In this document: positions 1-64,000 of the stretch, piece by piece | Layout: every line of letters begins with the position of its first letter | Position numbering within the stretch: position 1 is the stretch's first letter | IMG/VR virus record: IMGVR_UViG_3300042446_000499 | Coordinates: 8,489-72,488 of that record | Direction: 5' to 3' (one strand) | DNA: 64,000 bases | Source: a virus | Translations under genes and position numbers: made by a program | Notes under the pieces: generated by a model | Seen by the model: the letters and a program-made list of their open reading frames with translations, nothing else | What the model was told of the DNA's origin: nothing | The model's database searches: none

Positions 1-1
1 G

Positions 2-955
2 TTCTCACCTAAGTGGGCAGAAGGTCCTGAGTGGGACCCTGTTAACCAAGGTCCTGCAATTAAGTTGCCTAAAGTTACTGTTAAACAGTCGGTGTCTACT
101 TGGAAGAAATGTGTTGTTCTTCCTGACATCCAGGCTGGGTTCTTTCGTAATGCAAATGGAGAACTGGTCAGTACCCACGACCCAGTTGCAATGGACTACG
201 CACTTGCAGTTATCAAGGCAGAAAAGCCTGACATCGTAGCCCTCAACGGAGATAACGCTGACCTTCCAGAGATGTCAAAGTATCGGTTGAGTCCTGCGTT
301 CTCTATGACTACCCAAGCAACAATTGATTACCTAACCACGTTGTGCGCCCAAATCAGAGATGCGGCTCCTTATGCTCGTATTATCTGGATGGAAGGTAAC
401 CATGAGATTCGTCTTACGAACTACATCATTGACAATGCTAAAGCCGCATTTGGGTTGAAGCAGGGTAATACCCCTACCTCCTTCCCAGTGCTCTCTATTC
501 CCTTCCTGTGCCGTTTTGAGGACTTTGGGGTGGAGTACTTCGCTGGATACCCAGCCAGCCAGTTTTGGCTAAACAACCGCATCAAGATTATCCATGGAAC
601 CAAGGTGGCTTCGGGTGGCTCTACCGCCCATAAGTACCTAGGCACAGAAAAGTCATCTGTGGTCTATGGTCATATTCACCGCCGTGAGTGGGCTGAGCGC
701 ACCCGTAGCGACTGGGATGGTCCAAAGACCATTGCCGCCATCTCCTTTGGCTGTCTAGCCCGTGTGGACGGTATGGTGCCATCTACCAAGGGTGGCATGG
801 ACCTAGATGGTCGCCCAATCACCTGCGTAGAGGATTGGCAACAGGGGCTTGGGATTATTTACTACCAAGAGGGTGATGGTGCTTTCCACCCCGAAATGCT
901 TCCAATCCATGACGGAACCATGTTTTATAAGGGCAAGTTACTAGGTGTAGAATAG
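2..955 (+). CDS. Calcineurin-like metallophosphoesterase (5' end probably outside the window)
   Basis: Motifs D-x-Q (LPDIQ), GD-x-x-D (NGDNAD), GNHE, HG and GHxH (YGHIHR). The frame is open from position 2, upstream of the TTG at 65. Confidence 0.8.
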   Translation, partial: FSPKWAEGPEWDPVNQGPAIKLPKVTVKQSVSTWKKCVVLPDIQAGFFRNANGELVSTHDPVAMDYALAVIKAEKPDIVALNGDNADLPEMSKYRLSPAFSMTTQATIDYLTTLCAQIRDAAPYARIIWMEGNHEIRLTNYIIDNAKAAFGLKQGNTPTSFPVLSIPFLCRFEDFGVEYFAGYPASQFWLNNRIKIIHGTKVASGGSTAHKYLGTEKSSVVYGHIHRREWAERTRSDWDGPKTIAAISFGCLARVDGMVPSTKGGMDLDGRPITCVEDWQQGLGIIYYQEGDGAFHPEMLPIHDGTMFYKGKLLGVE

Positions 956-959
956 CCAA

Positions 960-1256
960 ATGGAACTTTTACCCGACTTCAAGAAATTCGTAGAATCTGT
1001 ATTCGGGAAGAAGAACCCTACTAAACCTCCGCTTGTTGAGGTCCTTTGGTTAGACGCTTCCGACATTGAAAATGGTTGGTTTGGTCATGAAGAAATTCAA
1101 AAGGCTAAACCAGCAAAATCACTTTCAGTTGGTTATCTCATGCACAAAGATGCTGAGTGCATCAAGTTAGTGTCACTCATTAATGACACACATGCTGGAA
1201 ATGGAATTATGATTCCTGCGGGCATGGTAAAGAAGATTAATTACTTACACCGCTAA
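960..1256 (+). CDS. Hypothetical phage protein
   Basis: 98-aa ORF in the operon with a V-x-W-x-DA...GY pattern common in small phage proteins. Confidence 0.6.
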   Translation: MELLPDFKKFVESVFGKKNPTKPPLVEVLWLDASDIENGWFGHEEIQKAKPAKSLSVGYLMHKDAECIKLVSLINDTHAGNGIMIPAGMVKKINYLHR

Positions 1257-1297
1257 ACGTAGTATCATTGGGGTATCCCCTTCTATCAGGAGCATTC

Positions 1298-1600
1298 ATG
1301 GCTACAAAGAACCAGCAAGTCGCAGACCAGACTCTCAAGGGAGCAGTCGTTGGCGCTCTCTCTTATTTCCTTGCTAAGGCAAACATTGACCCAGGCGCAC
1401 AAGCCGCAATCATGCCACTTGTTATCACTGGTCTTGCATATGCAAGCACACTTGTTGGTGACAAGGGAACGGCTAACTTCCTTACTAAGGCATCTGTAGA
1501 ACTTCCTAAAATTGTTGAAGAAGTTACTGCTGAAGTAGCAAAGAAAAAAGCACCTGCTAAAAAAGCACCTGCTAAAAAAACTACTGCTCCAAAAGCCTGA
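1298..1600 (+). CDS. Small membrane protein (holin-like) with PAKK-repeat tail
   Basis: AGGAG RBS before ATG 1298, two hydrophobic segments, C-terminal KKAPAKKAPAKK. Confidence 0.5.
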   Translation: MATKNQQVADQTLKGAVVGALSYFLAKANIDPGAQAAIMPLVITGLAYASTLVGDKGTANFLTKASVELPKIVEEVTAEVAKKKAPAKKAPAKKTTAPKA

Positions 1601-1641
1601 AGTAAATAACTACCAGTACTTGGTGGTAAGGTGTATGCAAC

Positions 1642-3333
1642 ATGGCAGTTGATTTTTGGTCCCCATCCTACAGAGCGTCTTCTAGCGACCTCACCGTTGC
1701 GATTTCTCCACTTGGTTTGGTGGAACTTGCAGACGAAGAGTTTGAAGTACATGGTCCACGCCTAAACCGCTACGCATCTGCATGGGCTTGGTACCTTGGT
1801 CACCACTGGTCTTACCGCCGTGAAATGGGTGAATCACAGTTCTACATGAACTATGTCCGTACGATGTCGGACTACATCACTAACTTTTGTTTTGGTAAAG
1901 GAATTCAATTCCGTTGTCCAGAGCAAAATGCCGCTATTATCCCCAGCCTTTTGCATGAAGTGTGGGATATGCATAACAACAAGCATTACGTTTTGTGGGA
2001 ACTAGGACAACTTGCGTCGGTTACAGGAGATGCTTTTGTTAAAATTGCTTATGAAGAGCCATTTGTAGACTCTGTGGGTATCCCACATCCTGGTCGTATT
2101 CGTGTTGTTCCACTGAACCCAGCGCATTGCTTTCCTGAGTATCACCCCCATGACCGTGACCGTCTTCTTCGCTTCAAGTTAAAGTACCGTTTTTGGGGTA
2201 CATCTCCTGAAGGTACTCGTCAGGTTTACACTTTTACAGAAATCCTTTCTGATGACCTTGTACAGCAATTCATCAACGATGAATTAGTGGATGAGTATCC
2301 AAATGCACTTGGAACAATCCCAATCGTTCACATTCCTAATGTGACCATTTCGTCGTCGCCTTGGGGTCAATCAGACATTTGGGACATCATCCCACTTAAT
2401 CGTGAACTTAACGAAAAGATGGTTGAAGTTTCTGACATCATCAACTACCACGCCGCCCCCGTAACAATCATTACTGGTGCTAAGGCTTCCCAGTTGGAGC
2501 GTGGACCCAAGAAGGTTTGGGCGGGTCTTCCTAAAGATGCCAGCGTATTTAACCTTGAATCACGTGGCGAGATGTCTGGTGCACTGGAATACATCCAAGT
2601 AATTAAGCGCACTATGCATGAGATTACTGGTGTGCCTGAAACGGCACTTGGTCAAATGCAACCAATTTCTAATACCTCTGGCGTTGCTTTGGCTATCCAG
2701 TATCAGCCAATGATGAACCGCTTTAACATGAAGAAGATTCACTTCACTAAGGGTCTTGAGCGGATTAATGAAATCATTATCCGTACTGCGGCTGTATTTG
2801 AACCACAGATGTTGTTGTTTGATGGTTCTAAATCAGCAATGCCTGAGCCAGACCAACTAACACAGTTGGACCCACTTGACCCTCTGACTTATCACACTAC
2901 TGTGCACTGGCCTGAGCCACTGCCAGTTGACGTTCTCATTAAACTCAACGAAGTCCAAGCCAAGATGCAACTTGGGCTGGAGTCTAAGCGTGGCGCTCTT
3001 CGCATTCTTGGCGAAGAATTCCCCAACGAAAAGATGGCAGAAATCTTTGAAGAACTGCAAGATGACGCCCTTGACCAAGGTGCTTTAGACATGATGCGAG
3101 CACAAATTCAACAAGCCATTATGATGGCAACTGGCATGGTTTCTGGTGAATCAGGTGTTGAGCCAGCCTCTGCTGGAGGTGCTAATGTATCTACAACAGG
3201 TGCGGAAGCATCTGCCCCCCTCCCTGGGGTCGGTGCCGCTATCGGCATTGAAGGGGAACTCGTAAATAAAATTGTAAGTAAGGCTTACGGTGCAAGGTTC
3301 GCCCAGCGTCGTAATCCTGACGAAGATAACTAA
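1642..3333 (+). CDS. Portal protein (SPP1 gp6-like)
   Basis: 563 aa with the GTIPIVHIPN...WGQSDI..IIPLNRELN and SGVAL motifs typical of SPP1-type portals. First gene of the head cluster. Confidence 0.85.
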   Translation: MAVDFWSPSYRASSSDLTVAISPLGLVELADEEFEVHGPRLNRYASAWAWYLGHHWSYRREMGESQFYMNYVRTMSDYITNFCFGKGIQFRCPEQNAAIIPSLLHEVWDMHNNKHYVLWELGQLASVTGDAFVKIAYEEPFVDSVGIPHPGRIRVVPLNPAHCFPEYHPHDRDRLLRFKLKYRFWGTSPEGTRQVYTFTEILSDDLVQQFINDELVDEYPNALGTIPIVHIPNVTISSSPWGQSDIWDIIPLNRELNEKMVEVSDIINYHAAPVTIITGAKASQLERGPKKVWAGLPKDASVFNLESRGEMSGALEYIQVIKRTMHEITGVPETALGQMQPISNTSGVALAIQYQPMMNRFNMKKIHFTKGLERINEIIIRTAAVFEPQMLLFDGSKSAMPEPDQLTQLDPLDPLTYHTTVHWPEPLPVDVLIKLNEVQAKMQLGLESKRGALRILGEEFPNEKMAEIFEELQDDALDQGALDMMRAQIQQAIMMATGMVSGESGVEPASAGGANVSTTGAEASAPLPGVGAAIGIEGELVNKIVSKAYGARFAQRRNPDEDN

Positions 3334-3386
3334 ACGTTTCACAACATAAGTTCCAATTAGCCAAACAAACAAGGTAGGTAACCACT

Positions 3387-4196
3387 ATGGCAAAGAACCC
3401 TAATATCCCCGAAGGGGACATCATTACAGTCCCAGTTGACTCCCCCCAAGTGGAGCAATTTGTAGAGGATGCAATGAAAAAAAGCAATTCCAAACTCTTT
3501 TCTGAGGATGAAGTAGAAGGCATCCGTAAGCAGGAAAAAGACAAGATGTACAAGCGTCTTGAAGAAGCCGATACACGAGTAAAGGCAATGGAAGAGCAAC
3601 TTGGTATTATCACGACTGAACGTGAAAAAGCCATGGAAGAAGCAGAGAAACGTGCCGCTAAAGAATCAGAACTTATCCGTGAGCGTGAAACTTCTGAACT
3701 AAGTGCAAAAGAACTCCTTCTAAAGCGTGAAGACGAATTCAACGTAAAGTTGTCTCAGATTGAGCAAGATTACAAAAAGCGTTTTGACGAGATTGAACAC
3801 CAGCGTTCTCAGCAAGAAGCACTGCTTGAAAAAGAACGTGAAATGCAGGCTTTGCAGTCATATCGCAGTCGTCGTTTGAACGAAGAGCAAGAAGCAATCA
3901 TTCCAGAACTTATTGACCTCATTGCTGGAAACAGTCAAGAGGAAATAGAAAACTCAATCGCTGTGCTTCGTACACGAAGTAGTGCTATTATTGAGTCAAT
4001 CCAACAAGCAACTCAGCAACAGCAGGGTCGCTTGAGGGGAGTGCCTCCAACGGCACCTCCCGTTGGGCCAATGGAGAATCAAACGGAATACCAAACGCTT
4101 ACAGCCGAAGATATTCGGAATATGCCAATGGAACAGTATGCAAAGATGCGTGAACGGCTCATGAATGCCACCCCCTCTCGTAGGGGTCGGTACTAA
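3387..4196 (+). CDS. Capsid scaffolding protein
   Basis: E/K/R/Q-rich coiled coil between portal and capsid, ending in a typical scaffold helix (IRNMPMEQYAKMRERL). Confidence 0.8.
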   Translation: MAKNPNIPEGDIITVPVDSPQVEQFVEDAMKKSNSKLFSEDEVEGIRKQEKDKMYKRLEEADTRVKAMEEQLGIITTEREKAMEEAEKRAAKESELIRERETSELSAKELLLKREDEFNVKLSQIEQDYKKRFDEIEHQRSQQEALLEKEREMQALQSYRSRRLNEEQEAIIPELIDLIAGNSQEEIENSIAVLRTRSSAIIESIQQATQQQQGRLRGVPPTAPPVGPMENQTEYQTLTAEDIRNMPMEQYAKMRERLMNATPSRRGRY

Positions 4197-4229
4197 CTTA
4201 TAACAAATATTATCCTAGGAGGATAAACA

Positions 4230-5318
4230 ATGGCCCTTCCAGCCCCACTTGGTGGAGCAATTACAGGAGCAGGTCTTGGTGCAATTACCACCACAGGCTA
4301 CTCAAGTGATTCAACACTTTCCCCAGCAATCCAGACAATTTGGTCCAAAGAAATCTTGTTCCAAGCAATGCCAGTACTTCGTTTTGAGCAGTTTGCAGTT
4401 AAGAAGACAGAACTTGGTGTTATGCCAGGTCTCACAATTAACTTCATGCGCTACAACAACCTTTCGGTTAACGAGCAAACAGGCGCACAGTTGGTTGAAG
4501 GCGTTCGCATGGAGCCAGTGGCTCTCTCTGCTAGCCAGATTCAAATCACTGTTAAAGAACAAGGTCAAGCAACTGCTGTAACCGAATTGCTTCTTAACGC
4601 ATCATTTGATGACGTTATGGCTTCGGCTTCACGTCTCCTTGGTCGTCACATGGCTCAGTCAATGGACGCCCAGGCACGTAACACGCTTTACTCTGCTGGT
4701 ATCCCATTTGGTGGCGGTTCCGCTGTTGCTCCAAACGTTGTGTTTGGTCGTACAGCCGCTACTACCCGTGGTGCTATCTCGCCTTATGATGCAGGTACTC
4801 TTGGTGCTTCTGCTTCTCCTGGCTACATGTCACCTGCTTCCATCAAGGACGCAGTTGAAGTACTTGCTGGACAGAACATTCCTCGCCTTGGTGATACTTA
4901 CGTATGTTTCGTTCACCCTTCACAGAGCCGTTCAATCCGTGACTGGCCTGAATTCATTGAAGTAACAAAGTATGCCGCTCCAGGTAACTTCATGCTTGGT
5001 GAAATTGGTCGTCTCTATGACGTAGTATTCATTGAAACCACACAGGTCTTGAAGACTTCATCGCTTGGTTCAGGCGTTGTTGACATCAACACAGCATCTG
5101 CTGGCGCTCAAGAGCCTTCGGCTGACTCATACTCAGCCATCATGATTGGTGACAACGCCTTCGGACAAGCCATTGCATTGCCAGTGGAACTCCGTGACGG
5201 TGGCGTCATTGACTTTGGTCGTGAGCATGGACTTGCTTGGTACGCAATCTGGGGCTTCGGTGTCATCACCGCAGAATCCCGTGTACTTATCAACACCCTC
5301 GGTGGCGCAATCTCCTGA
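4230..5318 (+). CDS. Major capsid protein (N4-gp56-like, HK97 fold)
   Basis: Strong RBS (AGGAGG), 362 aa, motifs IQTIWSKEILFQAMP, YVCFVHP and GEIGRLYDVVFIET. Follows the scaffold gene. Confidence 0.9.
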   Translation: MALPAPLGGAITGAGLGAITTTGYSSDSTLSPAIQTIWSKEILFQAMPVLRFEQFAVKKTELGVMPGLTINFMRYNNLSVNEQTGAQLVEGVRMEPVALSASQIQITVKEQGQATAVTELLLNASFDDVMASASRLLGRHMAQSMDAQARNTLYSAGIPFGGGSAVAPNVVFGRTAATTRGAISPYDAGTLGASASPGYMSPASIKDAVEVLAGQNIPRLGDTYVCFVHPSQSRSIRDWPEFIEVTKYAAPGNFMLGEIGRLYDVVFIETTQVLKTSSLGSGVVDINTASAGAQEPSADSYSAIMIGDNAFGQAIALPVELRDGGVIDFGREHGLAWYAIWGFGVITAESRVLINTLGGAIS

Positions 5319-5335
5319 TAAAGGAGTGAGCAATT

Positions 5336-5361
5336 GGTGGGGGACGCAAGTCCCCCACTTT
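5336..5361 (+). terminator. Intrinsic terminator or stabilising hairpin after the capsid gene
   Basis: GGTGGGGGAC-GCAA-GTCCCCCACT stem with a GNRA loop, followed by a short T run. Confidence 0.6.
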
Positions 5362-5393
5362 CACCAAAACCCCAACTACAAAAAGGACCCCAC

Positions 5394-5630
5394 GTGTCAA
5401 CTACTCGTAAGACAAATGTATTTGCAGAACCTATCTCTGATGAAGAAGAAGTTATTGCAACTCCTGCACCGTCAACAAACCCTGACCTCAAGCGTTCACG
5501 CATCAAAGGTACATGGGCTATGTACTGGGCTGGCAAGACTTATAATTTTGAGGATGGCAAAACATATACCATCCCCGTTGGTCTTTTTGAACACTTAAAG
5601 GCACACGGAAACATCTACGACACTCTCTGA
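5394..5630 (+). CDS. Small virion-associated protein
   Basis: AAGGA RBS then GTG 5394, in frame with the track ORF 5334..5630. Lies directly after the capsid gene. Confidence 0.6.
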   Translation: MSTTRKTNVFAEPISDEEEVIATPAPSTNPDLKRSRIKGTWAMYWAGKTYNFEDGKTYTIPVGLFEHLKAHGNIYDTL

Positions 5631-5638
5631 GGTAACTA

Positions 5639-6466
5639 ATGGGTTTCCAAATCCCGAACGCTCCACTTGCTTCTGTAATTGACCAGTCTGAGCCTGATAG
5701 TGGAGACTTCCAAGCCCTCGGTGACCGTAAGACTGGTGTTATTTCTGGTTGCTTAGTTGCCGCCAACTCAACCCCTGACCAAACTGTTACTGTCGCTAAT
5801 GGTGAAGTAATTTCTAATGGAGTATTTCGTACTCTCGTTGCAGGTAGTGGTACCACAACTTCTTTGTCATTAGGTCAAGGAACCGCAGGCGCCGCTCGTT
5901 TTGATATTGTTGTAATTAACTCAACAGGAACTTTAACTGCTCGTACAGGTACTGCTGGGTCTAACCCAACCTTTCCAACTCTAGAAGATGGTGATGTCTT
6001 TCTAGCCGCTGTTTATCGTGCCTCTGGTACTTCTGACATTATCTCAAGTACTCGTATTATTGATAAAAGAGTTATTACTCCAAGTAGCATGGTGCGTTCA
6101 GGAGCACTTACTGCTCCAAACCCACCTTCAAGCACTTTGGGCAATGTTGGTGACATCTTTGTTAACACATCAGTGTCTTCTTCTACTGGTCAATCTCAGG
6201 TATACCTTAAAACTACTTCTTCTCTATGGGAAAACCTTGCTGAGTATTACCCAATTGCTACTGCAAACACTGTTAACACCCTTGTTCAACGTGACGGTAG
6301 TGGTAACTTCTCTGCTGGAACTATTACAGCAAACCTTACTGGTACAGCCACGGCTGCTCCATGGACAGGTATTACAGGCAGACCAACTGTTGGAAACGTT
6401 ACTGTAGGAACTTCTGCAACACCAAGCGGTGGCGCTGCTGGTGACATTTACATCCAGGTAGCGTAA
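5639..6466 (+). CDS. Virion structural protein (fibre/decoration-like)
   Basis: G/S/T-rich beta-type sequence with NTLVQRDGSGNFSAGTITA and GDIYIQV motifs seen in phage fibre proteins. Confidence 0.6.
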   Translation: MGFQIPNAPLASVIDQSEPDSGDFQALGDRKTGVISGCLVAANSTPDQTVTVANGEVISNGVFRTLVAGSGTTTSLSLGQGTAGAARFDIVVINSTGTLTARTGTAGSNPTFPTLEDGDVFLAAVYRASGTSDIISSTRIIDKRVITPSSMVRSGALTAPNPPSSTLGNVGDIFVNTSVSSSTGQSQVYLKTTSSLWENLAEYYPIATANTVNTLVQRDGSGNFSAGTITANLTGTATAAPWTGITGRPTVGNVTVGTSATPSGGAAGDIYIQVA

Positions 6467-7551
6467 TGCCTAGCAGTAATAGCCATACACCTAAAGGGTG
6501 GGCTACTGGCGCTGGTGGGTTTACTTCTTGGGTAAACGTTAAGGTTTATCAAAGCGGTTGGCAAAACGCTAAAAAAGTGTTTCGTTGTATTTCTCCAGGT
6601 GTTTGGACAGAGGTTTGGAGCAACCGACCAGTAGTCACTACTGCCGCAGGTACATCATCTGCATTTGACAGAATTACTGCCAACGGTGCAGTTAACCCTA
6701 ACAACTTTTCTGCTACCCCTCGTTTTTACTACAAAAAGAATGCAGATGGTGCGTACACCGCAGGCACAGAACTTACTGCTCTTACGGGTGCTACATCCCA
6801 AGATGTAACATCTACTATTACTGGATTAGTGGAAAACACTACATACAATTATTACTTATCAGCAACAAACTCCGCAGGTACTAGTGATATCCCAACGGTT
6901 AGAAACGTTACAACGCCTTTAGATTGTCGTACTGTTGCCAATGGTGGCACAGGATGGGGTTCGTCTTCTTCAAGTGTTGGTGCACTTTGTGGAACATGTG
7001 GAAGTAAGACAGTTACTACAACAACTTACACAAAAAGTGGATGCGAACCCACCTCTCCATATAACGTAGTTTCTGAGACTACTTGTACAGAAGATGCGTG
7101 TGGGTGTAAAACGGCTGGTACTAATGGCTGGACCAACAAAGCACAAGAAACACGAGTAGTCCACTGTGGTAGTTACTGCAATGGTCAAAACCAATACCGC
7201 CAAGTTATAGAAAAAGCAGGATGTACGGACCATGTTGCTACCGATTGGACCAACACAGGTGAATGTACTGACCGAGTAACTTCACAAAATGCCAATAATT
7301 TACCAAATGGGTGGGTAATGTGGATGGAAAGATACGGATACGGACAAGCAGATAACAGAAAAGTAGTTGTTTACCCAAGCAGTAGGCAACCTTTTAGCCC
7401 GTATAACTATGTTTTTGGAGATGACACGTACTGTTACAGTTGTTTTCTTCCTTATGGAGGTTGTAACTATGGGGTTACATATAGTGTGGTTTTGTGTCCA
7501 ATAACATCTGCTTACTATTGGGTAGATTCAAGTTGTACGGCAGATTTGTAA
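6466..7551 (+). CDS. Fibre/adhesin with a fibronectin type III domain and Cys-rich repeats
   Basis: FN3 signature (ITGLVENTTYNYYLSATNSAG) followed by two W...C..C...K.GC repeats and a Cys/Tyr-rich C-terminus. Confidence 0.6.
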   Translation: MPSSNSHTPKGWATGAGGFTSWVNVKVYQSGWQNAKKVFRCISPGVWTEVWSNRPVVTTAAGTSSAFDRITANGAVNPNNFSATPRFYYKKNADGAYTAGTELTALTGATSQDVTSTITGLVENTTYNYYLSATNSAGTSDIPTVRNVTTPLDCRTVANGGTGWGSSSSSVGALCGTCGSKTVTTTTYTKSGCEPTSPYNVVSETTCTEDACGCKTAGTNGWTNKAQETRVVHCGSYCNGQNQYRQVIEKAGCTDHVATDWTNTGECTDRVTSQNANNLPNGWVMWMERYGYGQADNRKVVVYPSSRQPFSPYNYVFGDDTYCYSCFLPYGGCNYGVTYSVVLCPITSAYYWVDSSCTADL

Positions 7552-7586
7552 TAACTAAAAGTAATAAAAACTTAAAGGATTATTAA

Positions 7587-7850
7587 ATGGATTATATTGT
7601 TGTTGTTGTTGAAGGTGATGTTGCTTTTAGCATCCCTATTCCAAAAGAAGGAAACATGCGTGAACTAATGGTTTCTGCATACTTTTCAAACCCTACGTTT
7701 GTTTTACATGATAAAGATTTAGTGTATGGGTCTGAGTGGGACGGAAAAGAATTTACAACAGTCGTAGAAAGACCCGTATACACGGGACCCATTGGCAGTG
7801 TTGGTGACACTTGGGACGGGGAAAAATTTATACCTAAGGGGAAACAATGA
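7587..7850 (+). CDS. Fibre-associated small protein
   Basis: Duplicated GxxWDGxxF motif (GSEWDGKEF, GDTWDGEKF) typical of genes next to fibres. Confidence 0.5.
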   Translation: MDYIVVVVEGDVAFSIPIPKEGNMRELMVSAYFSNPTFVLHDKDLVYGSEWDGKEFTTVVERPVYTGPIGSVGDTWDGEKFIPKGKQ

Positions 7851-8089
7851 GTTTGTGGCAAGAGTGGAAGGCTAAAAACCTTGCACAGCAAGAACAAGGC
7901 AACGTCTCTCCTTTAGATTTTCTGAACCCTGAAACTGAATATGTAGATGTTGAAACAGCAGATAATCGTTTATCTATATGTGAATCCTGCCCCGAGTTGA
8001 TGACTACCAAACAGTGCTCTCTGTGCTATTGCTTCATGCCTGCTAAAGTTAAATTGTTACATTCTGCGTGTCCAAAGGAGTTATGGTGA
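7847..8089 (+). CDS. Small Cys-rich (zinc-binding) protein
   Basis: R..IC..C...C..C.C......C pattern; ATGA overlap with the upstream gene. Confidence 0.55.
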   Translation: MSLWQEWKAKNLAQQEQGNVSPLDFLNPETEYVDVETADNRLSICESCPELMTTKQCSLCYCFMPAKVKLLHSACPKELW

Positions 8090-8244
8090 CTGATTTAGTA
8101 CGCCCCATATCTACACCTTCTGGCTCTGTGACGGACATTACACGTATTCGTGGGGTAATGACACACCGTTATCGTGAATCTCAACCACAGGTAAATCAAC
8201 CTACTCAAGACACCATTCCAGGCGAAAGTTCAGGAGAGCAGTAA
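8086..8244 (+). CDS. Small hypothetical protein (52 aa, not in the ORF track)
   Basis: AAGGAG RBS, GTGA overlap with the upstream stop, and it fills the gap before 8253. Confidence 0.5.
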   Translation: MTDLVRPISTPSGSVTDITRIRGVMTHRYRESQPQVNQPTQDTIPGESSGEQ

Positions 8245-8252
8245 AATAGAGT

Positions 8253-9056
8253 ATGGCTACTTTAACCCCACTTGAACACACAATGCAGTTGGCACGTACA
8301 TACCTTCGTGACTTCCCTAAATTCTTCCAAGTATCTTTTGATGCTGTTGGTCGTACTTACGAGTTAGGACAAACTAATGTTGACAGTAGTACTTTGTGGA
8401 TTGCTAGCACTACTGGTGCCAGCGCAACTGAACTAACCACTAGTCAGTACAGCATTGATAACCGTAACGGTATATTACGGCTAGCGGCAACTCCAGCAGC
8501 CAATACTAAGATTATGATTGAAGGGTACTACTATGAGTGGATTCTTCCTGAAGACCTTCAGTTTTACTCAGAACGCTCTATCAACTTCCACACCCCTACT
8601 ATCAGTGTTCCACTAGAGCAGGCTAACGCCGCTGTGTTGGACGTAGTGGGTCTAGGAGCGCTTGTGGAGGCTCTACAGGCTCTTATGACAGAATACGCCC
8701 GTGACATTGACATCATGACCTCAGAGTCCGTACACATCCCTGCAAGTGCTCGTTTCCGTATGCTCCAAAGCCTCTGTCAGCAATGGGAAGTTGAATATCG
8801 TAAGCATGCCAATAACCTCAACATTGGTCCTGAGCGTATTGAGCAGTTCAGCCTCCGCCGTGTGTCTCGTACTACTAACCGCTACGTTCCTTTGTTTAAA
8901 GCCAAGGAACTGGGTGACTATGGTCCGATTGAGCGCATCTTTGCTGATGATAGTGAAGGACACATTTTGCTTACTGCTAAAGATGAGCCATTGCGTGAGG
9001 ATGTCTTTATTGACATGGAACCTCCATACGGATACGTGTCTAATACCTTTATCTAA
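8253..9056 (+). CDS. Head-to-tail adaptor/neck protein
   Basis: Position between head and tail genes; ATG 5 nt after TAAAAT. Confidence 0.5.
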   Translation: MATLTPLEHTMQLARTYLRDFPKFFQVSFDAVGRTYELGQTNVDSSTLWIASTTGASATELTTSQYSIDNRNGILRLAATPAANTKIMIEGYYYEWILPEDLQFYSERSINFHTPTISVPLEQANAAVLDVVGLGALVEALQALMTEYARDIDIMTSESVHIPASARFRMLQSLCQQWEVEYRKHANNLNIGPERIEQFSLRRVSRTTNRYVPLFKAKELGDYGPIERIFADDSEGHILLTAKDEPLREDVFIDMEPPYGYVSNTFI

Positions 9057-9592
9057 TGGATGTACGTAGAGAACTAGCCCATATTCGGAAGCACTACCGT
9101 ACTTACCACCGTGAGGTTGGTGAGACGATAACGTGGTTTGAATACCAACCATTTGCCGCATCTGCTAGTGCAGGCTCTACATACGATGATGTCTACGATG
9201 AGGGCGGATACGGTGTATCTGGTCGTAAGTATAAGACTGGTGTAGTAGTTCCTGTCTTGATGGTTACAGAGGCTGAAGACACCAAACGTGCTATCCCTGA
9301 AGGTCGCCAGCCTGTGCAGATTGTCAACCTTGTGGCATCTGTAGAGGATTTCCGTGTTGCAGGTATTACAGACCCCTTTGAGTACAAGCACCACCTTAAT
9401 GACGTGTTCCTTTACGACGGACGCTATATGTCCGTAATGTCCTACAAAGTTCGTGGACGTGCTAGAGATGACGTCCTTATTGTTGTTGAAGGTTTGGAAA
9501 TCTATGTCAGTCAGGAAATGCCTTTTGACACAGGACCTTCTGCTTTTTCCATTCAAAACCTACCTTGGCCTTCAAGGTTGTCTGGTACCTGA
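9056..9592 (+). CDS. Head closure/neck protein
   Basis: Synteny; YDDVYDEG motif; TAATG overlap. Confidence 0.45.
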   Translation: MDVRRELAHIRKHYRTYHREVGETITWFEYQPFAASASAGSTYDDVYDEGGYGVSGRKYKTGVVVPVLMVTEAEDTKRAIPEGRQPVQIVNLVASVEDFRVAGITDPFEYKHHLNDVFLYDGRYMSVMSYKVRGRARDDVLIVVEGLEIYVSQEMPFDTGPSAFSIQNLPWPSRLSGT

Positions 9593-9657
9593 TAAAATGA
9601 ATGTAACCCATACGGTGCTCGTATGGGGGTCCAACGCCTAGAACTCGGGAGTGTGCC

Positions 9658-10083
9658 ATGACTGGCTCTTCTTTAACTCATTCTCCCAACAGTTCTAGTG
9701 GCATTATTACGGGCACATTTGGAGCCATTGAGTATGTGGATAACATGCTTCGTGAGTACGACAAAGTTCTAATGCAAATCTTGCATGGCAGTGCCGCTAA
9801 AGCGCAAACTGACTTACGCAAGCAGGCAAGCCAATCAGATACAGGCTGGGCAGAAATTGCTGACTCCATCTCGGTTGAATACGTCCATGACAACCGTCAG
9901 TTTTCTTACACAATTACTGGTGATGAGGCTACCCAAGAGCAGGCAATGAACTTGGAGTATGGCAACGGTCACCTTGCTCCTACTCCCTTACTTCGTGGAA
10001 GCATCTTGCAACAACAAGATAAGCAGACAGAAGAAATTAATTCAAGCCTACGTAAAACTCTTTTGGAGCACCGTAATGTCTAG
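9658..10083 (+). CDS. Tail completion protein (HK97 gp10-like)
   Basis: LEYG....P.P.LR motif characteristic of HK97 gp10-like proteins. Confidence 0.5.
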   Translation: MTGSSLTHSPNSSSGIITGTFGAIEYVDNMLREYDKVLMQILHGSAAKAQTDLRKQASQSDTGWAEIADSISVEYVHDNRQFSYTITGDEATQEQAMNLEYGNGHLAPTPLLRGSILQQQDKQTEEINSSLRKTLLEHRNV

Positions 10084-10747
10084 AACTGGGTTTCTACTTG
10101 CCGAAGACCAAGCCCTTAAACAGGCTTTGTCTAATATTACTGTTTATGATGACCGTGACCAATCCCGTGATGTACAAGTGTTCTTCCGTTACCCAGAAGT
10201 GGAAACAGAACGTACGTACCCATTCATTACTATTGAAATGATTGACCTTGTACATGCCCGTAACCGTCAGCATTCAGAAACAGAGTTGGTTTACTTTAAT
10301 ACTGCTGGAGGGGCTAGTGCTCCTACAAACTGGCAAAAGCGTCCAGATGCTTTAACGTACTGGCCCAGTGAATCTCCAGACTTTTCTAACTTGGCAAATA
10401 AAAACCAATTTCAAGTTCTACATACTAATGAGTTCATACCCGTTGACCTTATTTACCAGATTTCTACGTTTACTCGTACGGCGCTACATGACCGTCAGTT
10501 AACGGCAACCCTTTTGCGGAAGGTATTTCCATTCCGTAAATCATCCATCAACATAGAGGCTGACGGCACTAACCGCCGTTTGGAGTTGTTGGACTGGACT
10601 ACGGCTGACCTCCTTGACCCCGAGGCTGGTTATCGTAAGCGTATTTTTCGCAAAATATACACGTTGCAGATGGGTGCTGAATTGACCTCATCTGATATAT
10701 ATGGCTCCAAGCAAGTTCAATCAGTTACCGCTAATATTGATTATTGA
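10076..10747 (+). CDS. Tail terminator/sheath stabiliser
   Basis: Immediately upstream of the sheath gene; YPFITIE and PVDLIYQI motifs. Probable start is ATG 10076. Confidence 0.55.
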   Translation: MSRTGFLLAEDQALKQALSNITVYDDRDQSRDVQVFFRYPEVETERTYPFITIEMIDLVHARNRQHSETELVYFNTAGGASAPTNWQKRPDALTYWPSESPDFSNLANKNQFQVLHTNEFIPVDLIYQISTFTRTALHDRQLTATLLRKVFPFRKSSINIEADGTNRRLELLDWTTADLLDPEAGYRKRIFRKIYTLQMGAELTSSDIYGSKQVQSVTANIDY

Positions 10748-10792
10748 CTTCCAAATGTTTTCCCCGTCTATTTCCACTTATAGGAGTTTATA

Positions 10793-12304
10793 ATGGCCCA
10801 ATACACAAATCCTGGTATCTACGTAACAGAAAGTCCTTTTGCGACTTCTGTTGTTACTGGACCAACTACTACTGCCGCCGCTTTTCTTGGTACGGCACTT
10901 CGTGGACCAAGTGTTCCAGTAAGTGTTGATTCATGGAACTCATTCAAAGCCCAATTTGGTGATGTTTCAAGTTCGTACGAACTAGGCTATGCGGTCTACC
11001 ATTTCTTTGCAAATGGTGGGCGTACCGCTTATGTTTCACGTGTTGTAGGCGCTAGTGCTGTTCCCGCCACGGTAAACGTTACAGGAACCTTTAATGGCAC
11101 TGCTGGTACAACCTTGTTTAAACTTAACGCTAAAAACGTTGGTGTGTGGGGAAATGGTCTTTCCGTAACAATTACTGCTGGCTTACTTGCTAATACCACT
11201 CCAACTTTTAATGCTGTTGTTATTTATAACGGTGCAGAAGTTGAGCGTTGGTCAGAATTGAGTTTATCCCCTGATGATTCTCGTTATGTTCCAAACGTAA
11301 TAAACAATTACTCATCGTACCTTTCAGTATCTAACTTCCAAAACTTTGTTGGCGCAACGTACTCTGTAACTAATGCCACGTTAACCCCTTCAACGGGTGA
11401 CGATGGTGTAAGTCTTGTAGACAATACTGCTGGTGCAACACAAACTGCTTGGTCTGTATCTCTTAATAACTTTAACCAAATCAATGGGCAATTGTTGTTT
11501 AACCTTGTAGGTATCTCAAACTCAACAATTATTAATAATGCGATTAACTACGTTGAAAACCGTGGTAACTCATTTTTGATTATTGACCCACTTATTACTG
11601 CTACAAGTACTAACGTTATTTCAAGCACTGTTGCGGCGTACACCAAGTCTTCATATGCTGCTGTGTACTACCCAATGCTGCAAATGTCAAACCCTGCCGC
11701 TTCTGGAACTGCCGCACTTCGTAATACATACCCTGGTGGTGCAATTGCTGGTTTGTACACACGTGTTGATACTGAGCGTGGAGTTGCTAAGGCTCCTGCT
11801 GGCTACGCCTATGAAGTCCGTAATGTGTTTGGTTTAACTACACCTTTTACTGAATCTGAAGTTGGAACACTGTACACAGAAAACATCAACACCTTGAAAG
11901 CCATTCCAGGCGCTGGAGTTGTTGTTAATGGTGCTCGTACCCTTAAACAAACAGACATTACAAAGTACATTCCTGTACGCCGTAGCCTTAACTTCATTAA
12001 AGCAAACATTGATGGCATCTCACAGTTTGCTGTGTTTGAGCCAAACGGTGAGCGTTTGTGGGCAGAACTTACAGCAAAGATTTCAAACTTCTTGTCCAGT
12101 TTCTGGGCAAGTGGAGGTCTCAAGGGACGTAGTGCGGCAGAAGCGTATTTCATTACTTGTGACGCTACTAACAACACAAACACCTCAATTGAACAAGGTC
12201 AAGTAAATATTGAAATTGGTGTATCACTTCAATCACCAGCAGAATTCATTGTCATTAACATCAGCCAATTTATTGGCGGTAACAACGTAAGAGAAACCCT
12301 CTAA
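10793..12304 (+). CDS. Contractile tail sheath protein
   Basis: N-terminal YTNPGIYVTE, then RGVAKAPAG, GARTL, YIPVRR, FAVFEPN and PAEFIVI sheath motifs. Confidence 0.95.
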   Translation: MAQYTNPGIYVTESPFATSVVTGPTTTAAAFLGTALRGPSVPVSVDSWNSFKAQFGDVSSSYELGYAVYHFFANGGRTAYVSRVVGASAVPATVNVTGTFNGTAGTTLFKLNAKNVGVWGNGLSVTITAGLLANTTPTFNAVVIYNGAEVERWSELSLSPDDSRYVPNVINNYSSYLSVSNFQNFVGATYSVTNATLTPSTGDDGVSLVDNTAGATQTAWSVSLNNFNQINGQLLFNLVGISNSTIINNAINYVENRGNSFLIIDPLITATSTNVISSTVAAYTKSSYAAVYYPMLQMSNPAASGTAALRNTYPGGAIAGLYTRVDTERGVAKAPAGYAYEVRNVFGLTTPFTESEVGTLYTENINTLKAIPGAGVVVNGARTLKQTDITKYIPVRRSLNFIKANIDGISQFAVFEPNGERLWAELTAKISNFLSSFWASGGLKGRSAAEAYFITCDATNNTNTSIEQGQVNIEIGVSLQSPAEFIVINISQFIGGNNVRETL

Positions 12305-12314
12305 GGAGTAACTA

Positions 12315-12935
12315 ATGCCTATCGTTAGAACAGACCCAATTCGTAACTTTAAATTTGAAGTTCAGTTTTACCCACTGGACCAAAATAACCCTGGTTCACC
12401 GAATACCATCAACTTGTCGCAGTATGCACCAGGAATCGGAAATATCGGCTTTGCCGCTATGTCAGGTCTTTCGGTTCGTAATGAGATGATTCCATATCGT
12501 GAGGGTGGTATGAACACACACCCACACAAGATGGTAGGTCAATCTGACTTTGACCCCGTGACATTCTCACGTGGAATCATTGAAGGTCAGGACCAACTGT
12601 GGAAGTGGCAACGCTTTATCCACAACTGGCAGTCAGGTGTTCCAGGCTCAACTGGTGGTTCTGACTACCGTTGCGACATTATTGTTAAGGTCTATGACCA
12701 CCCACACTCCAATGCTTCATACAATGACAGCGTTGCAATTGGTTCAAAAACCACTTTCATTGGTACTCCAAAGTTGGGCATTAAGTTGTTTAACTGCTGG
12801 CCTGGTGCTTACGCAATGGGCGGTTTGAACGCTGGTGACAACAACATTATGATTCAAGAAATGGTTCTTCATAACGAAGGTTGGATTTTGGCATGGACTC
12901 CAGAGGACATCGCCGCTCTCCCTAGCGCTCACTAA
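12315..12935 (+). CDS. Tail tube protein (T4 gp19-like)
   Basis: DPIRNFKF, YREGG, VTFSRG and NCWP motifs; follows the sheath gene. Confidence 0.9.
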   Translation: MPIVRTDPIRNFKFEVQFYPLDQNNPGSPNTINLSQYAPGIGNIGFAAMSGLSVRNEMIPYREGGMNTHPHKMVGQSDFDPVTFSRGIIEGQDQLWKWQRFIHNWQSGVPGSTGGSDYRCDIIVKVYDHPHSNASYNDSVAIGSKTTFIGTPKLGIKLFNCWPGAYAMGGLNAGDNNIMIQEMVLHNEGWILAWTPEDIAALPSAH

Positions 12936-12959
12936 AACTTAAATAAAAAGGAATAATAA

Positions 12960-13748
12960 ATGTCAAGTACAAATGTTGCTAACTCAGTAATATCTGACCC
13001 CGCTCCAGAAGTTAATGATGCCCCAATTACATCAGTTGATTTACTAAAAGGTCTGTTTAACTATGAAACAGAAGCATGGCAAACAACAGCAGTTGTCCGT
13101 GAATTAACAGGTGAAGATGAAGAGGCTTTGGCTTCCGCATCTGCTAAAAAGGAATTGTCCTACGCCGAATACATGTCAGCCTTGTTATCACGTGCTGTTG
13201 TGTCTATTGGTGATATTAACATTCAGGACAATACATCTTTGGTAGACCAGTTGATGATTGGTGACCGTGACCTTCTATTCTTGGGTGCTATTAAAGCAAC
13301 CTATGGACGGATACGTGAACTAGAAGTTACTTGTGGTAGTTGTGGAGGTACAAACTTTGTTACTTTGCAACTTGATGAAGACTTCAAAATCAACAACCCT
13401 TCTAAGGATTTACACAAGCCAATGGAAGTCACCCTCAAGAATGGTTCAGTTATAAAACTGAATTATCCAACAGGTTCTGACAGCCTTTACGTTGCTAAAA
13501 AAGGTAAAACAACCGCAGAGCAAAACACGATTATGTTGGCCCGTTGTACCGTCTGGGACGGTGCAGATAGGCCACAAGACCTTGAGGTTTGGGCTAAAGC
13601 CCTCAACCTTGGTGATAGAAGCAAGTTGGTAAAGTCGCTAACCACTGACCCTCCAGGTCCAAAGATGGAAGAGGTGAAAACTCAGTGCGGCGTTTGCAAT
13701 GAAGAACTAACTCTTCTAATGGACTGGGTCTCACTTTTATTCGGTTAA
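12960..13748 (+). CDS. Tail/baseplate assembly chaperone (T4 gp26-like) with CxxC pairs
   Basis: VRELTGEDEE and GDRD.L motifs with two CxxC. Lies between tube and tape measure genes. Confidence 0.7.
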   Translation: MSSTNVANSVISDPAPEVNDAPITSVDLLKGLFNYETEAWQTTAVVRELTGEDEEALASASAKKELSYAEYMSALLSRAVVSIGDINIQDNTSLVDQLMIGDRDLLFLGAIKATYGRIRELEVTCGSCGGTNFVTLQLDEDFKINNPSKDLHKPMEVTLKNGSVIKLNYPTGSDSLYVAKKGKTTAEQNTIMLARCTVWDGADRPQDLEVWAKALNLGDRSKLVKSLTTDPPGPKMEEVKTQCGVCNEELTLLMDWVSLLFG

Positions 13749-13890
13749 CCTTCAGTTTACTTATCTGGAATACGAGTCAATAGCCACTGTCTATCAGGGG
13801 TTTGGTCTAAATGACCTAAAATATATGACAGTACGTCAACGTGCCTTTTGGTATTCAATGGCTCGCTGGCGTAGTTCAAGTAGAGGATAG
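13735..13890 (+). CDS. Frameshifted C-terminal extension of the tail chaperone
   Basis: Open +1 frame (..LEYESIATVYQGFGLNDLKYMTVRQRAFW..) overlapping the chaperone end, with no usable start codon after the in-frame TAA at 13717. Confidence 0.6.
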   Translation, partial: FYSVNLQFTYLEYESIATVYQGFGLNDLKYMTVRQRAFWYSMARWRSSSRG

Positions 13891-13892
13891 TA

Positions 13893-16361
13893 ATGGAAGA
13901 CGCCATTGGGCAGAGCGAACTTAATAATGGGAACCAAGCAGAGGCTGGTAAAAACCTCGGCAAAGTCAGTGTCAACTCCCAAGCCGCAATTGATAAGTCT
14001 GCATTTACTGAATTAAACAAAGAGTTTAAAGAACTTAGTAAGCACATTACTAAATTCAAGGCAGACCTCCCTACCCTTATTACTGACACTAAAAAGTGGG
14101 CAACTGAACTTGGCAAAGTAGCCAAGAGCATGAAATCTATTGGGGACGCTAAGGGTGGCGGTGGCGGTAGCAGTTACATGCCTGGTGCTGGAGAAGGCGC
14201 TACTAGCGTTAACTCTGGCAATACTTATAACGTCCAGAAGACAATGATTATCAATGAGGCTGGTGGCGGAGGTGGCGCTCCTCCTCAATCACCAAAAGCG
14301 GCTGCTTGGGAGGGTATTAAAAACCTTGCTGGTTCTGCTATCAATGCAATGGATGCTCGTGCGGCTCGTGGTGCTCAGTACAGCCTAGGCGCTGACAAGA
14401 TGAACATGCTGTACCAGCAGACCACTGGACTCAGCCAAAACCAAACTTATCACCAATACCGTGAACCCCTCCAGAAATACAAACTGGGGATGGGTGGTAT
14501 TAACACTTTGCTTGGGCTACAAGCAACCACAGGTTTAAATGCTCAAAAGCAAGCAGGTTCTGTTGAAGCCTTGAGAGCCGCTTCTGGATATGCATACAGC
14601 ACAGAAGACGTTGCAGGTATGACTAAGTCACTTGCAAGCGCACCTACAACAAACCAAATGTTTATGACTCTTGGTACAGGTATGTATGGCATTGGTGGAA
14701 AGCAACGAACCGCCCAGCAGGTTTATCAAGACGTAATTAAACGCACAGGTCTTGGTGATGAAAAGATGCTTAAAGGTGCTTTTCAACAAGGTTCTATGAC
14801 CCGTGCTCGCTTGAGTATGGCAGGAATTGCAGATGACCAGCAAGACCTCGTTCTCCAAATGGCGCAACAAAACGTAGCCTTTAAGAAAAAGGGTGGTAAG
14901 GGCGACTACGACCAATCTAATAAAGAGCACCGTAAGTTAATGGGTGTTGAAGGTAACTACGCTAACCAAGCAGAAGAAACTACACGAGTTCAAGCCAACC
15001 GTGAGGAGAACTTCTACAAACGTCAAAACGATAACTTTGCCACATTTGAAAAGATGACCCAGGCAGCAACAAAAGCACTTCAAGCCTTTGAAGAAAAATT
15101 GTCTGGTATTGCAGGAGCAGGTATTTCAAGCAAAAAGCATCGTGATATTTTTGGTTCTGCTTTTAATATAGGTAAAAAAGTTGCTGGTGTAGGCATGATG
15201 GTTGCTGGTGCTATGGGTGCTGTGCCTACTGGTGGCGCTACTTTAGCCTTAACCGCTGGTGGTGCTGCACTTGCAGGCTCAGGTGGTGACCCTGTAGACA
15301 GTGTTGTGCGTCGCCGTGGTCGTGGTCGTGGTGTTTGGGGCGCACGTACTAATACAGAGTTAGGTGGAGACGCTACAACCGATGGTCAAGCACCTGTGTC
15401 AACTCCTGCTGCTCCAGCGGCACCGTCTCCTCCCGAGGCTAAATTAAGCGCTAACAACAAATCTAAACTTGCCCAGTTAGACCCTAAACTTCGTGAACCG
15501 CTTAAACAGATGCTTCTTGCTAATCCTAAATTAGAAATTGGAGATGCACGTCGTAGTGCGGCTCGTCAAGATGCTTCTTTCCGTCGCCGTTATTCTAAAG
15601 CGCCTGAAGGTACTACAAAGAAGACAAAAGACGCTGACCGCATCTGGAACGGTGAAGTCTGGATTTATGACAAGCATGCTGAGAGTGGTCCTCCAATGGC
15701 TCCTCCTGGATTGTCTATGCATGAACTTGGACTTGCGGCTGACCTAAGCCAGTCTGAAAACGAATGGATTCGTGCCAATGCATCTAACTTTGGTTTAGTT
15801 ACTGGTGCTACTCAAAAAGGTATGCAGACTGACGAACCTTTCCACGTCCAGCCATCCAGTGTTCCCTTTGGTAGGTCTGAATATGAAAGTGGTCAAGGGG
15901 TACCAGCATCCTCGGCATCTGGGACTGCTACAGCACCTAATTCAACTGTGGCTTCAGGTTCTAGTTCTACAGAAGTATCACGTGACTCAATTGGTGGCAG
16001 TGGGAAAGTTTCCGCAACCTCAATAAGTTCATCCCTTTCTGGTCCTTCTACCTTTAAGTACTCTGGAATGAGCATTGGTGAAGTAATTGGTTCTGGAAGT
16101 GTTTACGCTACATCTAACTTGAAACCTGCTGAACGACCATCCAGTGCATACCCATCAGCCTCTGCTGGTGGAGACCCTACTATCTTAGGTCCTTCATCTG
16201 TGTCAACAGCACAATCGTCTAGCAACTCCTACACTATTACTGTTGCACCTAGTTTTAATATCCAAACATCAGGCTCTACCCCTGATTTACGCAAAATGGC
16301 TAAAGAAATTGCAAGTATGCTTGAACAGGAAGTACGAATGACAATGTTGAGGTCCTCATAA
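13893..16361 (+). CDS. Tape measure protein with a C-terminal M15-type peptidoglycan peptidase domain
   Basis: Helical A/G/Q-rich N-terminus, then SMHELGLAAD and EPFH (SxHxxGxAxD / ExxH zinc motifs). Confidence 0.85.
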   Translation: MEDAIGQSELNNGNQAEAGKNLGKVSVNSQAAIDKSAFTELNKEFKELSKHITKFKADLPTLITDTKKWATELGKVAKSMKSIGDAKGGGGGSSYMPGAGEGATSVNSGNTYNVQKTMIINEAGGGGGAPPQSPKAAAWEGIKNLAGSAINAMDARAARGAQYSLGADKMNMLYQQTTGLSQNQTYHQYREPLQKYKLGMGGINTLLGLQATTGLNAQKQAGSVEALRAASGYAYSTEDVAGMTKSLASAPTTNQMFMTLGTGMYGIGGKQRTAQQVYQDVIKRTGLGDEKMLKGAFQQGSMTRARLSMAGIADDQQDLVLQMAQQNVAFKKKGGKGDYDQSNKEHRKLMGVEGNYANQAEETTRVQANREENFYKRQNDNFATFEKMTQAATKALQAFEEKLSGIAGAGISSKKHRDIFGSAFNIGKKVAGVGMMVAGAMGAVPTGGATLALTAGGAALAGSGGDPVDSVVRRRGRGRGVWGARTNTELGGDATTDGQAPVSTPAAPAAPSPPEAKLSANNKSKLAQLDPKLREPLKQMLLANPKLEIGDARRSAARQDASFRRRYSKAPEGTTKKTKDADRIWNGEVWIYDKHAESGPPMAPPGLSMHELGLAADLSQSENEWIRANASNFGLVTGATQKGMQTDEPFHVQPSSVPFGRSEYESGQGVPASSASGTATAPNSTVASGSSSTEVSRDSIGGSGKVSATSISSSLSGPSTFKYSGMSIGEVIGSGSVYATSNLKPAERPSSAYPSASAGGDPTILGPSSVSTAQSSSNSYTITVAPSFNIQTSGSTPDLRKMAKEIASMLEQEVRMTMLRSS

Positions 16362-18232
16362 TGCCATCAGGATATGCATCAAATCAATTTTGGAATTTTG
16401 GGTCTACGTATGAAAAGGGTAAAACTCTAGCCCGTCAAAAAGATGACAACGCTAACTTTATCTTTCCTCGTCCTTTTCAACCAGACGTCTATAACCCTAT
16501 TAGGGGAAGACAACTTGTAGACACTCGTTTACAGCGTGGTTTTATTAGAGGTATTTACCCTTCTGTGCTTGGTGGTGTTGACAACCCATCAGCAGCAACA
16601 GTAAAACAAAGACGGTTGTTTTTCCAATTTAACCCAGCAACCATTGACCGCAGTGTTGAAATGAACGCAATGGTGGCTAACCCCTTGCTTCAAGACCCTT
16701 CTCAAATCTTTCAGCCAGTTGCTGGTACAGCGGCTTTTTCATTTGAATTAACATTCAACCGAGAGGCTGAAGTTGTTTCCGCACGTAACGCTACAACAAA
16801 CCTAAAGAATGGTGGGTGGGCAACAGATACTGCTACACCTTTAACAAGTTCTTTAGACAACTATGGTGATACCACCAATCATGGGGATGTTGCAAGCCTT
16901 GGTGTTCTTGCTGACCTTTACGTTTTAGATTCTATTATTGGTCAGTCAATTACTCCAGATACAGCAAAATTTATTAAAGCATATTTTAGTACAGCAGATA
17001 AAGCAAATCAAGCAAATGCTAACACTACAGGCACTACTACAGTAACTAACTCAGATGGTAGTACAACCAGTACAGAAATAAAATCTGATGGCACAACTGT
17101 TACCACAGTCACAGGTACCGACGGTAAGAAAACAATAACAACTGGTACAACTGGTGAAAGTGCTTCTAATTTTGATTCCACTGGCTTTGAGACAAACATT
17201 ACAAAGAACTTTGGAAACGGCGCTTTTCTTAGTCCTCTTCCTATTCGTATTGTGTTTTCTTCTTTGTTTATGGTTGAAGGTTTTGTTGAATCAACTAGTG
17301 TACGTTTTGCTAAATTTAGCAAAAACTATGTACCAACTGTTTGTGCTGTTAACTTAACTATTCGTGCTTTGTATATTGGCTTTGCAAAAGAAGAAGCATA
17401 TTTGACAACAGCATTAAAAGCGGCTGTAAAAGACATAGAAGCAGAAAGAAAAGCAAACGAATCATCGCAAGCGGCTGGAAAAAACATTGCAAATACTGGA
17501 ACAAACTTTGTTTATGAAACTACAAGTATCTTTAAACAACGAGCACTAGCAGCAGGAGCACTAAGAAACACTGCTGTAGGGTACCCCCATAACTTTGATT
17601 CTTTTCACGAATTTTGGAATAATTACCGTAGTTCTAATGATTTTGGAACAGATATAGAATTTAAAGGCTCCAGTGGTTTTGGTATTCCAGAAGTTACTTC
17701 TCGTGTTGCTGAAACGCTTAGTCAAAAGGTAACAAAAGGTGAATTTACATGGGCACTTGATTCATCTGTTTCTTTAGATGAATATCTTCCAGATAAAGTA
17801 ACTCTTGTTCAAAGGTTAGTACAAGGCCCTATTGCATATAAAACTTTTAGTACTAGTGGTGGTGCTATGGGTGACGAAGTTACAAACGCTAAAATTGTAG
17901 AAAATGCAAATAAAACAAAAAATAATGAACCACCACGATTTAACAGGTGGGGTGTTAGTTTGTCTGATAATGGAAACCAAAGCGGTATGCCATTATTTAA
18001 AGATGTTAAAAACATTGTAAAAATGTCTATTCAACATAATATTAGTTATACCATTACACAGGCAGATGGTACTCCGTACACGGGCACTACTACTCTTTCT
18101 GCCAGTATTTTTATTACTAAAACCAAAGCATCAAGTCCAGGCACTGGAATTTCTTGGGAAGAAGTTGATAATGGTGGTTTAAAATTTACTATTTTAAGCA
18201 ATACCACTACAACTGGTTGGAAAGACAGATAA
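16361..18232 (+). CDS. Tail tube initiator/baseplate protein
   Basis: FQFNP and FELTFNR motifs, follows the tape measure gene, Thr-rich insert. Confidence 0.6.
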   Translation: MPSGYASNQFWNFGSTYEKGKTLARQKDDNANFIFPRPFQPDVYNPIRGRQLVDTRLQRGFIRGIYPSVLGGVDNPSAATVKQRRLFFQFNPATIDRSVEMNAMVANPLLQDPSQIFQPVAGTAAFSFELTFNREAEVVSARNATTNLKNGGWATDTATPLTSSLDNYGDTTNHGDVASLGVLADLYVLDSIIGQSITPDTAKFIKAYFSTADKANQANANTTGTTTVTNSDGSTTSTEIKSDGTTVTTVTGTDGKKTITTGTTGESASNFDSTGFETNITKNFGNGAFLSPLPIRIVFSSLFMVEGFVESTSVRFAKFSKNYVPTVCAVNLTIRALYIGFAKEEAYLTTALKAAVKDIEAERKANESSQAAGKNIANTGTNFVYETTSIFKQRALAAGALRNTAVGYPHNFDSFHEFWNNYRSSNDFGTDIEFKGSSGFGIPEVTSRVAETLSQKVTKGEFTWALDSSVSLDEYLPDKVTLVQRLVQGPIAYKTFSTSGGAMGDEVTNAKIVENANKTKNNEPPRFNRWGVSLSDNGNQSGMPLFKDVKNIVKMSIQHNISYTITQADGTPYTGTTTLSASIFITKTKASSPGTGISWEEVDNGGLKFTILSNTTTTGWKDR

Positions 18233-18489
18233 TGATTATCAAAGGTTCTCGTTATTCAGAAACTACTGAAACACGAAATGAAGATACTAAAGTAATTGCA
18301 ACGGGTAAATCATATACAATTGATTCTTACTTTTCTATTGTTACAAAACAATATGAAACATTTTCATCAATTGCGGCAGACCATTTAAAAGACCCAACTT
18401 TGTATTGGAAAATTGCAGACCTTAATAAGTCTTTGGGTTTCCCTGACTTTATAACACAAGGGACAGTCATTAAGGTTCCATTTAAATGA
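18232..18489 (+). CDS. LysM/tail X-like baseplate protein
   Basis: ETFSSIAA..L.DP.LYWKIADLN...GTVIKVP LysM-like pattern. Confidence 0.75.
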   Translation: MIIKGSRYSETTETRNEDTKVIATGKSYTIDSYFSIVTKQYETFSSIAADHLKDPTLYWKIADLNKSLGFPDFITQGTVIKVPFK

Positions 18490-19658
18490 TTTTTAAAAGT
18501 GCATCTCAATTATCTCCAAACGTAGAAGTATTTATTGACAACGTTCCTGTTAATTACATGACCTTGCAACAAATTACCGTTGAAGAAAAAGAAAATATGC
18601 ACAACCTTGCTATTCTTGATTTTGCTGGTATGAACACGGAGTTGATACACGAGTACCTTGATGTTCCAATTAAATTTAGTATTGAATTAACTGGTAAAGA
18701 TATATTCAATTTCTATGGGTATATAACATTTGTGGAACCGATTGCTAATACACATGATGGAATTGTAAACAAAAGTCCATTTCAAACTACACGTGTTTAT
18801 TGTTTTGGTTCTAGTTATACCATGAAATCAACTTATTCTCGTATTTGGGAAAACTTAACTATTTCTGACATTGCAAAACAAATTGCTAATAAATACAAGT
18901 TTTCTGTGTCTGTCCCAAATAACTCTTATAAGTTTCCACGACTTGTACAATCTGGTCAATCAGATTGGAAGTTCTTAACTAAGGCATCAGAACTTCTTGG
19001 TTACTCTGTACTTATGGATGGTACACACATTAGAATTTGGGACCCTTATAGCGCTTTGTACCAAAATGTTTCTTACAGCATGCTTTTAACAATGCGTGGA
19101 AGTAAGGGAGATGCAAGCCCACAGCCAGGTCAAATACTTAAATTTGAAGGACGCATAGGTGCTGTAACTACTGACGGTGCTCGTTCTGCTGACACTATCC
19201 ATATGTTGGACAAATCTGGACAGTTGCTGTCTGTTACAAATAGTGACAACTTTGAGTCATCTGGTTTAGCAACAGGATTAAAATCTCAATTTGATAATGT
19301 GCTTACTGTAAATGCTGATTCTTTTGATACGGCTACACGTTTAGTTACTGGGGCATTAAGGAAGAAATTCCCAATGAGGGCTAGTTTAGAGGTGGTATCT
19401 GACCCAAGTATTAAACCTGGCGGAATTGTAAGTATTAATGAATACAATACTGAATTTGATGGTTTTTGGTATGTCATGTCTGTACGCCACGAAATAACAC
19501 AATCGTATATGCGTACCTATTTAGAAGTAGCAAGAGATGGTCTTGGAACCACTGCTTTAGCAAAACAGGTAACAGCCACATATGTAGAACCACCAGAACC
19601 TGCCCTTATTGGAAATGCATGGGTTTCCTCTAAAGACTATACCCATGTCTATAACTAG
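18486..19658 (+). CDS. Baseplate hub protein (gpD/gp27-like)
   Basis: Q.GQSDWKFL and FDGFWYVMSVRHEI motifs. Confidence 0.8.
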   Translation: MIFKSASQLSPNVEVFIDNVPVNYMTLQQITVEEKENMHNLAILDFAGMNTELIHEYLDVPIKFSIELTGKDIFNFYGYITFVEPIANTHDGIVNKSPFQTTRVYCFGSSYTMKSTYSRIWENLTISDIAKQIANKYKFSVSVPNNSYKFPRLVQSGQSDWKFLTKASELLGYSVLMDGTHIRIWDPYSALYQNVSYSMLLTMRGSKGDASPQPGQILKFEGRIGAVTTDGARSADTIHMLDKSGQLLSVTNSDNFESSGLATGLKSQFDNVLTVNADSFDTATRLVTGALRKKFPMRASLEVVSDPSIKPGGIVSINEYNTEFDGFWYVMSVRHEITQSYMRTYLEVARDGLGTTALAKQVTATYVEPPEPALIGNAWVSSKDYTHVYN

Positions 19659-19671
19659 TAGGCTTTAAATA

Positions 19672-20082
19672 ATGAAATCTATAGCAATTCCATTTTCTTT
19701 TACATCTGACACTGGTGGAGTATCAACTGTTTCAGATATTGACTCTGTCATGAAACAAAACATAATGGACATACTTACTACGTCTCCAGGAGAACGTGTA
19801 ATGGTTCCTAATTATGGAGCAAACATAAGAAGTCTTTTATTTGAAGAAGCAGACCAACTAATTTACGATGAATATCGCATGGATATTATAAACGATTTAA
19901 ACGAAAAGTTACCGTTTGGAAAAGTAACTGACGTTCAAATTGGCGTTCCGTCAGATGCTTTATATCTAGAAAACACTGCTACAACTGTTTCAATTGCTAT
20001 AAAATATGTAATACCGCCATTTGATAGTTCAGTAATGACTTTTAACATAAATAATACAAACATAACGTTCGGAGGGGCGTAA
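19672..20082 (+). CDS. Baseplate sheath initiator (gp25/GpW-like)
   Basis: LTTSPGERVMVPNYG motif. Confidence 0.9.
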   Translation: MKSIAIPFSFTSDTGGVSTVSDIDSVMKQNIMDILTTSPGERVMVPNYGANIRSLLFEEADQLIYDEYRMDIINDLNEKLPFGKVTDVQIGVPSDALYLENTATTVSIAIKYVIPPFDSSVMTFNINNTNITFGGA

Positions 20083-20083
20083 C

Positions 20084-21604
20084 ATGCCTAGTTTTGATTA
20101 TACAAGCAGGGATTACCTGTCTATTCGCCAAGATATTTTAGACCGTGCATCAGCACTTGTTCCTGAATGGTCTAACCGCAATTCGTCTGATTTTGGAATG
20201 GTCTTAGTAGACCTCTGGGCATACCTTGGAGATATTCTTCATTATTACGTAGACCGTGCTGCTGCTGAAACATATCTTGGAACAGCAGTAAACTCCTCTA
20301 GTGTTTTGGCTTTAGCAAACTTATTTGATTATCGCCCTGCTTATCAAACGTCTGCAATTGGTTCTGTGTCTTTATCTGCTAACACTCTTAACCATTCAGA
20401 CACAATCATAATTCCACAAAATACTGGATTTGTTGCTGCTGCAACGGACAATGAACCTTTGGTTTATTATACAACTACTGCATCTGCAAGTATGGGTCCT
20501 TCTGTTTCTTCTGTAGTTGTTGAAGTTGCTGAAGGTAAGTACGTAGATAGCGAATCGCCTATACAGGCAGTAACCCGTAACACATACAGCAACGGTACTG
20601 CTGGACAACGTTTTAACCTACGGTACACAGGGGTAATCCCTTCCAGCATTATTCTTTATGTTGCTGAAGGTCCTAGTTCTGGTGGGGTTCCAAGTAACGT
20701 TCAATACTTTTATACAGCAGATGTAACGTTAAGTACTTCAAGCAGTAAAGTTTTTGGAATTGAAATCGCTGCTGATGGTATTGCTCAAGTTGTTTTTGGA
20801 AATGGCGTTAACGGAAAAATCCCTAACAACCGTGCTGAAATAGTAGTTTCATACCGTTATGGTCAGGGTTCTGTTGGGAACATTTCTTCAGGACGAATTA
20901 CAGCATTTGACGCTGGTTCTAATATTAATACAGTTTCTATCTTGTCATCATCAGTTGCTACAGGTGGTACAGATTCTGAATCATTAGAATCAATGAAAAC
21001 AAACATACCTTTAATGTTCCGAACTCAAAACCGTGCGGTATCTATTCAAGATTTTAAAGACTTAGCGTTAAGAGTTCCTCAAGTAGTTAAAGCAACATCT
21101 GAAATTGTTGCTGGTAGTTCTGCTCCTACAGAAATTTTAGTTTATGGTCTTCCTTTTCAATCTGATTACTTAACAACTACAAGTAATTCAATTACTGTTC
21201 CAAATTTTATAAAAGATGGAATTATTGAATACTTTGAACCACGAACATTAGTTGGTGCTAGTGTTGGTGCTGCTAATAGCGTTCCATTAGATGCTGTAAA
21301 AGTTTCTGCAACTGTTTATATTGAGGATAATGCAGTTACTTATTCAGTGGCTTCCGCAGTTTCAGATGCTATTGACACTTTCTTTTTGTTTGACAACGTG
21401 TTGTTTGGGCAAACATTATCAATTGGTGCTTTTTACAAAGCAATACAAAGTGTTCAAGGTGTTGATTATGTAATTATTACTGCTTTTAATAATAATGAAT
21501 CTGGAACAGTATCAACAACTATAACGGCGGCTAGCAATACGTTATTTAGAAAAGGTCTTGTTACGTTAACAACTGTTGGTGGTATCACAGGAACGTTTGT
21601 TTAA
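20084..21604 (+). CDS. Baseplate wedge protein (J/gp6-like)
   Basis: DYTSRDY, FGNGVNGKIP, GGTDSES and RAVS..DF motifs. Confidence 0.9.
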   Translation: MPSFDYTSRDYLSIRQDILDRASALVPEWSNRNSSDFGMVLVDLWAYLGDILHYYVDRAAAETYLGTAVNSSSVLALANLFDYRPAYQTSAIGSVSLSANTLNHSDTIIIPQNTGFVAAATDNEPLVYYTTTASASMGPSVSSVVVEVAEGKYVDSESPIQAVTRNTYSNGTAGQRFNLRYTGVIPSSIILYVAEGPSSGGVPSNVQYFYTADVTLSTSSSKVFGIEIAADGIAQVVFGNGVNGKIPNNRAEIVVSYRYGQGSVGNISSGRITAFDAGSNINTVSILSSSVATGGTDSESLESMKTNIPLMFRTQNRAVSIQDFKDLALRVPQVVKATSEIVAGSSAPTEILVYGLPFQSDYLTTTSNSITVPNFIKDGIIEYFEPRTLVGASVGAANSVPLDAVKVSATVYIEDNAVTYSVASAVSDAIDTFFLFDNVLFGQTLSIGAFYKAIQSVQGVDYVIITAFNNNESGTVSTTITAASNTLFRKGLVTLTTVGGITGTFV

Positions 21605-21606
21605 AT

Positions 21607-23337
21607 ATGGCTTATACATCTTTTACACTTCGTAAAACTAGCGCTGGTTCAAACCTTCGTAAAGATAATGGGACAGATAATGCAATACGTTCCGACGGCA
21701 TTTCTATTGAAAATATTATCTCTACTTTTACAACAGGTACAAACACTTTTACTGCTAATGTAATTAACCAAGGTACTGTGCGTCTTTCCTGGACCTTAGC
21801 AGAAACCCTTGTTGAAGTTGTAAGTGCAGGAGTTGCACCAACAGAACTTCGTATTGTTTCATCATTTAGTGGGGAGCCTACAACTATCCGTGATGGTAGT
21901 CTTGTGCAAATTATTACGGCTACAACTGCAACTAACATCTATGATGATATTCCTGTAGTACAAGAGGGTCGTTGGGTTTATTATTCTTTGTTTGTAAAAT
22001 ATGGCAGTACCACAGACTACTGGTACGAACGTGTAGCAACTCTATATATTCAAATACCTATTACTTATGGTTCTGTTGAATCATTATGGCAACATATTCC
22101 TGAATACTACAAAACTCTTGATTATGCTCAACCAGACCTTACAAATGGTTATACACCTTTGTATGCTTTTCTTGAATTGTTTGGTAATGAAATAGACCGC
22201 ACACGAACACTTATTGAAAGTGTTGCTCTATCTAACGACCCTGAGTTAGCAGTAACACCAGCACTACAACAACTTGCTAAAGAAGTTGGATTAGAAATAA
22301 CAACTGACGATTTAGGTACAAGCAAAGTTCGTGCGTTACTAAACAACATTGGAACACTTCGTCAACAAAAAGGAACAATTTCAAATATCTGTTCTTACAT
22401 TTCAGCACTAACAGGTTGTCGTGTTGAATATGAATTTGACGGTGCGCTTCCTAAACCCCATGTCTTTAATATCTACGCACAACGAATTAACTTTATTTCA
22501 GACCCAGAATTTGTAGACACTACTATTACAACGACAACAGCCACAGTAACCAAAGGTGGTAGCACCGTCTACGCCCAAAGGTACTTAACTGCTACTTGGG
22601 GTGTTGTTGTGTATGGTTCAGATGTTATTAGCACCTCTAGCCCATCTGTTGGAGCAGCAGGCGGAGGACTTGTAAACTTAGACAACAGTATTGAAATTCA
22701 AATGCCCAGTGGTTCTTATGCAAACAGAACCGTGCTTGTTTACCCACGGATTCCCTTTCCATACCTTGGTACAGAAACATACGGAACTAGTTATGATTAC
22801 TCAAGTACATCTGGTGCTTCTTTTTCTGCTTTACACACATCTACAAACACTGTAAGAACCACATGGGAAACTACAACAACTTGGCCTGCTTCTTTATTTG
22901 CCGATGATTCATGGTACACAAGCCCTAAGTACACATTTAATAATTTGTCCTACCGCCCAAGTTTAGAATACACACCATCTACAACTGGAGCATCTGCAAC
23001 AGCAAGTTCCGTACCAGTTCTAGTGTTTGAAATGGCACCTAATAGTTCTATTACAATTGGTAATTGGTTATTTGAGCCTGCAACAGACGGTGATTATTTC
23101 TCAGGAAACACCCGTGATGGTGGATATGTCCCTATCCAAACGGGAACTTTGGGTGGAGGAACGTTTGACTATTATTGGGATACAAGCGGTGGTGGTGCCA
23201 ACAATTCATATTCCTATTACCTTTTGGACCATGAACGTACTATTAAAACTACCGAACGAGTCATTGGACAATACATTGTTCCTGTGACTATGGTGGAAGA
23301 TTACACCCTAGAATGGGATTACTACAGCGGAAAGTAA
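21607..23337 (+). CDS. Baseplate wedge protein (P2 gpI/gp7-like) with extensions
   Basis: HIPEYY, FLELFG and QKGT motifs; follows baseplate J. Confidence 0.65.
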   Translation: MAYTSFTLRKTSAGSNLRKDNGTDNAIRSDGISIENIISTFTTGTNTFTANVINQGTVRLSWTLAETLVEVVSAGVAPTELRIVSSFSGEPTTIRDGSLVQIITATTATNIYDDIPVVQEGRWVYYSLFVKYGSTTDYWYERVATLYIQIPITYGSVESLWQHIPEYYKTLDYAQPDLTNGYTPLYAFLELFGNEIDRTRTLIESVALSNDPELAVTPALQQLAKEVGLEITTDDLGTSKVRALLNNIGTLRQQKGTISNICSYISALTGCRVEYEFDGALPKPHVFNIYAQRINFISDPEFVDTTITTTTATVTKGGSTVYAQRYLTATWGVVVYGSDVISTSSPSVGAAGGGLVNLDNSIEIQMPSGSYANRTVLVYPRIPFPYLGTETYGTSYDYSSTSGASFSALHTSTNTVRTTWETTTTWPASLFADDSWYTSPKYTFNNLSYRPSLEYTPSTTGASATASSVPVLVFEMAPNSSITIGNWLFEPATDGDYFSGNTRDGGYVPIQTGTLGGGTFDYYWDTSGGGANNSYSYYLLDHERTIKTTERVIGQYIVPVTMVEDYTLEWDYYSGK

Positions 23338-23340
23338 AAG

Positions 23341-23595
23341 ATGAATTATATAATTGCTGGACTAGCAGTCTACAAAATGTTACAAATACTGGATGTACTT
23401 ACCCCTAAAGAAGCAATGCCCTGGGTAAAGATTGTTTTTGGTGTCCTTTTGGGCTATGTGTCTACACTTCTCCTGGAAGTTCCCAATGTTCCCCTAAGTG
23501 GCTTGGTGATTGCAACAATTGCTGGTACAGTACATGGTCTGCTCAGGTTGCTAACACTTTTAGGAGACTGGGCACAACGCAAAGCAACACGTTAG
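23341..23595 (+). CDS. Small membrane protein (holin candidate)
   Basis: Two or three hydrophobic segments and a basic C-terminus, at the end of the tail module. Confidence 0.5.
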   Translation: MNYIIAGLAVYKMLQILDVLTPKEAMPWVKIVFGVLLGYVSTLLLEVPNVPLSGLVIATIAGTVHGLLRLLTLLGDWAQRKATR

Positions 23596-23604
23596 GAATA
23601 CAAA

Positions 23605-24420
23605 ATGGCGCATTACGGAATCATTGGAAGCGGAAAATGTGGAGAGAACATCATTGAAGATGGTCTTTCCGAAATAGGTGTGGAGAATAACGTATTTCTC
23701 GTTTACCCACGCAAGGGAGCAACTAGTTCCGAAGACCGTGTGTATGACTTCATGATTGATAATGAAGCAGAGTACATTGCCTATGTTAAGAGCAATGCTC
23801 CACAGGCTCTTGTGGATAACGCCTCAAAGGTTTTTGATGTCACTGGTGGTGATGCATGGTTAGAAATACTCACTACGTTGAAGAGCAAAAAGGGAACACT
23901 CCTTGTCCTTTGGGATGTTGACCATGAAGAAAACCTTATGAACTTTGTGTTTAAAGCCCATGATATGGGTATCCCTGTTCAAGAGTTGAGCAATGGTTTG
24001 GTCCCTATCAATGTGGAAAGCGCTTCTGAAGAGCCTGCTATAGAGACTGAAATTGTTGAGATTGAACCGTTCTCTGAAGCCGAGATGCGGTCTATGAGTA
24101 TTGGTGTCCTTCGTAAAGCCGCCACAGCACGTGGTGTAGAAGGTGTAGGAGCATATTCCAAGGACGAACTTGTTGAACGTTTGATTGACAAGAAAACACA
24201 CGTAGAAAATATTGAGGAGCCTGAAGTGGCAACAACTGGAATCAACCCAACAACGACTATTAATTACAGCGTGTCAGTACCTACTCAGGAACGTCCACAA
24301 ATGGTGGCTCCTGATGGCGACTGCATGGTTACCGTAGTAATGCCTAATGGAACTGTTATCAGCACCCCAGCAACAATAGAAGAAGTGCGTGTCCTATTAG
24401 GACTTAGTGGAGGCCTTTAA
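23605..24420 (+). CDS. Hypothetical protein with a Rho-N/HeH-like helical motif
   Basis: MRSMSIGVLRKAATARGVEG....SKDELVERL resembles the Rho N-terminal/HeH motif. Confidence 0.5.
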   Translation: MAHYGIIGSGKCGENIIEDGLSEIGVENNVFLVYPRKGATSSEDRVYDFMIDNEAEYIAYVKSNAPQALVDNASKVFDVTGGDAWLEILTTLKSKKGTLLVLWDVDHEENLMNFVFKAHDMGIPVQELSNGLVPINVESASEEPAIETEIVEIEPFSEAEMRSMSIGVLRKAATARGVEGVGAYSKDELVERLIDKKTHVENIEEPEVATTGINPTTTINYSVSVPTQERPQMVAPDGDCMVTVVMPNGTVISTPATIEEVRVLLGLSGGL

Positions 24421-24837
24421 CTGCCAACGCCACTTCTTATGCATGTCATCACGTTCTGCTAAGAAGTTCATAATGCCTTGCTCGTTTGCTTTGTTGGCTG
24501 CTTCTTGAGCCTTTGCAATTGATTCAAGGATTCCGTCATTAAGACGCAGTAACTCTTTTGCCATTGCTTTTGGTTCAGGGTTAACATCCTTTGCTTCAAT
24601 GGTGCGAAGGTCACTGAACTTGCTCAAAGTGTAGGGAGCGTACTCATCCATCTTACGGATGTCTTCTGCAATAGGGTCAATGCTGGAGTACACATCTTCA
24701 TAGATTTCCGCAAACAATGCGTGGTACTGAGAGAAGTCTTGACCTTCTACGTTCCAATGAAAACCATGTGCAGCAAAATACATTGTTACTGCATCAGATA
24801 ATACTGTCTTGAGAGAGTTAGTTAGTGCACTCACCAT
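24397..24837 (-). CDS. dps: Dps DNA-protecting ferritin-like protein
   Basis: HGFHWNVEG.DF..YH.LF.E.Y...D..AE and terminal HKKWRWQL ferroxidase motifs. Confidence 0.9.
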   Translation of the reverse strand: MVSALTNSLKTVLSDAVTMYFAAHGFHWNVEGQDFSQYHALFAEIYEDVYSSIDPIAEDIRKMDEYAPYTLSKFSDLRTIEAKDVNPEPKAMAKELLRLNDGILESIAKAQEAANKANEQGIMNFLAERDDMHKKWRWQLKASTKS

Positions 24838-25097
24838 TTCTCCTTGTTTGCCCAATAAGCGGCGCTCATTTTGCCTTTAGCAATGTTCTTTGCATGACGG
24901 TCTTTGAACGCTTTATTACGAGCAGAACCATCAGGGGAACCCGATACACCTTGTTGACCAAAACGAATAGTTTTAATCTGGTCACCTTCTTTGGCAACAA
25001 CAATGTGTGATTTAGTTGGATGGTCAGGCGTTGCTTTTGGTTTGTTAAAACCAGAAACTCCTGCACGTTCTAATCGTGGGTCTTTTTTGGAAGGCAT
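24831..25097 (-). CDS. Conserved small basic phage protein
   Basis: K.IRFGQQG...F..RH...SAAYW pattern. Confidence 0.65.
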   Translation of the reverse strand: MPSKKDPRLERAGVSGFNKPKATPDHPTKSHIVVAKEGDQIKTIRFGQQGVSGSPDGSARNKAFKDRHAKNIAKGKMSAAYWANKEKW

Positions 25098-25321
25098 TAG
25101 TCATCACCTTTACTTCTACCAGCAAAGTATCCACCGATGATACCAATCAAACCAACCAATGCATTTTGCACTAAAGCAATAGCATCTGAGTTAGTTGCAA
25201 ACTTTTCACCAGTAGAAGCCTGCTGTGCAAGCATTGAAGCGTATTCACCAATAACAACCAAGCCAATGAACCCTAGAATACCTAGAGTGATGTACACCAT
25301 AAGTTTGTCTTTGATATTCAT
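25097..25321 (-). CDS. Small membrane protein
   Basis: Two hydrophobic helices; TAATG overlaps on both sides. Confidence 0.6.
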   Translation of the reverse strand: MNIKDKLMVYITLGILGFIGLVVIGEYASMLAQQASTGEKFATNSDAIALVQNALVGLIGIIGGYFAGRSKGDD

Positions 25322-25494
25322 TACTTCTTCTTAGCAGGTGTTTTTTTAGACACAGCCATATTGTCTACTAAGTTTGGGTAAGGTCGTCCTGCTTTTTTAG
25401 CACGAGCCTTTGCTTCAGCCTTTTTTTCAGGCGTCAATTTCTTATCTTTTTTGGATGGGTCTGGTGTATCCCAGACTTCTTTTTTCTTTGTCAT
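25321..25494 (-). CDS. Small Lys-rich protein
   Basis: KLTP..KA.AKARAKKAGRPYPNLVDNM; probable start at ATG 25494. Confidence 0.6.
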   Translation of the reverse strand: MTKKKEVWDTPDPSKKDKKLTPEKKAEAKARAKKAGRPYPNLVDNMAVSKKTPAKKK

Positions 25495-25565
25495 ACTTTT
25501 CAATGATACTAGACATGGAGGTGACTTTTCGGTGTAGGATGCATACCCCAACACAAGGAGTACAA

Positions 25566-26039
25566 ATGGCAGACGGACCTTTTATTCAATTCCCCAAATG
25601 GCTTAGAGAGTATCTAAGGGGGGACGCCACCACCACGGATGTATTGCTGGAATTGCTTGGGTACATGGACGGAAAGACCCAAAAGTTGACGACTTCTTAT
25701 GGGCATATTGCTGAACGCACTGGATATCACCGCACGACAGTCATCAAGTCTGTGAACAAATTGGTGGAACTTGGGGTGCTGGTAAAGCAGAACCGAAGCA
25801 AGAATGGGCGCTCATTGACCAACGAATTTTACGTCAATTTCAATAACCCAAACTACCTCACAGTAGGGGTAGTGTCAGAACTACCCTCCCCATTAGGGGT
25901 AGTCGGGGGACTACTGGGTGGTAGTCCTGGGGCTACCCCCGAGGGTAGTCGGGGCGCTACCCAATTAAGAATAAAGAACAAGAATAAAAAGAACAAGAAG
26001 GAAAATTTGGGAAAGATAGACCCAAGGTTGGTGTCATGA
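25566..26039 (+). CDS. Winged-HTH replication initiator (lambda O/RepA-like N-terminal part)
   Basis: AAGGAG RBS; HTH segment SYGHIAERTGYHRTTVIKSVNKLVELG. Contains the iteron cluster and lies upstream of the loader and helicase genes. Confidence 0.75.
   Translation: MADGPFIQFPKWLREYLRGDATTTDVLLELLGYMDGKTQKLTTSYGHIAERTGYHRTTVIKSVNKLVELGVLVKQNRSKNGRSLTNEFYVNFNNPNYLTVGVVSELPSPLGVVGGLLGGSPGATPEGSRGATQLRIKNKNKKNKKENLGKIDPRLVS
25866..26008. other. Putative replication origin: four palindromic iterons plus an AT-rich tract
   Basis: GGTAG-N8-CTAC(C/T) starting at 25868, 25898, 25920 and 25944, followed by the A-rich repeat AAGAATAAAGAAC/AAGAATAAAAAGAAC, all inside the initiator gene as in lambda O. 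Confidence 0.75.
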
Positions 26040-26455
26040 TGTCACGACAGCAAGATGATTGGGGAATGGCATTTGGTTCCGACAAAGATGTTTACACTCC
26101 CCCAGTAAAAAAGAAACCCAAACGAAAAGATTCCACAGCATCTTTGGTTTACGATTTTCGTGACCAGTTGATGATGGACACCAGTAACCTGATGAACTCC
26201 CAAGTGAATGGTCCAGCCATGATGAAAGCGTTCCGCACCATCTTGGATACTGGACGTTCCTATGATGACATCCGAGCAATGATTAACCAGTTCCACAAAG
26301 ATATTGCTATCAAACCATTGACCGATGGCATACCAGCATGGAAGGCTTTCATTGGTCGCCTTGATTCCTTGGCTAAAAAGGTTGGCACCACCGAAGATGT
26401 ACCGAAATATGACGGACCTAAGATTGACCCACGATTGATGAGTAATGATGACTGA
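26036..26455 (+). CDS. Replication-associated protein
   Basis: ATGA-coupled to the initiator and precedes the DnaC-like ATPase. Confidence 0.5.
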   Translation: MMSRQQDDWGMAFGSDKDVYTPPVKKKPKRKDSTASLVYDFRDQLMMDTSNLMNSQVNGPAMMKAFRTILDTGRSYDDIRAMINQFHKDIAIKPLTDGIPAWKAFIGRLDSLAKKVGTTEDVPKYDGPKIDPRLMSNDD

Positions 26456-27095
26456 ATGGCATAGCAACAAGTATTGGCAAAACCGCTCTAAAGAAGAGCG
26501 TTTACGGAACCTGCGGATTCCAGCCAGATACCTTGGAAAAGACTTAAACACTTATGACAGTGAAGCAGGAGACAGTGAGGCTTTTAATGCCATTAACCAC
26601 TGGTGTTCCAAAGCCACAGACAACCTCACAGAAGGCATGGGAATGGTCCTGTACGGTCCCACAGGCGTTGGAAAGACACATCTAGCCCAAGGGGTGCTTG
26701 TGAATGTTGTAGGCTCCCATACACGCTCAGGAATCTTTGTTACCTCTGACCGTTACGTTGACATGGTTTACGATGAAATGCGTAATGATGGTGAATTGCC
26801 TGAACCGTATTCAGACCCGTTTCTGATGAAGTACATGAGACGAACCTTTGACTTGGTTGTCCTAGATGGTTTGGGAGCAGAGAGGGCAACAACAGAATTT
26901 GCTCGTAACGCATTGATTTCATTAGTTGACAATCGTTATGAAGAAAAGTTGACAACAGTTGTTACAACTTCTTTGAGTCCTAATGAGTTAAGCCGAACCT
27001 ACGGAAAGCGTGTGTTGTCAATCTTTCAAGAGAGTTGCTATTTCATCAACGTTGAGGGACCTGACTACCGAACGGTCTTTAACGATGCAAAGTAA
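26445..27095 (+). CDS. DnaC/IstB-like helicase loader ATPase
   Basis: IPARY, Walker A GPTGVGKT, LVVLDGLG.E and G.DYR motifs. Confidence 0.85.
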   Translation: MMTEWHSNKYWQNRSKEERLRNLRIPARYLGKDLNTYDSEAGDSEAFNAINHWCSKATDNLTEGMGMVLYGPTGVGKTHLAQGVLVNVVGSHTRSGIFVTSDRYVDMVYDEMRNDGELPEPYSDPFLMKYMRRTFDLVVLDGLGAERATTEFARNALISLVDNRYEEKLTTVVTTSLSPNELSRTYGKRVLSIFQESCYFINVEGPDYRTVFNDAK

Positions 27096-27510
27096 TGACA
27101 TTGGAAACTTTAACGACATAGGTCAAGGGGTTCTGTTTGAAGGTCTTCTTGCTTCTCCACCTGAGCGCCGCTTCTTTCAAAAAGCAGGTTCCGATTGGGA
27201 TAAGGAATTATCTAAATGGAAATCTAATGAACTTCCTTTAAAAGCACTTGTTGATTATTCTGACCGACTTGGTATTGACACAGAGGTTTATACATTCCTT
27301 GGTCAAGATGCAGTAGACGCCATTGACCGTTGGCTTGGTCGCAAAGGCATTTCTCTTCCTGTGTATTCGTACAACAGTGTTGAAGAACTTTCCTATGACT
27401 TGCGCTTCAAGCGTTCAGTGCGTACTATCTACGTTCCCGAGCAAGAACAAGCCGCCATCATTGGTCTTCGTGCTACGGTAGCAGACTCTAAGAAAGCATG
27501 GTCCATCTAG
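27085..27510 (+). CDS. Hypothetical protein (possibly a degenerate HAD fold)
   Basis: Coupled ORF; VLFEGLL resembles a HAD motif I lacking the Asp residues. Confidence 0.45.
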   Translation: MQSNDIGNFNDIGQGVLFEGLLASPPERRFFQKAGSDWDKELSKWKSNELPLKALVDYSDRLGIDTEVYTFLGQDAVDAIDRWLGRKGISLPVYSYNSVEELSYDLRFKRSVRTIYVPEQEQAAIIGLRATVADSKKAWSI

Positions 27511-28760
27511 TGGCTAACTCAGAACACCTCCTCATTAGCAAGGTTATTCAATCAGGAGATATTAGCCCAATCATTAACGCAGGTCTTAGGTCTGACCACT
27601 TCTCAGGCGAGACACAGAAAATGTGGATGTGGATTTCAAGTTACTGGAGAGAATACGGAACAGTTCCTACTGACCGTGCATTCCATCAAGAGTTTGGTGA
27701 TGTAACACTTTCTGATGCAACGATGGAACCGTTCCCTGCACTTATTGACGAACTGTTTCATTCATTTAAACGGCAACGCCTAATTGAAACCATCAGCACA
27801 GTAATGCCTGCGCTGAACAACAACTTAGTTGATGAAGCCTTTTCTGAATTAGCCGCAGGGTTGCAACGAGCCTCTACAGAGACCGCACGTCTTCGTGATG
27901 TTGACATCATCACTAACTGGGAATCCCGTATCAGTCGTTACGAAGAAATGCGTAGCATGCCCAATGCTTTGCGAGGTATTCCAACAGGGTTCTTAGGTCT
28001 TGACCGAATTACAGCAGGACTACGCCCACAGCAGTTGATTACATTTGTTGGCGAAGCAAAGAAGGGTAAGTCAATGATGAGCCTTATCATGGCAAATGCC
28101 GCACACGTCCATGGCATCAGTCCTTTGTTTGTTTCTTTTGAAATGAGTATTGAAGAGCAAGAGGCTCGTTATGACGCACTTATCTCCAAGGTGTCACACA
28201 CACGTATTATCCGTGGTGACATTACTAAACGTGAGATGGAGAAAATTGAAAAGGCTTTGCGTATTCGCAAGAACATGCATCCATTCCACATGACTGAGGA
28301 CTCTTCATCATTGACAACTATTAGTGCATTGGCTGGAAAGATTCAACAGTACCGTCCTGGCATCTTGTTTGTAGATGGTGTGTACATGATGGACGATGAG
28401 AACGGCGAACCTAAGAACAGCCCACAAGCCCTTACCAACATCACCCGTTCTCTCAAGCGGCTTGCTCAGAGGTTTGACATCCCAATCGTAGGAACTACTC
28501 AAGTGCTATCTTCAAAGTTAAACAACAAGAAGTCACGTGCTATCACGGCAGACTCAATTGGTTATTCATCTTCTTTTGCACAGGACTCAGACCTAGTGCT
28601 TGGCGTAGAGTCAGACCCTGATATTGACAACCAATCAATCATCCGAGTAGTTATTGCACGTACAGCACCCAAAGGTGAGGTTCGCATTAAGTGGGACTGG
28701 GAGAACATGGATTTTACGGAGGTAGACGAAAGTGGCAATGAAGACAACTGGTACTACTGA
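27498..28760 (+). CDS. dnaB: DnaB-like replicative helicase
   Basis: GIPTGF..LD..T.G, GEAKKGKS, SFEMS, FVDG and QDSDLVL motifs. Confidence 0.9.
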   Translation: MVHLVANSEHLLISKVIQSGDISPIINAGLRSDHFSGETQKMWMWISSYWREYGTVPTDRAFHQEFGDVTLSDATMEPFPALIDELFHSFKRQRLIETISTVMPALNNNLVDEAFSELAAGLQRASTETARLRDVDIITNWESRISRYEEMRSMPNALRGIPTGFLGLDRITAGLRPQQLITFVGEAKKGKSMMSLIMANAAHVHGISPLFVSFEMSIEEQEARYDALISKVSHTRIIRGDITKREMEKIEKALRIRKNMHPFHMTEDSSSLTTISALAGKIQQYRPGILFVDGVYMMDDENGEPKNSPQALTNITRSLKRLAQRFDIPIVGTTQVLSSKLNNKKSRAITADSIGYSSSFAQDSDLVLGVESDPDIDNQSIIRVVIARTAPKGEVRIKWDWENMDFTEVDESGNEDNWYY

Positions 28761-29649
28761 TATTCAACATGTTCTTGTTGATTTAGGTGTTGAGGTAACT
28801 CGTGCTGGAGAAAGAGAAATCTCTGGTCGTTGCCCCGTACACCTAAGCCGCACAGGGCATGTAGACCATTCACCTTCGTGGTCAATGAATGCTGAGACTG
28901 GTTTATGGATTTGCTATTCGTGTGGTGCTCGTGGAACACTTGTAGGTTTGATTTCTGAATTAACGGGAGACGAGACATCTTTAATTGATGTTCATTCATT
29001 TCTGATTAACTCAAGTCTTGGCAGGATTAATCGTGAAGACATCCCTGAACCTGAACCCGAGATTGATTGGATTTCATACAGTCGTTTTGACGTTGTACCA
29101 ACGTCTTATTTGTACAACAGGAACTTAGATGCATCTGTTGCACGTTCCTATGGTATCCGATGGGATACATCAAACAAAGCATGGGTTATTCCTATTGTGT
29201 CCCCTTTGGGCCAACTTATGGGTTGGCAGTCTAAAAAGCCTGACTGGGTTCGCAACTACCCAATTGGTATCAAGAAGAGCCACACTTTGTTTGGTATTGA
29301 AAAGTTCTTAAACAAACCAGCAGTACTCGTAGAGTCACCTTTAGATGTTATTCGTTTAGCATCTATTACAACAGGGGTACAAGGATTAGCAACTTTTGGT
29401 TCATACGTCAGCACAGAACAACTTAGTTTGCTTAACTCCGTTGCATCTAAAGTAATTGTGGCAATGGATAATGACGAGGCTGGTTTAAAGGCTAGCAAAA
29501 TGCTATTTAAAACAATGCCCCGATTTGATGATGGTGTTTTATGGTTAAACTATAAGAACACAAAAGCAAAAGACATTGGTGACATGACAGACGAAGAAAT
29601 CTATGACGCTCTAAGCACAGCCACTGCAATCCCTGGGTGGGTGCTATGA
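28732..29649 (+). CDS. DNA primase (CHC2 zinc finger plus TOPRIM)
   Basis: CPVH...CYSC; LVES..D; DNDEAG; KDIGD. Confidence 0.9.
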   Translation: MAMKTTGTTDIQHVLVDLGVEVTRAGEREISGRCPVHLSRTGHVDHSPSWSMNAETGLWICYSCGARGTLVGLISELTGDETSLIDVHSFLINSSLGRINREDIPEPEPEIDWISYSRFDVVPTSYLYNRNLDASVARSYGIRWDTSNKAWVIPIVSPLGQLMGWQSKKPDWVRNYPIGIKKSHTLFGIEKFLNKPAVLVESPLDVIRLASITTGVQGLATFGSYVSTEQLSLLNSVASKVIVAMDNDEAGLKASKMLFKTMPRFDDGVLWLNYKNTKAKDIGDMTDEEIYDALSTATAIPGWVL

Positions 29650-31193
29650 CCTTTACAGGAACTTTGTACCCTTTTCAACAAGAGGCAAGCGAACGGATGG
29701 TAGAACGAGGGCAAATGCTGCTTGCTATGGTCATGGGTGCTGGTAAGACACCAACAACCCTGTCAACCATTGAAGCACTTATTGAAGATAATGAAATTAG
29801 CAGAGTATGTGTTGTAGTTCCCTCCAGCCTTAAATACCAGTGGCTTCGTGAAATTGGTAAGTTCACTACATCTAAAGCAATTGTTATTGATGGGACTCCA
29901 AAGCAACGTGAAAAACTATGGCGTTTGTCTATTGGTTGCCAGTACGTCATTGTTAATCCAGAGAGTTTGACAAAAGACATAAGCCAGTGGGAAGCCATGC
30001 GATTTAACGCAATGGTTATTGATGAAGCCACAATCATTAAATCATTTACTTCTAAACGTTCTAAGATGTTAAAGAAGTTAGGTGCTAAATGCCACTACCG
30101 TTTTGCCCTTACAGGACAACCTATTGAGAATAAACCTGAAGAGTTGTTTTCAATTATGCAATTTGTAGATTCTTCAGTGCTTGGCAAATTTGATTCTTTT
30201 GACAGAACATTTATTGTGCGTGACCACTTTGGAAAACCAACACGATATAGAAACCTTAGACAACTAAATGATTCAATGTCAGAAGCAATGGTTCGTAAAA
30301 CAAGAGATGACATTAAAGACCAACTCCCTGAAGTAATTACACAAGTTATCCCTGTACAGTTTGACAATACAATTGCAGGTGTATACGAACGTATTTCTAC
30401 GGATTTGTTAGAGCAAATTCAAAAAGCAATTACAAGCAACGGCAGGTCTTTTGACTTGTGGGCGCACTACCACGGAGGTCAAGGAAATGAAGCGCAAGGT
30501 CAAATTATGTCTAGGCTTACTGTATTACGTATGCTCTGCGATAATCCTAGGCTGGTGGTGGAATCAGCCAAAGCGTTCAATGACCCTACCCAAAACACTG
30601 AAGGAAGCGCATACGCTGCCAAGATACTTGCGGAGGGTTGGCTCCCCGAAACTTACAAGACACCCAAACTAGATACCGTTGTTGAATACATTAAGGATGT
30701 TTTAAATGAAGACCCAACTAACAAAGTGGTACTTTTCTCGTTCTTTAAGAAGAACCTACGGATTATCCAGGAAGCAACTAAGGGACTTACGCAAAGCGTA
30801 CTCTTCATGGGTGGTATGGGTGCAGACCAGAGAGATGTTGCAAAGCAAAAGTTCGCAACCGAGGATGGCGTTCGGCTCTTTTTATCCTCTGATGCAGGAG
30901 GTTACGGGGTGGACTTACCGCAGGCCAATTACCTTATCTCTTACGATTTACCTTGGTCTGCTGGAAAACTGGACCAAAGAGAAGCCCGAATTATCCGTCT
31001 GTCGTCAACACATCCGCACGTTACGGTTGTATCTTTCGTCATGAAAGGCTCTATTGAGGAGCGCCAATACGAAATGCTTCAACAAAAACGAGAAATAAAC
31101 AAGGCGTTCATTGACAAGGGGTATGACAGTCAGGGTAAATTTGAACTGAACTTGGGCACCCTGTCTGAGTTCCTAAGCCACTCAGAGGTATAA
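29646..31193 (+). CDS. SNF2-family helicase/ATPase
   Basis: MGAGKT, IDEA, ALTGQP, G.G.DL and YDLPW...QREARI.R motifs. Confidence 0.9.
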   Translation: MTFTGTLYPFQQEASERMVERGQMLLAMVMGAGKTPTTLSTIEALIEDNEISRVCVVVPSSLKYQWLREIGKFTTSKAIVIDGTPKQREKLWRLSIGCQYVIVNPESLTKDISQWEAMRFNAMVIDEATIIKSFTSKRSKMLKKLGAKCHYRFALTGQPIENKPEELFSIMQFVDSSVLGKFDSFDRTFIVRDHFGKPTRYRNLRQLNDSMSEAMVRKTRDDIKDQLPEVITQVIPVQFDNTIAGVYERISTDLLEQIQKAITSNGRSFDLWAHYHGGQGNEAQGQIMSRLTVLRMLCDNPRLVVESAKAFNDPTQNTEGSAYAAKILAEGWLPETYKTPKLDTVVEYIKDVLNEDPTNKVVLFSFFKKNLRIIQEATKGLTQSVLFMGGMGADQRDVAKQKFATEDGVRLFLSSDAGGYGVDLPQANYLISYDLPWSAGKLDQREARIIRLSSTHPHVTVVSFVMKGSIEERQYEMLQQKREINKAFIDKGYDSQGKFELNLGTLSEFLSHSEV

Positions 31194-31195
31194 AT

Positions 31196-31582
31196 ATGAC
31201 AACGCCAGATTATTACGAAAGACTTGCACAAGAGTTTAAAAAGTCAAAAGAAGCAATTGATTCATTAACAAAACGCCAGAATGAAATGCGAACCGAACTT
31301 GTAAAAGTAATACAAGAAAACGGATATGAAGATGACAAAGGGCATTTGTGGTATTCGGCTGGTTCCGCAGAGATAAAGTACGAGCGCCGTGTTAGTCGTT
31401 CTTTTAACATTGAAGCCGCCGAACAATGGGCAAAGGGTTTAGGCATTTGGGAAGACCTTAAAAAGGTTGTGGAAATGCTGGATGAAGACAAACTTCTTGG
31501 GTACGCATGGAACCACAAAGATAAAGAAGAAGAGATTCAAGGTTTCTACACAGAAAAGGAATCATGGGCACTGAAGGTGTAG
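31196..31582 (+). CDS. Hypothetical coiled-coil protein
   Basis: ORF in the replication operon with a GAGG RBS. Confidence 0.55.
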   Translation: MTTPDYYERLAQEFKKSKEAIDSLTKRQNEMRTELVKVIQENGYEDDKGHLWYSAGSAEIKYERRVSRSFNIEAAEQWAKGLGIWEDLKKVVEMLDEDKLLGYAWNHKDKEEEIQGFYTEKESWALKV

Positions 31583-32016
31583 ATGATTTCATGGGTCTCT
31601 TTGGGGACTTGCCTAACTTTCCAGGCAAACGTGCTCCCAAGAACCGCCCTGATAGTCCTGAAGTAGTTAATTCTGTACTTGAAAACCGTTACAACGGTAT
31701 AAAAGGAAAAGAATACATAATCAATGGTGAGAAATTAATGATGTACACCATTGGACAAGTTTGTGCCGCACTTGGCAAAAGTGCTGTTACACTCAGGTCG
31801 TGGGAAAGCCAAGGCTGGATACCTAAATCCAGTTTTAGAACACCACCACCAAATAATGTACAAATACCAGGAAAAGCATCCAAGGGGCGGCGTCTTTATA
31901 CGCAACAGCAACTTGACACGCTTATAGATGGTGTGTCATTATTTAACATAGCAGACCGACACCGAGGTGATTGGAAAGCGTTTAAGCAATACATTCAAGA
32001 AAATTGGAAGAGATAA
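31564..32016 (+). CDS. MerR-type HTH DNA-binding protein
   Basis: YTIGQVCAALGKSAVTLRSWE..G.IP...RRLYT MerR signature. Confidence 0.8.
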   Translation: MGTEGVDDFMGLFGDLPNFPGKRAPKNRPDSPEVVNSVLENRYNGIKGKEYIINGEKLMMYTIGQVCAALGKSAVTLRSWESQGWIPKSSFRTPPPNNVQIPGKASKGRRLYTQQQLDTLIDGVSLFNIADRHRGDWKAFKQYIQENWKR

Positions 32017-32018
32017 TT

Positions 32019-32669
32019 ATGGGAAAATATGATGAAGAAAACACGGGCTTTGAAACTCGTGAAGAAGCAAGCACAGAGAAGCCACAGGCACGTACGCTAG
32101 TCCGTGGTGGTTGGGGAAGCGTTGACGCAGTCAAGAACGCAGACTCACCATTCGCACAGCGTTTGAAGATTGCGGATGAACCGCAAATTATTAAGTTTCT
32201 TGATGACGAGCCATACGCATCATGGCGTCAGCATTGGATTGAGCGTCAAGGACAAAAGTCTTTTGTTTGCATCGGTGAATTTGATGACAAGGGTTGCCCA
32301 TTGTGTGACTCAGGTGACCGACCTTCAGTTCGTATTGCGTTTAACGTCGCTCTACTCATTGCTGGCGAAGAACCTGTAATCAAGTCCTATGAAGTTGGAC
32401 CACGAGTTATTGACCAGTTGAAGAACTTCCACACGGACCCACGCACAGGACCTTTGTCTAAGCACTACTGGGCAGTCAGCAAGACTGGCAAGGGCGCTAC
32501 TACAGCCACTAGCCACCAGTTGGTTAAAGACCGTGACCTTGAAGAGTGGGGCATTGCAGAAATTGATGACGCAGGTCTCAAGGGACTTATCAGTAGGTCT
32601 TACACTGCCGACATCATTTCAATCCCGTCTCGCAAAGACCTGATTGACATTGCCAACGAACTAGAATAA
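32019..32669 (+). CDS. Single-stranded DNA-binding protein (T4 gp32-like)
   Basis: IIKFL...QHW...C...CPLC zinc motif, located directly before the polymerase. Confidence 0.7.
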   Translation: MGKYDEENTGFETREEASTEKPQARTLVRGGWGSVDAVKNADSPFAQRLKIADEPQIIKFLDDEPYASWRQHWIERQGQKSFVCIGEFDDKGCPLCDSGDRPSVRIAFNVALLIAGEEPVIKSYEVGPRVIDQLKNFHTDPRTGPLSKHYWAVSKTGKGATTATSHQLVKDRDLEEWGIAEIDDAGLKGLISRSYTADIISIPSRKDLIDIANELE

Positions 32670-34732
32670 TGGCAGAGGGAGAAACTCCCTTTGTTGTTAC
32701 ATCCTTAGAGCAAATTCATAAACTTGTTGCCGACGTGCAGGAAGTGGGCGCTTTTGCCTTTGACGTTGAGACACGGGGAATACTAGAACGCCACCCAGAT
32801 ATGGTGGATGCTATGGAAAAAGCGTGGAAGAAACACGTTAGTTCCTTAAAGAACCCTAGTCCCGAGATTCAACGCCGTGCTCACGAAAACTTTGAAGCAA
32901 AGTACCGTGGCATGTTGGCAGTTGACCCTTTGCGTAATGATGTATTTTGGATTGGTATTGCAACACGTGGAAAATCGTGGGCAATCCCGATGGGTCATCC
33001 ATTGGGGGAAATCATTGAGCCTGAAGAAATAGGTGATGGTTCAACGATTCCCCCAAGTGGGTACCGCAAGGTTCTTAAAAATGGTCAAGAGTCTATGGCA
33101 AAGTCCACGTACCATATACCTGCTGTGTTCTCAGAAGCACCCTTGCAGTTATCTCGGTCAGATGTCTTTGAAGCCTTGAGACCCATATTTTTTAGTGACC
33201 TTGTAAAGATTGGGCATAACGTAAAGTTTGATGCTCGTAGCATCTGCAAGTACTACGGAGAAATACCACCAGGTTTGTACGCCGACACCATGTTGTTACA
33301 GCACCTAGTGAACGAGAACCTCATGTCTTATTCATTAGAGAATCTTATTATGCACAACTATGGCAAACATAATGCGTACGAACGAGATGGCAAACTAGGT
33401 AAGTTTATTACCTCTGTTCCATTTAACAAAGCAGTTAACTACGTCCACCTTGATGTTCGCTGGACATGGTTGCTGTACACACGGTTGTGGAAAAAGGTCA
33501 AGCAAGATACTGCGCTAGTTAACTCTTTCTACCAAGACACAGAAGTATTACATATCTTGATGCATATGGAAAACGAGGGAATACCCGTTGACCACCACAA
33601 TATGCAGTTACTAGGTAAAGAGTTAGACGGCAAGATGCGTGACACCTTGTTGGCTCTCCATGAGTTCACGCCAGCAGGTTTCAACCCTGACTCCACTAAG
33701 CAAAAGCAAGAGTTCTTATTTAATAAAAAACGTGAGGGTGGTTTAGGATTAAAGCCTTACAAGTTGACCAAAGGTGGTATGCCATCTGTAGATGAAGAAA
33801 CTTTACGGCACCTTGAAGCAGAGCACCCAGCGCTTGAACTTCTAATCCAATGGTCAGAAACACAAAAACTAAAATCAACCTTTGTTGATGGCATGCTTCC
33901 TCGCTTGTACAAAAGCAGACTGCACCCTTCCTTTCACTTACACCGAACAGCAACAGGTCGTTTGTCGTCCAGTGACCCCAACCTTCAAAACATCCCACGA
34001 GATTCAAACATTCGTAGTTTGTTTGTAGCCCCCAAGGGTCACACTTTGATTGTGGCTGACTATGACCAAATTGAACTTAGGGTTATGGCGATGTATTCAC
34101 AAGACAAGGAACTATTGCATGTGTTCAATAACAATATTGACATTCACACGGGTGCGGCAGCCCTTCTCTTTAAGAAGAAGATAGAAGACGTAACAAGTGA
34201 AGAACGCCAGATTGGTAAAGGGGTTAACTTTCTTACAGCCTATGGAGGCGGTCCAGGGAAGTTAGCACGTACTACGGGCATTCCATTTGAGCAGGCTCAA
34301 GAAATGATTCAAGAGTACTATCGCCAATTTGCTGGGCTAACTGCTTGGAAACAAGAAGTAGTGGCTGAGGGTAGGAAGATGGGCTATGTCACCACCTTGT
34401 CAGGTCGTAGGCGCAGACTCCCTGACCTTATGTCCAGCGATAAAGAAAGTCGTGCCCGTGCCGAACGTCAGGCTGTAAATGCCGTAGTACAAGGGTCAGC
34501 GGCTGACCTATGTAAGCAAGCAATGATTAATATTGCTCGTGACCTAGCAGGTACCAATGTAAAGATGCTAGTACAGGTTCATGACGAATTGGTAGCCGCA
34601 GTCCCTTGTGAAGAATTAGATTCAATTATTGACCCGTTCATTACCGCCATGGGAAATGGTAACGTAATTAAAGGAGTTCCTCTCATGGTTTCGTATCACA
34701 ACGCATCCAATTGGTCGGAGGCAAAGGGATGA
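32669..34732 (+). CDS. polA: DNA polymerase, family A (3'-5' exonuclease plus polymerase, no 5'-3' exonuclease)
   Basis: DVET, HNVKFD, TGRLSSSDPNLQNIP, DYDQIELR, motif B R..GK..NF...YG and VHDE. Confidence 0.95.
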   Translation: MAEGETPFVVTSLEQIHKLVADVQEVGAFAFDVETRGILERHPDMVDAMEKAWKKHVSSLKNPSPEIQRRAHENFEAKYRGMLAVDPLRNDVFWIGIATRGKSWAIPMGHPLGEIIEPEEIGDGSTIPPSGYRKVLKNGQESMAKSTYHIPAVFSEAPLQLSRSDVFEALRPIFFSDLVKIGHNVKFDARSICKYYGEIPPGLYADTMLLQHLVNENLMSYSLENLIMHNYGKHNAYERDGKLGKFITSVPFNKAVNYVHLDVRWTWLLYTRLWKKVKQDTALVNSFYQDTEVLHILMHMENEGIPVDHHNMQLLGKELDGKMRDTLLALHEFTPAGFNPDSTKQKQEFLFNKKREGGLGLKPYKLTKGGMPSVDEETLRHLEAEHPALELLIQWSETQKLKSTFVDGMLPRLYKSRLHPSFHLHRTATGRLSSSDPNLQNIPRDSNIRSLFVAPKGHTLIVADYDQIELRVMAMYSQDKELLHVFNNNIDIHTGAAALLFKKKIEDVTSEERQIGKGVNFLTAYGGGPGKLARTTGIPFEQAQEMIQEYYRQFAGLTAWKQEVVAEGRKMGYVTTLSGRRRRLPDLMSSDKESRARAERQAVNAVVQGSAADLCKQAMINIARDLAGTNVKMLVQVHDELVAAVPCEELDSIIDPFITAMGNGNVIKGVPLMVSYHNASNWSEAKG

Positions 34733-35100
34733 TAATGATAGATATTGACCAAAGAATGTTTTATTTGATGCTTTCTGCTACGGAAGGTCAAAAGTTTGCC
34801 AGTGCCATGGGGTTTCCAACCCCTTCAGAAGATGTGCAAGAACTTGAAATTATGGATGTGTTGTCCAGATGGATGATGGTGCACAGTTCAGGACTGTTGG
34901 ACGAAATACGAGAAGCAGCCGATTGGTTTGTAGCATTTCTTGAAGAAACTGATAAGATTAATTCCCCCTCTGAAGATTTTGTCAATGCACTTATTGTGTT
35001 CTCTATTGCGCTTAACAACAAAATGTTGGACAATGGTCATATTGGTCTTATCGTTTCAGACGACGATTTAGAAATACTAGAAGGATTAGAACATGAGTGA
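34729..35100 (+). CDS. Hypothetical protein
   Basis: ATGA-coupled to polA. Confidence 0.5.
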   Translation: MIMIDIDQRMFYLMLSATEGQKFASAMGFPTPSEDVQELEIMDVLSRWMMVHSSGLLDEIREAADWFVAFLEETDKINSPSEDFVNALIVFSIALNNKMLDNGHIGLIVSDDDLEILEGLEHE

Positions 35101-35452
35101 TTGGTGGTCAAAGAAACTTGCTGGGGAAACACCTACCCCACAGCGTCCAAACTTGCCTCCCGTGCAGGCTCCTATGAATTTTCCGCAAGCATATCCAAGC
35201 GCACAACAATCGGGTGCAGTGGTATCTAATCCAAACGTCATGCCCGAAGACGCAACTCTCTCAGACTACTTACGCTCAAACTCCACAAAGGGTGGTAAAG
35301 CGGCTCGTACTGAAAATGCAACTTGTCCCGACTGCGGTAGTTCCTACTTGTTTACTCGGACAGGTTCTACTAGTCTCAACCCAGCCCCTCGTTGTTACGA
35401 GTGTGGTTGGAACGGGATGTATTCCCAAGCAGACCAATCCAGTTGGTCATAG
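35093..35452 (+). CDS. Zinc-ribbon protein
   Basis: CPDCGS...CYECG. Confidence 0.6.
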   Translation: MSDWWSKKLAGETPTPQRPNLPPVQAPMNFPQAYPSAQQSGAVVSNPNVMPEDATLSDYLRSNSTKGGKAARTENATCPDCGSSYLFTRTGSTSLNPAPRCYECGWNGMYSQADQSSWS

Positions 35453-35461
35453 AAAGTAACA

Positions 35462-36493
35462 ATGCCATTAGAAACAACACATGAATCATTAAAATCCATT
35501 ATCTCTTCTATTCAGAAGAAGTATGGGGATGACATTATCGTTAGAGGAAGTGACGTTAAAGAAGAGATGACTCGCATCACTTCAGGCGTTCTTGCGTATG
35601 ACCTTATGCTTGGCGGAGGATGGCCCGTCAATCAATGGAGTGAAATCATTGGTGAAGAGTCATCAGGTAAGACGGCTATGGCATACAAGACTATTGCGGC
35701 TAACCAAGCACTTGACCCTGAGTTCACAGCCCTTTGGGTTGCGGCTGAAGAGTATGTACCTGAGTACGCAAAGGCTATTGGTGTAGACCTTGACCGTTTG
35801 TGGGTTGTAGAAACCAACTTGATGGAGCAGGTGTATGACCTTGTACTTCGTGTGATGGATGCTCGTGCAGTAGACATGGTTGTTATTGACTCCCTTCCTG
35901 CCCTGGTGCCAGGAGATGAGGCTGAGAAGACCATGGAAGAGTTCACTATGGGACTTGGTGCTCGCTTGACAGGAAAGTTCTTCCGCAAGGCGTCTAAGGC
36001 TCAAAAGCGTTCAATGATTCACGAAGACCGTGGTTGTACAGGAATCATGATTAACCAGTGGCGTGACAAGATTGGTGTGATGTGGGGTGACCCTCGCACA
36101 ACCCCAGGTGGCAAGGCTAAGAACTTCCACTACTTCTGCCGTGTTGAAGTAAAACGTGATGAATGGCTTAAAGTAAAAGACGAGACAGTTGGTCAATCTA
36201 TTAAGGGACGTACTCTTAAAAACAAAACAAGTGCTCCCAACAAATCAGCGATTGTAGATTTTTACTTTACACACGCTAATGGTTTTGAGTTTGGTGATTT
36301 TGACACTGTTAAAGACATGATTAACATTGCCGCTTCTGTGGACATCATTACTCGTGCAGGTGCTTACTATTCTTATAGTGACCAGCGTTGGCAGGGCAAG
36401 GACGCAATGCTGTTGGCTTTCCGTGAAGACTTAGATATGCAAGCAAAGTTGCGTCTTGAGGTCTTTACACACTTTGAAATCCCAGCACCATGA
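35462..36493 (+). CDS. recA: RecA/UvsX recombinase
   Basis: GEESSGKT, VIDS, INQWR.KIGVMWGDP.TTPGG motifs. Confidence 0.95.
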   Translation: MPLETTHESLKSIISSIQKKYGDDIIVRGSDVKEEMTRITSGVLAYDLMLGGGWPVNQWSEIIGEESSGKTAMAYKTIAANQALDPEFTALWVAAEEYVPEYAKAIGVDLDRLWVVETNLMEQVYDLVLRVMDARAVDMVVIDSLPALVPGDEAEKTMEEFTMGLGARLTGKFFRKASKAQKRSMIHEDRGCTGIMINQWRDKIGVMWGDPRTTPGGKAKNFHYFCRVEVKRDEWLKVKDETVGQSIKGRTLKNKTSAPNKSAIVDFYFTHANGFEFGDFDTVKDMINIAASVDIITRAGAYYSYSDQRWQGKDAMLLAFREDLDMQAKLRLEVFTHFEIPAP

Positions 36494-36825
36494 CGCTAGG
36501 GGCTGATGACCGCAAGGACATCATGAAAAAGTCCCGTAAACAAGAAAAACGTTCAGCGGTTACTTACAATGGCAGTCGCAACGCAGGCTCTGGCTCTTTT
36601 TGGTTACGAAAGAATGATGTGCGGTCAGTTGAGTTTCTTATTGAAAACAAGTTGACCATAGGAACAAAAGGTATTACTCTCAAGGAAGTAGACCTTAGAG
36701 AATTGAGAGAACGTGCGATTATTGAAGACCGTATACCTGTATTGCAGTTTGACCTCAATGGTCGTAATTACGTGGTTCTTGTTGAAGACGATTTTTTGGC
36801 GATAACAGATGATGACAAAAGTTGA
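36490..36825 (+). CDS. PD-(D/E)XK nuclease/Holliday junction resolvase-like protein
   Basis: QEK...GSG...K.DV....IENK pattern. Confidence 0.65.
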   Translation: MTLGADDRKDIMKKSRKQEKRSAVTYNGSRNAGSGSFWLRKNDVRSVEFLIENKLTIGTKGITLKEVDLRELRERAIIEDRIPVLQFDLNGRNYVVLVEDDFLAITDDDKS

Positions 36826-37195
36826 TTTACATACAAAAATATTAGAATTATTGTTTACAAAAGAAGATGGACTTACTTGTCAAGAACTGCACGTGGAATT
36901 GCGTGACGCCTATGACATCAAGAAGCATCATGGAACTTTATCTGGTGCACTTAATTCTCTTCATAACTCTTTAGATGTTTTTAATATCAAGGTTAAACGT
37001 AACAATCAAAAACCGTATGTGCATGCTTGCTTTAGAACTAAGTACGATGAAAAGCATCGTATTGACTACCCAGCAAGAAGAAATAAATGGGAATCTATGG
37101 CTGATTTATTGTATTTTGTAATGACTGAAGATAAGATTCCCCCCGACGCTTGGGAAAATGCTCTCAACAGTTATAGAAAAATGAAAAATGTCTGA
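36809..37195 (+). CDS. Hypothetical protein (possible winged HTH)
   Basis: GLT..EL.....HHGTLSGAL..LH pattern. Confidence 0.45.
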   Translation: MMTKVDLHTKILELLFTKEDGLTCQELHVELRDAYDIKKHHGTLSGALNSLHNSLDVFNIKVKRNNQKPYVHACFRTKYDEKHRIDYPARRNKWESMADLLYFVMTEDKIPPDAWENALNSYRKMKNV

Positions 37196-37970
37196 CAAAA
37201 CGCCTTGGCACCTTAAAAATTACAAACAATCTTTGACTTCAAAGTATCGCCTGATACCTATTGCTGAAGAACAACTCATGCGTGAGCAACTAGAGAGCAC
37301 TAGAGACACCCTTCATTTACATCCTTCAGAGATTTGTAAGCGTGATTGGTGCAACCGTTCATCTTGGTACACCATTAAAGGGTATGAGAAGGCTGACCGT
37401 GCTTTGTCATTCCAAACTTTAAACATATTTGCTGAAGGTCATGCCATTCATGCCAAATGGCAAAAGTGGTTGACAGACGCAGGTGTACTAGAAGCAGTTG
37501 AGGTACCCATCCTTGATGAGGAGTTCAGATTGATGGGACATGCTGATGGCATTATCAATGACGCCAAAGGTAAAGCCATCCTTGAGATTAAAAGTGTTGG
37601 CGCTGGGACCATCCGCATGGAAGACTTTGAACTGTATCAAAGTGCTAACAGTCCTGATGATATGTGGAAGAAGGTTCGCAAACCGTTCAATACTCACCTT
37701 CGCCAAGTAAACCTATACATGTATTGCTTAGGCATTCACGATGCTGTGTTTTTGTATGAATGGAAAGCCACACAAGAAGTAAAAGAGTTCTCAGTAAAGT
37801 TTCAACCAGAACTCATTGAAGACATTCTTTCAGGTTGCAAAAATGTAATAAGAGGATTAGAGTCAGGTGTCCCACCTATGCGACCAACATGGGTAGAGGA
37901 CTCAACAAGTAAAACATGCAAAAACTGCCCATACAAAAAAGTATGCTGGAAAGAAGACAACAATGAATAA
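37188..37970 (+). CDS. Cas4-like/RecB-family exonuclease
   Basis: HPS...C, G.A.H, GHADG, EIKS, Q...Y and a terminal C..C.....C cluster. Confidence 0.85.
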   Translation: MSDKTPWHLKNYKQSLTSKYRLIPIAEEQLMREQLESTRDTLHLHPSEICKRDWCNRSSWYTIKGYEKADRALSFQTLNIFAEGHAIHAKWQKWLTDAGVLEAVEVPILDEEFRLMGHADGIINDAKGKAILEIKSVGAGTIRMEDFELYQSANSPDDMWKKVRKPFNTHLRQVNLYMYCLGIHDAVFLYEWKATQEVKEFSVKFQPELIEDILSGCKNVIRGLESGVPPMRPTWVEDSTSKTCKNCPYKKVCWKEDNNE

Positions 37971-38457
37971 GCCATCACTGGCACCACCTAAGCCAATCAT
38001 GGGAGAATTTCTCAAGAAGTTCCCATTGGCTGACAAACCTCACGGAGATTTCCCTGAACTTCCTGGGTATCTTGACGAGTTACCTGACCCAGAACTGATG
38101 GAACTGTATACCAAGTTTATTTCTTGGGGTTCCTATGCTAAGTCTGAACTTGTTCAATCTGAGATTATAGAAGAACGTACTGCTACTAATCAAAAGTTTT
38201 ATGAAGCAACGACTCTTATCAATCAGTGGGGAGAAGGCGCTAAAGGAGACACCGTTACGCTTGCCAAGGCTCGCCGTGACGTGGACCCTGAAGTAATGAG
38301 TGCAACAGATGAGTACCTAGAAGCACGAGCCTTCCGTAAGTTGACGGAGTCTGTGTTTGAACGATGTGAGCGTGGCGCACAAGTTATCAGCCGTGAGTTA
38401 AGCCGACGCATCTCTATGGCACCTAGTGAACGTCGCCAAGGGCGGTACACAGCATGA
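37963..38457 (+). CDS. Helical protein, possibly a UvsY-like recombination mediator
   Basis: Helical sequence ending ISRELSRR, located in the recombination cluster. Confidence 0.4.
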   Translation: MNKPSLAPPKPIMGEFLKKFPLADKPHGDFPELPGYLDELPDPELMELYTKFISWGSYAKSELVQSEIIEERTATNQKFYEATTLINQWGEGAKGDTVTLAKARRDVDPEVMSATDEYLEARAFRKLTESVFERCERGAQVISRELSRRISMAPSERRQGRYTA

Positions 38458-38720
38458 TTACCGAAGTAATGCCATACCGTGGACCTTCTTATCTTGCTCT
38501 CCGCTTTGCGGCTATGCGTAGAAAACGTTCTTTTACAATTCCTGAGTTGATGTTTGTTATGGGGTATAAGTATAAAAAACCATATGTTGCTGGACGCTCT
38601 TTGGAACGTTTAGTTAGTTACAACTTCTTAGAGCGCTACGGGGACACGTGGAAGATAACCCCAAATGGTTATGAGTATCTTAGAATGACTGCACAATCTT
38701 ACTCAGGTGAGTTCAGATGA
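38454..38720 (+). CDS. Small winged-HTH-like protein
   Basis: L.RLV...FLER....WKITPNG.EYL wing motif. Confidence 0.5.
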   Translation: MITEVMPYRGPSYLALRFAAMRRKRSFTIPELMFVMGYKYKKPYVAGRSLERLVSYNFLERYGDTWKITPNGYEYLRMTAQSYSGEFR

Positions 38721-39185
38721 CACACATGCCTGACCTCCCCGTAGGTGACCAAGTACTAGAACAACGTAGAGTCATTAAGTTTTGGATTGAACGTTGTAAA
38801 GAATTAGAAAAAGAAAACGAACAATTAAAAGAAAAGGTGAGGTCGTTCTATGGCTGAGTTTTTTACACTCGTAATAATGGTTACTGCGGTTTTTGTCTGC
38901 GGTGTATTTACTGGACAAATGTTTAAGGACGAGTAATGGTAAAGAAAAAACAACAACAGGATGACTATTCGTGGCTTAATGAACCTGCTATTGAGTTTGT
39001 TGAGCATGATTTTGCCAAAGTCCAAGCAGAACGTGACGCTCTTAAAATAAAAGTACACGAGTTGTATACTGAGGTTGAGCGCCTATCAAGAGAGTTAGCC
39101 CGTGGGTAACTTTGTTGCAGGATTCCTTGTAGGGGCAATGTTGGTCATCATCCTTTGGCAAAGGGAGATGTACCGTGGCAAATAA
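38717..39185 (+). CDS. Chain of four tiny overlapping ORFs (starts near 38717, 38850, 38936, 39102), two of them single-TM peptides
   Basis: Hand translation: start/stop overlaps tile the gap without interruption. Confidence 0.45.
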
Positions 39186-39540
39186 AGCCAAAGCCAAAGG
39201 AACATCCTTTGAGGTACTTGTAAGAGACTATTTAATTGACAAAGGGTTTATACATGCCCACCGACCTGCACTATCAGGTGGTAATGACACAGGAGATGTT
39301 AACGGAATTGCCCGTAGGGATACTCTTCGCAAAGTGGCGGTGCAGTGTAAAAATCAGCGTCAGTTTCAACTTAGCCAATGGCTAAATGACACGGTAGAAC
39401 AAGCCTCCCGACTTGGTGGGGCTGTTCCTGCATTGGTTGTTAAACGCCCTGGTAAAGGGGAAAAAGCGTTAGGTGAATCTTATGTTGTGATGAGGTTGGA
39501 AGACCTCACTGACCTGCTAACAGAGGCTGGGTATTGTTAA
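39175..39540 (+). CDS. Holliday junction resolvase (Hjc-type)
   Basis: KAKGTSFE...D.GD......QCKN motif. Confidence 0.8.
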   Translation: MANKAKAKGTSFEVLVRDYLIDKGFIHAHRPALSGGNDTGDVNGIARRDTLRKVAVQCKNQRQFQLSQWLNDTVEQASRLGGAVPALVVKRPGKGEKALGESYVVMRLEDLTDLLTEAGYC

Positions 39541-39573
39541 CTAAAGGTACAACCTTTTTTTCAGGAGTACCTT

Positions 39574-39864
39574 ATGTCGCAAGATTTGAACACCACCATT
39601 GATGATATTCTCAAAGTGTCTGGTTCTAGCAACCCACAATCCGTTGGCTCTATTATGGCTCGTGCCATTAATGCAGGGCAATTACCAAAAATGCGAGCAA
39701 TTGGCGCTTCGGCTGTCAATCAAGCCGCAAAAGCCTGTGCCATTGCACGTGGCTTCGTAGCACCACGAGGAGTTGACCTCTCATTTGTCATCGGTTTTGA
39801 TGACATCAAGGGAGAGGGTGGAGAGACTATCTCCGCAATTTCATTTAAACCCATCGTAAAGTAG
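39574..39864 (+). CDS. spoVS: SpoVS-family protein
   Basis: LKVS..SNP.SV...AIGA.AVNQA.KA.AIARGFVAP.G.DL is the SpoVS consensus. Confidence 0.9.
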   Translation: MSQDLNTTIDDILKVSGSSNPQSVGSIMARAINAGQLPKMRAIGASAVNQAAKACAIARGFVAPRGVDLSFVIGFDDIKGEGGETISAISFKPIVK

Positions 39865-39870
39865 GTACTA

Positions 39871-40011
39871 ATGACTGGTCGCCGCAAGCCTTCTCGCCGT
39901 CCAACGGCTAGTAAGTATCGTAAGGCACTGTCACGCCCACGCCCCGTAGGGATGATGGGTGGCGGTCAAGGCGGCATTCTTGGTGGACCATCTTCTGGAG
40001 GGCTTCAGTAA
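39871..40011 (+). CDS. 46-aa Arg/Gly-rich peptide (not in the ORF track)
   Basis: MTGRRKPSRRPTASKYRKALSRPRP...GGLQ; its TAA overlaps the next ATG. Confidence 0.55.
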   Translation: MTGRRKPSRRPTASKYRKALSRPRPVGMMGGGQGGILGGPSSGGLQ

Positions 40012-40499
40012 TGGCGCAACAGAATACGTTTACTTCATGGAGTAACCCATCTGAGGCTCCAGGTGCTGTCCCTAACAACTTGTATGGACCTGCCCCTGTA
40101 TTCCGCAGTGGTAAAGATGAAGCACTGGCTGGTTACCGTTCGCAACCAGATACTTTGCACCCAGACGGTTACCTTGGAACAATGTCTTCCAACCGCCGTC
40201 AAGATAAAGTTCTAGGAACACTTAGTCGCATGAACGCTCGGCAGTACAGCCGAGGCGTACACAAAGGCGAACGCATTAATTCTGGCGATTATGTATGGCC
40301 TGCTGAGTTTAACCCCATGACTGCGCTTGTATTACAATCGCAAGGGAAGAAGTTTGCACCACCAGGTGCAGAACCTGTTCGGTTAACAAACGATGGAAAA
40401 GTCGGACCACGGGGAATCCCTTCCCCAGATGTAGCACCAGTTGAAATGAACCCACAACGACGCTCTTATTTTAAGAGCCTTATGCCTGCTTGGAGATAA
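40011..40499 (+). CDS. Hypothetical protein
   Basis: 162-aa ORF, TAATG-coupled. Confidence 0.6.
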   Translation: MAQQNTFTSWSNPSEAPGAVPNNLYGPAPVFRSGKDEALAGYRSQPDTLHPDGYLGTMSSNRRQDKVLGTLSRMNARQYSRGVHKGERINSGDYVWPAEFNPMTALVLQSQGKKFAPPGAEPVRLTNDGKVGPRGIPSPDVAPVEMNPQRRSYFKSLMPAWR

Positions 40500-40502
40500 C
40501 TG

Positions 40503-40877
40503 ATGGCTTATAAAGTAAGACGCTCATCACATGGTGGAGACCGCCGACATGGTCGTTCCCTCATTGAGACCCTTAACGATGGTAATGACACCAATGTTGA
40601 TGCATCTGATGCTGAAACCTATGACGAAACCGTAGGACCTCGTGACATGGTTCGCCGTCCAAACACTGAAGAGTGGGGAGAACGTGCTGAGGGTTACCGT
40701 GTTTTTTCGGGTGATAGCGATGACGCAGAACAAGTGCGAATGGTATTTGCCGCAAACGAAGGTCGTTCAACTGGCGGAAGAGGAAAAGTTAGATTTACTA
40801 ACTGGGAAGAGCCTGAAGAAGTAGACGAAAAGTTAGAACGTAAAAAGTGGGAAAAAGAAACGGGTATGAGTTACTAA
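40503..40877 (+). CDS. Hypothetical protein with a basic N-terminus and acidic body
   Basis: ORF track; part of the coupled operon. Confidence 0.55.
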   Translation: MAYKVRRSSHGGDRRHGRSLIETLNDGNDTNVDASDAETYDETVGPRDMVRRPNTEEWGERAEGYRVFSGDSDDAEQVRMVFAANEGRSTGGRGKVRFTNWEEPEEVDEKLERKKWEKETGMSY

Positions 40878-41092
40878 TGGGTGGGCACAGAGACGATGGA
40901 ACGTTCGCAGAGGACAAATCCAAAGGACGTAGTTTAGATAAAACTACTTATTTTTCTCAATTTAACGATGATGCACCAGCAAGTGGTATGCCTCGTCCAG
41001 ACCTAGACGAAGTGCTAGACCCTTGGGACCCCGAGGACATTGAGGAAGAACAAACACTTAAAGAAGAGCGTCTGAAGAAAGGACACTACTAA
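40877..41092 (+). CDS. Small protein, MGGxRDDG family
   Basis: TAATG start at 40877; N-terminus paralogous to 41523. Confidence 0.55.
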   Translation: MGGHRDDGTFAEDKSKGRSLDKTTYFSQFNDDAPASGMPRPDLDEVLDPWDPEDIEEEQTLKEERLKKGHY

Positions 41093-41523
41093 TGACTACT
41101 GACCACAGAGGTCGCCCTGTTGGGGGCAACCACCGCTCAACACCACGTGTACAGCAAGCAATTGCTAAACAAATTCAACGTGATACTAACATTAGCCTTT
41201 ATGAATCAGCAGGGCTTGCATCTAATGTAATTAGAGCACATCGCCAAGGTTCCCCCCTTAGTGGACGTGGTCCAATTGAAACAGGTCCAGTACAAACAGG
41301 TCTTCGTCCATACGTTGGTGACAAAGAATACAATGAGGTTATGGACCGTGTGGGACCAGGTGCATATGACCACGGGCGAGATGATGCATGGAGCGATACA
41401 GCCGCCAGCATTAATTACCCACATGAAGTTAACCGTGCAGTTCGTACTGAAGGTGGAACGGGTAGTTACATTGGTAAAGCCGTAAAGAACCGCCAAGGTT
41501 ACGCCGAGGATGATTCATTCTAA
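41092..41523 (+). CDS. Hypothetical protein, paralog of 43887
   Basis: Shared N-terminus TDHxGRxxGxNHxxTPR. Confidence 0.6.
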   Translation: MTTDHRGRPVGGNHRSTPRVQQAIAKQIQRDTNISLYESAGLASNVIRAHRQGSPLSGRGPIETGPVQTGLRPYVGDKEYNEVMDRVGPGAYDHGRDDAWSDTAASINYPHEVNRAVRTEGGTGSYIGKAVKNRQGYAEDDSF

Positions 41524-41738
41524 TGGGTGGACCACGTGACGACGGTGCATCCGCCGAAGACAAAGCGCACCATGAAGGTCGCAAAGTTTCACGTGCTCAC
41601 ATTGCACGTAGATTTAGTCCAGGTAAGGGTCCAGGGTCCTCCTATGGTACTTGCGTAGGTTGTAATACAGAACAACCTGTTGGTATGTCAGGTCGTTGCC
41701 ATGACTGTGGTACAGAAGACTCAGGAACCGATAAGTAA
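41523..41738 (+). CDS. Small zinc-ribbon protein, MGGxRDDG family
   Basis: CVGC...CHDC; N-terminus paralogous to 40877. Confidence 0.55.
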   Translation: MGGPRDDGASAEDKAHHEGRKVSRAHIARRFSPGKGPGSSYGTCVGCNTEQPVGMSGRCHDCGTEDSGTDK

Positions 41739-42046
41739 TGCCCCAAGTCCCCTATAAGCCTTGGCAATCCCGACAGGAAATGCTCATAGATATGTCGTTG
41801 CAAAGCGCCATTTCTGACCCTGAGACCATCAGAGCAATTCGTCCTATCGTGCCACAGCAACTCATGCCTGAAAGATTAGGTTTTTCTAAGCAAGAGATGG
41901 GAATTATGGACGTTCTAAACACCGATAGGTTTGCGCCGACTTATCGTTCTTGGGTCTCAGGCGCACCAGTAATGTTCCGTAACGGCTTTATCGCAGATGA
42001 CTTCACAGGTTCTAGCCGCTATTCAATGCAAGGATTATCAACATAA
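41738..42046 (+). CDS. Hypothetical protein
   Basis: TAATG-coupled ORF. Confidence 0.55.
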   Translation: MPQVPYKPWQSRQEMLIDMSLQSAISDPETIRAIRPIVPQQLMPERLGFSKQEMGIMDVLNTDRFAPTYRSWVSGAPVMFRNGFIADDFTGSSRYSMQGLST

Positions 42047-43539
42047 TGCCAGTAAATGATTACCGCCAAGACCAAGCACAACAAACGTTTGATGCTCAAC
42101 AACAACAAGGTGCTCGTCAACGTACGTTTGGCTTCCAAACAGGATTAGGAACACAAGCACCAACAGGTGCCGCACCTACTGCTGGACCAGTTGGCTCTAT
42201 GGGACCACGCCAAGGACCAAACACAGGTGCAACACCAAACTACGGTATCCCTGCACAGACAAATTATGGTGCAGGCAATAGTTCAGGTCGTTCAGGCACC
42301 ATGCCTACAGGTGGAAGCACCAGTTCTATGTCTCAAGCATGGGGTGGTTCTGGTGGAAACGCACAGCAATCCATTACACAGCCAGCAGGCAGTCGTGCAC
42401 TTCGCCGTGGTTCTACCGTTCAACAACAAAATGTTGGAAATACTTACCGTTCCTACAGCATGGGTAACGATGATTTTAGTAACAATAACTTTGGCGATGT
42501 GCTTGGTGCAGGTGCTCAACAAGACAAGCGTGTCCAATCAAGTGTTATCCAAACTGGTGGAAACTCTGTTACCCAAGACGCCAGTGGTGGCGCTGGTGGT
42601 CGTACAGGAAACGGTGGAGCCGCTCCTGGTGGTGCAGGTGGAGCAGGAGGTGGAGCAGCCGCTCCAGCCGCTCCAAAACGTGCTCGTACAGGTGGGCGTG
42701 TTGCTGGTCAAGTATCTGACACCCCAGGCGCTCAAGCCGCACGTACTCGCCGTGCAAACAGCAAAGCCGCTGGTGGCGCTGGTGGCGCTGGTGGCGCTGG
42801 TGGCAAAGGTGGAAACAGTGGAGCAGCACCAGGTGGCGCAGGTGGGCAGAACACCGCCACAGTAGGTGACCAAATCAGCGTTGATTTTGGAGCACCTTCA
42901 TTTGCTACAAAAAACCCGAAAGCACCAGCACCAACTGGAGACGTAAGTGTTAATTCTGGTAATAGAACAATTTCTCAAAAAGGTAAAGACCTTTCTGCGT
43001 CCCAGTCGGATGATAGTAGTACAAAAACCACAACTACAAATACGACTAATCCTCCTCCAGCGCCCCCTGCCGCACCTCCAGCAGGTGGTGCCACACCAAC
43101 TACTCCTCCACCTCCAGCAGGTGGCGGTACGCCAGCACCAGCAACTCCTAAAAAGAGTGGAGCACCTGCTACGCCAGCCGCTCCAGCGCCTGCGCCACGT
43201 ACACAGGCACCTTCACCTAGACCAACTGCTGCTCCTGGACCAACTCCAGCAGGTCCTCAAGCACAAGTAACAGGACCTGCTACAGCAGGACCACCACAAG
43301 TTCAACCAGCCGCTCCAGCACCTGCACCTGCTAAAGCAACTCCTGCACCAGCGGCGGCTCCAGCCGCAAAGACAGCACCAGCCGCAAAGCCTGTTGCTAA
43401 AAAAGAAGCAGTTAAAAAAGCAGCCACTAAAAAAGTAGATGCTGCTGTTAAAGAAACACCAGCACCTGCTAAAGAAACTCCTGCAAAGAAGGAACCTGCA
43501 AAGAAAGCGGCGGCTCCTAAGAAAGACCCAAAAGCGTAG
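42046..43539 (+). CDS. Long low-complexity (G/A/P/Q/K) disordered protein with a histone H1-like PAKK tail; possible 540-aa -1 frameshift isoform ending at 43667
   Basis: Composition of the 497-aa ORF; slippery CCCAAAA plus hairpin at the stop. Confidence 0.7.
   Translation: MPVNDYRQDQAQQTFDAQQQQGARQRTFGFQTGLGTQAPTGAAPTAGPVGSMGPRQGPNTGATPNYGIPAQTNYGAGNSSGRSGTMPTGGSTSSMSQAWGGSGGNAQQSITQPAGSRALRRGSTVQQQNVGNTYRSYSMGNDDFSNNNFGDVLGAGAQQDKRVQSSVIQTGGNSVTQDASGGAGGRTGNGGAAPGGAGGAGGGAAAPAAPKRARTGGRVAGQVSDTPGAQAARTRRANSKAAGGAGGAGGAGGKGGNSGAAPGGAGGQNTATVGDQISVDFGAPSFATKNPKAPAPTGDVSVNSGNRTISQKGKDLSASQSDDSSTKTTTTNTTNPPPAPPAAPPAGGATPTTPPPPAGGGTPAPATPKKSGAPATPAAPAPAPRTQAPSPRPTAAPGPTPAGPQAQVTGPATAGPPQVQPAAPAPAPAKATPAPAAAPAAKTAPAAKPVAKKEAVKKAATKKVDAAVKETPAPAKETPAKKEPAKKAAAPKKDPKA
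42769..42804 (+). repeat. Coding tandem repeat (GCTGGTGGC)x4 = AGG x4
   Basis: Read directly from the sequence. Confidence 0.85.
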
Positions 43540-43561
43540 AGGAGTCTCCTAAAGAGGCTCC
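43527..43561 (+). other. -1 programmed ribosomal frameshift signal
   Basis: C CCA AAA heptamer in frame, 7-nt spacer, GGAGTCTC-ctaaa-GAGGCTCC hairpin, 44 open codons in the -1 frame. Confidence 0.65.
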
Positions 43562-43664
43562 AAAAGCACCCATGGAGATGGACGTAAGACCAAATCCACA
43601 AGGCGTCAATGAACGCCACGTAAAAGTCGGAGACCAATGGGTCCCATTATCAAAGTATAATAAA

Positions 43665-43682
43665 TGATAGGATTATAGTATG
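43665..43682 (+). promoter_or_regulatory. Extended -10 promoter for a leaderless mRNA
   Basis: TGa-TAGGAT, then 6 nt, then ATG 43680. Confidence 0.5.
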
Positions 43683-43877
43683 GCAGTTAATGATTCCCGT
43701 TCCATGAATATGGACCTCATCCGTGGCGCAGGCGACGGAAAATTCAAATCTCTCACCCCAAGTCGTGGTGGAGAAGTTGACCCAACCTCAGCAACAATTC
43801 GTAAGGAACAGTTGCAAATTCAATATAATGTTCAGACGTCACCAGACTTTCCGAACTATGAAACACACTTGCGATAG
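43680..43877 (+). CDS. Hypothetical protein
   Basis: 65-aa ORF with a leaderless-type start. Confidence 0.55.
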   Translation: MAVNDSRSMNMDLIRGAGDGKFKSLTPSRGGEVDPTSATIRKEQLQIQYNVQTSPDFPNYETHLR

Positions 43878-43886
43878 GAGCAACTG

Positions 43887-44264
43887 ATGGGAACAGACCA
43901 CAAAGGACGCCGTATCGGTGACAACCATAAAGCAACGCCACGCATTTCTCAAATGCTTGCGTACAAAATGGGTTATGACCCTAAATTTTTAGGTGGCGCT
44001 ATTCCAGAAGAATACCGTGAAGAAACTGCTCAAAATTTGATTGATTCACACCGTGCTGGTGTGGGAAGAGGTCGTGGTGGTTCTAACGCAACACCATTGA
44101 TTTCAGATGTTGTTAAAAATCGTCACGGTATTGTAGATGGTATTGCTGAAGAAAGGTACCAACGTGCCTGGAATGTGACAAGCCCACGAGAAGAATGGGG
44201 CAATGATGATGGCAGGAATTCTTATTTGTTTGACCACCCTGATGACCCACCACGAGGGTACTAG
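43887..44264 (+). CDS. Hypothetical protein, paralog of 41092
   Basis: AGGAG RBS; shared N-terminus. Confidence 0.6.
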   Translation: MGTDHKGRRIGDNHKATPRISQMLAYKMGYDPKFLGGAIPEEYREETAQNLIDSHRAGVGRGRGGSNATPLISDVVKNRHGIVDGIAEERYQRAWNVTSPREEWGNDDGRNSYLFDHPDDPPRGY

Positions 44265-44314
44265 ACAACCTACTTAATTGTCCTGTAGGCTGAGAGCCTA
44301 CCAAGGAGTATAAA

Positions 44315-44782
44315 ATGGCTGAAACAGGTTTTGACCGTATCCTCGTTTGCAAACATCATGGTGTTATGTACAAGATGCGTCCTTATGATGGACCACCTGA
44401 GTATGACCAAGAACTTATTGAGTTGTGCAATCGTCACAATGCTCAGTTCCCTGACTCAGATAAATGTCGTGCAACCATCTACCGAACAGACCCAGAGACG
44501 GCTAGTAAATTGGATATGGAGTCAGCACTTACAAAAGAGTTGTCTGACCATGACGTGTACATCAAAGATTACCGTGATGACTTAAAGGTTGAAGCCCTGA
44601 AATGTTTTAACCAGCACAATCGCCCTAGTGATGGTTGCCCTGATTGGTGCATTGAGGCTAAAACTATTGGTCGCAAGATTGGTGTTCCGCCAGAGAAGCG
44701 CCAGTATCTCTGCATGTATTGCCCTGCTGGTGCACACGTTGCACACATTGAACGTAAGGCTATGGGGCTTTACGACCAATGA
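44315..44782 (+). CDS. Cys/His-rich hypothetical protein
   Basis: AAGGAG RBS; C..H.RP...C...C..C pattern. Confidence 0.6.
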   Translation: MAETGFDRILVCKHHGVMYKMRPYDGPPEYDQELIELCNRHNAQFPDSDKCRATIYRTDPETASKLDMESALTKELSDHDVYIKDYRDDLKVEALKCFNQHNRPSDGCPDWCIEAKTIGRKIGVPPEKRQYLCMYCPAGAHVAHIERKAMGLYDQ

Positions 44783-45270
44783 TTTTTATTACCTTTGATA
44801 CTCTTGCTAGCCCAGCAGAGTCATTGGGCGCAAGACAACCCCGTCCTGAAACACGTCGTTTGTGGAGTGCTTTATTTCCTCATTACCATGGGCGCATTGT
44901 GGTTATTGCAGATGGCATCCCTCGGGATGGTATTAACGGTGAAGAAATTCTTAAAGAATGGTTAAAGCGTGAAGGGTTTAAAGCAACTTCTGTAGATATT
45001 TCTAGCGAGAAGAGTTCTGAAGTTGTGTATGACCGAGTCATGGCTCTTGCGTCAGTATTTGGAAAACCTCATTGGTTCATTGACACCAACCCTGAATCTA
45101 TTGCTAAAGTGGCTCGCTACGGCATACCTACACTTTTAATGACCATTCCACATACCATTCGTCCTGAATGGGATAAAGGTCGGGAAATCAAAGGTTGGGA
45201 TACGCTTGTAGAAGAAATCAATAAGCAAGAAATGGCTAAAAAAGAAAGAAGTTGGGGCGACATTGAGTGA
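44779..45270 (+). CDS. Hypothetical protein (degenerate HAD-like fold)
   Basis: IFITFD.L N-terminus, WL...G and FIDTNP......G.P.L HAD-like elements. Confidence 0.45.
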   Translation: MIFITFDTLASPAESLGARQPRPETRRLWSALFPHYHGRIVVIADGIPRDGINGEEILKEWLKREGFKATSVDISSEKSSEVVYDRVMALASVFGKPHWFIDTNPESIAKVARYGIPTLLMTIPHTIRPEWDKGREIKGWDTLVEEINKQEMAKKERSWGDIE

Positions 45271-45502
45271 CATGACGTTTGAAGAATGGTATCAAATTGG
45301 GATGGATAAGAGTTTCTGTGGTCCACCTATATGTGTAGAACACGATGGATACCCAAGCACAGAAGATGAAGACGCATGGTGCGAAGAGAATGGTGAGATG
45401 CCTTGTTTCTCCATGGTTCGCCTATACGCCGATGACCTTGAACGCCTACTTGTAGAGCAGAACCACTCCCCTTCGGTGTGGCGCAGAGTTGGCTGGGAAT
45501 GA
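45263..45502 (+). CDS. Small acidic hypothetical protein
   Basis: ORF track; C..HDG.P motif. Confidence 0.5.
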   Translation: MSDMTFEEWYQIGMDKSFCGPPICVEHDGYPSTEDEDAWCEENGEMPCFSMVRLYADDLERLLVEQNHSPSVWRRVGWE

Positions 45503-46935
45503 AAATATACTTTGGTGGTGCTGAGAAAGGCTCTTACCGAAACATGCTGTTATCCGCAGGGGTAACTCGTTTTGGTATCAATCTGACTCATCTCCCTGTC
45601 CCAAAGAAAAAAGAACAAGACCTTGGCACCATGTTCAATGGTGGAGAGGTTCTTCTTTATGTTTCTGAGACAGACGAAGACATCGCTAAGTACGATACTT
45701 TTATTCGTCAGCATGCTGACAACCTCAGTATTGTCATTGGACAGCCCCAGTACGATGGTGCATGGCTTGGAGAAAAGTACGTTCCTATCTGGAATGACCC
45801 CGAAGACCTTGAGAGGTTGGCATGGTTGTGCCAGCGACATGGCAAGGTTGCTATCTCTGACAAGGCTATTAACGGTAAGAACCTAAACCGAATCAAGCAG
45901 TTGTCAACCCGATGGGGCACCCACCTCATTGGTCTCACATCTAAGCCTGACTTGATTGAAAGCATTGCTTGGGACTCCGTTGTGGTGGTCTCATGGACGT
46001 CTGTCATCCGCTATGGCGAGACACAGGTGTGGGATGGGCATGGGCTACGCAGGTACCCAGCACAACAAAAAGACTCTGCTCGTAAGAAACATCGTGCCGA
46101 TATTATTCGCCTTGGTATTGACATTGACGCAGTCATGGAAGACGAAGTGTCTGCCGTTGGTTCGCTTGCTATTGAGTCTTGGAAGCAATGGGAAACTAAA
46201 ACATTTGGGGGCTATGACCACATGCAAGACGATGATGAGCAAGAATTTGGTACCCCTAAAAACGGGGACATAATTGCTACCAACCCTAATACCCCTGATG
46301 CAGGAAACGTGGTTCCTAGGGGTACAAGTATTGCTACCAACGTGCCTGAGAAGCGGCACGAGGGTAACCGTGTATTGCTACCAGTAATGGGTGTAGAGAA
46401 CATTACCTCTATGGGGTCGCAAAGCCTTGATAGAGAAGGGGAATCTATTGAAATTGCCCCTGAAATAACCCCCCTGCTTAGGTACAATGCGAACCCTTTA
46501 CGACAGTGTAATAATTGCTACTTATCCTCACGTTGTCCCTCATTTCAAGAAAATACTGAGTGTGCGTTTTCTTTGCCGATTGAGATTCGGACTAAAGACC
46601 AACTTAGTGCCGCAATGAGGGCGCTTGTAGAGATGCAAGTGGGTCGTGTGATGTTCGCTAGGTTTGCTGAAGAGATGGAAGGGCAAGGTCTTGACCCGTC
46701 TCTGTCGGCTGAAATGGACAGAGTGTTTGCCCTTGTAGAGAAGATGCGAAACATCTCAGACAACCGAGAGATGGTCAGTCTCAAGGTAGAAGCAAGTGGC
46801 TCCAGTGGCGTACTGTCCCGACTGTTTGGACAAAAGGCTGGGGAGCATGCTCGCCAACTCCCCAACGGTGGATTTGACAGTGGACAAACCGACGCCCTTT
46901 ACGCAGACATAATTGATTTATCTGAAGAGAGTTGA
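45499..46935 (+). CDS. Two-domain protein: TGT/DpdA-like barrel (degenerate) plus a Cys4/helical C-terminal domain
   Basis: H.IG....WDSV...SW.S..RYG resembles the TGT-like DS.D..SW segment; C..C....C.......C near the C-terminus. Confidence 0.4.
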   Translation: MKIYFGGAEKGSYRNMLLSAGVTRFGINLTHLPVPKKKEQDLGTMFNGGEVLLYVSETDEDIAKYDTFIRQHADNLSIVIGQPQYDGAWLGEKYVPIWNDPEDLERLAWLCQRHGKVAISDKAINGKNLNRIKQLSTRWGTHLIGLTSKPDLIESIAWDSVVVVSWTSVIRYGETQVWDGHGLRRYPAQQKDSARKKHRADIIRLGIDIDAVMEDEVSAVGSLAIESWKQWETKTFGGYDHMQDDDEQEFGTPKNGDIIATNPNTPDAGNVVPRGTSIATNVPEKRHEGNRVLLPVMGVENITSMGSQSLDREGESIEIAPEITPLLRYNANPLRQCNNCYLSSRCPSFQENTECAFSLPIEIRTKDQLSAAMRALVEMQVGRVMFARFAEEMEGQGLDPSLSAEMDRVFALVEKMRNISDNREMVSLKVEASGSSGVLSRLFGQKAGEHARQLPNGGFDSGQTDALYADIIDLSEES

Positions 46936-46970
46936 CAAGTCCCCAAATAAGGACATAGACTCCGTACATG
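46932..46970 (+). promoter_or_regulatory. Canonical sigma-A/70 promoter, leaderless
   Basis: TTGACA (46932), 18 nt, TAGACT (46956), 6 nt, ATG 46968. Confidence 0.75.
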
Positions 46971-47984
46971 TCTAAACATGTACTAGTAACTGGCGGTTGT
47001 GGTTTTGCAGGTCACCATCTTATTGAACACCTCCTCGTCAACACCGATTGGGAAATCACGATAGTTGATTCCCTTACCTATGCAGGACGGGTTGACCGCT
47101 TAACGGACATCAATGGGTATGACCCCAAGCGTGTTCACATTATGTGGCATGACCTACGCTCCCCGATGCCTCCAAACACCCCTGATGTAAATTATGTTCT
47201 ACACCTTGCGGCTGAGTCGCATGTGGATAGGTCAATTACCAATCCAGTTCCTTTTATTTTGAACAACATCATGGCAACCACCAACCTTGTGGAGTGGGCA
47301 CGTCACCAAGACAACCTAGAACACTTTATTCAGATTTCTACTGATGAGGTGTATGGTCCTGCCCCTGAAGGTTACGCACACCGTGAGTGGATTGACCCCA
47401 TGCTTCCATCTAACCCATATGCGGCTAGCAAGGTTGGGCAAGAGGCTGTTGCTATCTCTTACTGGCGCACATACGGTCTCCCCCTGACTATTACTAACAC
47501 TATGAACTTGTATGGGGAACGTCAAGACATTGAGAAGTTTGTTCCTAAGACCATGAAGGCACTACTTGCAGGAGACAAAGTTATTTTGCATGGTCGGGAA
47601 GCAAAACATGGGTTTGTGTATTCATCACGACATTGGCTACATGCTCGTAACCATGCTGATGCTTTGCTTTGGCTCTTGCGTGAAACAACCCCTTACGTAT
47701 ACGGAACCAGCCCTGTCTTTCCTCAACTTCCAAATCGTTGGCACGTGGCTGGTGAAGAACGCAACGTACTAGAAATGACATATGAAATTGCCAAAACACT
47801 TGGTGTTAAAAACATTAATCATGAGAACGTTGATTACCACTCAAGTCGCCCAGGTCATGACCACCGTTACGCACTGGACAACAGCAAAATTATGAACGCT
47901 GGATGGAAACCTCCGTACAGCCTTGAAGAGGCACTGACAAAAGCAGTGGAATGGACAATGGAGAACCAAAAATGGGTGAAATGA
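46968..47984 (+). CDS. rmlB: dTDP-glucose 4,6-dehydratase (RmlB-like)
   Basis: TGGCGF.G, D.LTYAG, HLAAESHVDRSI, STDEVYG, PY.ASK and RPGHD.RY motifs. Confidence 0.9.
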   Translation: MSKHVLVTGGCGFAGHHLIEHLLVNTDWEITIVDSLTYAGRVDRLTDINGYDPKRVHIMWHDLRSPMPPNTPDVNYVLHLAAESHVDRSITNPVPFILNNIMATTNLVEWARHQDNLEHFIQISTDEVYGPAPEGYAHREWIDPMLPSNPYAASKVGQEAVAISYWRTYGLPLTITNTMNLYGERQDIEKFVPKTMKALLAGDKVILHGREAKHGFVYSSRHWLHARNHADALLWLLRETTPYVYGTSPVFPQLPNRWHVAGEERNVLEMTYEIAKTLGVKNINHENVDYHSSRPGHDHRYALDNSKIMNAGWKPPYSLEEALTKAVEWTMENQKWVK

Positions 47985-48712
47985 TTACCGACATTGGCAT
48001 GGACATGGATGGGGTTGTTTACCCCTTTGTCAATGCTTTCAAAAGTTATTGTGCTGAACGTCAAGGAAAGTTGTTTCTTCCTGAGCCAACAAGTTGGCAT
48101 TTCTATGAAGACTGGGACATGGATGAACACACATTTCATGAATGGGTAGAAGACGCCGCTACAAACTACGAAGTGTTCTCTTCTCAAAAACCCTACGCAG
48201 GGGTAACAGATGCATGGAATGAACTACGTGCTATGGGTATCAAAATCCACGTCCTCACCGCACGTCCTCAAGCCGCATGGGAGCAAACGGCTAAGTGGCT
48301 GACTGCACAAGGTTTGGTTGCTGACAGTCTGCACTTTAACCCCACAAAAGGCTTTCTCACAAAGATTGCAAAAGGTCAAGCACTTATTATTGACGACCAT
48401 GTCCAGTATTACGATGAAGCAGAAAAGAATGACATCATTCCTGTTCTTATGACTCGTGCATGGAACACACATAAAGAAGACGCAACACGTGTAAATAACT
48501 TGTCTGAATTAGTATCCCTCATACGTGGTTACAACCTTGTAAAGAAAACTGAAAAGACTTCTATGTCTAAGAAATTAGCAACGTACTACAAAGAAGAAAA
48601 GCCATCTCCATACATGAAAAAATTGCATGAACGGTACCCAGTAGAACCTCATAAGAAACCAGAACCAATTTGGACGTACCCAACAAAAGACGATGGGGTT
48701 TGGCGAAACTAA
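47981..48712 (+). CDS. HAD-family 5'(3')-deoxyribonucleotidase-like protein
   Basis: DMDGV, LTAR, IIDD and WN motifs. Confidence 0.8.
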   Translation: MITDIGMDMDGVVYPFVNAFKSYCAERQGKLFLPEPTSWHFYEDWDMDEHTFHEWVEDAATNYEVFSSQKPYAGVTDAWNELRAMGIKIHVLTARPQAAWEQTAKWLTAQGLVADSLHFNPTKGFLTKIAKGQALIIDDHVQYYDEAEKNDIIPVLMTRAWNTHKEDATRVNNLSELVSLIRGYNLVKKTEKTSMSKKLATYYKEEKPSPYMKKLHERYPVEPHKKPEPIWTYPTKDDGVWRN

Positions 48713-49038
48713 TGACTACATCTTCACGAGCAAAACTGTTGGTAGATGCTTCTAACCTAATTGACGGAGACCGTAACGTTCAATATGGCGACCCCATTGA
48801 CGACTTCTCACTTACAGCCTCTATGTGGGAAGCCTACTTACGCCGTATTGTTATTACACGTAATACTGGTGGAGAAGTATTTCTTGACCCACATGATGTT
48901 GCTGTCATGATGTTGCTTGTAAAGGTATCTCGTTTAGCACAGTCCCCTGAAAAGCAAGACCATTGGTTAGACATTGCTGGATACGCAGGATGTGGTTGGG
49001 AGTGTGCTGAACAAATGTACAAACCTAGTGGACACTGA
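48712..49038 (+). CDS. DUF6378-like phage protein
   Basis: DR..QYGDP...A..W...DVA.MM.L.K.SR....D.W.DIAGYA. Confidence 0.75.
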   Translation: MTTSSRAKLLVDASNLIDGDRNVQYGDPIDDFSLTASMWEAYLRRIVITRNTGGEVFLDPHDVAVMMLLVKVSRLAQSPEKQDHWLDIAGYAGCGWECAEQMYKPSGH

Positions 49039-49213
49039 AGAAACAAAACAAGCCTACGCACGTGCGATGGGCTACACAACAAATGAAGATTACGCACAAC
49101 TCAAAGCAGACTATGAAGCACTCAAGAAACGTTATGAACAAATACTGGTTGCTGTTGAAGACAGCACTGAAGCGGTTCTTAGAATTGCTAGAGAAGGCAA
49201 AATGGATTTGTAA
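49028..49213 (+). CDS. Small coiled-coil protein
   Basis: GTG start; TAATG-coupled to whiB. Confidence 0.45.
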   Translation: MDTEETKQAYARAMGYTTNEDYAQLKADYEALKKRYEQILVAVEDSTEAVLRIAREGKMDL

Positions 49214-49623
49214 TGCAATTACACCTGTGGATGGAAGAGGCATCTTGCCGCAAACGTAGAAACGACTTCTGGTATCCACCATTAGATACTGACGTTCCCG
49301 ATAACTATTACGCTATTGGACGTGAGGTGTGCCATCGTTGCCCTGTATGGGATAAGTGCTTAGACGCAGGCATTGACGAGAAATGGGGCATGTGGGGTGG
49401 TCTCACTCCACAAGAGCGAACAGTTATTGTTACTACTAATCCAAAGCCATCAGCAATAAAACAGCATGGTTCATGGATTAGATACCGACAAGGGTGTCGC
49501 TGTTCTGATTGTATTGACGGGCATAATCAACCCACAAATAAAATCAACATAAACGTCATTCCAAAGCATGGTGAACCTGTTCAAGATTTAGAAATGTTGC
49601 GTTTCAACTTGCTTTCAACCTGA
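49213..49623 (+). CDS. whiB: WhiB-family transcription factor with an extra C-terminal HG...Y..GCRC..C module
   Basis: W...A.C...C..CPV...C....GMWGG....R Fe-S signature. Confidence 0.9.
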   Translation: MQLHLWMEEASCRKRRNDFWYPPLDTDVPDNYYAIGREVCHRCPVWDKCLDAGIDEKWGMWGGLTPQERTVIVTTNPKPSAIKQHGSWIRYRQGCRCSDCIDGHNQPTNKININVIPKHGEPVQDLEMLRFNLLST

Positions 49624-49729
49624 TTGCGTGTAAAATGTAACTAGAGACCCATACCAAGGCTTTACCCCCGAGCACCTAGTGCTCTCTTGGTATGGGTTCT
49701 TTGCATTATTGGACAAACATTGGAGACAG

Positions 49730-50323
49730 ATGATTTATCGCCTCATTACAGCAATTACCCTTTCCGCTACCACCTTCTTTGGTGCCATAACGACAGGAGG
49801 TGATGAGCCAGAGGCGAGTACAACGACAGTTGTAATCACAGTTCCTAAAGTGCACAGTATGTCAACCAACATGATGCACCCCGAACTAAGAGCACAGTTC
49901 AAAACAGGAAAGGCTGGCTCCATTAAGTTTTGGGAAGCAGTGTCTTGGTGTGAGACTAACCACAACTGGAAAGATGGTGGTTACTATGCAGGTGGACTTG
50001 GTATGGCGCAATCAGCGTGGCAAGGCTTTGGAGGTAGAGAGTTCTCACACTCCCCTAAGAATGCAACCAAAGAAGAACAAATTATTGTTGCTAATCGTTT
50101 GGCATTCTTTGGATACCAAACCAAGAATGTATTCAAGACACTTGATGACAAGTTGAACAACAGACCATTCTTTCGCCCTGCTATTGGATGGCGTGACTCC
50201 AGTAACTGGGGCAGGGACTGTGTGAACTGGAAGACACGTAAACCATTACGTATTGAATACACCCAACAAACTGTGCATGCAACAGACATGCTGGACAAGT
50301 ACCTGAAAATGCCACTACAATGA
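49730..50323 (+). CDS. Secreted Rpf-like lytic transglycosylase
   Basis: Signal peptide plus WEAV..CE...NW....Y.GGL......W...GG.......AT..EQI.VA (Rpf domain). Confidence 0.8.
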   Translation: MIYRLITAITLSATTFFGAITTGGDEPEASTTTVVITVPKVHSMSTNMMHPELRAQFKTGKAGSIKFWEAVSWCETNHNWKDGGYYAGGLGMAQSAWQGFGGREFSHSPKNATKEEQIIVANRLAFFGYQTKNVFKTLDDKLNNRPFFRPAIGWRDSSNWGRDCVNWKTRKPLRIEYTQQTVHATDMLDKYLKMPLQ

Positions 50324-50327
50324 CGAC

Positions 50328-50501
50328 ATGTCACAAGAAATAAAGTATGCATGCAAAGCATGTGGAGTAAGTATCTCCACTGGTATCACTTTGGTATCAC
50401 CACCCATACACAAGTGCCAAAAAAAAGCCAACAGAGCAATAGAATTGGAAGTACAAAATGAAACTGGGAATAGCAAGCGGAGACCGAGTACCAGCGAGTA
50501 G
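50328..50501 (+). CDS. Small zinc-finger protein (57 aa, not in the ORF track)
   Basis: Hand translation: YACKACG...H.C; fills the gap between genes. Confidence 0.45.
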   Translation: MSQEIKYACKACGVSISTGITLVSPPIHKCQKKANRAIELEVQNETGNSKRRPSTSE

Positions 50502-51546
50502 GTCACAAGATGGCGTTACCCATTGGGGTGGCGCTGGTTGGGTTCGCCTTGGTCAATACATGGACAAGATTGCCAATGAAGGCATTGAAGTTTGTATGGG
50601 CACATTGGTATGGAACCGTACACACTTTTCCATTGACACTAGTGATGGTATTGGTGAACACAACTATCAAGACGTAGACATTATTTACATGCAACGACTT
50701 ATGCATGCTACTTTGGCTACACACATAAAAGAGGCTCAGGCGTACGGACAGGTCATTATCAACGACCTTGACGACTGGTACTGGGGGTTGCACCCTAGCA
50801 ATGGCGCTTATGCATCCTCACACCCAAAGACTAACCCTAATGAGAACATCAACCACTACAAAGGCGTTCTTAGTGCCAGCAACCTTGTAACTGTGTCTAC
50901 CAACTATTTGGCTGAACGCATCTCTGCCTTTGTACGTTGTCCTATTTTGGTTATTGAAAACACCGTGGACGTGGCACGATTTACACCCGTTCAACATAGC
51001 GACACCACGCTTCCAGTGGTTGGTTGGGTAGGTTCAACAAATCACCGAAGTAACGACCTTGAGATACTTTCTGGCATTATGAAACCACTGTATGACAACA
51101 ATGAGATACTTTTGATGCATGCTGGATATCACATAGGAGCACCATCAGTAGCAAGCAAGTGGGGCGTTCTTGAAGAGTCTGTAGAACGTTACCCAGCGCT
51201 TGACCCAGAGCGTTACCCAGAGTTACTAAGAATGGAAGTGGGTGTGGCTCCACTTAGCGACATGCCATTCAACCACGCTAAGTCTGACATCAAACTTCTT
51301 GAATACTCTGCCTCTGGTATCCCTTGGGTCGGTTCTGACCTTCCTGCGTATCACAAACTTTGTGAGGAGTGGGGCATTGGTCGTACCGCAAAGAAACCGA
51401 AGCAATGGTTGTCTCATTTACGGGCACTAAAAAACCCCGACATCCGTTCCTCCGAAGGCTCCGCATTGCGTGAAGCCTCATGGAAGAGGGACATCGGGGT
51501 TGGTACTAAACAACTGTTAGAAGTTCTAAACTCCCTGTCTTCTTGA
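50458..51546 (+). CDS. GT-B glycosyltransferase
   Basis: DLDD, VTVST, VGWVGS..H..DL and APL....FN.AKS.IK.LEY...G.P motifs. Confidence 0.85.
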   Translation: MKLGIASGDRVPASRSQDGVTHWGGAGWVRLGQYMDKIANEGIEVCMGTLVWNRTHFSIDTSDGIGEHNYQDVDIIYMQRLMHATLATHIKEAQAYGQVIINDLDDWYWGLHPSNGAYASSHPKTNPNENINHYKGVLSASNLVTVSTNYLAERISAFVRCPILVIENTVDVARFTPVQHSDTTLPVVGWVGSTNHRSNDLEILSGIMKPLYDNNEILLMHAGYHIGAPSVASKWGVLEESVERYPALDPERYPELLRMEVGVAPLSDMPFNHAKSDIKLLEYSASGIPWVGSDLPAYHKLCEEWGIGRTAKKPKQWLSHLRALKNPDIRSSEGSALREASWKRDIGVGTKQLLEVLNSLSS

Positions 51547-51871
51547 ACTCTGCAAAGAGTTTGCGTCTATCGGAGGGAAAGGTTCCTGCCCAAATACCAT
51601 GCGGTTCATTGTTGAGAACAGCAAACTCATAGCATTGCTTACTAACAGTACAATTCTTACAGGCATTCATTGCTGTACTAATACGTTCTTTCTTCTCTCC
51701 CTTTTTGAGTCCTACTGAGTTGTAATCAAAAAAGACGTTCTTGGGTAGTTTCCCGCAGTTGGCGTACTCCCTCCACCCTGTACTCATGACATGCCGAAGG
51801 TTAGGGAAAGAGACGGCGGTTTCCGCCTCCCCTTCCCCTACCGCTATGGTCACACCCTTGCTAAGGGTCAC
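51506..51871 (-). CDS. whiB: Second WhiB-family transcription factor
   Basis: W...A.C....FF...C..C.V...C...A......GIWAG....R. Confidence 0.85.
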   Translation of the reverse strand: MTLSKGVTIAVGEGEAETAVSFPNLRHVMSTGWREYANCGKLPKNVFFDYNSVGLKKGEKKERISTAMNACKNCTVSKQCYEFAVLNNEPHGIWAGTFPSDRRKLFAEFKKTGSLELLTVV

Positions 51872-52899
51872 AACAACACCAGTTCATTGAGCACACTCAT
51901 TACGTGGGCATCAGCCTGCTCTATTCTTCCGTTGATGGAGTTCATGGCATTACGTTCTGAACGTGTCTTGTTGTTACCAGCAATGTGGTGCTGGTAGGTA
52001 TTGAAGACCTGCACGACTCCCAGTGCTGTTCCCTGCCATGGTGCAACCATTGGGTCAGAGTTGTACATGGTGCGAAGAATGTCTTGCTTGTTCTGCATCC
52101 GTGAGATAGCAGACTGACAAACCGTTCCTTCTTCACCGACAGGTGCAAGGCGATTGACAATGGCATCCCACTCATTGCTATTTACGCTGGTGTTAGACAA
52201 ACGCTCAATCTCTGCAATGATGTCTTCAGTCATAGTGAACATGATGTCCAATGCCTGACGAATGGATTGGAGTTGCATGTTGCTGTTCTTACTATGGCGA
52301 GCCTTGAACTGTGCACCATCTGTAGCAAGTCCTGCAAACAAGGTGTTGTCACATACTGGGGCGTTGTACACCTGCTTGTACGTGGTGGAAATGGTTCCGT
52401 TGTGGCTGGTGGTTGCCAACAAGATTGGACGTACAGGGAAACCAGCAGTGGTCTGAATGTTGTCAGGCATGGATACTGCTACCCAAGCGATGCCACCTTC
52501 ACGTAAGCATCCAGCAGAGTCTACGACCAACTGGTTGTCGTCAATGATGTTGCTGACATTGTCAAGCAGTGTGTGACGGTACTGGTGGATGGCATAGTTC
52601 TCCTTGAAGACTCCCATTACGTGGTTGTTGTCATCACGCATGATTGCCTTACGGTCAGTCTGTTCAACGTAACGAATGATGTTTCCATCAGCGTCATGGA
52701 GTGCAATGTAGATTGGTGTTTCAACGGCGTTCCAAAAGAAGAGGCGGCGCTCAACATCTTCAATGGGGATTGCTCCGTCATAGTGGTTTGGCTCATCGCC
52801 TTGGGACTCTGCACGATAATGCCATGCGTTGTATCCACGCTTGGCTACATTGCCGATTAGTGTCATTGTATTTAGCGTACGTGATGACTCTTTGCTCAT
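51868..52899 (-). CDS. DUF932-family (phage/plasmid TIGR03299-like) protein
   Basis: AWH, G.L..G, LL.TSH.G, VC.NT and RH motifs. Confidence 0.8.
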   Translation of the reverse strand: MSKESSRTLNTMTLIGNVAKRGYNAWHYRAESQGDEPNHYDGAIPIEDVERRLFFWNAVETPIYIALHDADGNIIRYVEQTDRKAIMRDDNNHVMGVFKENYAIHQYRHTLLDNVSNIIDDNQLVVDSAGCLREGGIAWVAVSMPDNIQTTAGFPVRPILLATTSHNGTISTTYKQVYNAPVCDNTLFAGLATDGAQFKARHSKNSNMQLQSIRQALDIMFTMTEDIIAEIERLSNTSVNSNEWDAIVNRLAPVGEEGTVCQSAISRMQNKQDILRTMYNSDPMVAPWQGTALGVVQVFNTYQHHIAGNNKTRSERNAMNSINGRIEQADAHVMSVLNELVLL

Positions 52900-52942
52900 T
52901 TCATATTCCTTATGTTTGTGGGGCGTTGCCCCTGTTATTATT

Positions 52943-52984
52943 ACTTTACTTGTTGAGTGGTGTCTGCATGGGGTAGGGGGGGGG
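52943..52984 (-). promoter_or_regulatory. C-box promoter (leadered, drives DUF932-whiB)
   Basis: C9-TACCCC-20 nt-G-TAAAGT on the minus strand, abutting the helicase TGA. Confidence 0.8.
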
Positions 52985-54868
52985 TCACCCCATCATCTCC
53001 GAAAGTAGAAGGGCTGTCACACTACCTGCCTCAGCGTTCATGTCCTCTCCCCAACCATCAAGGCAAGCAGAGATAGTTTCTTGTTTAGCATTGCAGATTG
53101 CCCACATACGAGCGTCAATGGTTGGTGACTCAGTGTCAATGGCTGTCAGCCACCAAGCGACTACGGCATTCTTGACGCCATAGCGCCATGCCCTGTCCTC
53201 TGCCTGTGCACCAACGCTGGGCGACCATGGTATTTCAACCATGACCACGTGGCTGGCGACTTGAAGGTTGAGTCCTACGCTTGATGCATCGTATTGTCCA
53301 ATGAACAACCGAGCCTCTCCACTGGTGAACTTATTGACAGCGTTGTTCTTTGTTTCAGCAGTCATGCCACCAGCAACTACGACAACTCCATCGTTCTTGA
53401 AGTGCTCCTTGATGGCGTTGATTACATTGGTGTGGTACGCAAATGCAATGACTTGCTCTCCTGCCTCCAGCAATGAACGGATGTGAGCACATGCTGGCTC
53501 TACCTTTGCTTCACCAAGCAACTGCCTAAGTTTATTTATCTCTGTAATGACGGGAGCCTTGCTCGCTGCCATGTACGCATCATTGCCATAGTTCTCCATC
53601 ACCCAAGCAAGGAAATCTTCCTCAGCCTTGCGATACTTGTTCATAGATGCCTCAGACAACTCAACGTCTAACTGGGCACGTCTTTTGGGGGGAAGGTCTT
53701 CCAGTACATCCACCTTGCGTGTACGTGTGTAGACGGTGGAGCGCAGTATCTCATTTAGTTCTGATGTGTTAGAGGCTCCACTGGTGTTAGGAAACCCATT
53801 GACCATCTTGTAATCACAGTAACGGGTAAGGAACTGTCTCTTAGTACCGAACACTGGGTCAAGCCTGCCGATAATCTTCAACGGAGAAATAAACTCAGAC
53901 GGACGGTTAGGAATGATGGTTCCCGACAGCAACACGCAGTAACCATCCTTGGGAACCTGTGTAGCAATACGGGACAAGCCTTTAGTGCGATTGCTGTTCT
54001 CAGTCTTGAAACGGTGAGCCTCATCAACGACAAGGCTGGTGAACTTGCCAGCAAGGACATTCTGCCAAGCCTCAATGATGGAGTCGGGCACTAACAGCAC
54101 GTCACATTTTGGCAACTTGTATGGCTTACGACCCTTGATGGATGACACCTTGAGCCAAGGAGCAAACCTCTTTAGTTCTGCTTTCCATTGGTACACGAGG
54201 TTTGGTGGTACGGATACCATCACCTTGTGACCTTCCTTGACAGCCATATGCGCTACAGCAATGCCGATGGGCGTTTTACCAAGACCCATGTCCTGACATA
54301 CCAACGTACGGCGTGTACGGCGAACGAACTCAATGGCTGACTTCTGATAACCAAGGAGAGGTAGTTGTAGGTCAAAATCAAGGTCAAAATCCTTGGCATT
54401 TGACAAAGTAAATAAACCTCCGTCAGGGATAATCGGTGGCACCACTTTGTCTAACGTTTGTACGAACTCATCAAGTGCAGAACGCAACGCTGAAGAATAC
54501 GTAACGTCAGGTACGACAGTTACGGCAGAGCACTTATCAACGGCATGAAATGTACGCCACGCACCCTTTAGAAAGACCTTGTGCCCTGCACCAGCAAGGA
54601 CTACTTCATCACAGAGATGGCATTTACCTTTGGCAGTGTTCACAATAATGCGTGTGACTTCTTCAGGGATGTGCGCTAGCGCAGGTGTGCGCTCTACTGG
54701 CAGATATGCCAAGTAATCAAGCAATGAGGATGCTGACTTGAATGTCAGTTTCTCTAATTCCATTGCGCTAATCCAGTTGTCAATGCACCCAACCATTTCT
54801 AGTGGGCTGGTACGTTGTTCTAACGCATCATGTATGTCACGTTGTTGCCTTGGTGTAATTCCGTTCAT
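52985..54868 (-). CDS. SNF2-family helicase (HARP/SMARCAL1-like)
   Basis: DMGLGKT, DEAH, LSGT, VGLNL and QAEDRA.R.G motifs; leaderless start. Confidence 0.9.
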   Translation of the reverse strand: MNGITPRQQRDIHDALEQRTSPLEMVGCIDNWISAMELEKLTFKSASSLLDYLAYLPVERTPALAHIPEEVTRIIVNTAKGKCHLCDEVVLAGAGHKVFLKGAWRTFHAVDKCSAVTVVPDVTYSSALRSALDEFVQTLDKVVPPIIPDGGLFTLSNAKDFDLDFDLQLPLLGYQKSAIEFVRRTRRTLVCQDMGLGKTPIGIAVAHMAVKEGHKVMVSVPPNLVYQWKAELKRFAPWLKVSSIKGRKPYKLPKCDVLLVPDSIIEAWQNVLAGKFTSLVVDEAHRFKTENSNRTKGLSRIATQVPKDGYCVLLSGTIIPNRPSEFISPLKIIGRLDPVFGTKRQFLTRYCDYKMVNGFPNTSGASNTSELNEILRSTVYTRTRKVDVLEDLPPKRRAQLDVELSEASMNKYRKAEEDFLAWVMENYGNDAYMAASKAPVITEINKLRQLLGEAKVEPACAHIRSLLEAGEQVIAFAYHTNVINAIKEHFKNDGVVVVAGGMTAETKNNAVNKFTSGEARLFIGQYDASSVGLNLQVASHVVMVEIPWSPSVGAQAEDRAWRYGVKNAVVAWWLTAIDTESPTIDARMWAICNAKQETISACLDGWGEDMNAEAGSVTALLLSEMMG

Positions 54869-54874
54869 GCCGAT

Positions 54875-54915
54875 ACCTTAGTTCTTAGTGGTGTTGTCCA
54901 TGGGGTAGGGGGGGG
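54875..54915 (-). promoter_or_regulatory. C-box promoter (leaderless, helicase)
   Basis: C8-TACCCC-20 nt-C-TAAGGT-6 nt-ATG 54868. Confidence 0.85.
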
Positions 54916-54948
54916 TACCCCATGGAGGTGGGGTGCCAATACTACAGT
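54916..54948 (+). promoter_or_regulatory. Divergent half C-box promoter (leaderless)
   Basis: TACCCC-20 nt-C-TACAGT-6 nt-ATG 54955; the upstream C run is replaced by G8. Confidence 0.7.
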
Positions 54949-54954
54949 GGGGTT

Positions 54955-55152
54955 ATGAAAAGCAACACATTCACGATTGACGAATACGTAGGTCTACCTG
55001 AAATCCTAAGAGCACTAGAGGCATTAGAGTCAGTTACCTACACCCATAAACAAGCAAATACGTACAATACACCTAATGACACAGATGCATTGTGGGAACA
55101 CATAAATGATGCTCTACACGTTGTAGAGAAAATAAAAGAAACAAGGAAATAA
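54955..55152 (+). CDS. Small early protein
   Basis: Start reassigned to ATG 54955 from promoter geometry. Confidence 0.6.
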   Translation: MKSNTFTIDEYVGLPEILRALEALESVTYTHKQANTYNTPNDTDALWEHINDALHVVEKIKETRK

Positions 55153-55156
55153 CAAC

Positions 55157-55696
55157 ATGCCAAACTGGACAAACAACTGTCTCTCTGTAGAGGGAGACGA
55201 CCAAGAAGTACAAGACTTCATCAACAAAGTAACGACAGAGGGTGACGACACTTACTCAATTCTCAACACGCTACTACCCACACCCACAGACCTCGGTGAC
55301 GATGGTTGGTACAACTGGAACATATCTAACTGGGGAACCAAATGGCAAGATAGTGATACTACTCTTGTTATTCGTGATAAGGGTTACGTGTTTTTTAGAT
55401 TTGATACTGCATGGGCACCACCACTAGTAGGTTTTGAGTCCATTTCAGTTATGTTCCCTGAACTTACATTTATTATCACATATGAAGAGATGGGCATGGG
55501 CTTTGTGGGATGTGCTGGATATCTAAATGGTATTCAGGCTCATGTAGAACGTGAAGACATCTCTATCCCCGAAGAAACAGCAGATGATGACCTCATGGAC
55601 GTCATGAACGAAAGGTACACAATACTGGTAGATGATTGTGAAGCACAAGTACGCCACGCAATGAATGCCCCCCTACCCCTAGCAAAGACCCTCTAA
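55157..55696 (+). CDS. DUF1281/YubB ferredoxin-like domain protein
   Basis: MPNW..N, WY.W...NWGTKW, F.TAW.PP and Y.E.G..F.G motifs. Confidence 0.75.
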   Translation: MPNWTNNCLSVEGDDQEVQDFINKVTTEGDDTYSILNTLLPTPTDLGDDGWYNWNISNWGTKWQDSDTTLVIRDKGYVFFRFDTAWAPPLVGFESISVMFPELTFIITYEEMGMGFVGCAGYLNGIQAHVEREDISIPEETADDDLMDVMNERYTILVDDCEAQVRHAMNAPLPLAKTL

Positions 55697-55706
55697 GAAC
55701 TAAGAT
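55668..55706 (+). promoter_or_regulatory. C-box promoter (leaderless)
   Basis: Box-20 nt-C-TAAGAT-6 nt-ATG 55713. Confidence 0.85.
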
Positions 55707-55712
55707 AATGAC

Positions 55713-56036
55713 ATGACCCCACAAGAATACACAGACACATTCCATTACATCCAGCGCAACCTTGAGCAGATTACTTCATTTGCGATTGAGCATGCTATCA
55801 AGGAAAAATTACAACCCATGCTGGATGAGTACCGTAAAGAGGCAGAGACTTACCTAGACCACGGCTACGATGAACTTGACCATTGGCATGCCTTTGGTGA
55901 CAGGGTAGACCTCAACTACGTGAGCCGTAACCTTACAAACATTGTTTGCCTTGCCTATCCCGTAGTCAATGGTGTACCCAACTACGATGAGGAATATGAA
56001 ATACCCATCTCCTTTCCAGCAGACTGGAACAACTAA
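55713..56036 (+). CDS. Acidic early protein
   Basis: Leaderless ATG; ORF track. Confidence 0.65.
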   Translation: MTPQEYTDTFHYIQRNLEQITSFAIEHAIKEKLQPMLDEYRKEAETYLDHGYDELDHWHAFGDRVDLNYVSRNLTNIVCLAYPVVNGVPNYDEEYEIPISFPADWNN

Positions 56037-56248
56037 TGTCAGAACAAGATGAACAAGACTACGCCAACATGTTGGCAGACGTAGAAGAACAATACGGTGC
56101 TTCACACGATTACAAGATGGATTATCTTTCGTGGAAAGAAGATGACGAAACAGCAACCGAACAACACTACATGGCATCAGGTCAATACGAATGGAACCTA
56201 GAGCGTTATGCAGACAAACTACACCCACCCGAAGAAATGGATTTCTAA
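56036..56248 (+). CDS. Very acidic small protein
   Basis: TAATG-coupled; D/E-rich. Confidence 0.6.
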   Translation: MSEQDEQDYANMLADVEEQYGASHDYKMDYLSWKEDDETATEQHYMASGQYEWNLERYADKLHPPEEMDF

Positions 56249-56433
56249 TGAAAAAGCAATATGCAGTTTATGTAACAGAGAATGTTAGTCACATGTATGT
56301 GATTGAGGCAGAGTCAGCAGAAGAGGCAGAGAACATCTACCACTCCTATGACGATGACCAACTGAAGTCAGAAGACTGTGATGGTTCCGTAGGATGGGAC
56401 AGCCCATGGGAAGTTGTGGAATACAGTGAATAA
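56248..56433 (+). CDS. Small acidic protein (xEAESxEEA family, paralog of 57691)
   Basis: TAATG-coupled start at 56248. Confidence 0.6.
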   Translation: MKKQYAVYVTENVSHMYVIEAESAEEAENIYHSYDDDQLKSEDCDGSVGWDSPWEVVEYSE

Positions 56434-56695
56434 CAACATTATCCAAAAGAATGACACCACGTACATGCACATTGACGATTGGTACATTGGCGTACACCTT
56501 GACCGTAATGGTGACCTTATGGTGTTCATTGACCACGAAGATGGGAAAGTAGTGGAGTACAACGAAGTAATTGCAGAAGACGACACTCAATGGGGTCAGG
56601 GGTTTCATGTTGTACGTGCTACACGCCCAACAAACCCCCCTACCCCACGCACAACAATGCTACGCAGTAGAGTACATGTAGAGGTAACACAATGA
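56426..56695 (+). CDS. Hypothetical early protein
   Basis: GTG overlapping the upstream gene end; ORF track 56414..56695. Confidence 0.5.
   Translation: MNNNIIQKNDTTYMHIDDWYIGVHLDRNGDLMVFIDHEDGKVVEYNEVIAEDDTQWGQGFHVVRATRPTNPPTPRTTMLRSRVHVEVTQ
56635..56673 (+). promoter_or_regulatory. C-box promoter (leadered)
   Basis: Box-20 nt-G-TAGAGT; GAGGT RBS before ATG 56692. Confidence 0.75.
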
Positions 56696-56973
56696 ATTAC
56701 AAAGGAATAAACTGCCATGTTATTTGGGGCAATGAAGACCCTGAATACTTTTACATTTCGTTTGGCACATACGATTATGAGACAGACATAAAGCATGACT
56801 CATACGGCGTAGAAGATGACAGCATCTTCTTCTATTTTGACAACAACGAACAAGAGGCTCTTCTAAAGGCTCTTACACTTGGGCAGATACTAAAAAACCC
56901 CACGTTCTCTGTATCAGATGAATGGTACATTGACTTCCCTATGGGCTATGAGTTAGTAGAGGCTGATTTCTAA
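56692..56973 (+). CDS. Acidic early protein
   Basis: RBS plus ORF; D..IFFY motif. Confidence 0.6.
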   Translation: MNYKGINCHVIWGNEDPEYFYISFGTYDYETDIKHDSYGVEDDSIFFYFDNNEQEALLKALTLGQILKNPTFSVSDEWYIDFPMGYELVEADF

Positions 56974-57158
56974 TGCACGTTACTAACTGGGCTAAGTGGA
57001 CACGTGCCAAGAAGAAAACCATTGTTGTTCTTTACACCATAGGCATTGCACTGGGTTTCACCATTGAGAAAGCCTCCATATGGTGGGGTGTGTTTGGTCT
57101 CTTCCTATGCTTCATTGGTGCATTACTGATGAACACTATTCGCCGTTATGAATGGTGA
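56973..57158 (+). CDS. Small two-TM membrane protein
   Basis: TAATG-coupled; two hydrophobic helices. Confidence 0.6.
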   Translation: MHVTNWAKWTRAKKKTIVVLYTIGIALGFTIEKASIWWGVFGLFLCFIGALLMNTIRRYEW

Positions 57159-57160
57159 GT

Positions 57161-57229
57161 CCTGTGAGGGATGCTTCGCTCCCATAGTTCGTCGTTGCCC
57201 TATGGTAGTAGCGGAGCATTCCTCAGAGG
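57161..57229 (+). other. Long RNA hairpin between cassettes
   Basis: TGAGGGATGCTTCGCT pairs with AGCGGAGCATTCCTCA (two G:U), with an inner CCATAG/CTATGG stem. Confidence 0.65.
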
Positions 57230-57234
57230 TCTTA

Positions 57235-57271
57235 CCCCTACCCCACGCAGATACACACACCAAACTAAGAT
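57235..57271 (+). promoter_or_regulatory. C-box promoter (leaderless)
   Basis: Box-20 nt-C-TAAGAT-6 nt-ATG 57278. Confidence 0.85.
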
Positions 57272-57277
57272 AAGAAC

Positions 57278-57691
57278 ATGAACGACACACAAATTACTGA
57301 AGACCAATGGGAAGCACAATACAAGCCCATTACCAACCACCTAGACGCTAACGCATCATGGAATGGCATTATGTATGAGACCTTTGGTGCCGAAGAGGAC
57401 TTCGTTCGCCAACAACCCGCCAACAACGTATGGACGTGGGTAGATGGTGATGAGGGAACATTTATTGTTGCTGGAATGGCATATGTAAATCGCATTGGTT
57501 ACTTCGTGACCAGTGAGCCATGGACTGACTATGTAGAAATACAAGTAGATGCTTACGTGTCTACTGATGATACCGAAGAACTAAGACAACGGTTACAAGA
57601 TAACCTCCTTGCGTACTTAGATGGCATGCCTGAAGACGTATTAGACAAAGTATGTCAAATAGTTATTGACACAGTAATGGAAACAAAGTAA
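57278..57691 (+). CDS. Conserved phage early protein
   Basis: YETFG.E...VWT..DGD.....G...VNRIGY..T..P motif. Confidence 0.65.
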   Translation: MNDTQITEDQWEAQYKPITNHLDANASWNGIMYETFGAEEDFVRQQPANNVWTWVDGDEGTFIVAGMAYVNRIGYFVTSEPWTDYVEIQVDAYVSTDDTEELRQRLQDNLLAYLDGMPEDVLDKVCQIVIDTVMETK

Positions 57692-57882
57692 TGCCTACAT
57701 ACACAATGACACATATCCTGATTACACAGCACATACACGAAGTAGATGCAGAGGATGAGGACACAGCACGTGCTCTATTTGAGACCAACCAGTCATGGTG
57801 CGTGGACACAAAGGAGTCACACCTAGAAACAGACGTAGTGTTAGTGACCCCCTACCCCACGCACGACCAACCCGACAACTAA
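57691..57882 (+). CDS. Small acidic protein (paralog of 56248)
   Basis: MP.Y.......EVDAEDEDTA. Confidence 0.55.
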   Translation: MPTYTMTHILITQHIHEVDAEDEDTARALFETNQSWCVDTKESHLETDVVLVTPYPTHDQPDN

Positions 57883-57885
57883 GAT
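57848..57885 (+). promoter_or_regulatory. C-box promoter (leadered)
   Basis: Box-20 nt-C-TAAGAT; AAGGA RBS before ATG 57919. Confidence 0.8.
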
Positions 57886-57918
57886 AACTAATAACAACCA
57901 CAACAAAAGGACAACGAC

Positions 57919-58413
57919 ATGGGATTAGACCAATACCTCTCCGCTAAGAAATACGTTTCAGGCGCAGACCACAGCAACGACACAGACAAGAACACTTTTG
58001 CTGAGATAGCAAAAGCATTGAAAGTTTCACATTTATTTATTACTGACAATATGCCATCTGCTGAAGTCACTATCAAGGTAGGACAGTGGCGCAAAGCAAA
58101 CCAAATCCACAACTGGTTTGTGAACAACGTGCAGGGTGGCGAGGACGACTGCCGTTCATATTACGTTAGCAAAGAGAACCTAGAAACATTGCTAGACCTT
58201 TGCAGGCAAGTGTACGCAAAGCGTGACAATGACTTTGCAGAAGAAGTGTTACCAACTACATCAGGTTTCTTCTTTGGTGATACCAGTTTTGATGAACATT
58301 ACTACAATGACGTTCTCTACACGGCTCTTACCCTTGAACAACTATTGAATGACCCTACTCTGTCAGACACTAGTGGATGGGCTTGGGAGTTCTCTTACCA
58401 GTCATCGTGGTGA
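57919..58413 (+). CDS. Conserved phage protein (MGLD...WRKAN.IH.WF family)
   Basis: MGLDQYL, WRKANQIHNWFV, LPT..GFFFG and Y.SSW motifs. Confidence 0.75.
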   Translation: MGLDQYLSAKKYVSGADHSNDTDKNTFAEIAKALKVSHLFITDNMPSAEVTIKVGQWRKANQIHNWFVNNVQGGEDDCRSYYVSKENLETLLDLCRQVYAKRDNDFAEEVLPTTSGFFFGDTSFDEHYYNDVLYTALTLEQLLNDPTLSDTSGWAWEFSYQSSW

Positions 58414-58451
58414 CCCCCTACCCCTAGGAGAGACACCCAAACAACTAAGAT
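58414..58451 (+). promoter_or_regulatory. C-box promoter
   Basis: TGA-box-20 nt-C-TAAGAT-6 nt-GTG 58458. Confidence 0.85.
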
Positions 58452-58516
58452 GTGGGAGTGGAGAAACTGGCTGACAGGCGAAGACTCCACACCTATCTCA
58501 ACACAAAGGCAACAAC

Positions 58517-58762
58517 ATGAACACACTGAAACACATAGAACACTTCAACCCAACCATACGGGGACTCGCTGGTAAGACCATCAAGAGAGTTCGCCACATG
58601 GTAGAAGAAGAAGTCAATGGCATGGGCTGGTACCAACGTGCACACAACAATGCTTACGTCAATACCATCGTTATTGAGTTCACAGACAACACATACGCCA
58701 TCGTCAGTTCAGACCAAGAGGGAAACGATGCAGGACACCTAATTGTAGAGGACTACGAATGA
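58517..58762 (+). CDS. Hypothetical early protein
   Basis: GKTI..VR...S.D.EGN..G motif. Confidence 0.6.
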   Translation: MNTLKHIEHFNPTIRGLAGKTIKRVRHMVEEEVNGMGWYQRAHNNAYVNTIVIEFTDNTYAIVSSDQEGNDAGHLIVEDYE

Positions 58763-58998
58763 GCGACATTATTATTATTGACATGGTGACAGGCACAGTC
58801 CTCAACTATGACCCACAAGTAGTTGTGGTAGACACCGACACACTAGATGACTATGAACAGAAACTATTGGACGAATGGTATGAGTGTGGTAACGACTCTA
58901 TTATTGTTGAGTTAGGCGCTCTTACAGGAACATCCATCACCAAGTACAACACCCCTACCCCTAGCAAGCGCACGTGGTGGGCTAAGGTGAAGTCATGA
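58759..58998 (+). CDS. Hypothetical early protein
   Basis: GAGG RBS; ATGA overlap. Confidence 0.55.
   Translation: MSDIIIIDMVTGTVLNYDPQVVVVDTDTLDDYEQKLLDEWYECGNDSIIVELGALTGTSITKYNTPTPSKRTWWAKVKS
58952..58988 (+). promoter_or_regulatory. C-box promoter (leaderless)
   Basis: Box-20 nt-C-TAAGGT-6 nt-ATG 58995. Confidence 0.85.
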
Positions 58999-59441
58999 GC
59001 AACAACGACATAACAATTACAACACCAAGTGGAACTATCCACATTCAACCACGCACGTGGTCTAGGCACACAACATCCTTTCGCATGAACGTACGCCCAC
59101 GTATCTCTGTGTGGGGTGACGAAGGCGTAGAGACTGTCTTAGATAATCTCAATAATCGCACACGCCGTCCCTATGTTGAGTACAAGAAACACGCACTACG
59201 CATCCTTGCTGAAGCAGGACTAGCATTTGACGGTTCTAGGATGCAATGGAACCAATACGCATACTGCCGTTGCCCATGTTCCCCAGCGTTCGTAGCGCCT
59301 AAGCAACACCTCACATACAACGACATCACATACACACAGTATGACCTTGCTATCAAGATAAATAACCTAGGCAACGTGGACTACACGAAGCAAGGCAGGT
59401 TCTACGATGACCCCCTACCCCTAGCAACAACATCACAATGA
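58995..59441 (+). CDS. Hypothetical protein with a W.Q.A.C.C.CSP motif
   Basis: Leaderless start; ORF track. Confidence 0.65.
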   Translation: MSNNDITITTPSGTIHIQPRTWSRHTTSFRMNVRPRISVWGDEGVETVLDNLNNRTRRPYVEYKKHALRILAEAGLAFDGSRMQWNQYAYCRCPCSPAFVAPKQHLTYNDITYTQYDLAIKINNLGNVDYTKQGRFYDDPLPLATTSQ

Positions 59442-59448
59442 CTAAGAT
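59411..59448 (+). promoter_or_regulatory. C-box promoter (leaderless)
   Basis: Box-20 nt-C-TAAGAT-6 nt-ATG 59455. Confidence 0.85.
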
Positions 59449-59454
59449 AAAGCC

Positions 59455-59697
59455 ATGACAACGATAATCAACCCCAACTCACAAGACCCAATTACACGTA
59501 TCAACGTCATGCGTGTGTTCACATATGACGTGGAAGAGATAGTACGCACCATACACGAAGACAACAGAGGTGATGCTGACATTGAAGTCACTTATGACGA
59601 TGTCATGGAGTACGTGGAAACATTGGTAGAAGACGACTTTCGTAGCAACGGTATGAAAGACCTTATCTTCACAGACCAAGACGGTGACCACCTCTAA
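59455..59697 (+). CDS. Acidic early protein
   Basis: Leaderless start; stop abuts the next box. Confidence 0.65.
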   Translation: MTTIINPNSQDPITRINVMRVFTYDVEEIVRTIHEDNRGDADIEVTYDDVMEYVETLVEDDFRSNGMKDLIFTDQDGDHL

Positions 59698-59734
59698 CCC
59701 CTACCCCATGCACACCACCTCTAACAACTAAGAT
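59698..59734 (+). promoter_or_regulatory. C-box promoter (leaderless)
   Basis: Box-20 nt-C-TAAGAT-6 nt-ATG 59741. Confidence 0.85.
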
Positions 59735-59740
59735 GGCATT

Positions 59741-60133
59741 ATGACAACGACACAAATAACAGAGACAGGCAAGACCAACGACAAGTGCGATGGTTGTAAC
59801 GACTATGACAACGATGCAAAGCATCCACTAACAAAGCGTACGTGGACTCATTATGACTACGATACTGGCTGGGCATATGAAGAGGGCGAGCGTGTAAGAG
59901 GACGTTATTGCCCATCGTGCCTAACATCCATCGTGCTCATTGAGACTTCACACGCTGAGGAAGAAGAGAACGAACAAGAGCCTACGCTAGAAGACTGGGC
60001 AGAACTGGCTTGTCGGTTGGCAATGGGCATGACACGTGCGTTCAGCAACTGGAAAGACGTGTCAAGCGTAACCAAGCGTGAGATGAAAATGCTCACAGAA
60101 CAAATGGGCGAAGACTGGCAACGCAAGTGGTGA
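59741..60133 (+). CDS. Early protein with two CxxC
   Basis: CDGC...CPSC. Confidence 0.65.
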   Translation: MTTTQITETGKTNDKCDGCNDYDNDAKHPLTKRTWTHYDYDTGWAYEEGERVRGRYCPSCLTSIVLIETSHAEEEENEQEPTLEDWAELACRLAMGMTRAFSNWKDVSSVTKREMKMLTEQMGEDWQRKW

Positions 60134-60171
60134 CCCCCTACCCCATGCACACCACCCACAACAACTAAAGT
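60134..60171 (+). promoter_or_regulatory. C-box promoter (leaderless)
   Basis: Box-20 nt-C-TAAAGT-6 nt-ATG 60178. Confidence 0.85.
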
Positions 60172-60177
60172 AGAACT

Positions 60178-60588
60178 ATGAGCAACGACATAACAACCAA
60201 ATACGAACTGACCAACCAATGCACGTGTGACAACGAAGCCGACTACACAAGTTGTTACGGCTATTGTTGGGAGGACAACGTCAATGACTTCTACAACGTC
60301 AATGAGAAGTTTCTCAACAGCAATGACACAGGCTGGTGGAGAGTGACCAACATAGGACTATGGGATGGTAACCATAGCGGATACTTCTACGTTCAACCCA
60401 CAGACAAACCGTGGGTAGAGGCACAGAACATTGTGGCTGGCATGACCGTGAACAGCGACTGGATGATGCGCTACACGCCATACGATGACCGTATTGAGTA
60501 TTCCCTATCGCACCACGACAGCATGGGCAGTAACACTACCCTGACTGCCGTATCAGAGGAAGAGCGTGAGGAACTAGGTCTCTACTGA
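60178..60588 (+). CDS. Hypothetical early protein
   Basis: Leaderless start; GLW.G...G and SHHD motifs. Confidence 0.65.
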   Translation: MSNDITTKYELTNQCTCDNEADYTSCYGYCWEDNVNDFYNVNEKFLNSNDTGWWRVTNIGLWDGNHSGYFYVQPTDKPWVEAQNIVAGMTVNSDWMMRYTPYDDRIEYSLSHHDSMGSNTTLTAVSEEEREELGLY

Positions 60589-60626
60589 CCCCCTACCCCA
60601 CGCAGACAACAACAAGAAAGTAAGAT
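60589..60626 (+). promoter_or_regulatory. C-box promoter (leaderless)
   Basis: Box-20 nt-G-TAAGAT-6 nt-ATG 60633. Confidence 0.85.
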
Positions 60627-60632
60627 AAGAAC

Positions 60633-60860
60633 ATGAACAACGAAACAACAACAACACCACCACGACTAACGGGAATATCTTTCCATGACGTGGAGACATC
60701 ACACATCTCTACTGACGTTAGAGACTTTGGCAACTTTGCTATCGTCACTATCAACATAGGTAAGGCAGACATCTCATTCTTCACTACAAACATTCAAGAG
60801 GCACACTCCATCATGACGGCGCTGAGTAGGTACACCACGCACCAATGCCAAGACCAATAA
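60633..60860 (+). CDS. Small early protein
   Basis: Leaderless start; ORF track. Confidence 0.6.
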   Translation: MNNETTTTPPRLTGISFHDVETSHISTDVRDFGNFAIVTINIGKADISFFTTNIQEAHSIMTALSRYTTHQCQDQ

Positions 60861-60863
60861 AGT

Positions 60864-61110
60864 TCTTAGGGCGATACAAACCCCTAAGACCTCCCACAGC
60901 CGACCTAGAGGTTGTGGGAGGTATGGTAACTAGGTACAGGCAGAATATCGCCTGAGTAAGTCATACGTTAGGGCGTGACGAGAGATATTCACCTAACATC
61001 CCATTTGCTGGCAGGGAGGATAAAGTGTCAGCCTGACAAGTATGGTCAGATAATACGAGGGTGGCAGGTAGAGCCACCAATGGTCACGCAGACGAAGTGT
61101 GAAACATACG
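60864..61110 (+). ncRNA. Candidate structured RNA with tandem pseudoknots
   Basis: No ORF in the track; eight hairpins, four of which have loops complementary to downstream segments. Confidence 0.55.
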
Positions 61111-61115
61111 ACTAT

Positions 61116-61154
61116 CCCCCCTACCCCACGCACGACCACTACAACAACTAAGGT
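61116..61154 (+). promoter_or_regulatory. C-box promoter (leaderless)
   Basis: Box-20 nt-C-TAAGGT-6 nt-ATG 61161. Confidence 0.85.
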
Positions 61155-61160
61155 AAGAGT

Positions 61161-61499
61161 ATGACAACGACAATGACACGCTATGAAGTAAAGATAGAGT
61201 ATTCCCTAATCGTCACAGGCGACTGGGTACGCTTCATGAAGAACAACGATGGTACTCGCCACTGGGCTGGGGAGTACGACACACACAACAACTCCACAGG
61301 CGATGGTGACCTATGGTTCAGGTATGAGAACGGTGACATTCTCACATACGACACAGAGACACTACTACGTGGACTCAGGTTGTATGCACTGGCACACTCA
61401 CAGGAAGAGACACAAGAACTCATACGCATGGAGTCAGACTCACATGAGCGTAACTACGTGTGGCAGTACGGTTTCTTTGGTGACGTGCAATACTCATGA
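61161..61499 (+). CDS. Early protein, paralog of 62580
   Basis: C-terminal V.QY...G.V.Y motif shared with 62580. Confidence 0.65.
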   Translation: MTTTMTRYEVKIEYSLIVTGDWVRFMKNNDGTRHWAGEYDTHNNSTGDGDLWFRYENGDILTYDTETLLRGLRLYALAHSQEETQELIRMESDSHERNYVWQYGFFGDVQYS

Positions 61500-61537
61500 C
61501 CCCCTATCCCACGCACACAACTGACAACGACTAAGGT
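61500..61537 (+). promoter_or_regulatory. C-box promoter variant (CCCCCTATCCC, leaderless)
   Basis: One mismatch in the box; same spacing to TAAGGT and ATG 61544. Confidence 0.8.
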
Positions 61538-61543
61538 ACAGAT

Positions 61544-61918
61544 ATGACAACGAACAAGACCCAAACCCCCAAGATTATCTACGACTACTGCAATGGCGAA
61601 CGTGTAACATTCACGCTCAATAAGAATGCTGGTTACGGCTGGTCTATGGGACGTGCCTACAATACCACTATCGCTGGAGAGCATTGGACTATCGGAGAGG
61701 TGGCAGACGCTGATGAGTATTATGACGACACCACCACCACCTACGGGACACGCTGGGAACTAGACGGCGACAGGTCACGCTACGACAACGGCAACCCCAT
61801 TGACTACGACACATACAACGATTGCCCTGACGATGCTGTGCGCTGGCTGTGCCAATGGCTGGAGGCTCACCCCCCTACCCCATGCACAGGCGACTCAACG
61901 GCTAAGGTGATTGTATGA
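61544..61918 (+). CDS. Acidic early protein
   Basis: Leaderless start; ORF track. Confidence 0.6.
   Translation: MTTNKTQTPKIIYDYCNGERVTFTLNKNAGYGWSMGRAYNTTIAGEHWTIGEVADADEYYDDTTTTYGTRWELDGDRSRYDNGNPIDYDTYNDCPDDAVRWLCQWLEAHPPTPCTGDSTAKVIV
61870..61908 (+). promoter_or_regulatory. C-box promoter (leaderless)
   Basis: Box-20 nt-C-TAAGGT-6 nt-ATG 61915. Confidence 0.85.
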
Positions 61919-62061
61919 ACAACGACAACGACTTCAGCAACGCAATGTCACGGGTACTCGCCTATGGCATTGCACGTATCAACAACATGGACATGACACA
62001 CGAAGAGGCGCTAGAACTCGCTGGTGTGCCCGACACAACAGAGGACGACACACATGACTAA
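61915..62061 (+). CDS. 48-aa early peptide (not in the ORF track)
   Basis: ATG at the predicted +1; hand translation MNNDNDFSNAMSRVLAYG...HD. Confidence 0.6.
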   Translation: MNNDNDFSNAMSRVLAYGIARINNMDMTHEEALELAGVPDTTEDDTHD

Positions 62062-62215
62062 GAAACTCACAGCCACCTGTGGACACCATGACCCACTAGG
62101 GTACTTCACTGTCTTACCATGCCACAAATGCACCGTGAAAGCACATCGCAAGGCGACACACCCCAGCACCCCTACCCCACGCACAACTACCCCGACTGGT
62201 AAAGTGAAGCCATGA
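62054..62215 (+). CDS. Small zinc-binding peptide
   Basis: GAGG RBS, ATG 62054, CGH...CHKC. Confidence 0.5.
   Translation: MTKKLTATCGHHDPLGYFTVLPCHKCTVKAHRKATHPSTPTPRTTTPTGKVKP
62169..62205 (+). promoter_or_regulatory. C-box promoter (leaderless)
   Basis: Box-20 nt-G-TAAAGT-6 nt-ATG 62212. Confidence 0.85.
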
Positions 62216-62535
62216 CAACGACACAGACATTCATTCACATTGCTGACAACGAAGAGGTACAGGCGCTATGCACTGACCACGGAATTGACCACGATGCATT
62301 CATTATCTATTGTGAGAACCATCACATCACCAAAGACTATGAGTCAGAGGTGTCAGGTTTCATGGACTCATACCGTGGATGCTGGCGTAACTTCCTGAAG
62401 TTTGCAGAGCACCTATTTGACGAAACGATGGACGTGCCCGACCACCTAGCGCATTACATTGACTACGAAGCATATGCACGTGACCTCCAGCATGACTACT
62501 GGGAGACCAACGGGTACGTGTTCTTCAACATCTGA
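62212..62535 (+). CDS. ardA: ArdA-like antirestriction protein (C-terminal domains)
   Basis: F.DSY.G.W.....FAE.L......P..L..YIDYEAYARDL......GYVF ArdA signature. Confidence 0.85.
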   Translation: MTTTQTFIHIADNEEVQALCTDHGIDHDAFIIYCENHHITKDYESEVSGFMDSYRGCWRNFLKFAEHLFDETMDVPDHLAHYIDYEAYARDLQHDYWETNGYVFFNI

Positions 62536-62573
62536 CCCCCTACCCCACGCAACGACACACCACACCCTAAGAT
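62536..62573 (+). promoter_or_regulatory. C-box promoter (leaderless)
   Basis: TGA-box-20 nt-C-TAAGAT-6 nt-ATG 62580. Confidence 0.85.
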
Positions 62574-62579
62574 GAGACC

Positions 62580-62972
62580 ATGACAACGACACAACACACC
62601 ACACACCACACAACACTGGCATTGCCAGTACCCACACAGGAACTCATGAGTAGCGTTCTTGGCTCAGGCTGGGACGAGGCTGGCTACGACTGGTGGCGCT
62701 CTGCCCCCATGTATGCATCAGGCTGTGATTGGGATATCACCCCATATGACCCTGACGCTATCTACGTCAAGTTGGCTATTGCTGACCCCAACACCTATGA
62801 CACGGATGAAGATGCCAAGGTAATCATGAAGGCGCTAACAGCCAATGACATCGTGAAAGGTGTGGAGGCTATCCTGAAGCAGTGCCCGTGGGTACGCTGG
62901 GATGACATGGACGCCAGTGACGGCGACATGGTGCTCCAGTACGCCATCCTCGGTGAAGTGACGTACGGATAG
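62580..62972 (+). CDS. Early protein, paralog of 61161
   Basis: DA..GD.VLQYA..GEV.YG C-terminus. Confidence 0.65.
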   Translation: MTTTQHTTHHTTLALPVPTQELMSSVLGSGWDEAGYDWWRSAPMYASGCDWDITPYDPDAIYVKLAIADPNTYDTDEDAKVIMKALTANDIVKGVEAILKQCPWVRWDDMDASDGDMVLQYAILGEVTYG

Positions 62973-62994
62973 CGACACGACACACCACACAGCA

Positions 62995-63032
62995 CCCCCT
63001 ACCCCATGCACGTGGGGAGGGTGGGCTAAGGT
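62995..63032 (+). promoter_or_regulatory. C-box promoter (leadered)
   Basis: Box-20 nt-C-TAAGGT; GAAAGGG RBS before ATG 63072. Confidence 0.8.
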
Positions 63033-63071
63033 GTGGATATCAACCAGCGCCAACTGAAAGGGCACAACGAC

Positions 63072-63344
63072 ATGGACATACATTGCAGGAATTGCGGAGA
63101 ACCTTGGGAGAACGAAACGCTCCATGAGGTGGCACAGGAGATGGGCACCACCTACTCCAAAGTCGCCAAAGACTTCAGCGCCAAAGGGTGCAAAGCCTTT
63201 GATGGCTCCGACTACGAGACCAGCCACTGCACAGCAGACAGCAGAGCAGAGGCACGTGGACTATTGGCAGACTTGCTGGGAGACGACCTAGATGGATATG
63301 CATCCACGATGGACGACCTAGAGTACATGGGATTGCTGGACTAG
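63072..63344 (+). CDS. Small early protein (MDI.C..CGEPW family)
   Basis: CRNCGEPW...GC...LLGDD.DG. Confidence 0.65.
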   Translation: MDIHCRNCGEPWENETLHEVAQEMGTTYSKVAKDFSAKGCKAFDGSDYETSHCTADSRAEARGLLADLLGDDLDGYASTMDDLEYMGLLD

Positions 63345-63359
63345 CGCGGCGACACGCCA

Positions 63360-63396
63360 CCCCTACCCCACGGACACGACACGACACGACTAAGGT
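63360..63396 (+). promoter_or_regulatory. C-box promoter (leaderless)
   Basis: Box-20 nt-C-TAAGGT-6 nt-ATG 63403. Confidence 0.85.
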
Positions 63397-63402
63397 GAAG
63401 AC

Positions 63403-64000
63403 ATGAACAACGACACGACAACACACAACACGACACGCCACTACTACATGGGTGGATACTCACTAGGTCACCATGTATGGGTGGCTGGGGAGTATTACCT
63501 AGATGTGGCTGGGAAACTGGCTGATGCTGGCTCTATGGAATTGGCTGGGCAGATGCTCCGTCAGGCTGAAGAGTCATATGCATGGGCGAATGCTTTACAG
63601 TCGGGAACCTTCCTAGAGGTGGGCGAGGATATGGTGGGCGTACGCATAGATACGCTGGATGCATGGATGCCTACTGAGCGTGTAGCAATACTGAATGCAC
63701 GTGTACGTGGTGAAACCCTGCCCCCATCCCCCTCACGTGAGCACGTGGAACTTGGTAGCCCTGAGAATGTTTCACGTGAAACATCTAGTTGCACAGTACA
63801 AGTAAATGCGGCGCCGACCCCCTACCCCATGGAGACCCCCCCTAGCGCCTACGATGGAGTTATGGAAACAACCACCACCACAGCAACAGCCATCAGCGAC
63901 ATTGTCGCCCAACTCATCACACTCATTTCCTCTCAGGTGCTCTCACAGGTCACCAGCGAGATTGAGAGCATCTGCGAAGGCATCATTGAGAATGGAGACT
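63403..64000 (+). CDS. Early ORF open to the window edge, with an internal in-frame leaderless start at 63862
   Basis: Hand translation shows no stop from 63403; 63862 minus 63403 is a multiple of 3. Confidence 0.5.
   Translation, partial: MNNDTTTHNTTRHYYMGGYSLGHHVWVAGEYYLDVAGKLADAGSMELAGQMLRQAEESYAWANALQSGTFLEVGEDMVGVRIDTLDAWMPTERVAILNARVRGETLPPSPSREHVELGSPENVSRETSSCTVQVNAAPTPYPMETPPSAYDGVMETTTTTATAISDIVAQLITLISSQVLSQVTSEIESICEGIIENGD
63768..63783. other. parS: parS centromere-like site (chromosomal ParB/Spo0J consensus)
   Basis: Perfect 16-bp palindrome TGTTTCACGTGAAACA. Confidence 0.85.
63818..63855 (+). promoter_or_regulatory. C-box promoter (leaderless)
   Basis: Box-20 nt-C-TACGAT-6 nt-ATG 63862. 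Confidence 0.8.

What the first reader, a model, noticed from the sequence alone, without database searches (positions are those of the whole stretch)
43527..43667. Textbook -1 frameshift extends a 497-aa disordered histone-like protein
Seen: the ORF ends GAC CCA AAA GCG TAG. The X XXY YYZ heptamer CCCAAAA (43527-33) is in the correct phase, followed by a 7-nt spacer and an 8-bp hairpin GGAGTCTC/GAGGCTCC (43541-61). The -1 frame stays open for 44 codons (SVEESPKEAPKAPMEMDVRPNPQGVNERHVKVGDQWVPLSKYNK, TGA 43665). It continues the same P/K/E composition and then adds a small folded-looking tip, exactly filling an otherwise empty gap. Known: phage frameshifts are mostly described in tail chaperone and capsid/tail genes. 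Inference: two isoforms (497 and about 540 aa) of a non-canonical, possibly packaged or DNA-condensing protein.
Basis: partly seen in the sequence, partly recalled or inferred. Interest (0 to 1): 0.7.

Follow-up and report, generated by a model that had tools for sequence, protein, structure and literature searches.

The report
Conserved -1 frameshift in lake phage
A floppy, lysine-rich protein of an uncultured lake phage very probably comes in two sizes, because some ribosomes slip back one base at a conserved signal and add a small folded tip; this is a known trick in a gene family where it had not been reported.

Summary
ORF 42046..43539 (497 aa) ends GAC CCA AAA GCG TAG. It carries an in-phase C CCA AAA heptamer (43527-33), a 7-nt spacer and an 8-bp hairpin (43541-61). 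The -1 frame is open only from 43521 to TGA 43665-67.

In one sequence this is not beyond chance. Relatives decide it. All 7 related uncultured-phage loci whose 0-frame stops here keep the heptamer in phase. The codon supplying its first C varies (GAC/GCC/TCC). They keep a 6-7 nt spacer and a hairpin with three fully compensated pairs and no broken pair. They keep an open -1 frame ending in RHVKVGDQWVP / HGEVDGKWVP, with changes concentrated at third codon positions.

These loci have a 131-152 nt "gap" before the next gene; 36 relatives without the signal have at most 48 nt. Contigs of three lake DNA runs match without an indel, so an assembly error is excluded.

Sister phages (L013 type, 7 proteins) end in frame with a conserved ...VK[IM]VDGVPTFVPDK at the same junction. 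This is suggestive only, because hhalign gave no support.

Best reading: a genuine -1 programmed frameshift giving 497- and 540-aa isoforms (confidence about 0.8). The function of the protein and of the tip is unknown. The scan has found similar frameshifts in other phage gene families on other DNA, but not in this one.

The parts
42046..43539 (+). Main ORF, 0 frame, 497 aa. Conserved N-terminal part, then G/A-, P/T- and K/A/P-rich low-complexity blocks. Ends ...KKDPKA TAG.
   Evidence: No Pfam or PHROG family. The ESM Atlas model has mean pLDDT 0.29. Orthologues of 198-634 aa lie after the same 102-aa gene in 59 distinct loci.
43518..43520 (+). TAA in the -1 frame. It limits the region where a shift can enter the extension to 43521-43536.
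   Evidence: The same -1-frame stop lies 16 nt before the 0-frame stop in window (L001), L003, L004 and L005; L009 and L010 differ (13 and 52 nt).
43527..43533 (+). Slippery heptamer C CCA AAA, in X XXY YYZ phase.
   Evidence: It is identical and in phase in 7 of 7 loci, while the codon giving the first C is GAC, GCC or TCC.
43534..43540 (+). Spacer GCGTAGA (7 nt). It holds the last 0-frame codon GCG and the stop TAG (43537-39).
   Evidence: The spacer is 7 nt in 5 loci and 6 nt in L004/L005.
43541..43561 (+). Stimulatory hairpin: 8-bp stem GGAGUCUC/GAGGCUCC, loop CUAAA.
   Evidence: MFE -14.5, z -3.0. One search shows 4 stem versions with 3 doubly compensated pairs and none broken; 50 orthologues without the signal fold no better than -10.4 (median -3.4).
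43533..43664 (+). The 44 codons of the -1 frame read after the slip (SVEESPKEAPKAP linker, then MEMDVRPNPQGVNERHVKVGDQWVPLSKYNK).
   Evidence: Changes by codon position 1/2/3 are 19/10/30 in the 4 close relatives and 7/2/17 in the core.
43578..43658 (+). Predicted folded tip: three beta strands and a short helix (residues 18-44 of the 46-aa translation from 43527).
   Evidence: AlphaFold2 on 6 sequences, mean pLDDT 76, about 90 for residues 21-40. No significant fold match in the PDB.
43665..43667 (+). TGA stop of the -1 frame, 12 nt before the next gene.
   Evidence: The junction AATGATAGGATTATA is shared with L013, where the main ORF itself stops there.
41738..42046 (+). Upstream 102-aa gene, TAATG-coupled to the main ORF. 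Used as the anchor to find relatives.
43680..43877 (+). Downstream 65-aa gene (MAVNDSRSMN...), conserved next gene.

Best explanation
This is a genuine -1 programmed ribosomal frameshift site.

Mechanism (inferred). Most ribosomes read ...GAC CCA AAA GCG and stop at TAG, giving the 497-aa disordered, K/A/P-tailed protein. When CCA is in the P site and AAA in the A site, the hairpin 7 nt downstream resists unwinding. In a fraction of ribosomes both tRNAs slip back one base (CCA to CCC, AAA to AAA). Reading goes on with AGC GTA GAG... and adds 44 residues, a 13-residue P/K/E linker and a roughly 30-residue three-stranded beta tip, to give a 540-aa form.

Shown: the signal, its conservation and the coding nature of the tip.

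Inferred: that the slip occurs, and its rate.

Guess: the short form is a free, probably nucleic-acid-associated polymer, and the tip is a docking module that ties a set fraction of it to a partner.
For: 1. In-phase C CCA AAA lies 3 nt before the stop, together with a -1 ORF of 42-49 codons. This holds in 6 of 59 distinct orthologous loci and in a 7th locus, L100. These 7 span a clade in which the main proteins are only 37% identical.
2. AAAGACCCAAAAGCGTA is invariant in the 5 loci of alignment A2. In L009, L010 and L100 the preceding codon changes to GCC or TCC but keeps the C.
3. Window and L003 are identical over 43501-43571 (71 nt), while both flanks differ.
4. The hairpin sits at 6-7 nt in all 7 loci, in four stem versions: three pairs changed on both sides, two changed through wobble, none broken. 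Fold z-scores are -2.6 to -3.2. Among 50 orthologues without the heptamer, 0 fold at -14 or better.
5. The tip behaves as coding sequence: third-position excess, in-frame length differences, and invariant N, G, H, V, W, V, P.
6. The distance from the 0-frame stop to the next gene is 131-152 nt in the 6 signal-bearing loci, against a median of 18 and a maximum of 48 in 36 others. After the -1 stop the distance is 12-18 nt.
7. No start codon is conserved in position: codon 16, 18, 21 or 26/27. Three of 6 loci have no SD-like core.
8. Contigs of 3 DNA runs from 3 studies cover 43200-44000 with 0 differences and 0 gaps.
9. C_CC.A_AA.A falls in the V_VV.A_AA.R class that Sharma et al. 2014 call most efficient in E. 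coli (PMC4066793, passages read).
10. L013 and 6 more proteins end in frame with a conserved VK[IM]VDGVPTFVPDK at the same TGATAGGATTATA junction.
Against: - No protein or ribosome-profiling data exist, and the efficiency in the unknown host has not been measured.
- Every locus has at least one ATG inside the extension, and only 35 of 68 genes of this phage have an SD core. A separately started mini-protein therefore cannot be excluded.
- The similarity of the tip to the in-frame end of L013 is not statistically supported (hhalign E 0.19, matching only PKEKPK).
- The linker between heptamer and tip shows no clear codon-position bias (4/1/4).
- The tip found no relative among 1.84 billion representative proteins.
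- The 7 loci represent about 4 sequence-distinct lineages, not 7 independent ones.
- P0001, a close relative of L004, ends differently (...DAANPPKP), and its DNA could not be fetched.
Confidence: 0.8

Rival explanations
1. The tip is a separate mini-gene (23-31 aa). It is started at an internal ATG/GTG of the -1 frame, by an ordinary start or by re-initiation after the TAG. The hairpin is a regulatory or stabilising element of that mini-gene.
For: Each of the 6 loci examined has an ATG in the extension. The predicted fold starts close to that Met. Window and L003 have GAGG 14 nt upstream, and L010 has GAGG 8 nt upstream. About half of this phage's genes lack an SD anyway.
Against: The start position is not conserved: codon 16 is ATG, GTG or CTT, and other loci use codon 18, 21 or 26/27. 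L009, L004 and L005 have no SD core. This model does not explain the in-phase heptamer kept through changes of the preceding codon. It does not explain the -1 frame staying open and in register from the heptamer in all loci despite 18 nt of length difference. It does not explain the P/K/A-rich linker that continues the composition of the main protein.
Confidence: 0.12
2. Assembly or sequencing error: one A is missing from the run, and the true gene is one continuous 540-aa ORF.
For: Adding one A to AAAA would join the frames (reading).
Against: Seven loci from separate IMG/VR and metagenome contigs show the same frame break. Contigs of 3 DNA runs from 3 studies (2020, 2023, 2024) match the stretch with 0 gaps, although they may include the source sample. 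A 151-nt contig from an RNA library also spans 43480-43611 without a gap.
Confidence: 0.02
3. Decaying remnant: an old frameshift mutation cut off a once in-frame C-terminus (as in L013), and the tip is no longer made.
For: Sister phages have an in-frame C-terminal motif at the same junction. More distant relatives have no tip at all.
Against: The tip remains open, in register and under purifying selection across lineages whose main proteins share only 37% identity. The heptamer and a covarying hairpin would not be kept in a remnant.
Confidence: 0.04

Closest known systems
Phage T7 gene 10A/10B -1 frameshift (recalled from memory, not checked in a paper here)
   Same: A -1 slip close to the end of an ORF gives a minority of molecules a short C-terminal extension. 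One gene therefore makes a short major form and a longer minor form.
   Different: T7 gene 10 is the major capsid protein. Here the gene is a disordered protein of no known family lying after the replication module. The heptamer differs.
E. coli dnaX tau/gamma -1 frameshift (A_AAA_AAG plus 3' stem-loop; review PMC5009743, one passage read)
   Same: A heptamer with a Lys codon in the A site, and a simple stem-loop about 6-7 nt downstream as stimulator.
   Different: dnaX also has an upstream SD-like enhancer; none is seen within 20 nt upstream here (reading). In dnaX the shifted product is the shorter one, whereas here the shift lengthens the protein.
Tail assembly chaperone G/GT-type frameshift of long-tailed phages (PRFect paper PMC10885494, passages read)
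   Same: A conserved -1 frameshift in a phage. It produces a fixed ratio of a short protein and the same protein carrying an extra C-terminal module that could dock to a partner.
   Different: The position differs: this gene is not between the tail tube and tape measure genes. Sheath, tube and tape measure lie at 10.8-16.4 kb. There is no sequence relation. In the PRFect passages, 2397 of 2476 joined genes in SEA-PHAGES genomes are tail chaperones and 79 are hypothetical.
IS3/IS911 orfAB -1 frameshift (Sharma et al. 2014, PMC4066793, passages read)
   Same: X_XX.A_AA.R heptamer with a downstream structure. C_CC.A_AA.A is listed among motifs with more than 0.1% shifting without a stimulator, and it is under-represented in E. 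coli genes.
   Different: IS elements fuse two long ORFs (transposase). Here the -1 ORF is only 44 codons, and the overlap window is 6 codons.

Membership tests
-1 programmed ribosomal frameshift site (X XXY YYZ with a 3' stimulator) | In-phase slippery heptamer that lets both tRNAs re-pair in the -1 frame | tested here: met
   C CCA AAA at 43527-33 in phase. It is identical in 7 of 7 loci.
-1 programmed ribosomal frameshift site (X XXY YYZ with a 3' stimulator) | Stable RNA structure starting about 5-9 nt after the heptamer | tested here: met
   7-9 bp stems at 6-7 nt, -12.6 to -16.3 kcal/mol. z-scores are -2.6 to -3.2. Controls: 0 of 50 at -14 or better.
-1 programmed ribosomal frameshift site (X XXY YYZ with a 3' stimulator) | Structure supported by covariation | tested here: met
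   3 pairs changed on both sides, 2 through wobble, none broken across 4 stem versions. This comes from a hand-registered table. RNAalifold on the MAFFT alignment misplaced the loop gap and counted broken pairs.
-1 programmed ribosomal frameshift site (X XXY YYZ with a 3' stimulator) | The -1 ORF is coding and kept in register with the slip site in diverged relatives | tested here: met
   open in all loci, length differences are multiples of 3, and changes show a third-position excess.
-1 programmed ribosomal frameshift site (X XXY YYZ with a 3' stimulator) | The trans-frame protein is actually made | not testable with these tools
   No proteomic or ribosome-profiling data. The RNA-library contigs show only presence of the sequence.
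dnaX-type site | SD-like enhancer about 10-14 nt upstream of the heptamer | tested here: not met
   The upstream 20 nt (GCGGCGGCTCCTAAGAAAGA in the window; GCACCTAAAAAAGA in L004) hold no GGAG, GAGG or AGGA (reading).
Tail assembly chaperone frameshift (G/GT type) | Gene pair lies between the tail tube and tape measure genes | tested here: not met
   Sheath is at 10793, the putative tape measure at 13893 and the baseplate at 20084. This gene lies at 42 kb, after DnaB, DNA polymerase and UvsX-like genes.
Histone H1 / HU-type nucleoid proteins | Recognisable globular DNA-binding domain (Pfam linker histone or Bac_DNA_binding) | tested here: not met
   0 Pfam and 0 PHROG families. Only the K/A/P-rich composition of the tail resembles them.

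The most novel reading that the evidence does not exclude
The frameshift is a stoichiometry device for a phage-made polymer. The 497-aa form would be a free, DNA-coating or condensate-forming disordered protein of an actinobacterial phage. The 540-aa form would carry a unique beta tip that anchors a fixed fraction of the polymer to a partner such as the replisome, the DNA-modification (DpdA) machinery or the prohead. Sister phages that fuse the C-terminal motif in frame, and distant ones that lack it, would then mark three evolutionary settings of the same switch.
Probability: 0.12. Interest if true: 0.7.

Novelty: new member of a known kind. Interest (0 to 1): 0.45.

Why it matters
Annotated phage frameshifts are overwhelmingly in tail chaperone genes: 2397 of 2476 joined genes in SEA-PHAGES genomes (PRFect paper, passages read). 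This is a well-supported case in a non-structural, disordered protein of uncultured lake phages that probably infect Actinobacteria; the window holds two WhiB genes and an Rpf-like gene.

The finding corrects the annotation. The 140-nt "gap" is coding, and the gene has two products. It also provides a compact natural cassette (heptamer, 7-nt spacer, 8-bp stem) with natural stem variants, which could be used to study frameshifting in low-GC Actinobacteria. Finally, it singles out a 30-residue tip as the functionally interesting part of an otherwise featureless protein.

The mechanism itself is textbook, so the interest is moderate.

Tried and rejected
**Database and similarity searches that gave nothing**
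- Megablast of 41500-45500 against cultured phages found no match.
- tblastn of the 102-aa neighbour against cultured phages found no match.
- Pfam and PHROGs found no family for the main protein, the tip ORF or six neighbours.
- The tip (46 aa) found 0 hits among 1.84 billion representative proteins. The query is short, so this is weak.
- The tip has no second copy in the phage record.
- Rfam gave only two sub-threshold chance matches, away from the site.
- Foldseek of the tip model against the PDB gave a best E of 1.3. Weak chromodomain-like rows are not significant.
- The ESM Atlas gave no feature hit, and structure rows had TM of at most 0.26.

**Analyses that did not help**
- RNAalifold on a MAFFT alignment put the loop gap of L004/L005 in the wrong place and reported broken pairs. 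I replaced it with a per-sequence fold table.
- hhalign of the tip profile against the L013 C-terminus gave no support (E 0.19), so the in-frame-fusion argument is kept as suggestive only.

**Alternatives considered and rejected**
- Transcriptional slippage: the A run is only 4 long (recalled rule that runs of about 7 or more are needed).
- Stop-codon readthrough: the conserved tip is in the -1 frame, and the 0 frame hits TAA 15 codons on (reading).
- Another genetic code: the 0-frame stop is TAG in some loci and TAA in others.

**Other heptamers flagged by the script**
- T TTA AAA at 18178 is only followed by a normal TAATG-coupled gene.
- G GGA AAG at 26009 was not followed up.
- Other in-phase heptamers in orthologues (L025, L029, L042, L046, L053, L057, L096) have no conserved extension.

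**Literature**
- Searches found no paper on this gene family or site. In one search none of the 8 listed papers (of 9 that matched) holds the frameshift term. In one search, 0 papers matched.
- Supplements were not opened. Supplementary tables of PMC4066793 may give the measured efficiency of C_CC.A_AA.A.
Full report
**What is in the window**

The window is part of a 72.5-kb IMG/VR virus record, estimated 77% complete. PHROG matches show a myovirus:
- virion genes: portal at 1642, tail sheath at 10793, baseplate wedge at 20084;
- a replication module: DnaB-like helicase at 27498, helicase at 29637, DNA polymerase at 32669, UvsX-like recombinase at 35462.

The finding lies after that module, in a row of small TAATG-coupled genes. 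It is upstream of a DpdA-like gene at 45478 (phrog_887; 28% identity to Streptomyces phage proteins). Two WhiB genes and an Rpf-like transglycosylase point to an actinobacterial host. Twenty-two lake or freshwater DNA runs hold all sampled words of the stretch.

**The observation**

- ORF 42046..43539 (497 aa) ends GAC CCA AAA GCG TAG.
- CCCAAAA (43527-33) is in X XXY YYZ phase.
- The spacer is 7 nt (GCGTAGA).
- The stem GGAGTCTC/GAGGCTCC (43541-61) has 8 pairs, one of them U-G.
- The -1 frame is closed by TAA at 43518-20 and open from 43521 to TGA 43665-67. A shift can therefore enter only within a 6-codon overlap, and the heptamer sits inside it.
- The shifted product would be 496 + 44 = 540 aa.
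- The extension ends 12 nt before the next gene (ATG 43680).
- The segment folds at -14.5 kcal/mol, z = -3.0.

In a single sequence this is not beyond chance. The heptamer is not enriched in the window: 8 found, 14 expected. An open -1 frame past a stop is also common in this compact genome: 37 of 108 ORFs.

**Relatives**

- The main protein has no Pfam or PHROG family, and its Atlas model is disordered (pLDDT 0.29).
- A protein search gave only two relatives at 37% identity. One of them again ends KKDPKA.
- Scans of IMG/VR with the protein and with these relatives gave L003-L006.
- The strongly conserved upstream 102-aa gene served as an anchor. It gave 9 viral loci and 121 metagenome loci, of which 80 were kept.
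- A script then located the ORF after the anchor in each locus.
- I dropped ORFs that run off a contig, ORFs under 150 aa, and loci with an identical 3' context. That left 59 distinct orthologues of 198-634 aa.

**Conservation of the signal**

- Six of the 59 orthologues have an in-phase CCCAAAA 3 nt before the stop and a -1 ORF of 42-49 codons: the window, L003, L009, L010, L004 and L005.
- A scan with the tip alignment added a seventh locus, L100.
- AAAGACCCAAAAGCGTA is invariant in the five loci of alignment A2.
- In L009, L010 and L100 the preceding codon encodes Ala or Ser instead of Asp, but it still ends in C (GCC, TCC). Selection therefore acts on the heptamer, not on the amino acid.
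- Window and L003 differ at many sites on both sides but are identical over 43501-43571 (71 nt).
- All seven loci have a stem 6-7 nt after the heptamer, in four versions:

| Loci | 5' arm | 3' arm | Loop |
|---|---|---|---|
| window, L003, L010 | GGAGUCUC | GAGGCUCC | CUAAA |
| L100 | GGGGUCUC | GAGGCUCC | CAAAA |
| L009 | GGAGCCU | AGGCUCC | 7 nt |
| L004, L005 | CGGGGCAGG | CCUGCUCCG | 11 nt |

- Counted from the base of the stem, three pairs change on both sides, two change through wobble, and none is broken.
- The equivalent 48 nt of 50 orthologues without the heptamer fold at a median of -3.4 and at best -10.4 kcal/mol. The seven loci fold at -12.6 to -17.7.
- RNAalifold on the MAFFT alignment mis-registered the long loop of L004/L005. 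The pair table is therefore my own registration of per-sequence folds.

**The tip is coding**

- Translated in the -1 frame, the extensions align as PKSV, a P/K/E/A-rich linker, and then a conserved core: RHVKVGDQWVP in the window group and LHGEVDGKWVP in L004/L005. N, G, H, V, W, V and P are invariant.
- Among the four close relatives, changes fall 19/10/30 on codon positions 1/2/3. In the core they fall 7/2/17.
- Length differences are 9 nt, 18 nt, and a compensated pair in L009. All keep the frame in register with the heptamer.
- AlphaFold2 on the six sequences gives three strands and a short helix, with pLDDT about 90 for residues 21-40.
- The model has no significant PDB match.

**The gap**

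In the six signal-bearing loci the 0-frame stop lies 131-152 nt before the next gene. In 36 other relatives the distance has a median of 18 and a maximum of 48 nt. After the -1 stop the distance is the usual 12-18 nt.

**Sister phages**

- On a tree of the two flanking small proteins (22 loci that I chose), the six signal-bearing loci cluster with L012 and L013. Support is 92/86, and the inner order is unresolved.
- L013 (634 aa) has no heptamer. It ends in frame with ...KPKGSVKIVDGVPTFVPDK, and its TGA is part of the same TGATAGGATTATA junction that follows the window's -1 stop.
- Six further proteins of this type, 56-88% identical in the last 162 residues, all end VK[IM]VDGVPTFVPDK.
- The resemblance to VKVGDQWVP is short, and hhalign does not support it (E 0.19).
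- I therefore count this as suggestive positional evidence that the tip frame is the natural continuation of the protein.
- More distant relatives end in KKEEEE-like tails, with the next gene directly after and no tip.

**Artefact and other rivals**

- *Missing A.* Seven separate contigs exclude it. So do contigs from three lake DNA runs of three studies, which match 43200-44000 with no difference and no gap, although some may be the source sample. A 151-nt contig from an RNA library, from a slightly different strain, also spans 43480-43611 without a gap. DNA carry-over in that library cannot be excluded, so it is not proof of transcription.
- *Separate mini-gene.* This remains possible. Every locus has an ATG in the extension. 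However, its position moves (codon 16, 18, 21 or 26/27), and codon 16 is ATG, GTG or CTT. Three of six loci lack any SD core, although only 35 of 68 genes of this phage have one. This model also leaves the heptamer, the register and the covarying stem unexplained.
- *Decaying remnant.* Purifying selection on the tip contradicts it.
- *Readthrough, another genetic code, transcriptional slippage.* These do not fit the frame, the two different stop codons, or the 4-base A run.

**Comparison with known systems**

- The site meets the sequence-level criteria of a canonical -1 frameshift site: heptamer, spacing, covarying stem and a conserved coding -1 ORF.
- C_CC.A_AA.A belongs to the V_VV.A_AA.R class that Sharma et al. 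2014 rank as most efficient in E. coli. They also list it among motifs with more than 0.1% shifting without a stimulator (PMC4066793, passages).
- The Atkins review notes that C_CCA_AAG is highly shift-prone (PMC5009743, one passage).
- The site lacks the upstream SD-like enhancer of dnaX (reading).
- It is not the tail-chaperone frameshift, because of its position.
- In outcome it is most like T7 gene 10A/10B (recalled).
- Five literature searches found no description of this gene family or site.
- This scan has reported similar conserved frameshifts in other phage gene families on other genomes, but none in this family.

**Verdict**

I put the probability that this is a used -1 programmed frameshift, giving 497- and 540-aa forms, at about 0.8. 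What the protein and its tip do is unknown. My working guess, a tethering module on a fraction of a nucleic-acid-associated disordered polymer, is inference only. The site is a new member of a known kind and of moderate interest.

Noticed in passing
window 40847-41092, 41523-41738; 41092-41523, 43887-44264: Small neighbouring proteins share N-terminal leaders but have different bodies: MGGHRDDGTFAEDK / MGGPRDDGASAEDK and MTTDHRGRPVGGNHRSTPR / MGTDHKGRRIGDNHKATPR. The main protein (MPVNDYRQ) and the next gene (MAVNDSRSMN) also start alike. Earlier notes of the scan describe such tags.
   Followed up: no
window 41738-42046: The 102-aa protein has no Pfam or PHROG family but is 65-97% identical in 121 metagenome contigs, lake and marine, always just upstream of a disordered protein of very variable length. 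No cultured phage in the collection has it.
   Followed up: partly
window 45478-46935: DpdA-like (queuine tRNA-ribosyltransferase family) gene. It suggests 7-deazaguanine DNA modification. The nearest cultured relatives are Streptomyces phages at 28% identity.
   Followed up: partly
window 49213-49623, 51506-51871 (-), 49679-50323: Two WhiB genes and an Rpf-like transglycosylase domain protein (Pfam). This supports an actinobacterial host.
   Followed up: partly
window 26003-26039: In-phase A AAT TTG and G GGA AAG heptamers lie in the last codons of ORF 25410..26039, whose -1 frame is the next gene 26036..26455. The next gene has its own ATG in an ATGA overlap, so this is probably coincidence.
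   Followed up: no
P0001 (protein): A close relative of the L004 protein ends ...KKKDAANPPKP instead of ...KKDPKA.
   Followed up: no
window 12960-13748: The 262-aa ORF between the tube-like gene and the putative tape measure matches Pfam T4_baseplate (PF12322). A 145-nt stretch without a listed + strand ORF follows before 13893.
   Followed up: no

What the first reader, a model, noticed from the sequence alone, without database searches (positions are those of the whole stretch)
52943..64000. Array of promoter-gene cassettes built on a rigid CCCCTACCCC / TANNNT / leaderless-ATG element (21 copies)
Seen: the box C(4-9)TACCCC starts at 55668, 56635, 57235, 57848, 58414, 58952, 59411, 59698, 60134, 60589, 61116, 61500 (TATCCC variant), 61870, 62169, 62536, 62995, 63360 and 63818 on +, at 52970-52984 and 54902-54915 on -, plus a half copy at 54916. 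In every copy the box is followed by WNG(C/G)A, and exactly 21 nt separate its last C from a TANNNT hexamer (TAAGAT, TAAGGT, TAAAGT, TAGAGT, TACGAT, TACAGT). In 17 of 21 a start codon follows exactly 6 nt later; the other four have a short leader with an SD. Known: TANNNT with ATG at +1 is the actinobacterial sigma-A leaderless promoter, and this genome has a normal TTGACA version at 46932. Inference: the -35 is replaced by a C-rich box at and just upstream of the -35 position, where sigma region 4-contacting activators such as WhiB proteins bind. This suggests a dedicated phage regulon in which almost every small gene has its own promoter. I do not recognise the motif from described phage promoters.
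Basis: partly seen in the sequence, partly recalled or inferred. Interest (0 to 1): 0.9.

Follow-up and report, generated by a model that had tools for sequence, protein, structure and literature searches.

The report
Private-word leaderless promoter array in lake actinophage
An uncultured lake phage of actinobacteria puts the same rigid promoter in front of about twenty small early genes, and where the usual -35 box should be it carries a C-rich word that differs between closely related phages, so some unidentified lineage-specific factor probably steers the host RNA polymerase.

Summary
The element TA(C/T)CCC-NNGNA-N16-TANNNT occurs 21 times in the window against 0.06 expected. All copies lie in the last 11 kb of a 72.5-kb genome. 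A start codon follows exactly 6 nt after the -10 in 17 of 21 (16 ATG, 1 GTG).

These are most likely promoters of the host primary-sigma type that start transcription on the start codon. They drive small acidic orphan genes, an ArdA anti-restriction gene, an SNF2 helicase and a DUF932-WhiB operon.

The main new result is comparative. Sister phages keep the same geometry, but each has its own word at -45 to -29: C-runs with or without T, CCCCATCCC|TTAGA, C-run|TYGGC, AGGATTTG|GACAA (near-canonical -35), AGGATTTG|GATGA. The spacers of orthologous promoters remain recognisable.

The word is not a cellular promoter class: 68 single scattered hits in 185,579 species genomes. No sigma, AsiA or MotA homologue was found.

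A WhiB protein bound to sigma region 4 is plausible but untested. Genes move between phages at these promoters, as with T4 PeSL cassettes. An earlier report of this scan reached the same reading on a related 94.5-kb genome (e1-6022371).

The parts
54916..54957 (+). Promoter 1 ('half copy'). TACCCC 54916-54921, ATGGA, N16, TACAGT 54943-54948, N6, ATG 54955 (65-aa gene). The upstream C-run is replaced by the G-run shared with the divergent promoter.
55668..55715 (+). Promoter 2. Box 55668-55679, TAGCA, TAAGAT 55701, leaderless ATG 55713 (107 aa).
56635..56694 (+). Promoter 3. Box 56635-56646, ACGCA, TAGAGT 56668, 18-nt leader with GAGG, ATG 56692 (93 aa).
57235..57280 (+). Promoter 4. Box 57235-57244, ACGCA, TAAGAT 57266, leaderless ATG 57278 (137 aa).
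57848..57921 (+). Promoter 5. Box 57848-57858, ACGCA, TAAGAT 57880, 33-nt leader with AAGGA, ATG 57919 (164 aa).
58414..58519 (+). Promoter 6. Box 58414-58424, TAGGA, TAAGAT 58446, GTG 58458 at the leaderless position. The GTG opens a 20-codon ORF that ends in ATGA on the ATG 58517 of an 81-aa gene.
58952..58997 (+). Promoter 7. Box 58952-58961, TAGCA, TAAGGT 58983, leaderless ATG 58995 (148 aa).
59411..59457 (+). Promoter 8. Box 59411-59421, TAGCA, TAAGAT 59443, leaderless ATG 59455 (80 aa).
59698..59743 (+). Promoter 9. Box 59698-59707, ATGCA, TAAGAT 59729, leaderless ATG 59741 (130 aa).
60134..60180 (+). Promoter 10. Box 60134-60144, ATGCA, TAAAGT 60166, leaderless ATG 60178 (136 aa).
60589..60635 (+). 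Promoter 11. Box 60589-60599, ACGCA, TAAGAT 60621, leaderless ATG 60633 (75 aa). A 255-nt structured gap follows the gene.
61116..61163 (+). Promoter 12. Box 61116-61127, ACGCA, TAAGGT 61149, leaderless ATG 61161 (112 aa). This cassette sits elsewhere in L013 and L015.
61500..61546 (+). Promoter 13, the TATCCC variant. Box 61500-61510, ACGCA, TAAGGT 61532, leaderless ATG 61544 (124 aa).
61870..61917 (+). Promoter 14. Box 61870-61881, ATGCA, TAAGGT 61903, leaderless ATG 61915 (48 aa).
62169..62214 (+). Promoter 15. Box 62169-62178, ACGCA, TAAAGT 62200, leaderless ATG 62212 (107 aa, ArdA anti-restriction family).
62536..62582 (+). Promoter 16. Box 62536-62546, ACGCA, TAAGAT 62568, leaderless ATG 62580 (130 aa).
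62995..63074 (+). Promoter 17. Box 62995-63005, ATGCA, TAAGGT 63027, 33-nt leader with AAAGGG, probable ATG 63072.
63360..63405 (+). Promoter 18. Box 63360-63369, ACGGA, TAAGGT 63391, leaderless ATG 63403. The ORF is still open at the window end.
63818..63864 (+). Promoter 19. Box 63818-63828, ATGGA, TACGAT 63850, ATG 63862. It lies inside, and in frame with, the ORF that starts at 63403.
54866..54915 (-). Promoter 20. Box 54915-54902, ATGGA, TAAGGT 54880-54875, leaderless ATG 54868 of the 627-aa SNF2 helicase. It stands back to back with promoter 1.
52897..52984 (-). Promoter 21. Box 52984-52970, ATGCA, TAAAGT 52948-52943, 43-nt leader with a conserved GGGGCAACGCCCC hairpin and AAGGAA, ATG 52899. 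It drives DUF932 (343 aa), followed by WhiB_b 51871-51506.
46932..46970 (+). Contrast: a canonical leaderless promoter, TTGACA-N18-TAGACT-N6-ATG. It heads the tightly packed gene run from the epimerase to WhiB_a (49213-49623) and Rpf.

Best explanation
The 21 elements are one class of promoters for the early, host-takeover end of the phage genome. The TAAGRT hexamer at -12 to -7 is a -10 element of the host primary-sigma type. Transcription starts 7 nt after its last T, on the A of the ATG, so most messages have no leader. They are translated directly, helped by an A/C-rich, unstructured start of the coding region. These steps are inferred from the sequence layout. At -45 to -29 there is no -35 hexamer. 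Instead there is a two-part 'private word': the box CCCCTACCCC ending at -34, then NNGNA at -33 to -29. A trans-acting factor probably reads this word while it sits on or beside sigma region 4 in the initiation complex. That would explain why the distance to the -10 never varies although the spacer sequence varies freely. Closely related phages carry different words at orthologous promoters, and the exact word is not a cellular promoter class. The factor is therefore more likely specified by the phage than by the host (inference). The logic would resemble T4 middle promoters, but without homologues of MotA or AsiA. Candidates, none tested: WhiB_a, which stands in an operon behind a canonical TTGACA promoter that host polymerase should read unaided; WhiB_b, which is itself under a box promoter; or a protein delivered with the DNA. 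As a by-product, the repeated promoters act as crossover points at which whole promoter-gene cassettes are moved, lost or replaced between related phages.
For: Repetition and rigidity: 21 copies against 0.06 expected. T-39, A-38, C-36 to -34, G-31, A-29, T-12, A-11 and T-7 are invariant. The 16-nt spacer carries little information yet never changes length.

Leaderless layout: ATG at the predicted +1 in 16 of 21 copies. The first 27 coding nt are A 49, C 32, G 11, T 8 per cent, against A 32, T 20, G 23, C 25 for the array.

No canonical promoter at these sites: the consensus scan finds 13 sites against 16.2 expected, none at the 21. The same genome uses TTGACA-N18-TAGACT-N6-ATG at 46932 and other canonical sites.

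Same geometry, other words:
- L013 (helicase 98% identical): C-runs, never TA, in 0 of 17 copies; NNGSA in 17 of 17.
- L015 (86%): C-run with T, then TYGGC in 17 of 21.
- L014 (90%): CCCCATCCC|TTAGA.
- L018 (76%): AGGATTTG|GRCAA in 11 of 11, which places TGGACA at -35 to -30.
- L017: AGGATTTG|GATGA.
- L023: AGGATTCG|TGACT.

Orthologous promoters keep recognisable spacers and start regions while the word differs, for example those of g3, g13 and DUF932.

In relatives the pattern occurs only in this island and only on the gene strand: 11 and 12 hits, reversed-pattern control 0.

Not a cellular regulon: 68 single hits spread over unrelated phyla in 185,579 species genomes, and no genome has two.

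Cargo fits early functions: ArdA, DUF1281-like and acidic orphans that are not paralogues.

WhiB_a and WhiB_b are bona fide Wbl proteins. WhiB_b diverges faster than its neighbours: 79/61/56% identity, against 88/85/81% for DUF932.
Against: There are no transcript data, so no start site, timing or dependence on any factor is shown. No RNA run was listed.

Many actinobacterial promoters work with a -10 alone (textbook knowledge, recalled). The box may therefore not be needed for initiation.

ArdA-type functions are expected immediately after entry. That fits poorly with dependence on a newly made phage protein, unless the factor is injected.

No candidate reader co-varies convincingly with the word. 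Both WhiB genes occur in every lineage. The C-terminal tail of WhiB_b is nearly identical in L013 and L014, which have different words. The C-terminal HGSWIRYRQGC.C motif of WhiB_a is conserved across lineages with different words.

In L013 the box is heterogeneous (C8-9, or C4-5 T C5-6). This looks more like a requirement for a C-run than for a precise word.

In L013 the same discriminator AGAGAC recurs in 7 of 17 promoters. Homogenisation among copies therefore occurs, and it could explain part of the within-genome uniformity without any co-evolving reader.

The genome is only about 77% complete, and the host is unknown.
Confidence: 0.55

Rival explanations
1. The promoters are -10-only promoters that host polymerase reads unaided as immediate-early promoters. 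The box is an operator for a phage repressor that shuts the early genes off later. It may also be a roadblock that insulates each cassette from read-through.
For: The cargo looks immediate-early: ArdA and small acidic orphans. More distant relatives (helicase 51% identical) have, in the same region, a palindrome ATGTTCCACGTGGAACAT at variable distance (5, 7 or 17 nt) from a TGC-extended -10. That is the classical look of an operator. In L018 the word contains a near-canonical -35, so those promoters should fire without help, and the extra conserved AGGATT would then be an operator. There are no terminators between cassettes, so some insulation would be useful.
Against: An operator does not need single-base precision. 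Yet the distance to the -10 is invariant in 21 of 21, 17 of 17, 21 of 21 and 11 of 11 copies, while the spacers have diverged freely. The word is asymmetric and always in the sense of the gene. The box promoters lack both a -35 and a TGn extension, whereas the other promoters seen in this family have one or the other.
Confidence: 0.2
2. The box is read by a host component, such as an alternative or group-2 sigma, a host Wbl protein or another host activator. The different words then reflect different host species.
For: This would allow expression at time zero without any phage protein. No sigma, AsiA or MotA homologue was found in the phage or in the complete relative G001. The -10 is of the host type.
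Against: The exact word with its -10 is not repeated in any of 185,579 species genomes: 68 single hits, of which 2 are in actinobacterial records and unrelated to the phage. At least six words occur among phages whose helicases are 76-98% identical. That is more variety than a conserved host factor would be expected to show. Only the window's own variant was scanned, and the host genome may not be in the collection.
Confidence: 0.15
3. In this lineage the box (CTACCCC) is a half-site for the phage replication initiator, the HTH_36 protein at 25410-26039. The origin iterons inside that gene read GGGTAG-N8-CTACCC. This would couple early transcription to replication.
For: Four inverted repeats GGGTAG-N8-CTACC(C) lie at 25866-25955. 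The box core in the window is CTACCCC in 20 of 21 copies. The divergent promoter pair forms GGGGTAG-G7-TACCCC.
Against: The relative G001 keeps the same iterons (GGGTAGC-N6-GCTACCC, four copies). Yet its promoter word is C-run-T-C-run|TCGGC, with TA in only 2 or 3 of 21 copies. So there is no co-variation, and the initiator cannot be the general reader of the class. A single half-site would bind a dimeric protein weakly.
Confidence: 0.05
4. The repeats exist mainly as recombination sites for shuffling gene cassettes, and the box itself has no role in transcription.
For: Rearrangements between the window, L013 and L015 have their breakpoints inside the promoter elements: the g18 cassette moved, g16 is missing, g19 and g20 are swapped. 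One metagenome contig joins promoter 60134 to the DUF932 leader.
Against: Recombination needs only similarity, not fixed geometry with a -10 and a start codon. No integrase or other site-specific recombinase was seen among the about 80 proteins scanned. Shuffling at promoters is known as a by-product of repeated promoters in T4-type phages (PMC2839356, abstract).
Confidence: 0.05

Closest known systems
T4 middle promoters read by MotA/AsiA, 'sigma appropriation' (Hinton 2010, PMC2988021; passages read)
   Same: A host-type -10 element is kept. The -35 hexamer is replaced by a phage-specific box at a fixed distance upstream. Dozens of copies occur in one genome. No phage RNA polymerase or sigma is needed.
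   Different: No AsiA or MotA (MotCF) homologue was found in the phage or in its complete relative. The box lies further upstream (-45 to -29, against a MotA box centred at -30) and is C-rich. The messages are leaderless. Each related lineage has its own word. The genes look early rather than middle. The review states that no sigma appropriation is known outside T4-type phages.
Actinobacterial leaderless promoters of the primary sigma factor (TANNNT with the start codon at +1; general knowledge, recalled)
   Same: TANNNT hexamer, with an A/G start codon 6 nt after it. There is no Shine-Dalgarno sequence. The same genome has canonical examples (TTGACA-N18-TAGACT-N6-ATG at 46932).
   Different: The -35 position holds a rigid C-rich word instead of TTGACA or nothing. 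The -10 is narrower than TANNNT: TAAGAT, TAAGGT or TAAAGT in 18 of 21. Positions +4 to +27 are strongly A/C-rich.
PeSL (promoter-early stem-loop) cassettes of T4-type phages (Arbiol et al. 2010, PMC2839356; abstract and outline read)
   Same: Repeated strong early promoters flank small orphan genes in a plastic genome region. Related phages differ by insertion, loss and relocation of genes, with breakpoints in the repeated promoters.
   Different: There is no stem-loop terminator between cassettes. The promoters lack a sigma-70-like -35. The starts are leaderless. The host phylum is different. Mini-circles were not tested.
Wbl-dependent promoters (WhiB7 with its AT-hook; WhiA/WhiB complexes). 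PDB entries 7KIF, 8DY7 and 8DY9 were listed; their content is recalled, not read here.
   Same: Wbl proteins bind sigma region 4, and from there they can touch DNA just upstream of the -35. That is where the box lies. The phage encodes two Wbl proteins.
   Different: The WhiB7 site is AT-rich, whereas this box is C-rich. Neither phage protein shows an AT-hook in its sequence. No binding was shown.
Earlier report of this scan on a related 94.5-kb genome (e1-6022371)
   Same: Same phage family, same geometry, and the same conclusion that each lineage has a private word in place of the -35.
   Different: It concerns another lineage, with the word C-run|TCGGC. It is an unchecked AI report. I re-derived the comparison independently before I saw it.

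Membership tests
Primary-sigma leaderless promoter (Actinobacteria) | -10 hexamer TANNNT | tested here: met
   21 of 21 copies; T-12, A-11 and T-7 are invariant.
Primary-sigma leaderless promoter (Actinobacteria) | Start codon at the position expected for +1 (6-7 nt after the hexamer), with no Shine-Dalgarno sequence | tested here: met
   ATG in 16 and GTG in 1 of 21 copies, exactly 6 nt after the hexamer. The other 4 have SD-bearing leaders.
Primary-sigma leaderless promoter (Actinobacteria) | -35 hexamer resembling TTGACA at 16-19 bp | tested here: not met
   Positions -35 to -30 read CC(A/T)NG(C/G). The consensus scan finds none of the 21. This feature is optional in Actinobacteria (recalled).
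Primary-sigma leaderless promoter (Actinobacteria) | Transcripts begin at the A of the ATG | not testable with these tools
   No RNA run was listed.
T4-type sigma appropriation (MotA/AsiA middle promoters) | Host -10 kept, and the -35 replaced by a phage box at fixed distance | tested here: met
   Sister lineages carry other words at the same place.
T4-type sigma appropriation (MotA/AsiA middle promoters) | AsiA-like co-activator and MotA-like activator encoded by the phage | tested here: not met
   PF09010 and PF09158 give no match at E <= 10 in G000 or in the complete relative G001. Analogues without sequence similarity are not excluded.
T4-type sigma appropriation (MotA/AsiA middle promoters) | Activity depends on the phage factors | not testable with these tools
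   This needs infection or in-vitro transcription experiments.
PeSL shuffling cassettes | Repeated early promoter next to small orphan genes in a plastic region | tested here: met
PeSL shuffling cassettes | Stem-loop terminator as part of each cassette | tested here: not met
   No terminator-like site lies between cassettes on the gene strand. There are 2 weak sites inside genes. Six upstream ORFs end flush against the box and six run through it.
PeSL shuffling cassettes | Gene gain, loss and relocation with breakpoints in the repeats | tested here: met
   Relocation of g18, absence of g16 in L015 and the g19/g20 swap have breakpoints within about 40 nt of a -10.
WhiB7-type promoters | AT-rich tract upstream of the -35, bound by an AT-hook | tested here: not met
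   The tract is C-rich, and no AT-hook motif is visible in WhiB_a or WhiB_b.
WhiB7-type promoters | A Wbl protein available to bind sigma region 4 | tested here: inconclusive
   Two Wbl genes are present. Binding to host sigma or to the box was not tested.

The most novel reading that the evidence does not exclude
A second, independent form of sigma appropriation exists outside the T4-type phages. In this family of lake actinophages a fast-evolving phage factor rides on region 4 of the host primary sigma. The factor may be a Wbl protein or a protein injected with the DNA. It reads a lineage-private word at -45 to -29. Each phage lineage would then own an orthogonal promoter code on the same host polymerase, and the words and readers would co-evolve. 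The G-run opposite the box may also be marked by the phage's own guanine modification, since a DpdA-like enzyme is encoded at 45478-46935.
Probability: 0.3. Interest if true: 0.85.

Novelty: new variant of a known kind. Interest (0 to 1): 0.65.

Why it matters
If a phage-specified factor reads the words, this would be a natural set of orthogonal promoter/reader pairs working on one host RNA polymerase. It occurs in abundant, hard-to-culture lake actinobacteria. It would also be the first sigma-appropriation-like system outside T4-type phages; the 2010 review read here says none was known.

Several lineages with different words but the same geometry give a ready-made swap experiment. The arrays also show how phages of streamlined actinobacteria organise host takeover: one promoter per small gene, leaderless messages, no terminators, and cassettes exchanged at the promoters.

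The promoters could serve as compact, strong, leaderless expression parts for Actinobacteria.

If host polymerase reads the box unaided, the finding shrinks to an unusual but ordinary early-promoter consensus.

Tried and rejected
1. RNA evidence. The look-up of sequencing runs listed 24 DNA runs from lake or freshwater metagenomes and no RNA holder, so expression could not be examined. Four DNA runs laid as contigs were almost identical to the window. The only length change was one extra G in the G-run at 54907 in 2 of 4 runs, and there was no change in any box. This says little, because contigs drop rare variants.

I used the search for related loci with an alignment instead.

3. The metagenome-contig scan returned only a copy of L014.

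4. Cultured relatives. Streptomyces phage BRock (portal 52% identical) has an array of small genes at its left end. Those genes have SD leaders and some TTGACA sites, not this layout. Only the first 40 kb of BRock were read.

5. Sigma factors. Sigma70_r2, r4 and r4_2 gave nothing. The one exception is a weak r4 hit (E 0.04, 10.9 bits) in the orthologue of g23, an acidic 103-aa array protein. I do not take it as a sigma.

6. Paralogy. The array proteins are not paralogues. One weak pair was found, g6 and g10. The repeat is therefore not a by-product of gene duplication.

7. Initiator as reader: rejected as a general explanation.

8. G-quadruplex, i-motif or mirror-repeat structures of the box: considered and dropped. 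Most copies have only two C-tracts, and CCCCTACCCC is not a mirror repeat (read directly from the sequence).

9. Rfam: no family matches in 51400-64000 at E <= 0.1.

10. Literature.
- (the 10-mer): 119 papers, none of the 20 listed on phage.
- nothing on such promoters in the listings.
- PMC8612146: none of the words promoter, sigma, early or binding motif occurs.
- PMC10202952: no mention of promoters or leaderless messages.
Supplements were not consulted. Subscription journals are not covered.

11. The host was not identified. The GC content (about 45%), the WhiB and Rpf genes and the lake origin fit low-GC freshwater Actinobacteria. The cultured Planktophila phages and their host are reported at 44.8 and 46.5% GC (PMC10202952, passage). 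This is only a fit.

12. Complex prediction and structure prediction were not used. No host sigma sequence was in hand.

Full report
WHAT THE WINDOW IS. The window is bases 8489-72488 of a 72,488-bp viral contig. CheckV rates the contig about 77% complete. It encodes an SPP1-type portal, a tail sheath, a family A DNA polymerase, DnaB, primase and RecA. It also encodes two WhiB-family proteins, an Rpf-like transglycosylase, a Dps-like ferritin and SpoVS. Its nearest cultured relatives are Streptomyces myoviruses of the BRock group, with a portal 52-53% identical. GC content is about 45%. Near-identical DNA is held by 24 lake or freshwater metagenome runs. An actinobacterial host is likely because of WhiB and Rpf. 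A low-GC freshwater one would fit, but the host was not identified.

THE OBSERVATION. The 10-mer CCCCTACCCC, with up to one mismatch, occurs 24 times against 2.08 +/- 1.55 expected. The full element TAYCCC-NNGNA-N16-TANNNT occurs 21 times against 0.06 +/- 0.24. All 21 copies lie between 52943 and 63864, the last 11 kb of the contig. The only other CCCTACCCC in the genome has no -10.
- Nineteen copies point rightwards, in front of small genes. Two point leftwards, in front of the SNF2 helicase and of a DUF932-WhiB_b pair.
- I number positions from the A of the ATG as +1. T-39, A-38, C-36 to C-34, G-31, A-29, T-12, A-11 and T-7 are then invariant. C-43 to C-40 and C-37 are present in 20 of 21. 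The 16 nt between -28 and -13 carry little information but never change in number.
- The hexamer is TAAGAT, TAAGGT or TAAAGT in 18 of 21 copies.
- ATG stands at +1 in 16 copies.
- In one copy a GTG holds that place. It opens a 20-codon ORF that ends in ATGA on the next gene's ATG.
- Four copies have leaders of 18-43 nt with a ribosome-binding site.
- The 'half copy' at 54916 is a full promoter that shares its C/G-run back to back with the helicase promoter.

ANATOMY OF THE ISLAND. The genes behind the promoters are small, mostly acidic orphans. One is an ArdA anti-restriction protein (62212-62535) and one has a DUF1281_C domain. They are not paralogues of each other, so the repeat is regulatory and not a trace of gene duplication.
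- The first 27 coding nucleotides after the ATG are 49% A and 32% C, against 32% and 25% for the array as a whole. Many genes start ATGACAACGACA or a close variant. I read this as selection for an unstructured 5' end that suits translation of leaderless messages. This is an inference, and CA-rich downstream enhancers are something I recall rather than checked.
- No terminator-like hairpins lie between cassettes.
- Six upstream ORFs end with their stop codon flush against the C-run. Six others run through the next box, which then encodes Pro-rich tails.
- A 255-nt gene-free gap at 60861-61115 folds far better than shuffles (z = -5.17) and matches no Rfam family. It belongs to another finding.

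COMPARISON WITH RELATIVES, THE KEY RESULT. I used the helicase next to the island to fetch related contigs. L012/L006 is the same phage.
- L013 (helicase 98% identical), L014 (90%) and L015 (86%; a 94.5-kb contig rated complete) have the same gene set in nearly the same order.
- They also have the same promoter geometry: a word ending 21 nt before TANNNT, then 6 nt, then ATG.
- The word differs. L013 has C8-9 or C4-5-T-C5-6, never TA (0 of 17), followed by NNG(C/G)A (17 of 17). L014 has CCCCATCCC|TTAGA. L015 has C3-6-T-C3-5 followed by T(C/T)GGC in 17 of 21.
- Orthologous promoters keep similar spacers and start regions while the word changes in the way typical of each genome. Those in front of g3, g13 and DUF932 are examples.
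- In L013 and L015 the pattern is confined to the island and to the gene strand: 12 and 11 hits, with 0 for the reversed control.
- A sister clade (helicase 76-80% identical) keeps the geometry with a quite different word. L018 has AGGATTTG|G(A/G)CAA in 11 of 11, which puts TGGACA, a 5-of-6 match to TTGACA, exactly at -35 to -30. L017 has AGGATTTG|GATGA. L023 has AGGATTCG|TGACT.
- A more distant clade (51%) uses a palindrome ATGTTCCACGTGGAACAT at variable distance from a TGC-extended -10, with SD leaders.
- BRock has none of this.

WHAT FOLLOWS FROM THE COMPARISON.
(i) The box occupies the place of a -35 element. In one lineage a near-canonical -35 is found there.
(ii) The constant distance, kept across lineages and across diverged spacers, shows that the word and the -10 are read together. 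That means the initiation complex or something fixed to it.
(iii) The word changes in concert at some twenty sites per genome between close relatives. This calls for one of two things. Either a trans-acting reader changes with the lineage, or the copies are homogenised. Some homogenisation does occur: the discriminator AGAGAC recurs in 7 of 17 L013 promoters. However, homogenising a 10-nt patch without touching the adjacent spacers is mechanistically awkward, so I favour a changing reader.
(iv) The same genome also has canonical promoters, so the host polymerase recognises ordinary -35 boxes. Examples are TTGACA-N18-TAGACT-N6-ATG at 46932, TGGACA-N18-TACAAT-N6-ATG at 50291-50330 (-10 at 50316) and TAGACA-N18-TAGGCT at 44286. 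The box promoters are therefore a separate class.

A scan of one genome for each of 185,579 prokaryote species with the window's word plus its -10 gave 68 single hits. They are spread over unrelated phyla, and no genome has two. The two hits in actinobacterial records are unrelated to the phage. This argues against a host regulon with this exact word. It does not cover degenerate variants or an unsampled host.
- The phage and its complete relative encode no recognisable sigma-70 domain, AsiA or MotA.
- The candidate regulators found are two Wbl proteins, a MerR-like protein, an HTH_36 initiator and two small winged-helix-like proteins.
- WhiB_a lies in a tightly packed gene run behind the canonical promoter at 46932. 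Host polymerase could therefore make it first, which would give a T4-like cascade.
- WhiB_b lies behind a box promoter and diverges faster than its neighbours.
- Wbl proteins bind sigma region 4, which sits exactly at the DNA in question. I recall this; PDB entries for WhiB1, WhiB3, WhiB7 and WhiB are listed.
- Against the WhiB idea: both Wbl genes occur in all lineages, and I see no residue pattern that follows the words.
It failed a co-variation test: G001 has the same origin iterons as the window but a different promoter word.

MECHANISM, WITH ODDS. I put about 0.85 on these being real promoters that give mostly leaderless messages. I put about 0.55 on the fuller statement that the word replaces the -35 and is read by a lineage-specific factor acting with the host holoenzyme, most likely phage-specified. 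The main rival (0.2) is a -10-only early promoter with the word acting as an operator for shut-off. A host-encoded reader gets 0.15. The ArdA cargo argues for immediate expression. That favours either rival, or a factor delivered with the DNA, as T4 delivers Alt (PMC2988021, passages).

CASSETTE EXCHANGE. Alignment of the island with L013 and L015 shows three rearrangements:
- the g18 cassette sits between g15 and g16/g17 in both relatives;
- g16 is absent from L015;
- g19 and g20 are swapped in L015.
Their breakpoints lie within about 40 nt of a -10 hexamer. One metagenome contig joins promoter 60134 to the leader of DUF932, on the opposite strand. Repeated promoters as crossover points are known from the PeSL cassettes of T4-type phages (PMC2839356, abstract). 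Here the stem-loop terminator is missing.

KNOWN OR NEW. By function, the closest described system is the T4 middle promoter (host -10 plus a MotA box in place of the -35). By sequence family this is not a member, because AsiA and MotA are absent. By layout the elements are actinobacterial leaderless promoters without a -35.
- My literature searches found no description of this word or of such arrays in actinophages. Supplements and subscription journals were not covered.
- The scan's own earlier reports include leaderless promoter-cassette arrays in T4-like phages.
- They also include a report on a related 94.5-kb genome with the same 'private word' reading (e1-6022371). I saw that report after making the comparison myself.
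I class the finding as a new variant of a known kind, with interest 0.65.

Noticed in passing
window 45478-46935 (+): A 485-aa protein is 29% identical over 481 residues to BRock gp36, which is annotated queuine tRNA-ribosyltransferase, and matches phrog_887. It is a DpdA-like guanine transglycosylase, so the phage DNA may carry 7-deazaguanine. The G-runs opposite the promoter boxes would then be densely modified. No preQ0 synthesis genes were looked for.
   Followed up: partly
window 60861-61115 (+): A 255-nt gene-free gap after g17 folds at -92.5 kcal/mol, against -68.2 +/- 4.7 for shuffles (z = -5.17). It has no Rfam match and is 85% identical in L015. It is probably a structured RNA transcribed from promoter 60589.
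   Followed up: partly
window 52905-52945 (-), also L013, L014, L015, L017 and L018: The 5' leader of the DUF932 gene carries a conserved hairpin (GGGGCAACGCCCC in the window, GGGGAAACAGCCCC in L018). It starts about 4 nt after the predicted transcription start and is followed by AAGGAA and the ATG.
   Followed up: no
window 63730-63785; L021 and L022: A parS-like palindrome TGTTTCACGTGAAACA lies at 63768-63783, with degenerate CACGTG sites just upstream. In relatives whose helicase is 51% identical, the related palindrome ATGTTCCACGTGGAACAT occurs 5 times per locus, directly upstream of TGC-extended -10 elements of the early genes. It looks like the regulatory word of that clade.
   Followed up: partly
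window 25866-25955 (+); L166: Four inverted repeats GGGTAG-N8-CTACCC lie inside the 3' part of the HTH_36 gene and are followed by an A-rich tract. They are conserved in the relative G001. This is probably the replication origin with initiator iterons.
   Followed up: partly
window 63403-64000 (+): The last promoter (box 63818, ATG 63862) lies inside and in frame with the ORF that starts at 63403. The same holds in L015. It could give a full-length protein and a shorter leaderless C-terminal form.
   Followed up: no
window 54900-54915: The G8/C8 run between the two divergent promoters has one extra G in contigs of 2 of the 4 metagenome runs laid. This was the only length change seen in 9.2 kb.
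   Followed up: no
window 49213-49623 (+): WhiB_a has a 60-residue C-terminal extension with the motif HGSWIRYRQGC(R/G)C..C. The motif is conserved in all seven orthologues compared and is not covered by Pfam. It may be a second metal-binding or DNA-binding module.
   Followed up: no
window 39871-44264 (+): A run of small overlapping genes includes two paralogous proteins that start MTTDHRGRPVGGNH and MGTDHKGRRIGDNH. The run also holds a 497-aa low-complexity Ala/Pro/Gly-rich protein. None has a Pfam or PHROG match.
   Followed up: no

Follow-up and report, generated by a model that had tools for sequence, protein, structure and literature searches.

The DNA under study is a window of 64,000 nucleotides (bases 8489-72488), i.e., most of a 72.5-kb viral record. 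Since portal, tail sheath and baseplate proteins, DNA polymerase I and helicases are encoded in the window, it was assigned to a myovirus, the DNA polymerase of which is at most about 36% identical to its counterparts in the phages of the reference collection. A gene for a WhiB-type regulator adjoins an Rpf-like transglycosylase domain (Table 1), and because these are typical of Actinobacteria and their phages, the host is probably an actinobacterium. The DNA sequencing runs containing the locus were without exception (18/18) lake or freshwater metagenomes.

From about 55 kb to the end of the window, small genes on the + strand form an early array, and the motif CCCCTACCCCAYGCA was found before each of them, with 19 copies at sites 52965-63833 as compared to 0.09 expected by chance. 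All 17 copies on the + strand are followed, exactly 16 nt after the motif, by a TANNNT hexamer in which T1, A2 and T6 are invariant and the middle positions vary, and the next ATG lies 6 nt beyond this hexamer in 12 of the 17; at the copy at 55670 an earlier ATG intervenes, and the gene's own ATG at 55713 is also at the 6-nt distance. In the usual layout of the array, the stop codon of a gene abuts the motif of the next one. In our reading, the unit resembles a -10 element of Actinobacteria, used with leaderless messages, and not a ribosome-binding site, TANNNT being a -10 hexamer associated with such messages. The C-rich part of the motif differs between close relatives, namely CCCCTCCCCAGCACA in the viral contig G001 (22.8 kb) and CCCTCCCCCTYGGCT in the viral contig G002 (94.5 kb, rated complete), which hints at a phage-specific recognition factor. 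Other members of the array include a protein of 107 aa in which an ArdA anti-restriction domain was recognized (E 1.7e-13), encoded about 1.1 kb downstream of the RNA element described below, and a 164-aa protein without Pfam family that is 90-95% conserved in the relatives. The latter has 1587 homologues (E <= 0.001) in a large protein collection, mostly on freshwater metagenome contigs, and is a widespread, uncharacterized early protein of phages.

As compared to the usual layout, 257 extra bases lie between the TAA of a 75-aa gene, here called gene C (stop codon at 60858-60860), and the motif CCCCTACCCCACGCA at 61118. They hold a structured RNA that begins 1 nt after the stop codon and at its 3' edge is abutted by the next promoter-like unit, the ATG of which is the start of a 112-aa gene (gene D). 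The earlier note on this DNA had described the region as the only long gap without ORFs in the array; it is indeed the longest stretch between 55.1 and 64 kb without a + strand ORF of at least 50 aa, but not the only one, as shorter stretches exist at 57159-57277, 58414-58516 and 61919-62023. Mechanical ORFs (36 and 58 aa) overlap with the element, in which no reading frame is conserved owing to indels of 1 and 2 nt in the relatives, and a mini-frame with GGAGGA and GUG at 61015-61036 was dropped as it is lost in G001. A likeness of the 5' strand of pseudoknot PK1 to the C-rich motif most likely reflects shared C-richness only. With the 19 motif copies mapped, no unit of C-rich motif and TANNNT was found directly upstream of the RNA, and since the RNA lacks a promoter unit of its own, it appears to arise as the 3' portion of the transcript of gene C, for which the promoter-like unit of gene C is the presumed source. 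A search for intrinsic terminators on the + strand was negative. A covariance model of the element, R1, recognized a single copy in the window (60860-61115, 316.7 bits).

Table 1. Positions of the features discussed in the text (window coordinates, unless a relative's locus is named).
Feature	Position	Strand	Description
WhiB-type regulator	49213-49620	+	
Rpf-like transglycosylase domain	49679-50320	+	
Second structured element	57160-57232	+	long imperfect hairpin, conserved
164-aa protein	57919-58413	+	
Promoter-like unit of gene C	60590-60632	+	C-rich 15-mer, 16 nt, TAAGAT, 6 nt, ATG
Gene C	60633-60860	+	75 aa, directly 5' of the RNA
Structured non-coding RNA	60861-61115	+	about 255 nt; sharp-edged conserved block in three genomes
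Hairpin H0	60864-71 with 60882-89	+	8 pairs, invariant in three sequences
PK1	60890-60935	+	stem 60890-901/60910-21; loop ACCUAG 60903-08 with CUAGGU 60930-35
PK2	60937-60990	+	stem 60937-41/60950-54; loop 60943-49 with 60984-90
Inserted hairpin	60960-60997	+	60960-64 with 60975-79, plus 60966:60973
PK3	60999-61032	+	stem 60999-61002/61014-17; loop 61007-13 with 61026-32
PK4	61033-61109	+	stem 61033-37/61045-49; loop GUAUG 61040-44 with CAUAC 61105-09; spans hairpins 61060-65/61073-78 and 61084-89/61097-102
Next promoter-like unit	61118-61160	+	C-rich 15-mer, 16 nt, TAAGGT, 6 nt, ATG
ArdA-like 107-aa protein	62212-62535	+	
C-rich motif sites in relatives	L002 and L003, around 2950-3010		

The element is present at 95% identity in G002 and at 89% identity in G001. 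The edges of the conserved block are sharp in the three genomes, with an unalignable flank upstream and the C-rich motif always downstream. As the flanking DNA is 74-89% identical to that of G002 as compared to 95% for the RNA, selection on the RNA is clear in this comparison; in G001, the identity of the element (89%) is no higher than that of the flanking genes (85-90%). The known copies comprise the three genomic ones and one variant from RNA libraries, all at least 89% identical, and most pairs never vary among them. No homologue was detected by blastn of the element against 50,697 phage records. When three exact patterns of the element were searched in viral contigs, only G001 and G002 proved real, the other 13 and 7 pattern loci being chance matches as judged by nhmmer. 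A 19-mer scan of metagenome contigs yielded 0 matches, and an 18-mer scan of genome contigs yielded 42 loci, all by chance. Moreover, 80 metagenome loci around distant homologues of the 164-aa protein had no nhmmer match to the element, and model R1 found no match in the 54 of these 80 loci to which it was applied; 18 loci reached through the DNA polymerase were mostly short fragments. The gene order around the pair of gene C and RNA (60178-61499) is shuffled between the close relatives: gene D, located 3' of the RNA here, lies 5' of gene C in G001 and G002, and no counterpart of the 136-aa gene B was seen in the compared part of G002. In their behavior, these genes with flanking promoters resemble movable cassettes.

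A homologue of gene C lies directly upstream of the RNA in 3/3 genomes, other neighbors having changed, and in G002 its stop codon falls inside the first hairpin of the RNA. The protein identity is about 65% to G002 and 36-41% to G001. Pfam gave no match for gene C, no homologues were present in the fetched loci besides the three genomes, and the phage records held none of gene C or of two distant family members; one match from a single-protein search covered 10 residues only and was spurious. The AlphaFold2 model of the protein (pLDDT 76.6) matched small ribosomal-protein-like chains as the best Foldseek hit in the PDB (E 0.04, below significance), reached a best VIA Z of 4.8, likewise below significance, and in the Atlas resembled only unnamed viral clusters (score 0.81). 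Thus, no fold or function could be assigned to gene C from the PDB, VIA and Atlas comparisons. The strict adjacency in all three genomes despite rearranged neighbors might indicate that the gene C product and the RNA constitute a two-part module and form an RNA-protein particle, which would be in line with the small size of the gene C family (29 representatives, only among uncultured sequences). However, gene C has diverged quickly (36-66% identity) and the RNA hardly at all, and the protein belongs to no RNA-binding family or fold recognizable by Pfam or by fold matches, which remained below significance; we thus regard such a particle as quite unlikely.

The earlier note had proposed that the region is almost fully paired and consists of four tandem H-type pseudoknots. 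All 76 pairs listed there are Watson-Crick or G:U pairs. RNAfold predicted -92.5 kcal/mol for the + strand (z -5.17), far better than shuffled controls, of which 0/200 were as good; the - strand of the element reached z -4.89. When the island was scanned in 255-nt windows, z values below -5 were obtained only for the window of the element and for one at 57020 (z -5.7). Located there is a second structured element, a hairpin flanked by the stop codon of a 61-aa gene (57158) on one side and the motif at 57235 on the other, with several compensatory stem changes in G002; the stretch 57020-57240 has a fold z of -4.75. A simple search for hairpins with a loop pairing downstream detected five in the RNA with at least 10 bp in stem and loop helix together, a number matched by 2/500 dinucleotide shuffles; looser hairpin-loop candidates are common, at least five being present in 53/500 shuffles. 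In an extended model of 86 pairs, which adds among others a 3-bp closing helix between the two ends of the element, the 257 cells include 13 G:U, 0 A:C and 1 other mismatch. Because of this asymmetry the RNA was assigned to the gene strand (+), and the earlier statement that the mismatches are mainly G:U and point to an RNA of the + strand is supported.

Since the 76-pair model was built from one sequence, the relatives constitute an independent test of it. In the alignment of the three genomes, pairing is retained in 99.6% of 227 cells, and both partners have changed in 4 pairs; when the partners were slid by 1 to 3 columns, pairing dropped to 28-42%. The chance expectation was derived by re-placing the substitutions of each relative at random on the same bases. 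G001 carries 23 substitutions, 11 of them in paired columns, resulting in 1 broken pair as compared to 9.1 expected, and 0/20000 random placements were as good. For G002, with 9 substitutions, there were 0 broken pairs as compared to 3.7 expected (P 0.003). A nested model derived by RNAalifold did worse, with 2 broken pairs in G001. Across the genomes, the extended model displays 5 compensatory pairs, to which the variant from the RNA libraries adds 2, one of them at a pair that covaries in G001 too. This variant, present in the RNA-library contigs of 4 runs, has 6 changes, four of which form the two compensatory pairs, and at least two such pairs arise by random placement with P 0.0006. By a generic test for selected structured RNA, the pairs are preserved, compensatory changes are present and breaks are far below random.

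The support for the individual helices was found to differ. In the stem of PK1, one pair is G-U, U-G and A-U in the three genomes; the PK1 loop helix is invariant, and its 3' strand has an alternative partner in ACCUA at 60991-95. In the loop helix of PK2, G001 has compensatory changes at two pairs (60944:60989 and 60945:60988), for which G002 displays a G-U intermediate, and in the RNA-library variant A-U is changed to G-C at 60944:60989 and 60947:60986. With three covarying pairs, this helix is the best supported of 309 possible helices, and therefore at least one pseudoknot is directly supported. As its 5' strand sits in the loop of the invariant hairpin 60937-54, formation of that hairpin would make PK2 a genuine H-type pseudoknot, and the hairpin is present in both the minimum-energy and the centroid folds. 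In the inserted hairpin, the RNA-library variant changes 60961:60978 from U-A to U-G, and 60965 A>G replaces an A.C mismatch by G-C. Pairing is possible between the loop of this hairpin, GUUAGG (60967-72), and CCUAAC (60992-97), a helix absent from the earlier note, which shows one U:A to C:G change in G001 and a 1-nt bulge in both relatives. The loop helix of PK3 has a G-U to A-U change and an end pair that is G-C, G-U or G.A, and its stem a U-A to C-G change in G001 if an alignment gap is moved by one column; the sequence variation therefore lends modest support to PK3. In PK4, the stem shows A-U to G-U and the spanned hairpin 61060-78 a compensatory G-C to A-U change, and the loop helix as well as hairpin 61084-102 are invariant. 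Hence, the series of four H-type pseudoknots proposed earlier is borne out only in part: PK2 is supported by covariation and PK3 has modest support, whereas the loop helices of PK1 and PK4 do not vary among the three genomes. The element also contains unpaired stretches, as long as about 20 nt, that are invariant.

It might be argued that the conservation reflects a DNA-level element, such as a replication origin or packaging site, or a chance palindrome-rich spacer, given that the - strand also folds well. This is very improbable: with 13 G:U versus 0 A:C cells the pairs hold only on the + strand as RNA, a helix formed across a hairpin loop shows compensatory changes, RNA libraries contain the sequence, and iterons or repeats are lacking. 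Structure-preserving substitutions, the RNA-library variant and the G:U asymmetry all bear out the earlier proposal of a structured + strand RNA in the early island. We consider it highly probable that the element is a real and selected structured RNA of the + strand that represents a new family.

Rfam searches gave 0 matches at the gathering score in the whole window and 0 families at E <= 10 with the element alone; with the segment 60500-61500, only a match to a lncRNA family was obtained at E <= 10, by chance and outside the element. As no Rfam family matches even at this permissive threshold, the novelty assumed in the earlier note stands. ARAGORN detected 0 tRNA or tmRNA genes in the whole window. 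A group I intron was discounted, since the upstream sequence is a complete 75-aa ORF ending with TAA, the downstream sequence is the ordinary inter-gene motif and there was no Rfam match. Many small self-cleaving ribozymes occur in phage genomes, and the sharp edges, the pseudoknotted fold and the lack of a terminator or separate promoter would also be compatible with an RNA that is, or contains, a self-cleaving ribozyme cutting itself from a polycistronic early transcript. However, no Rfam ribozyme family matched the element alone at E <= 10, including the cores of hammerhead, HDV-like, twister, pistol and hatchet ribozymes, no conserved core of a known class was recognized by eye, and its 255 nt exceed the size of known small self-cleavers, so that a ribozyme is improbable.

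A further proposal of the earlier note was a decoy that mimics the RNA of type III toxin-antitoxin systems. Type III antitoxins consist of tandemly arrayed, almost identical units about 34-36 nt long, and phage copies of ToxI can act as decoys. ToxI and its phage-borne mimics are likewise pseudoknot-forming RNAs, and the early island that harbors the pseudoknot-rich element also holds an ArdA-like anti-restriction gene. By contrast, Tandem Repeats Finder (60700-61300, minimum score 30) returned 0 rows and the only direct repeat in the element is one 10-nt pair; since tandem or direct repeat units are lacking, a ToxI-like array is disfavored. Moreover, the element differs from ToxI in having neither an Rfam antitoxin match nor a ToxN-like neighbor, leaving an antitoxin mimic with hardly any probability.

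RNA libraries contained the element as well. For a 1201-nt stretch that includes the element, 8-13% of the sampled words were present in six metatranscriptome runs, as compared to all of them in 18 DNA runs. Each of the four RNA-library runs examined, from 4 studies, yielded one contig of 198-252 nt that lies wholly within 60869-61120, has no loose end and contains no gene C sequence. This is a weak hint of accumulation as a discrete stable RNA, to be read with regard to the nature of the data, as assembled contigs cannot give true ends, strand or level and the libraries may contain DNA. Contigs can also stop where co-occurring strains diverge, which here coincides with the edges of the element. 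No contig of at least 85% likeness covered 60400-60868 or 61121-61600 in the four runs, and this missing cover carries no weight. The ends of the contigs differ from run to run and are set back inside the element, from which we infer that they fit coverage fading at transcript ends better than a break in the assembly graph.

We regard the element as a new RNA family within the stable structured viral RNAs, as it belonged to none of the known families against which it was tested, and several known systems invite comparison. The closest analogues are the xrRNA-derived subgenomic RNAs with regard to mode of action and the abundant non-coding RNAs of actinobacteriophages with regard to biology. 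tmRNA is a stable RNA with a series of pseudoknots and is encoded by some phages; the element likewise has a pseudoknot series, and would share the stability if it is stable, but is about 100 nt shorter and has no recognized tRNA-like end or tag reading frame. In the 3' untranslated region of tobamoviruses, consecutive pseudoknots directly follow the stop codon and precede a tRNA-like end. This upstream pseudoknot domain resembles the element in that several pseudoknots in a row follow the stop codon where a viral message ends; however, tobamoviruses are plant RNA viruses that depend on eukaryotic translation, and their tRNA-like end is absent from the element according to ARAGORN. Flavivirus subgenomic RNAs arise by incomplete digestion by XRN1 (PMC13483245). 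In these RNAs and their XRN1-resistant elements (xrRNA), too, a pseudoknotted block is found at the 3' end of a viral transcript, and the block may outlast the coding part. The element did not match any xrRNA family in Rfam (E <= 10), and whereas the enzyme in flavivirus infection is XRN1, stalling would here have to concern RNase J and PNPase, the relevant exonucleases in Actinobacteria, as proposed by analogy for this bacterial DNA phage. The actinobacteriophages WC1, D29, Kampy and L5 have highly expressed non-coding RNAs of unknown function (PMC10986025). These abundant RNAs, too, come from non-coding regions in phages of Actinobacteria; they lie at the genome ends, as the end-region RNAs of D29, Kampy and L5 do, or in the middle, and the passages considered from that source contained no pseudoknot model of them. 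Unlike these described actinobacteriophage RNAs, the element has no sequence match in the 50,697 phage records. A full-text search of articles found no report of tandem pseudoknots in phages, and searches on phage pseudoknots with exoribonuclease resistance or anti-defense revealed nothing comparable among the articles listed.

Starting from the observed conserved structure, strand, edges, linkage to gene C and lack of a known family, we propose that the RNA is transcribed from the promoter unit of gene C, either as the tail of the gene C message or in longer read-through transcripts, and that it folds into a compact chain of hairpins and H-type pseudoknots. This fold would stop host exonucleases at both edges, as in flavivirus subgenomic RNAs, so that the coding part would decay and the folded block would persist as a discrete RNA of about 250 nt; we infer that release would occur through nuclease stalling rather than a specific cut, for which the RNA-library contigs, with ends close to the borders of the element, provide a weak hint. 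We assign a probability of roughly 0.5 to all of these steps taken together, as far as a free and stable RNA that nuclease stalling has released. The stable RNA might then have a trans-acting role during early infection, for which the binding and retention of a protein, from either the host or the phage, is the likeliest mechanism. This binding role is speculative; the invariant single-stranded stretches together with the ArdA-bearing island suggest a specific interface rather than mere stability. A still bolder version, in which the RNA would be the counterpart in a bacterial virus of the flavivirus subgenomic RNA, jamming RNase J and PNPase of Actinobacteria and serving, early in infection, as a decoy for a host nuclease or an RNA-sensing defense protein, is rather unlikely.

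Alternatively, the element may act only in cis, as a 3' element that remains attached to the gene C message and either protects it against 3'-to-5' decay or shields it from the promoter that follows. Its start 1 nt past the gene C stop codon, the stop codon inside the first hairpin in G002 and the fact that the RNA always follows gene C are in accordance with this view, and as no terminator was found, a structured 3' block could act as a decay barrier. Contrarily, the invariant single-stranded stretches and the complex pseudoknotted fold exceed what a decay barrier needs, the RNA is far better conserved than gene C, and the RNA-library contigs, as a weak hint, are devoid of gene C sequence and loose ends. 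A purely cis-acting role is therefore judged unlikely, and a free RNA that persists after nuclease stalling is the preferred reading.

To our knowledge, very few structured phage RNAs have a known role, and none has one in phages of the abundant freshwater Actinobacteria. The element described here is small enough for in vitro study and possesses a pseudoknot backed by covariation. Even as a mere 3' stabilizer it would constitute a new RNA family that merits inclusion in Rfam. Should it function as a decoy or by nuclease stalling, a strategy of eukaryotic RNA viruses would extend to DNA phages, and a compact stable RNA module would become available for use in Actinobacteria.
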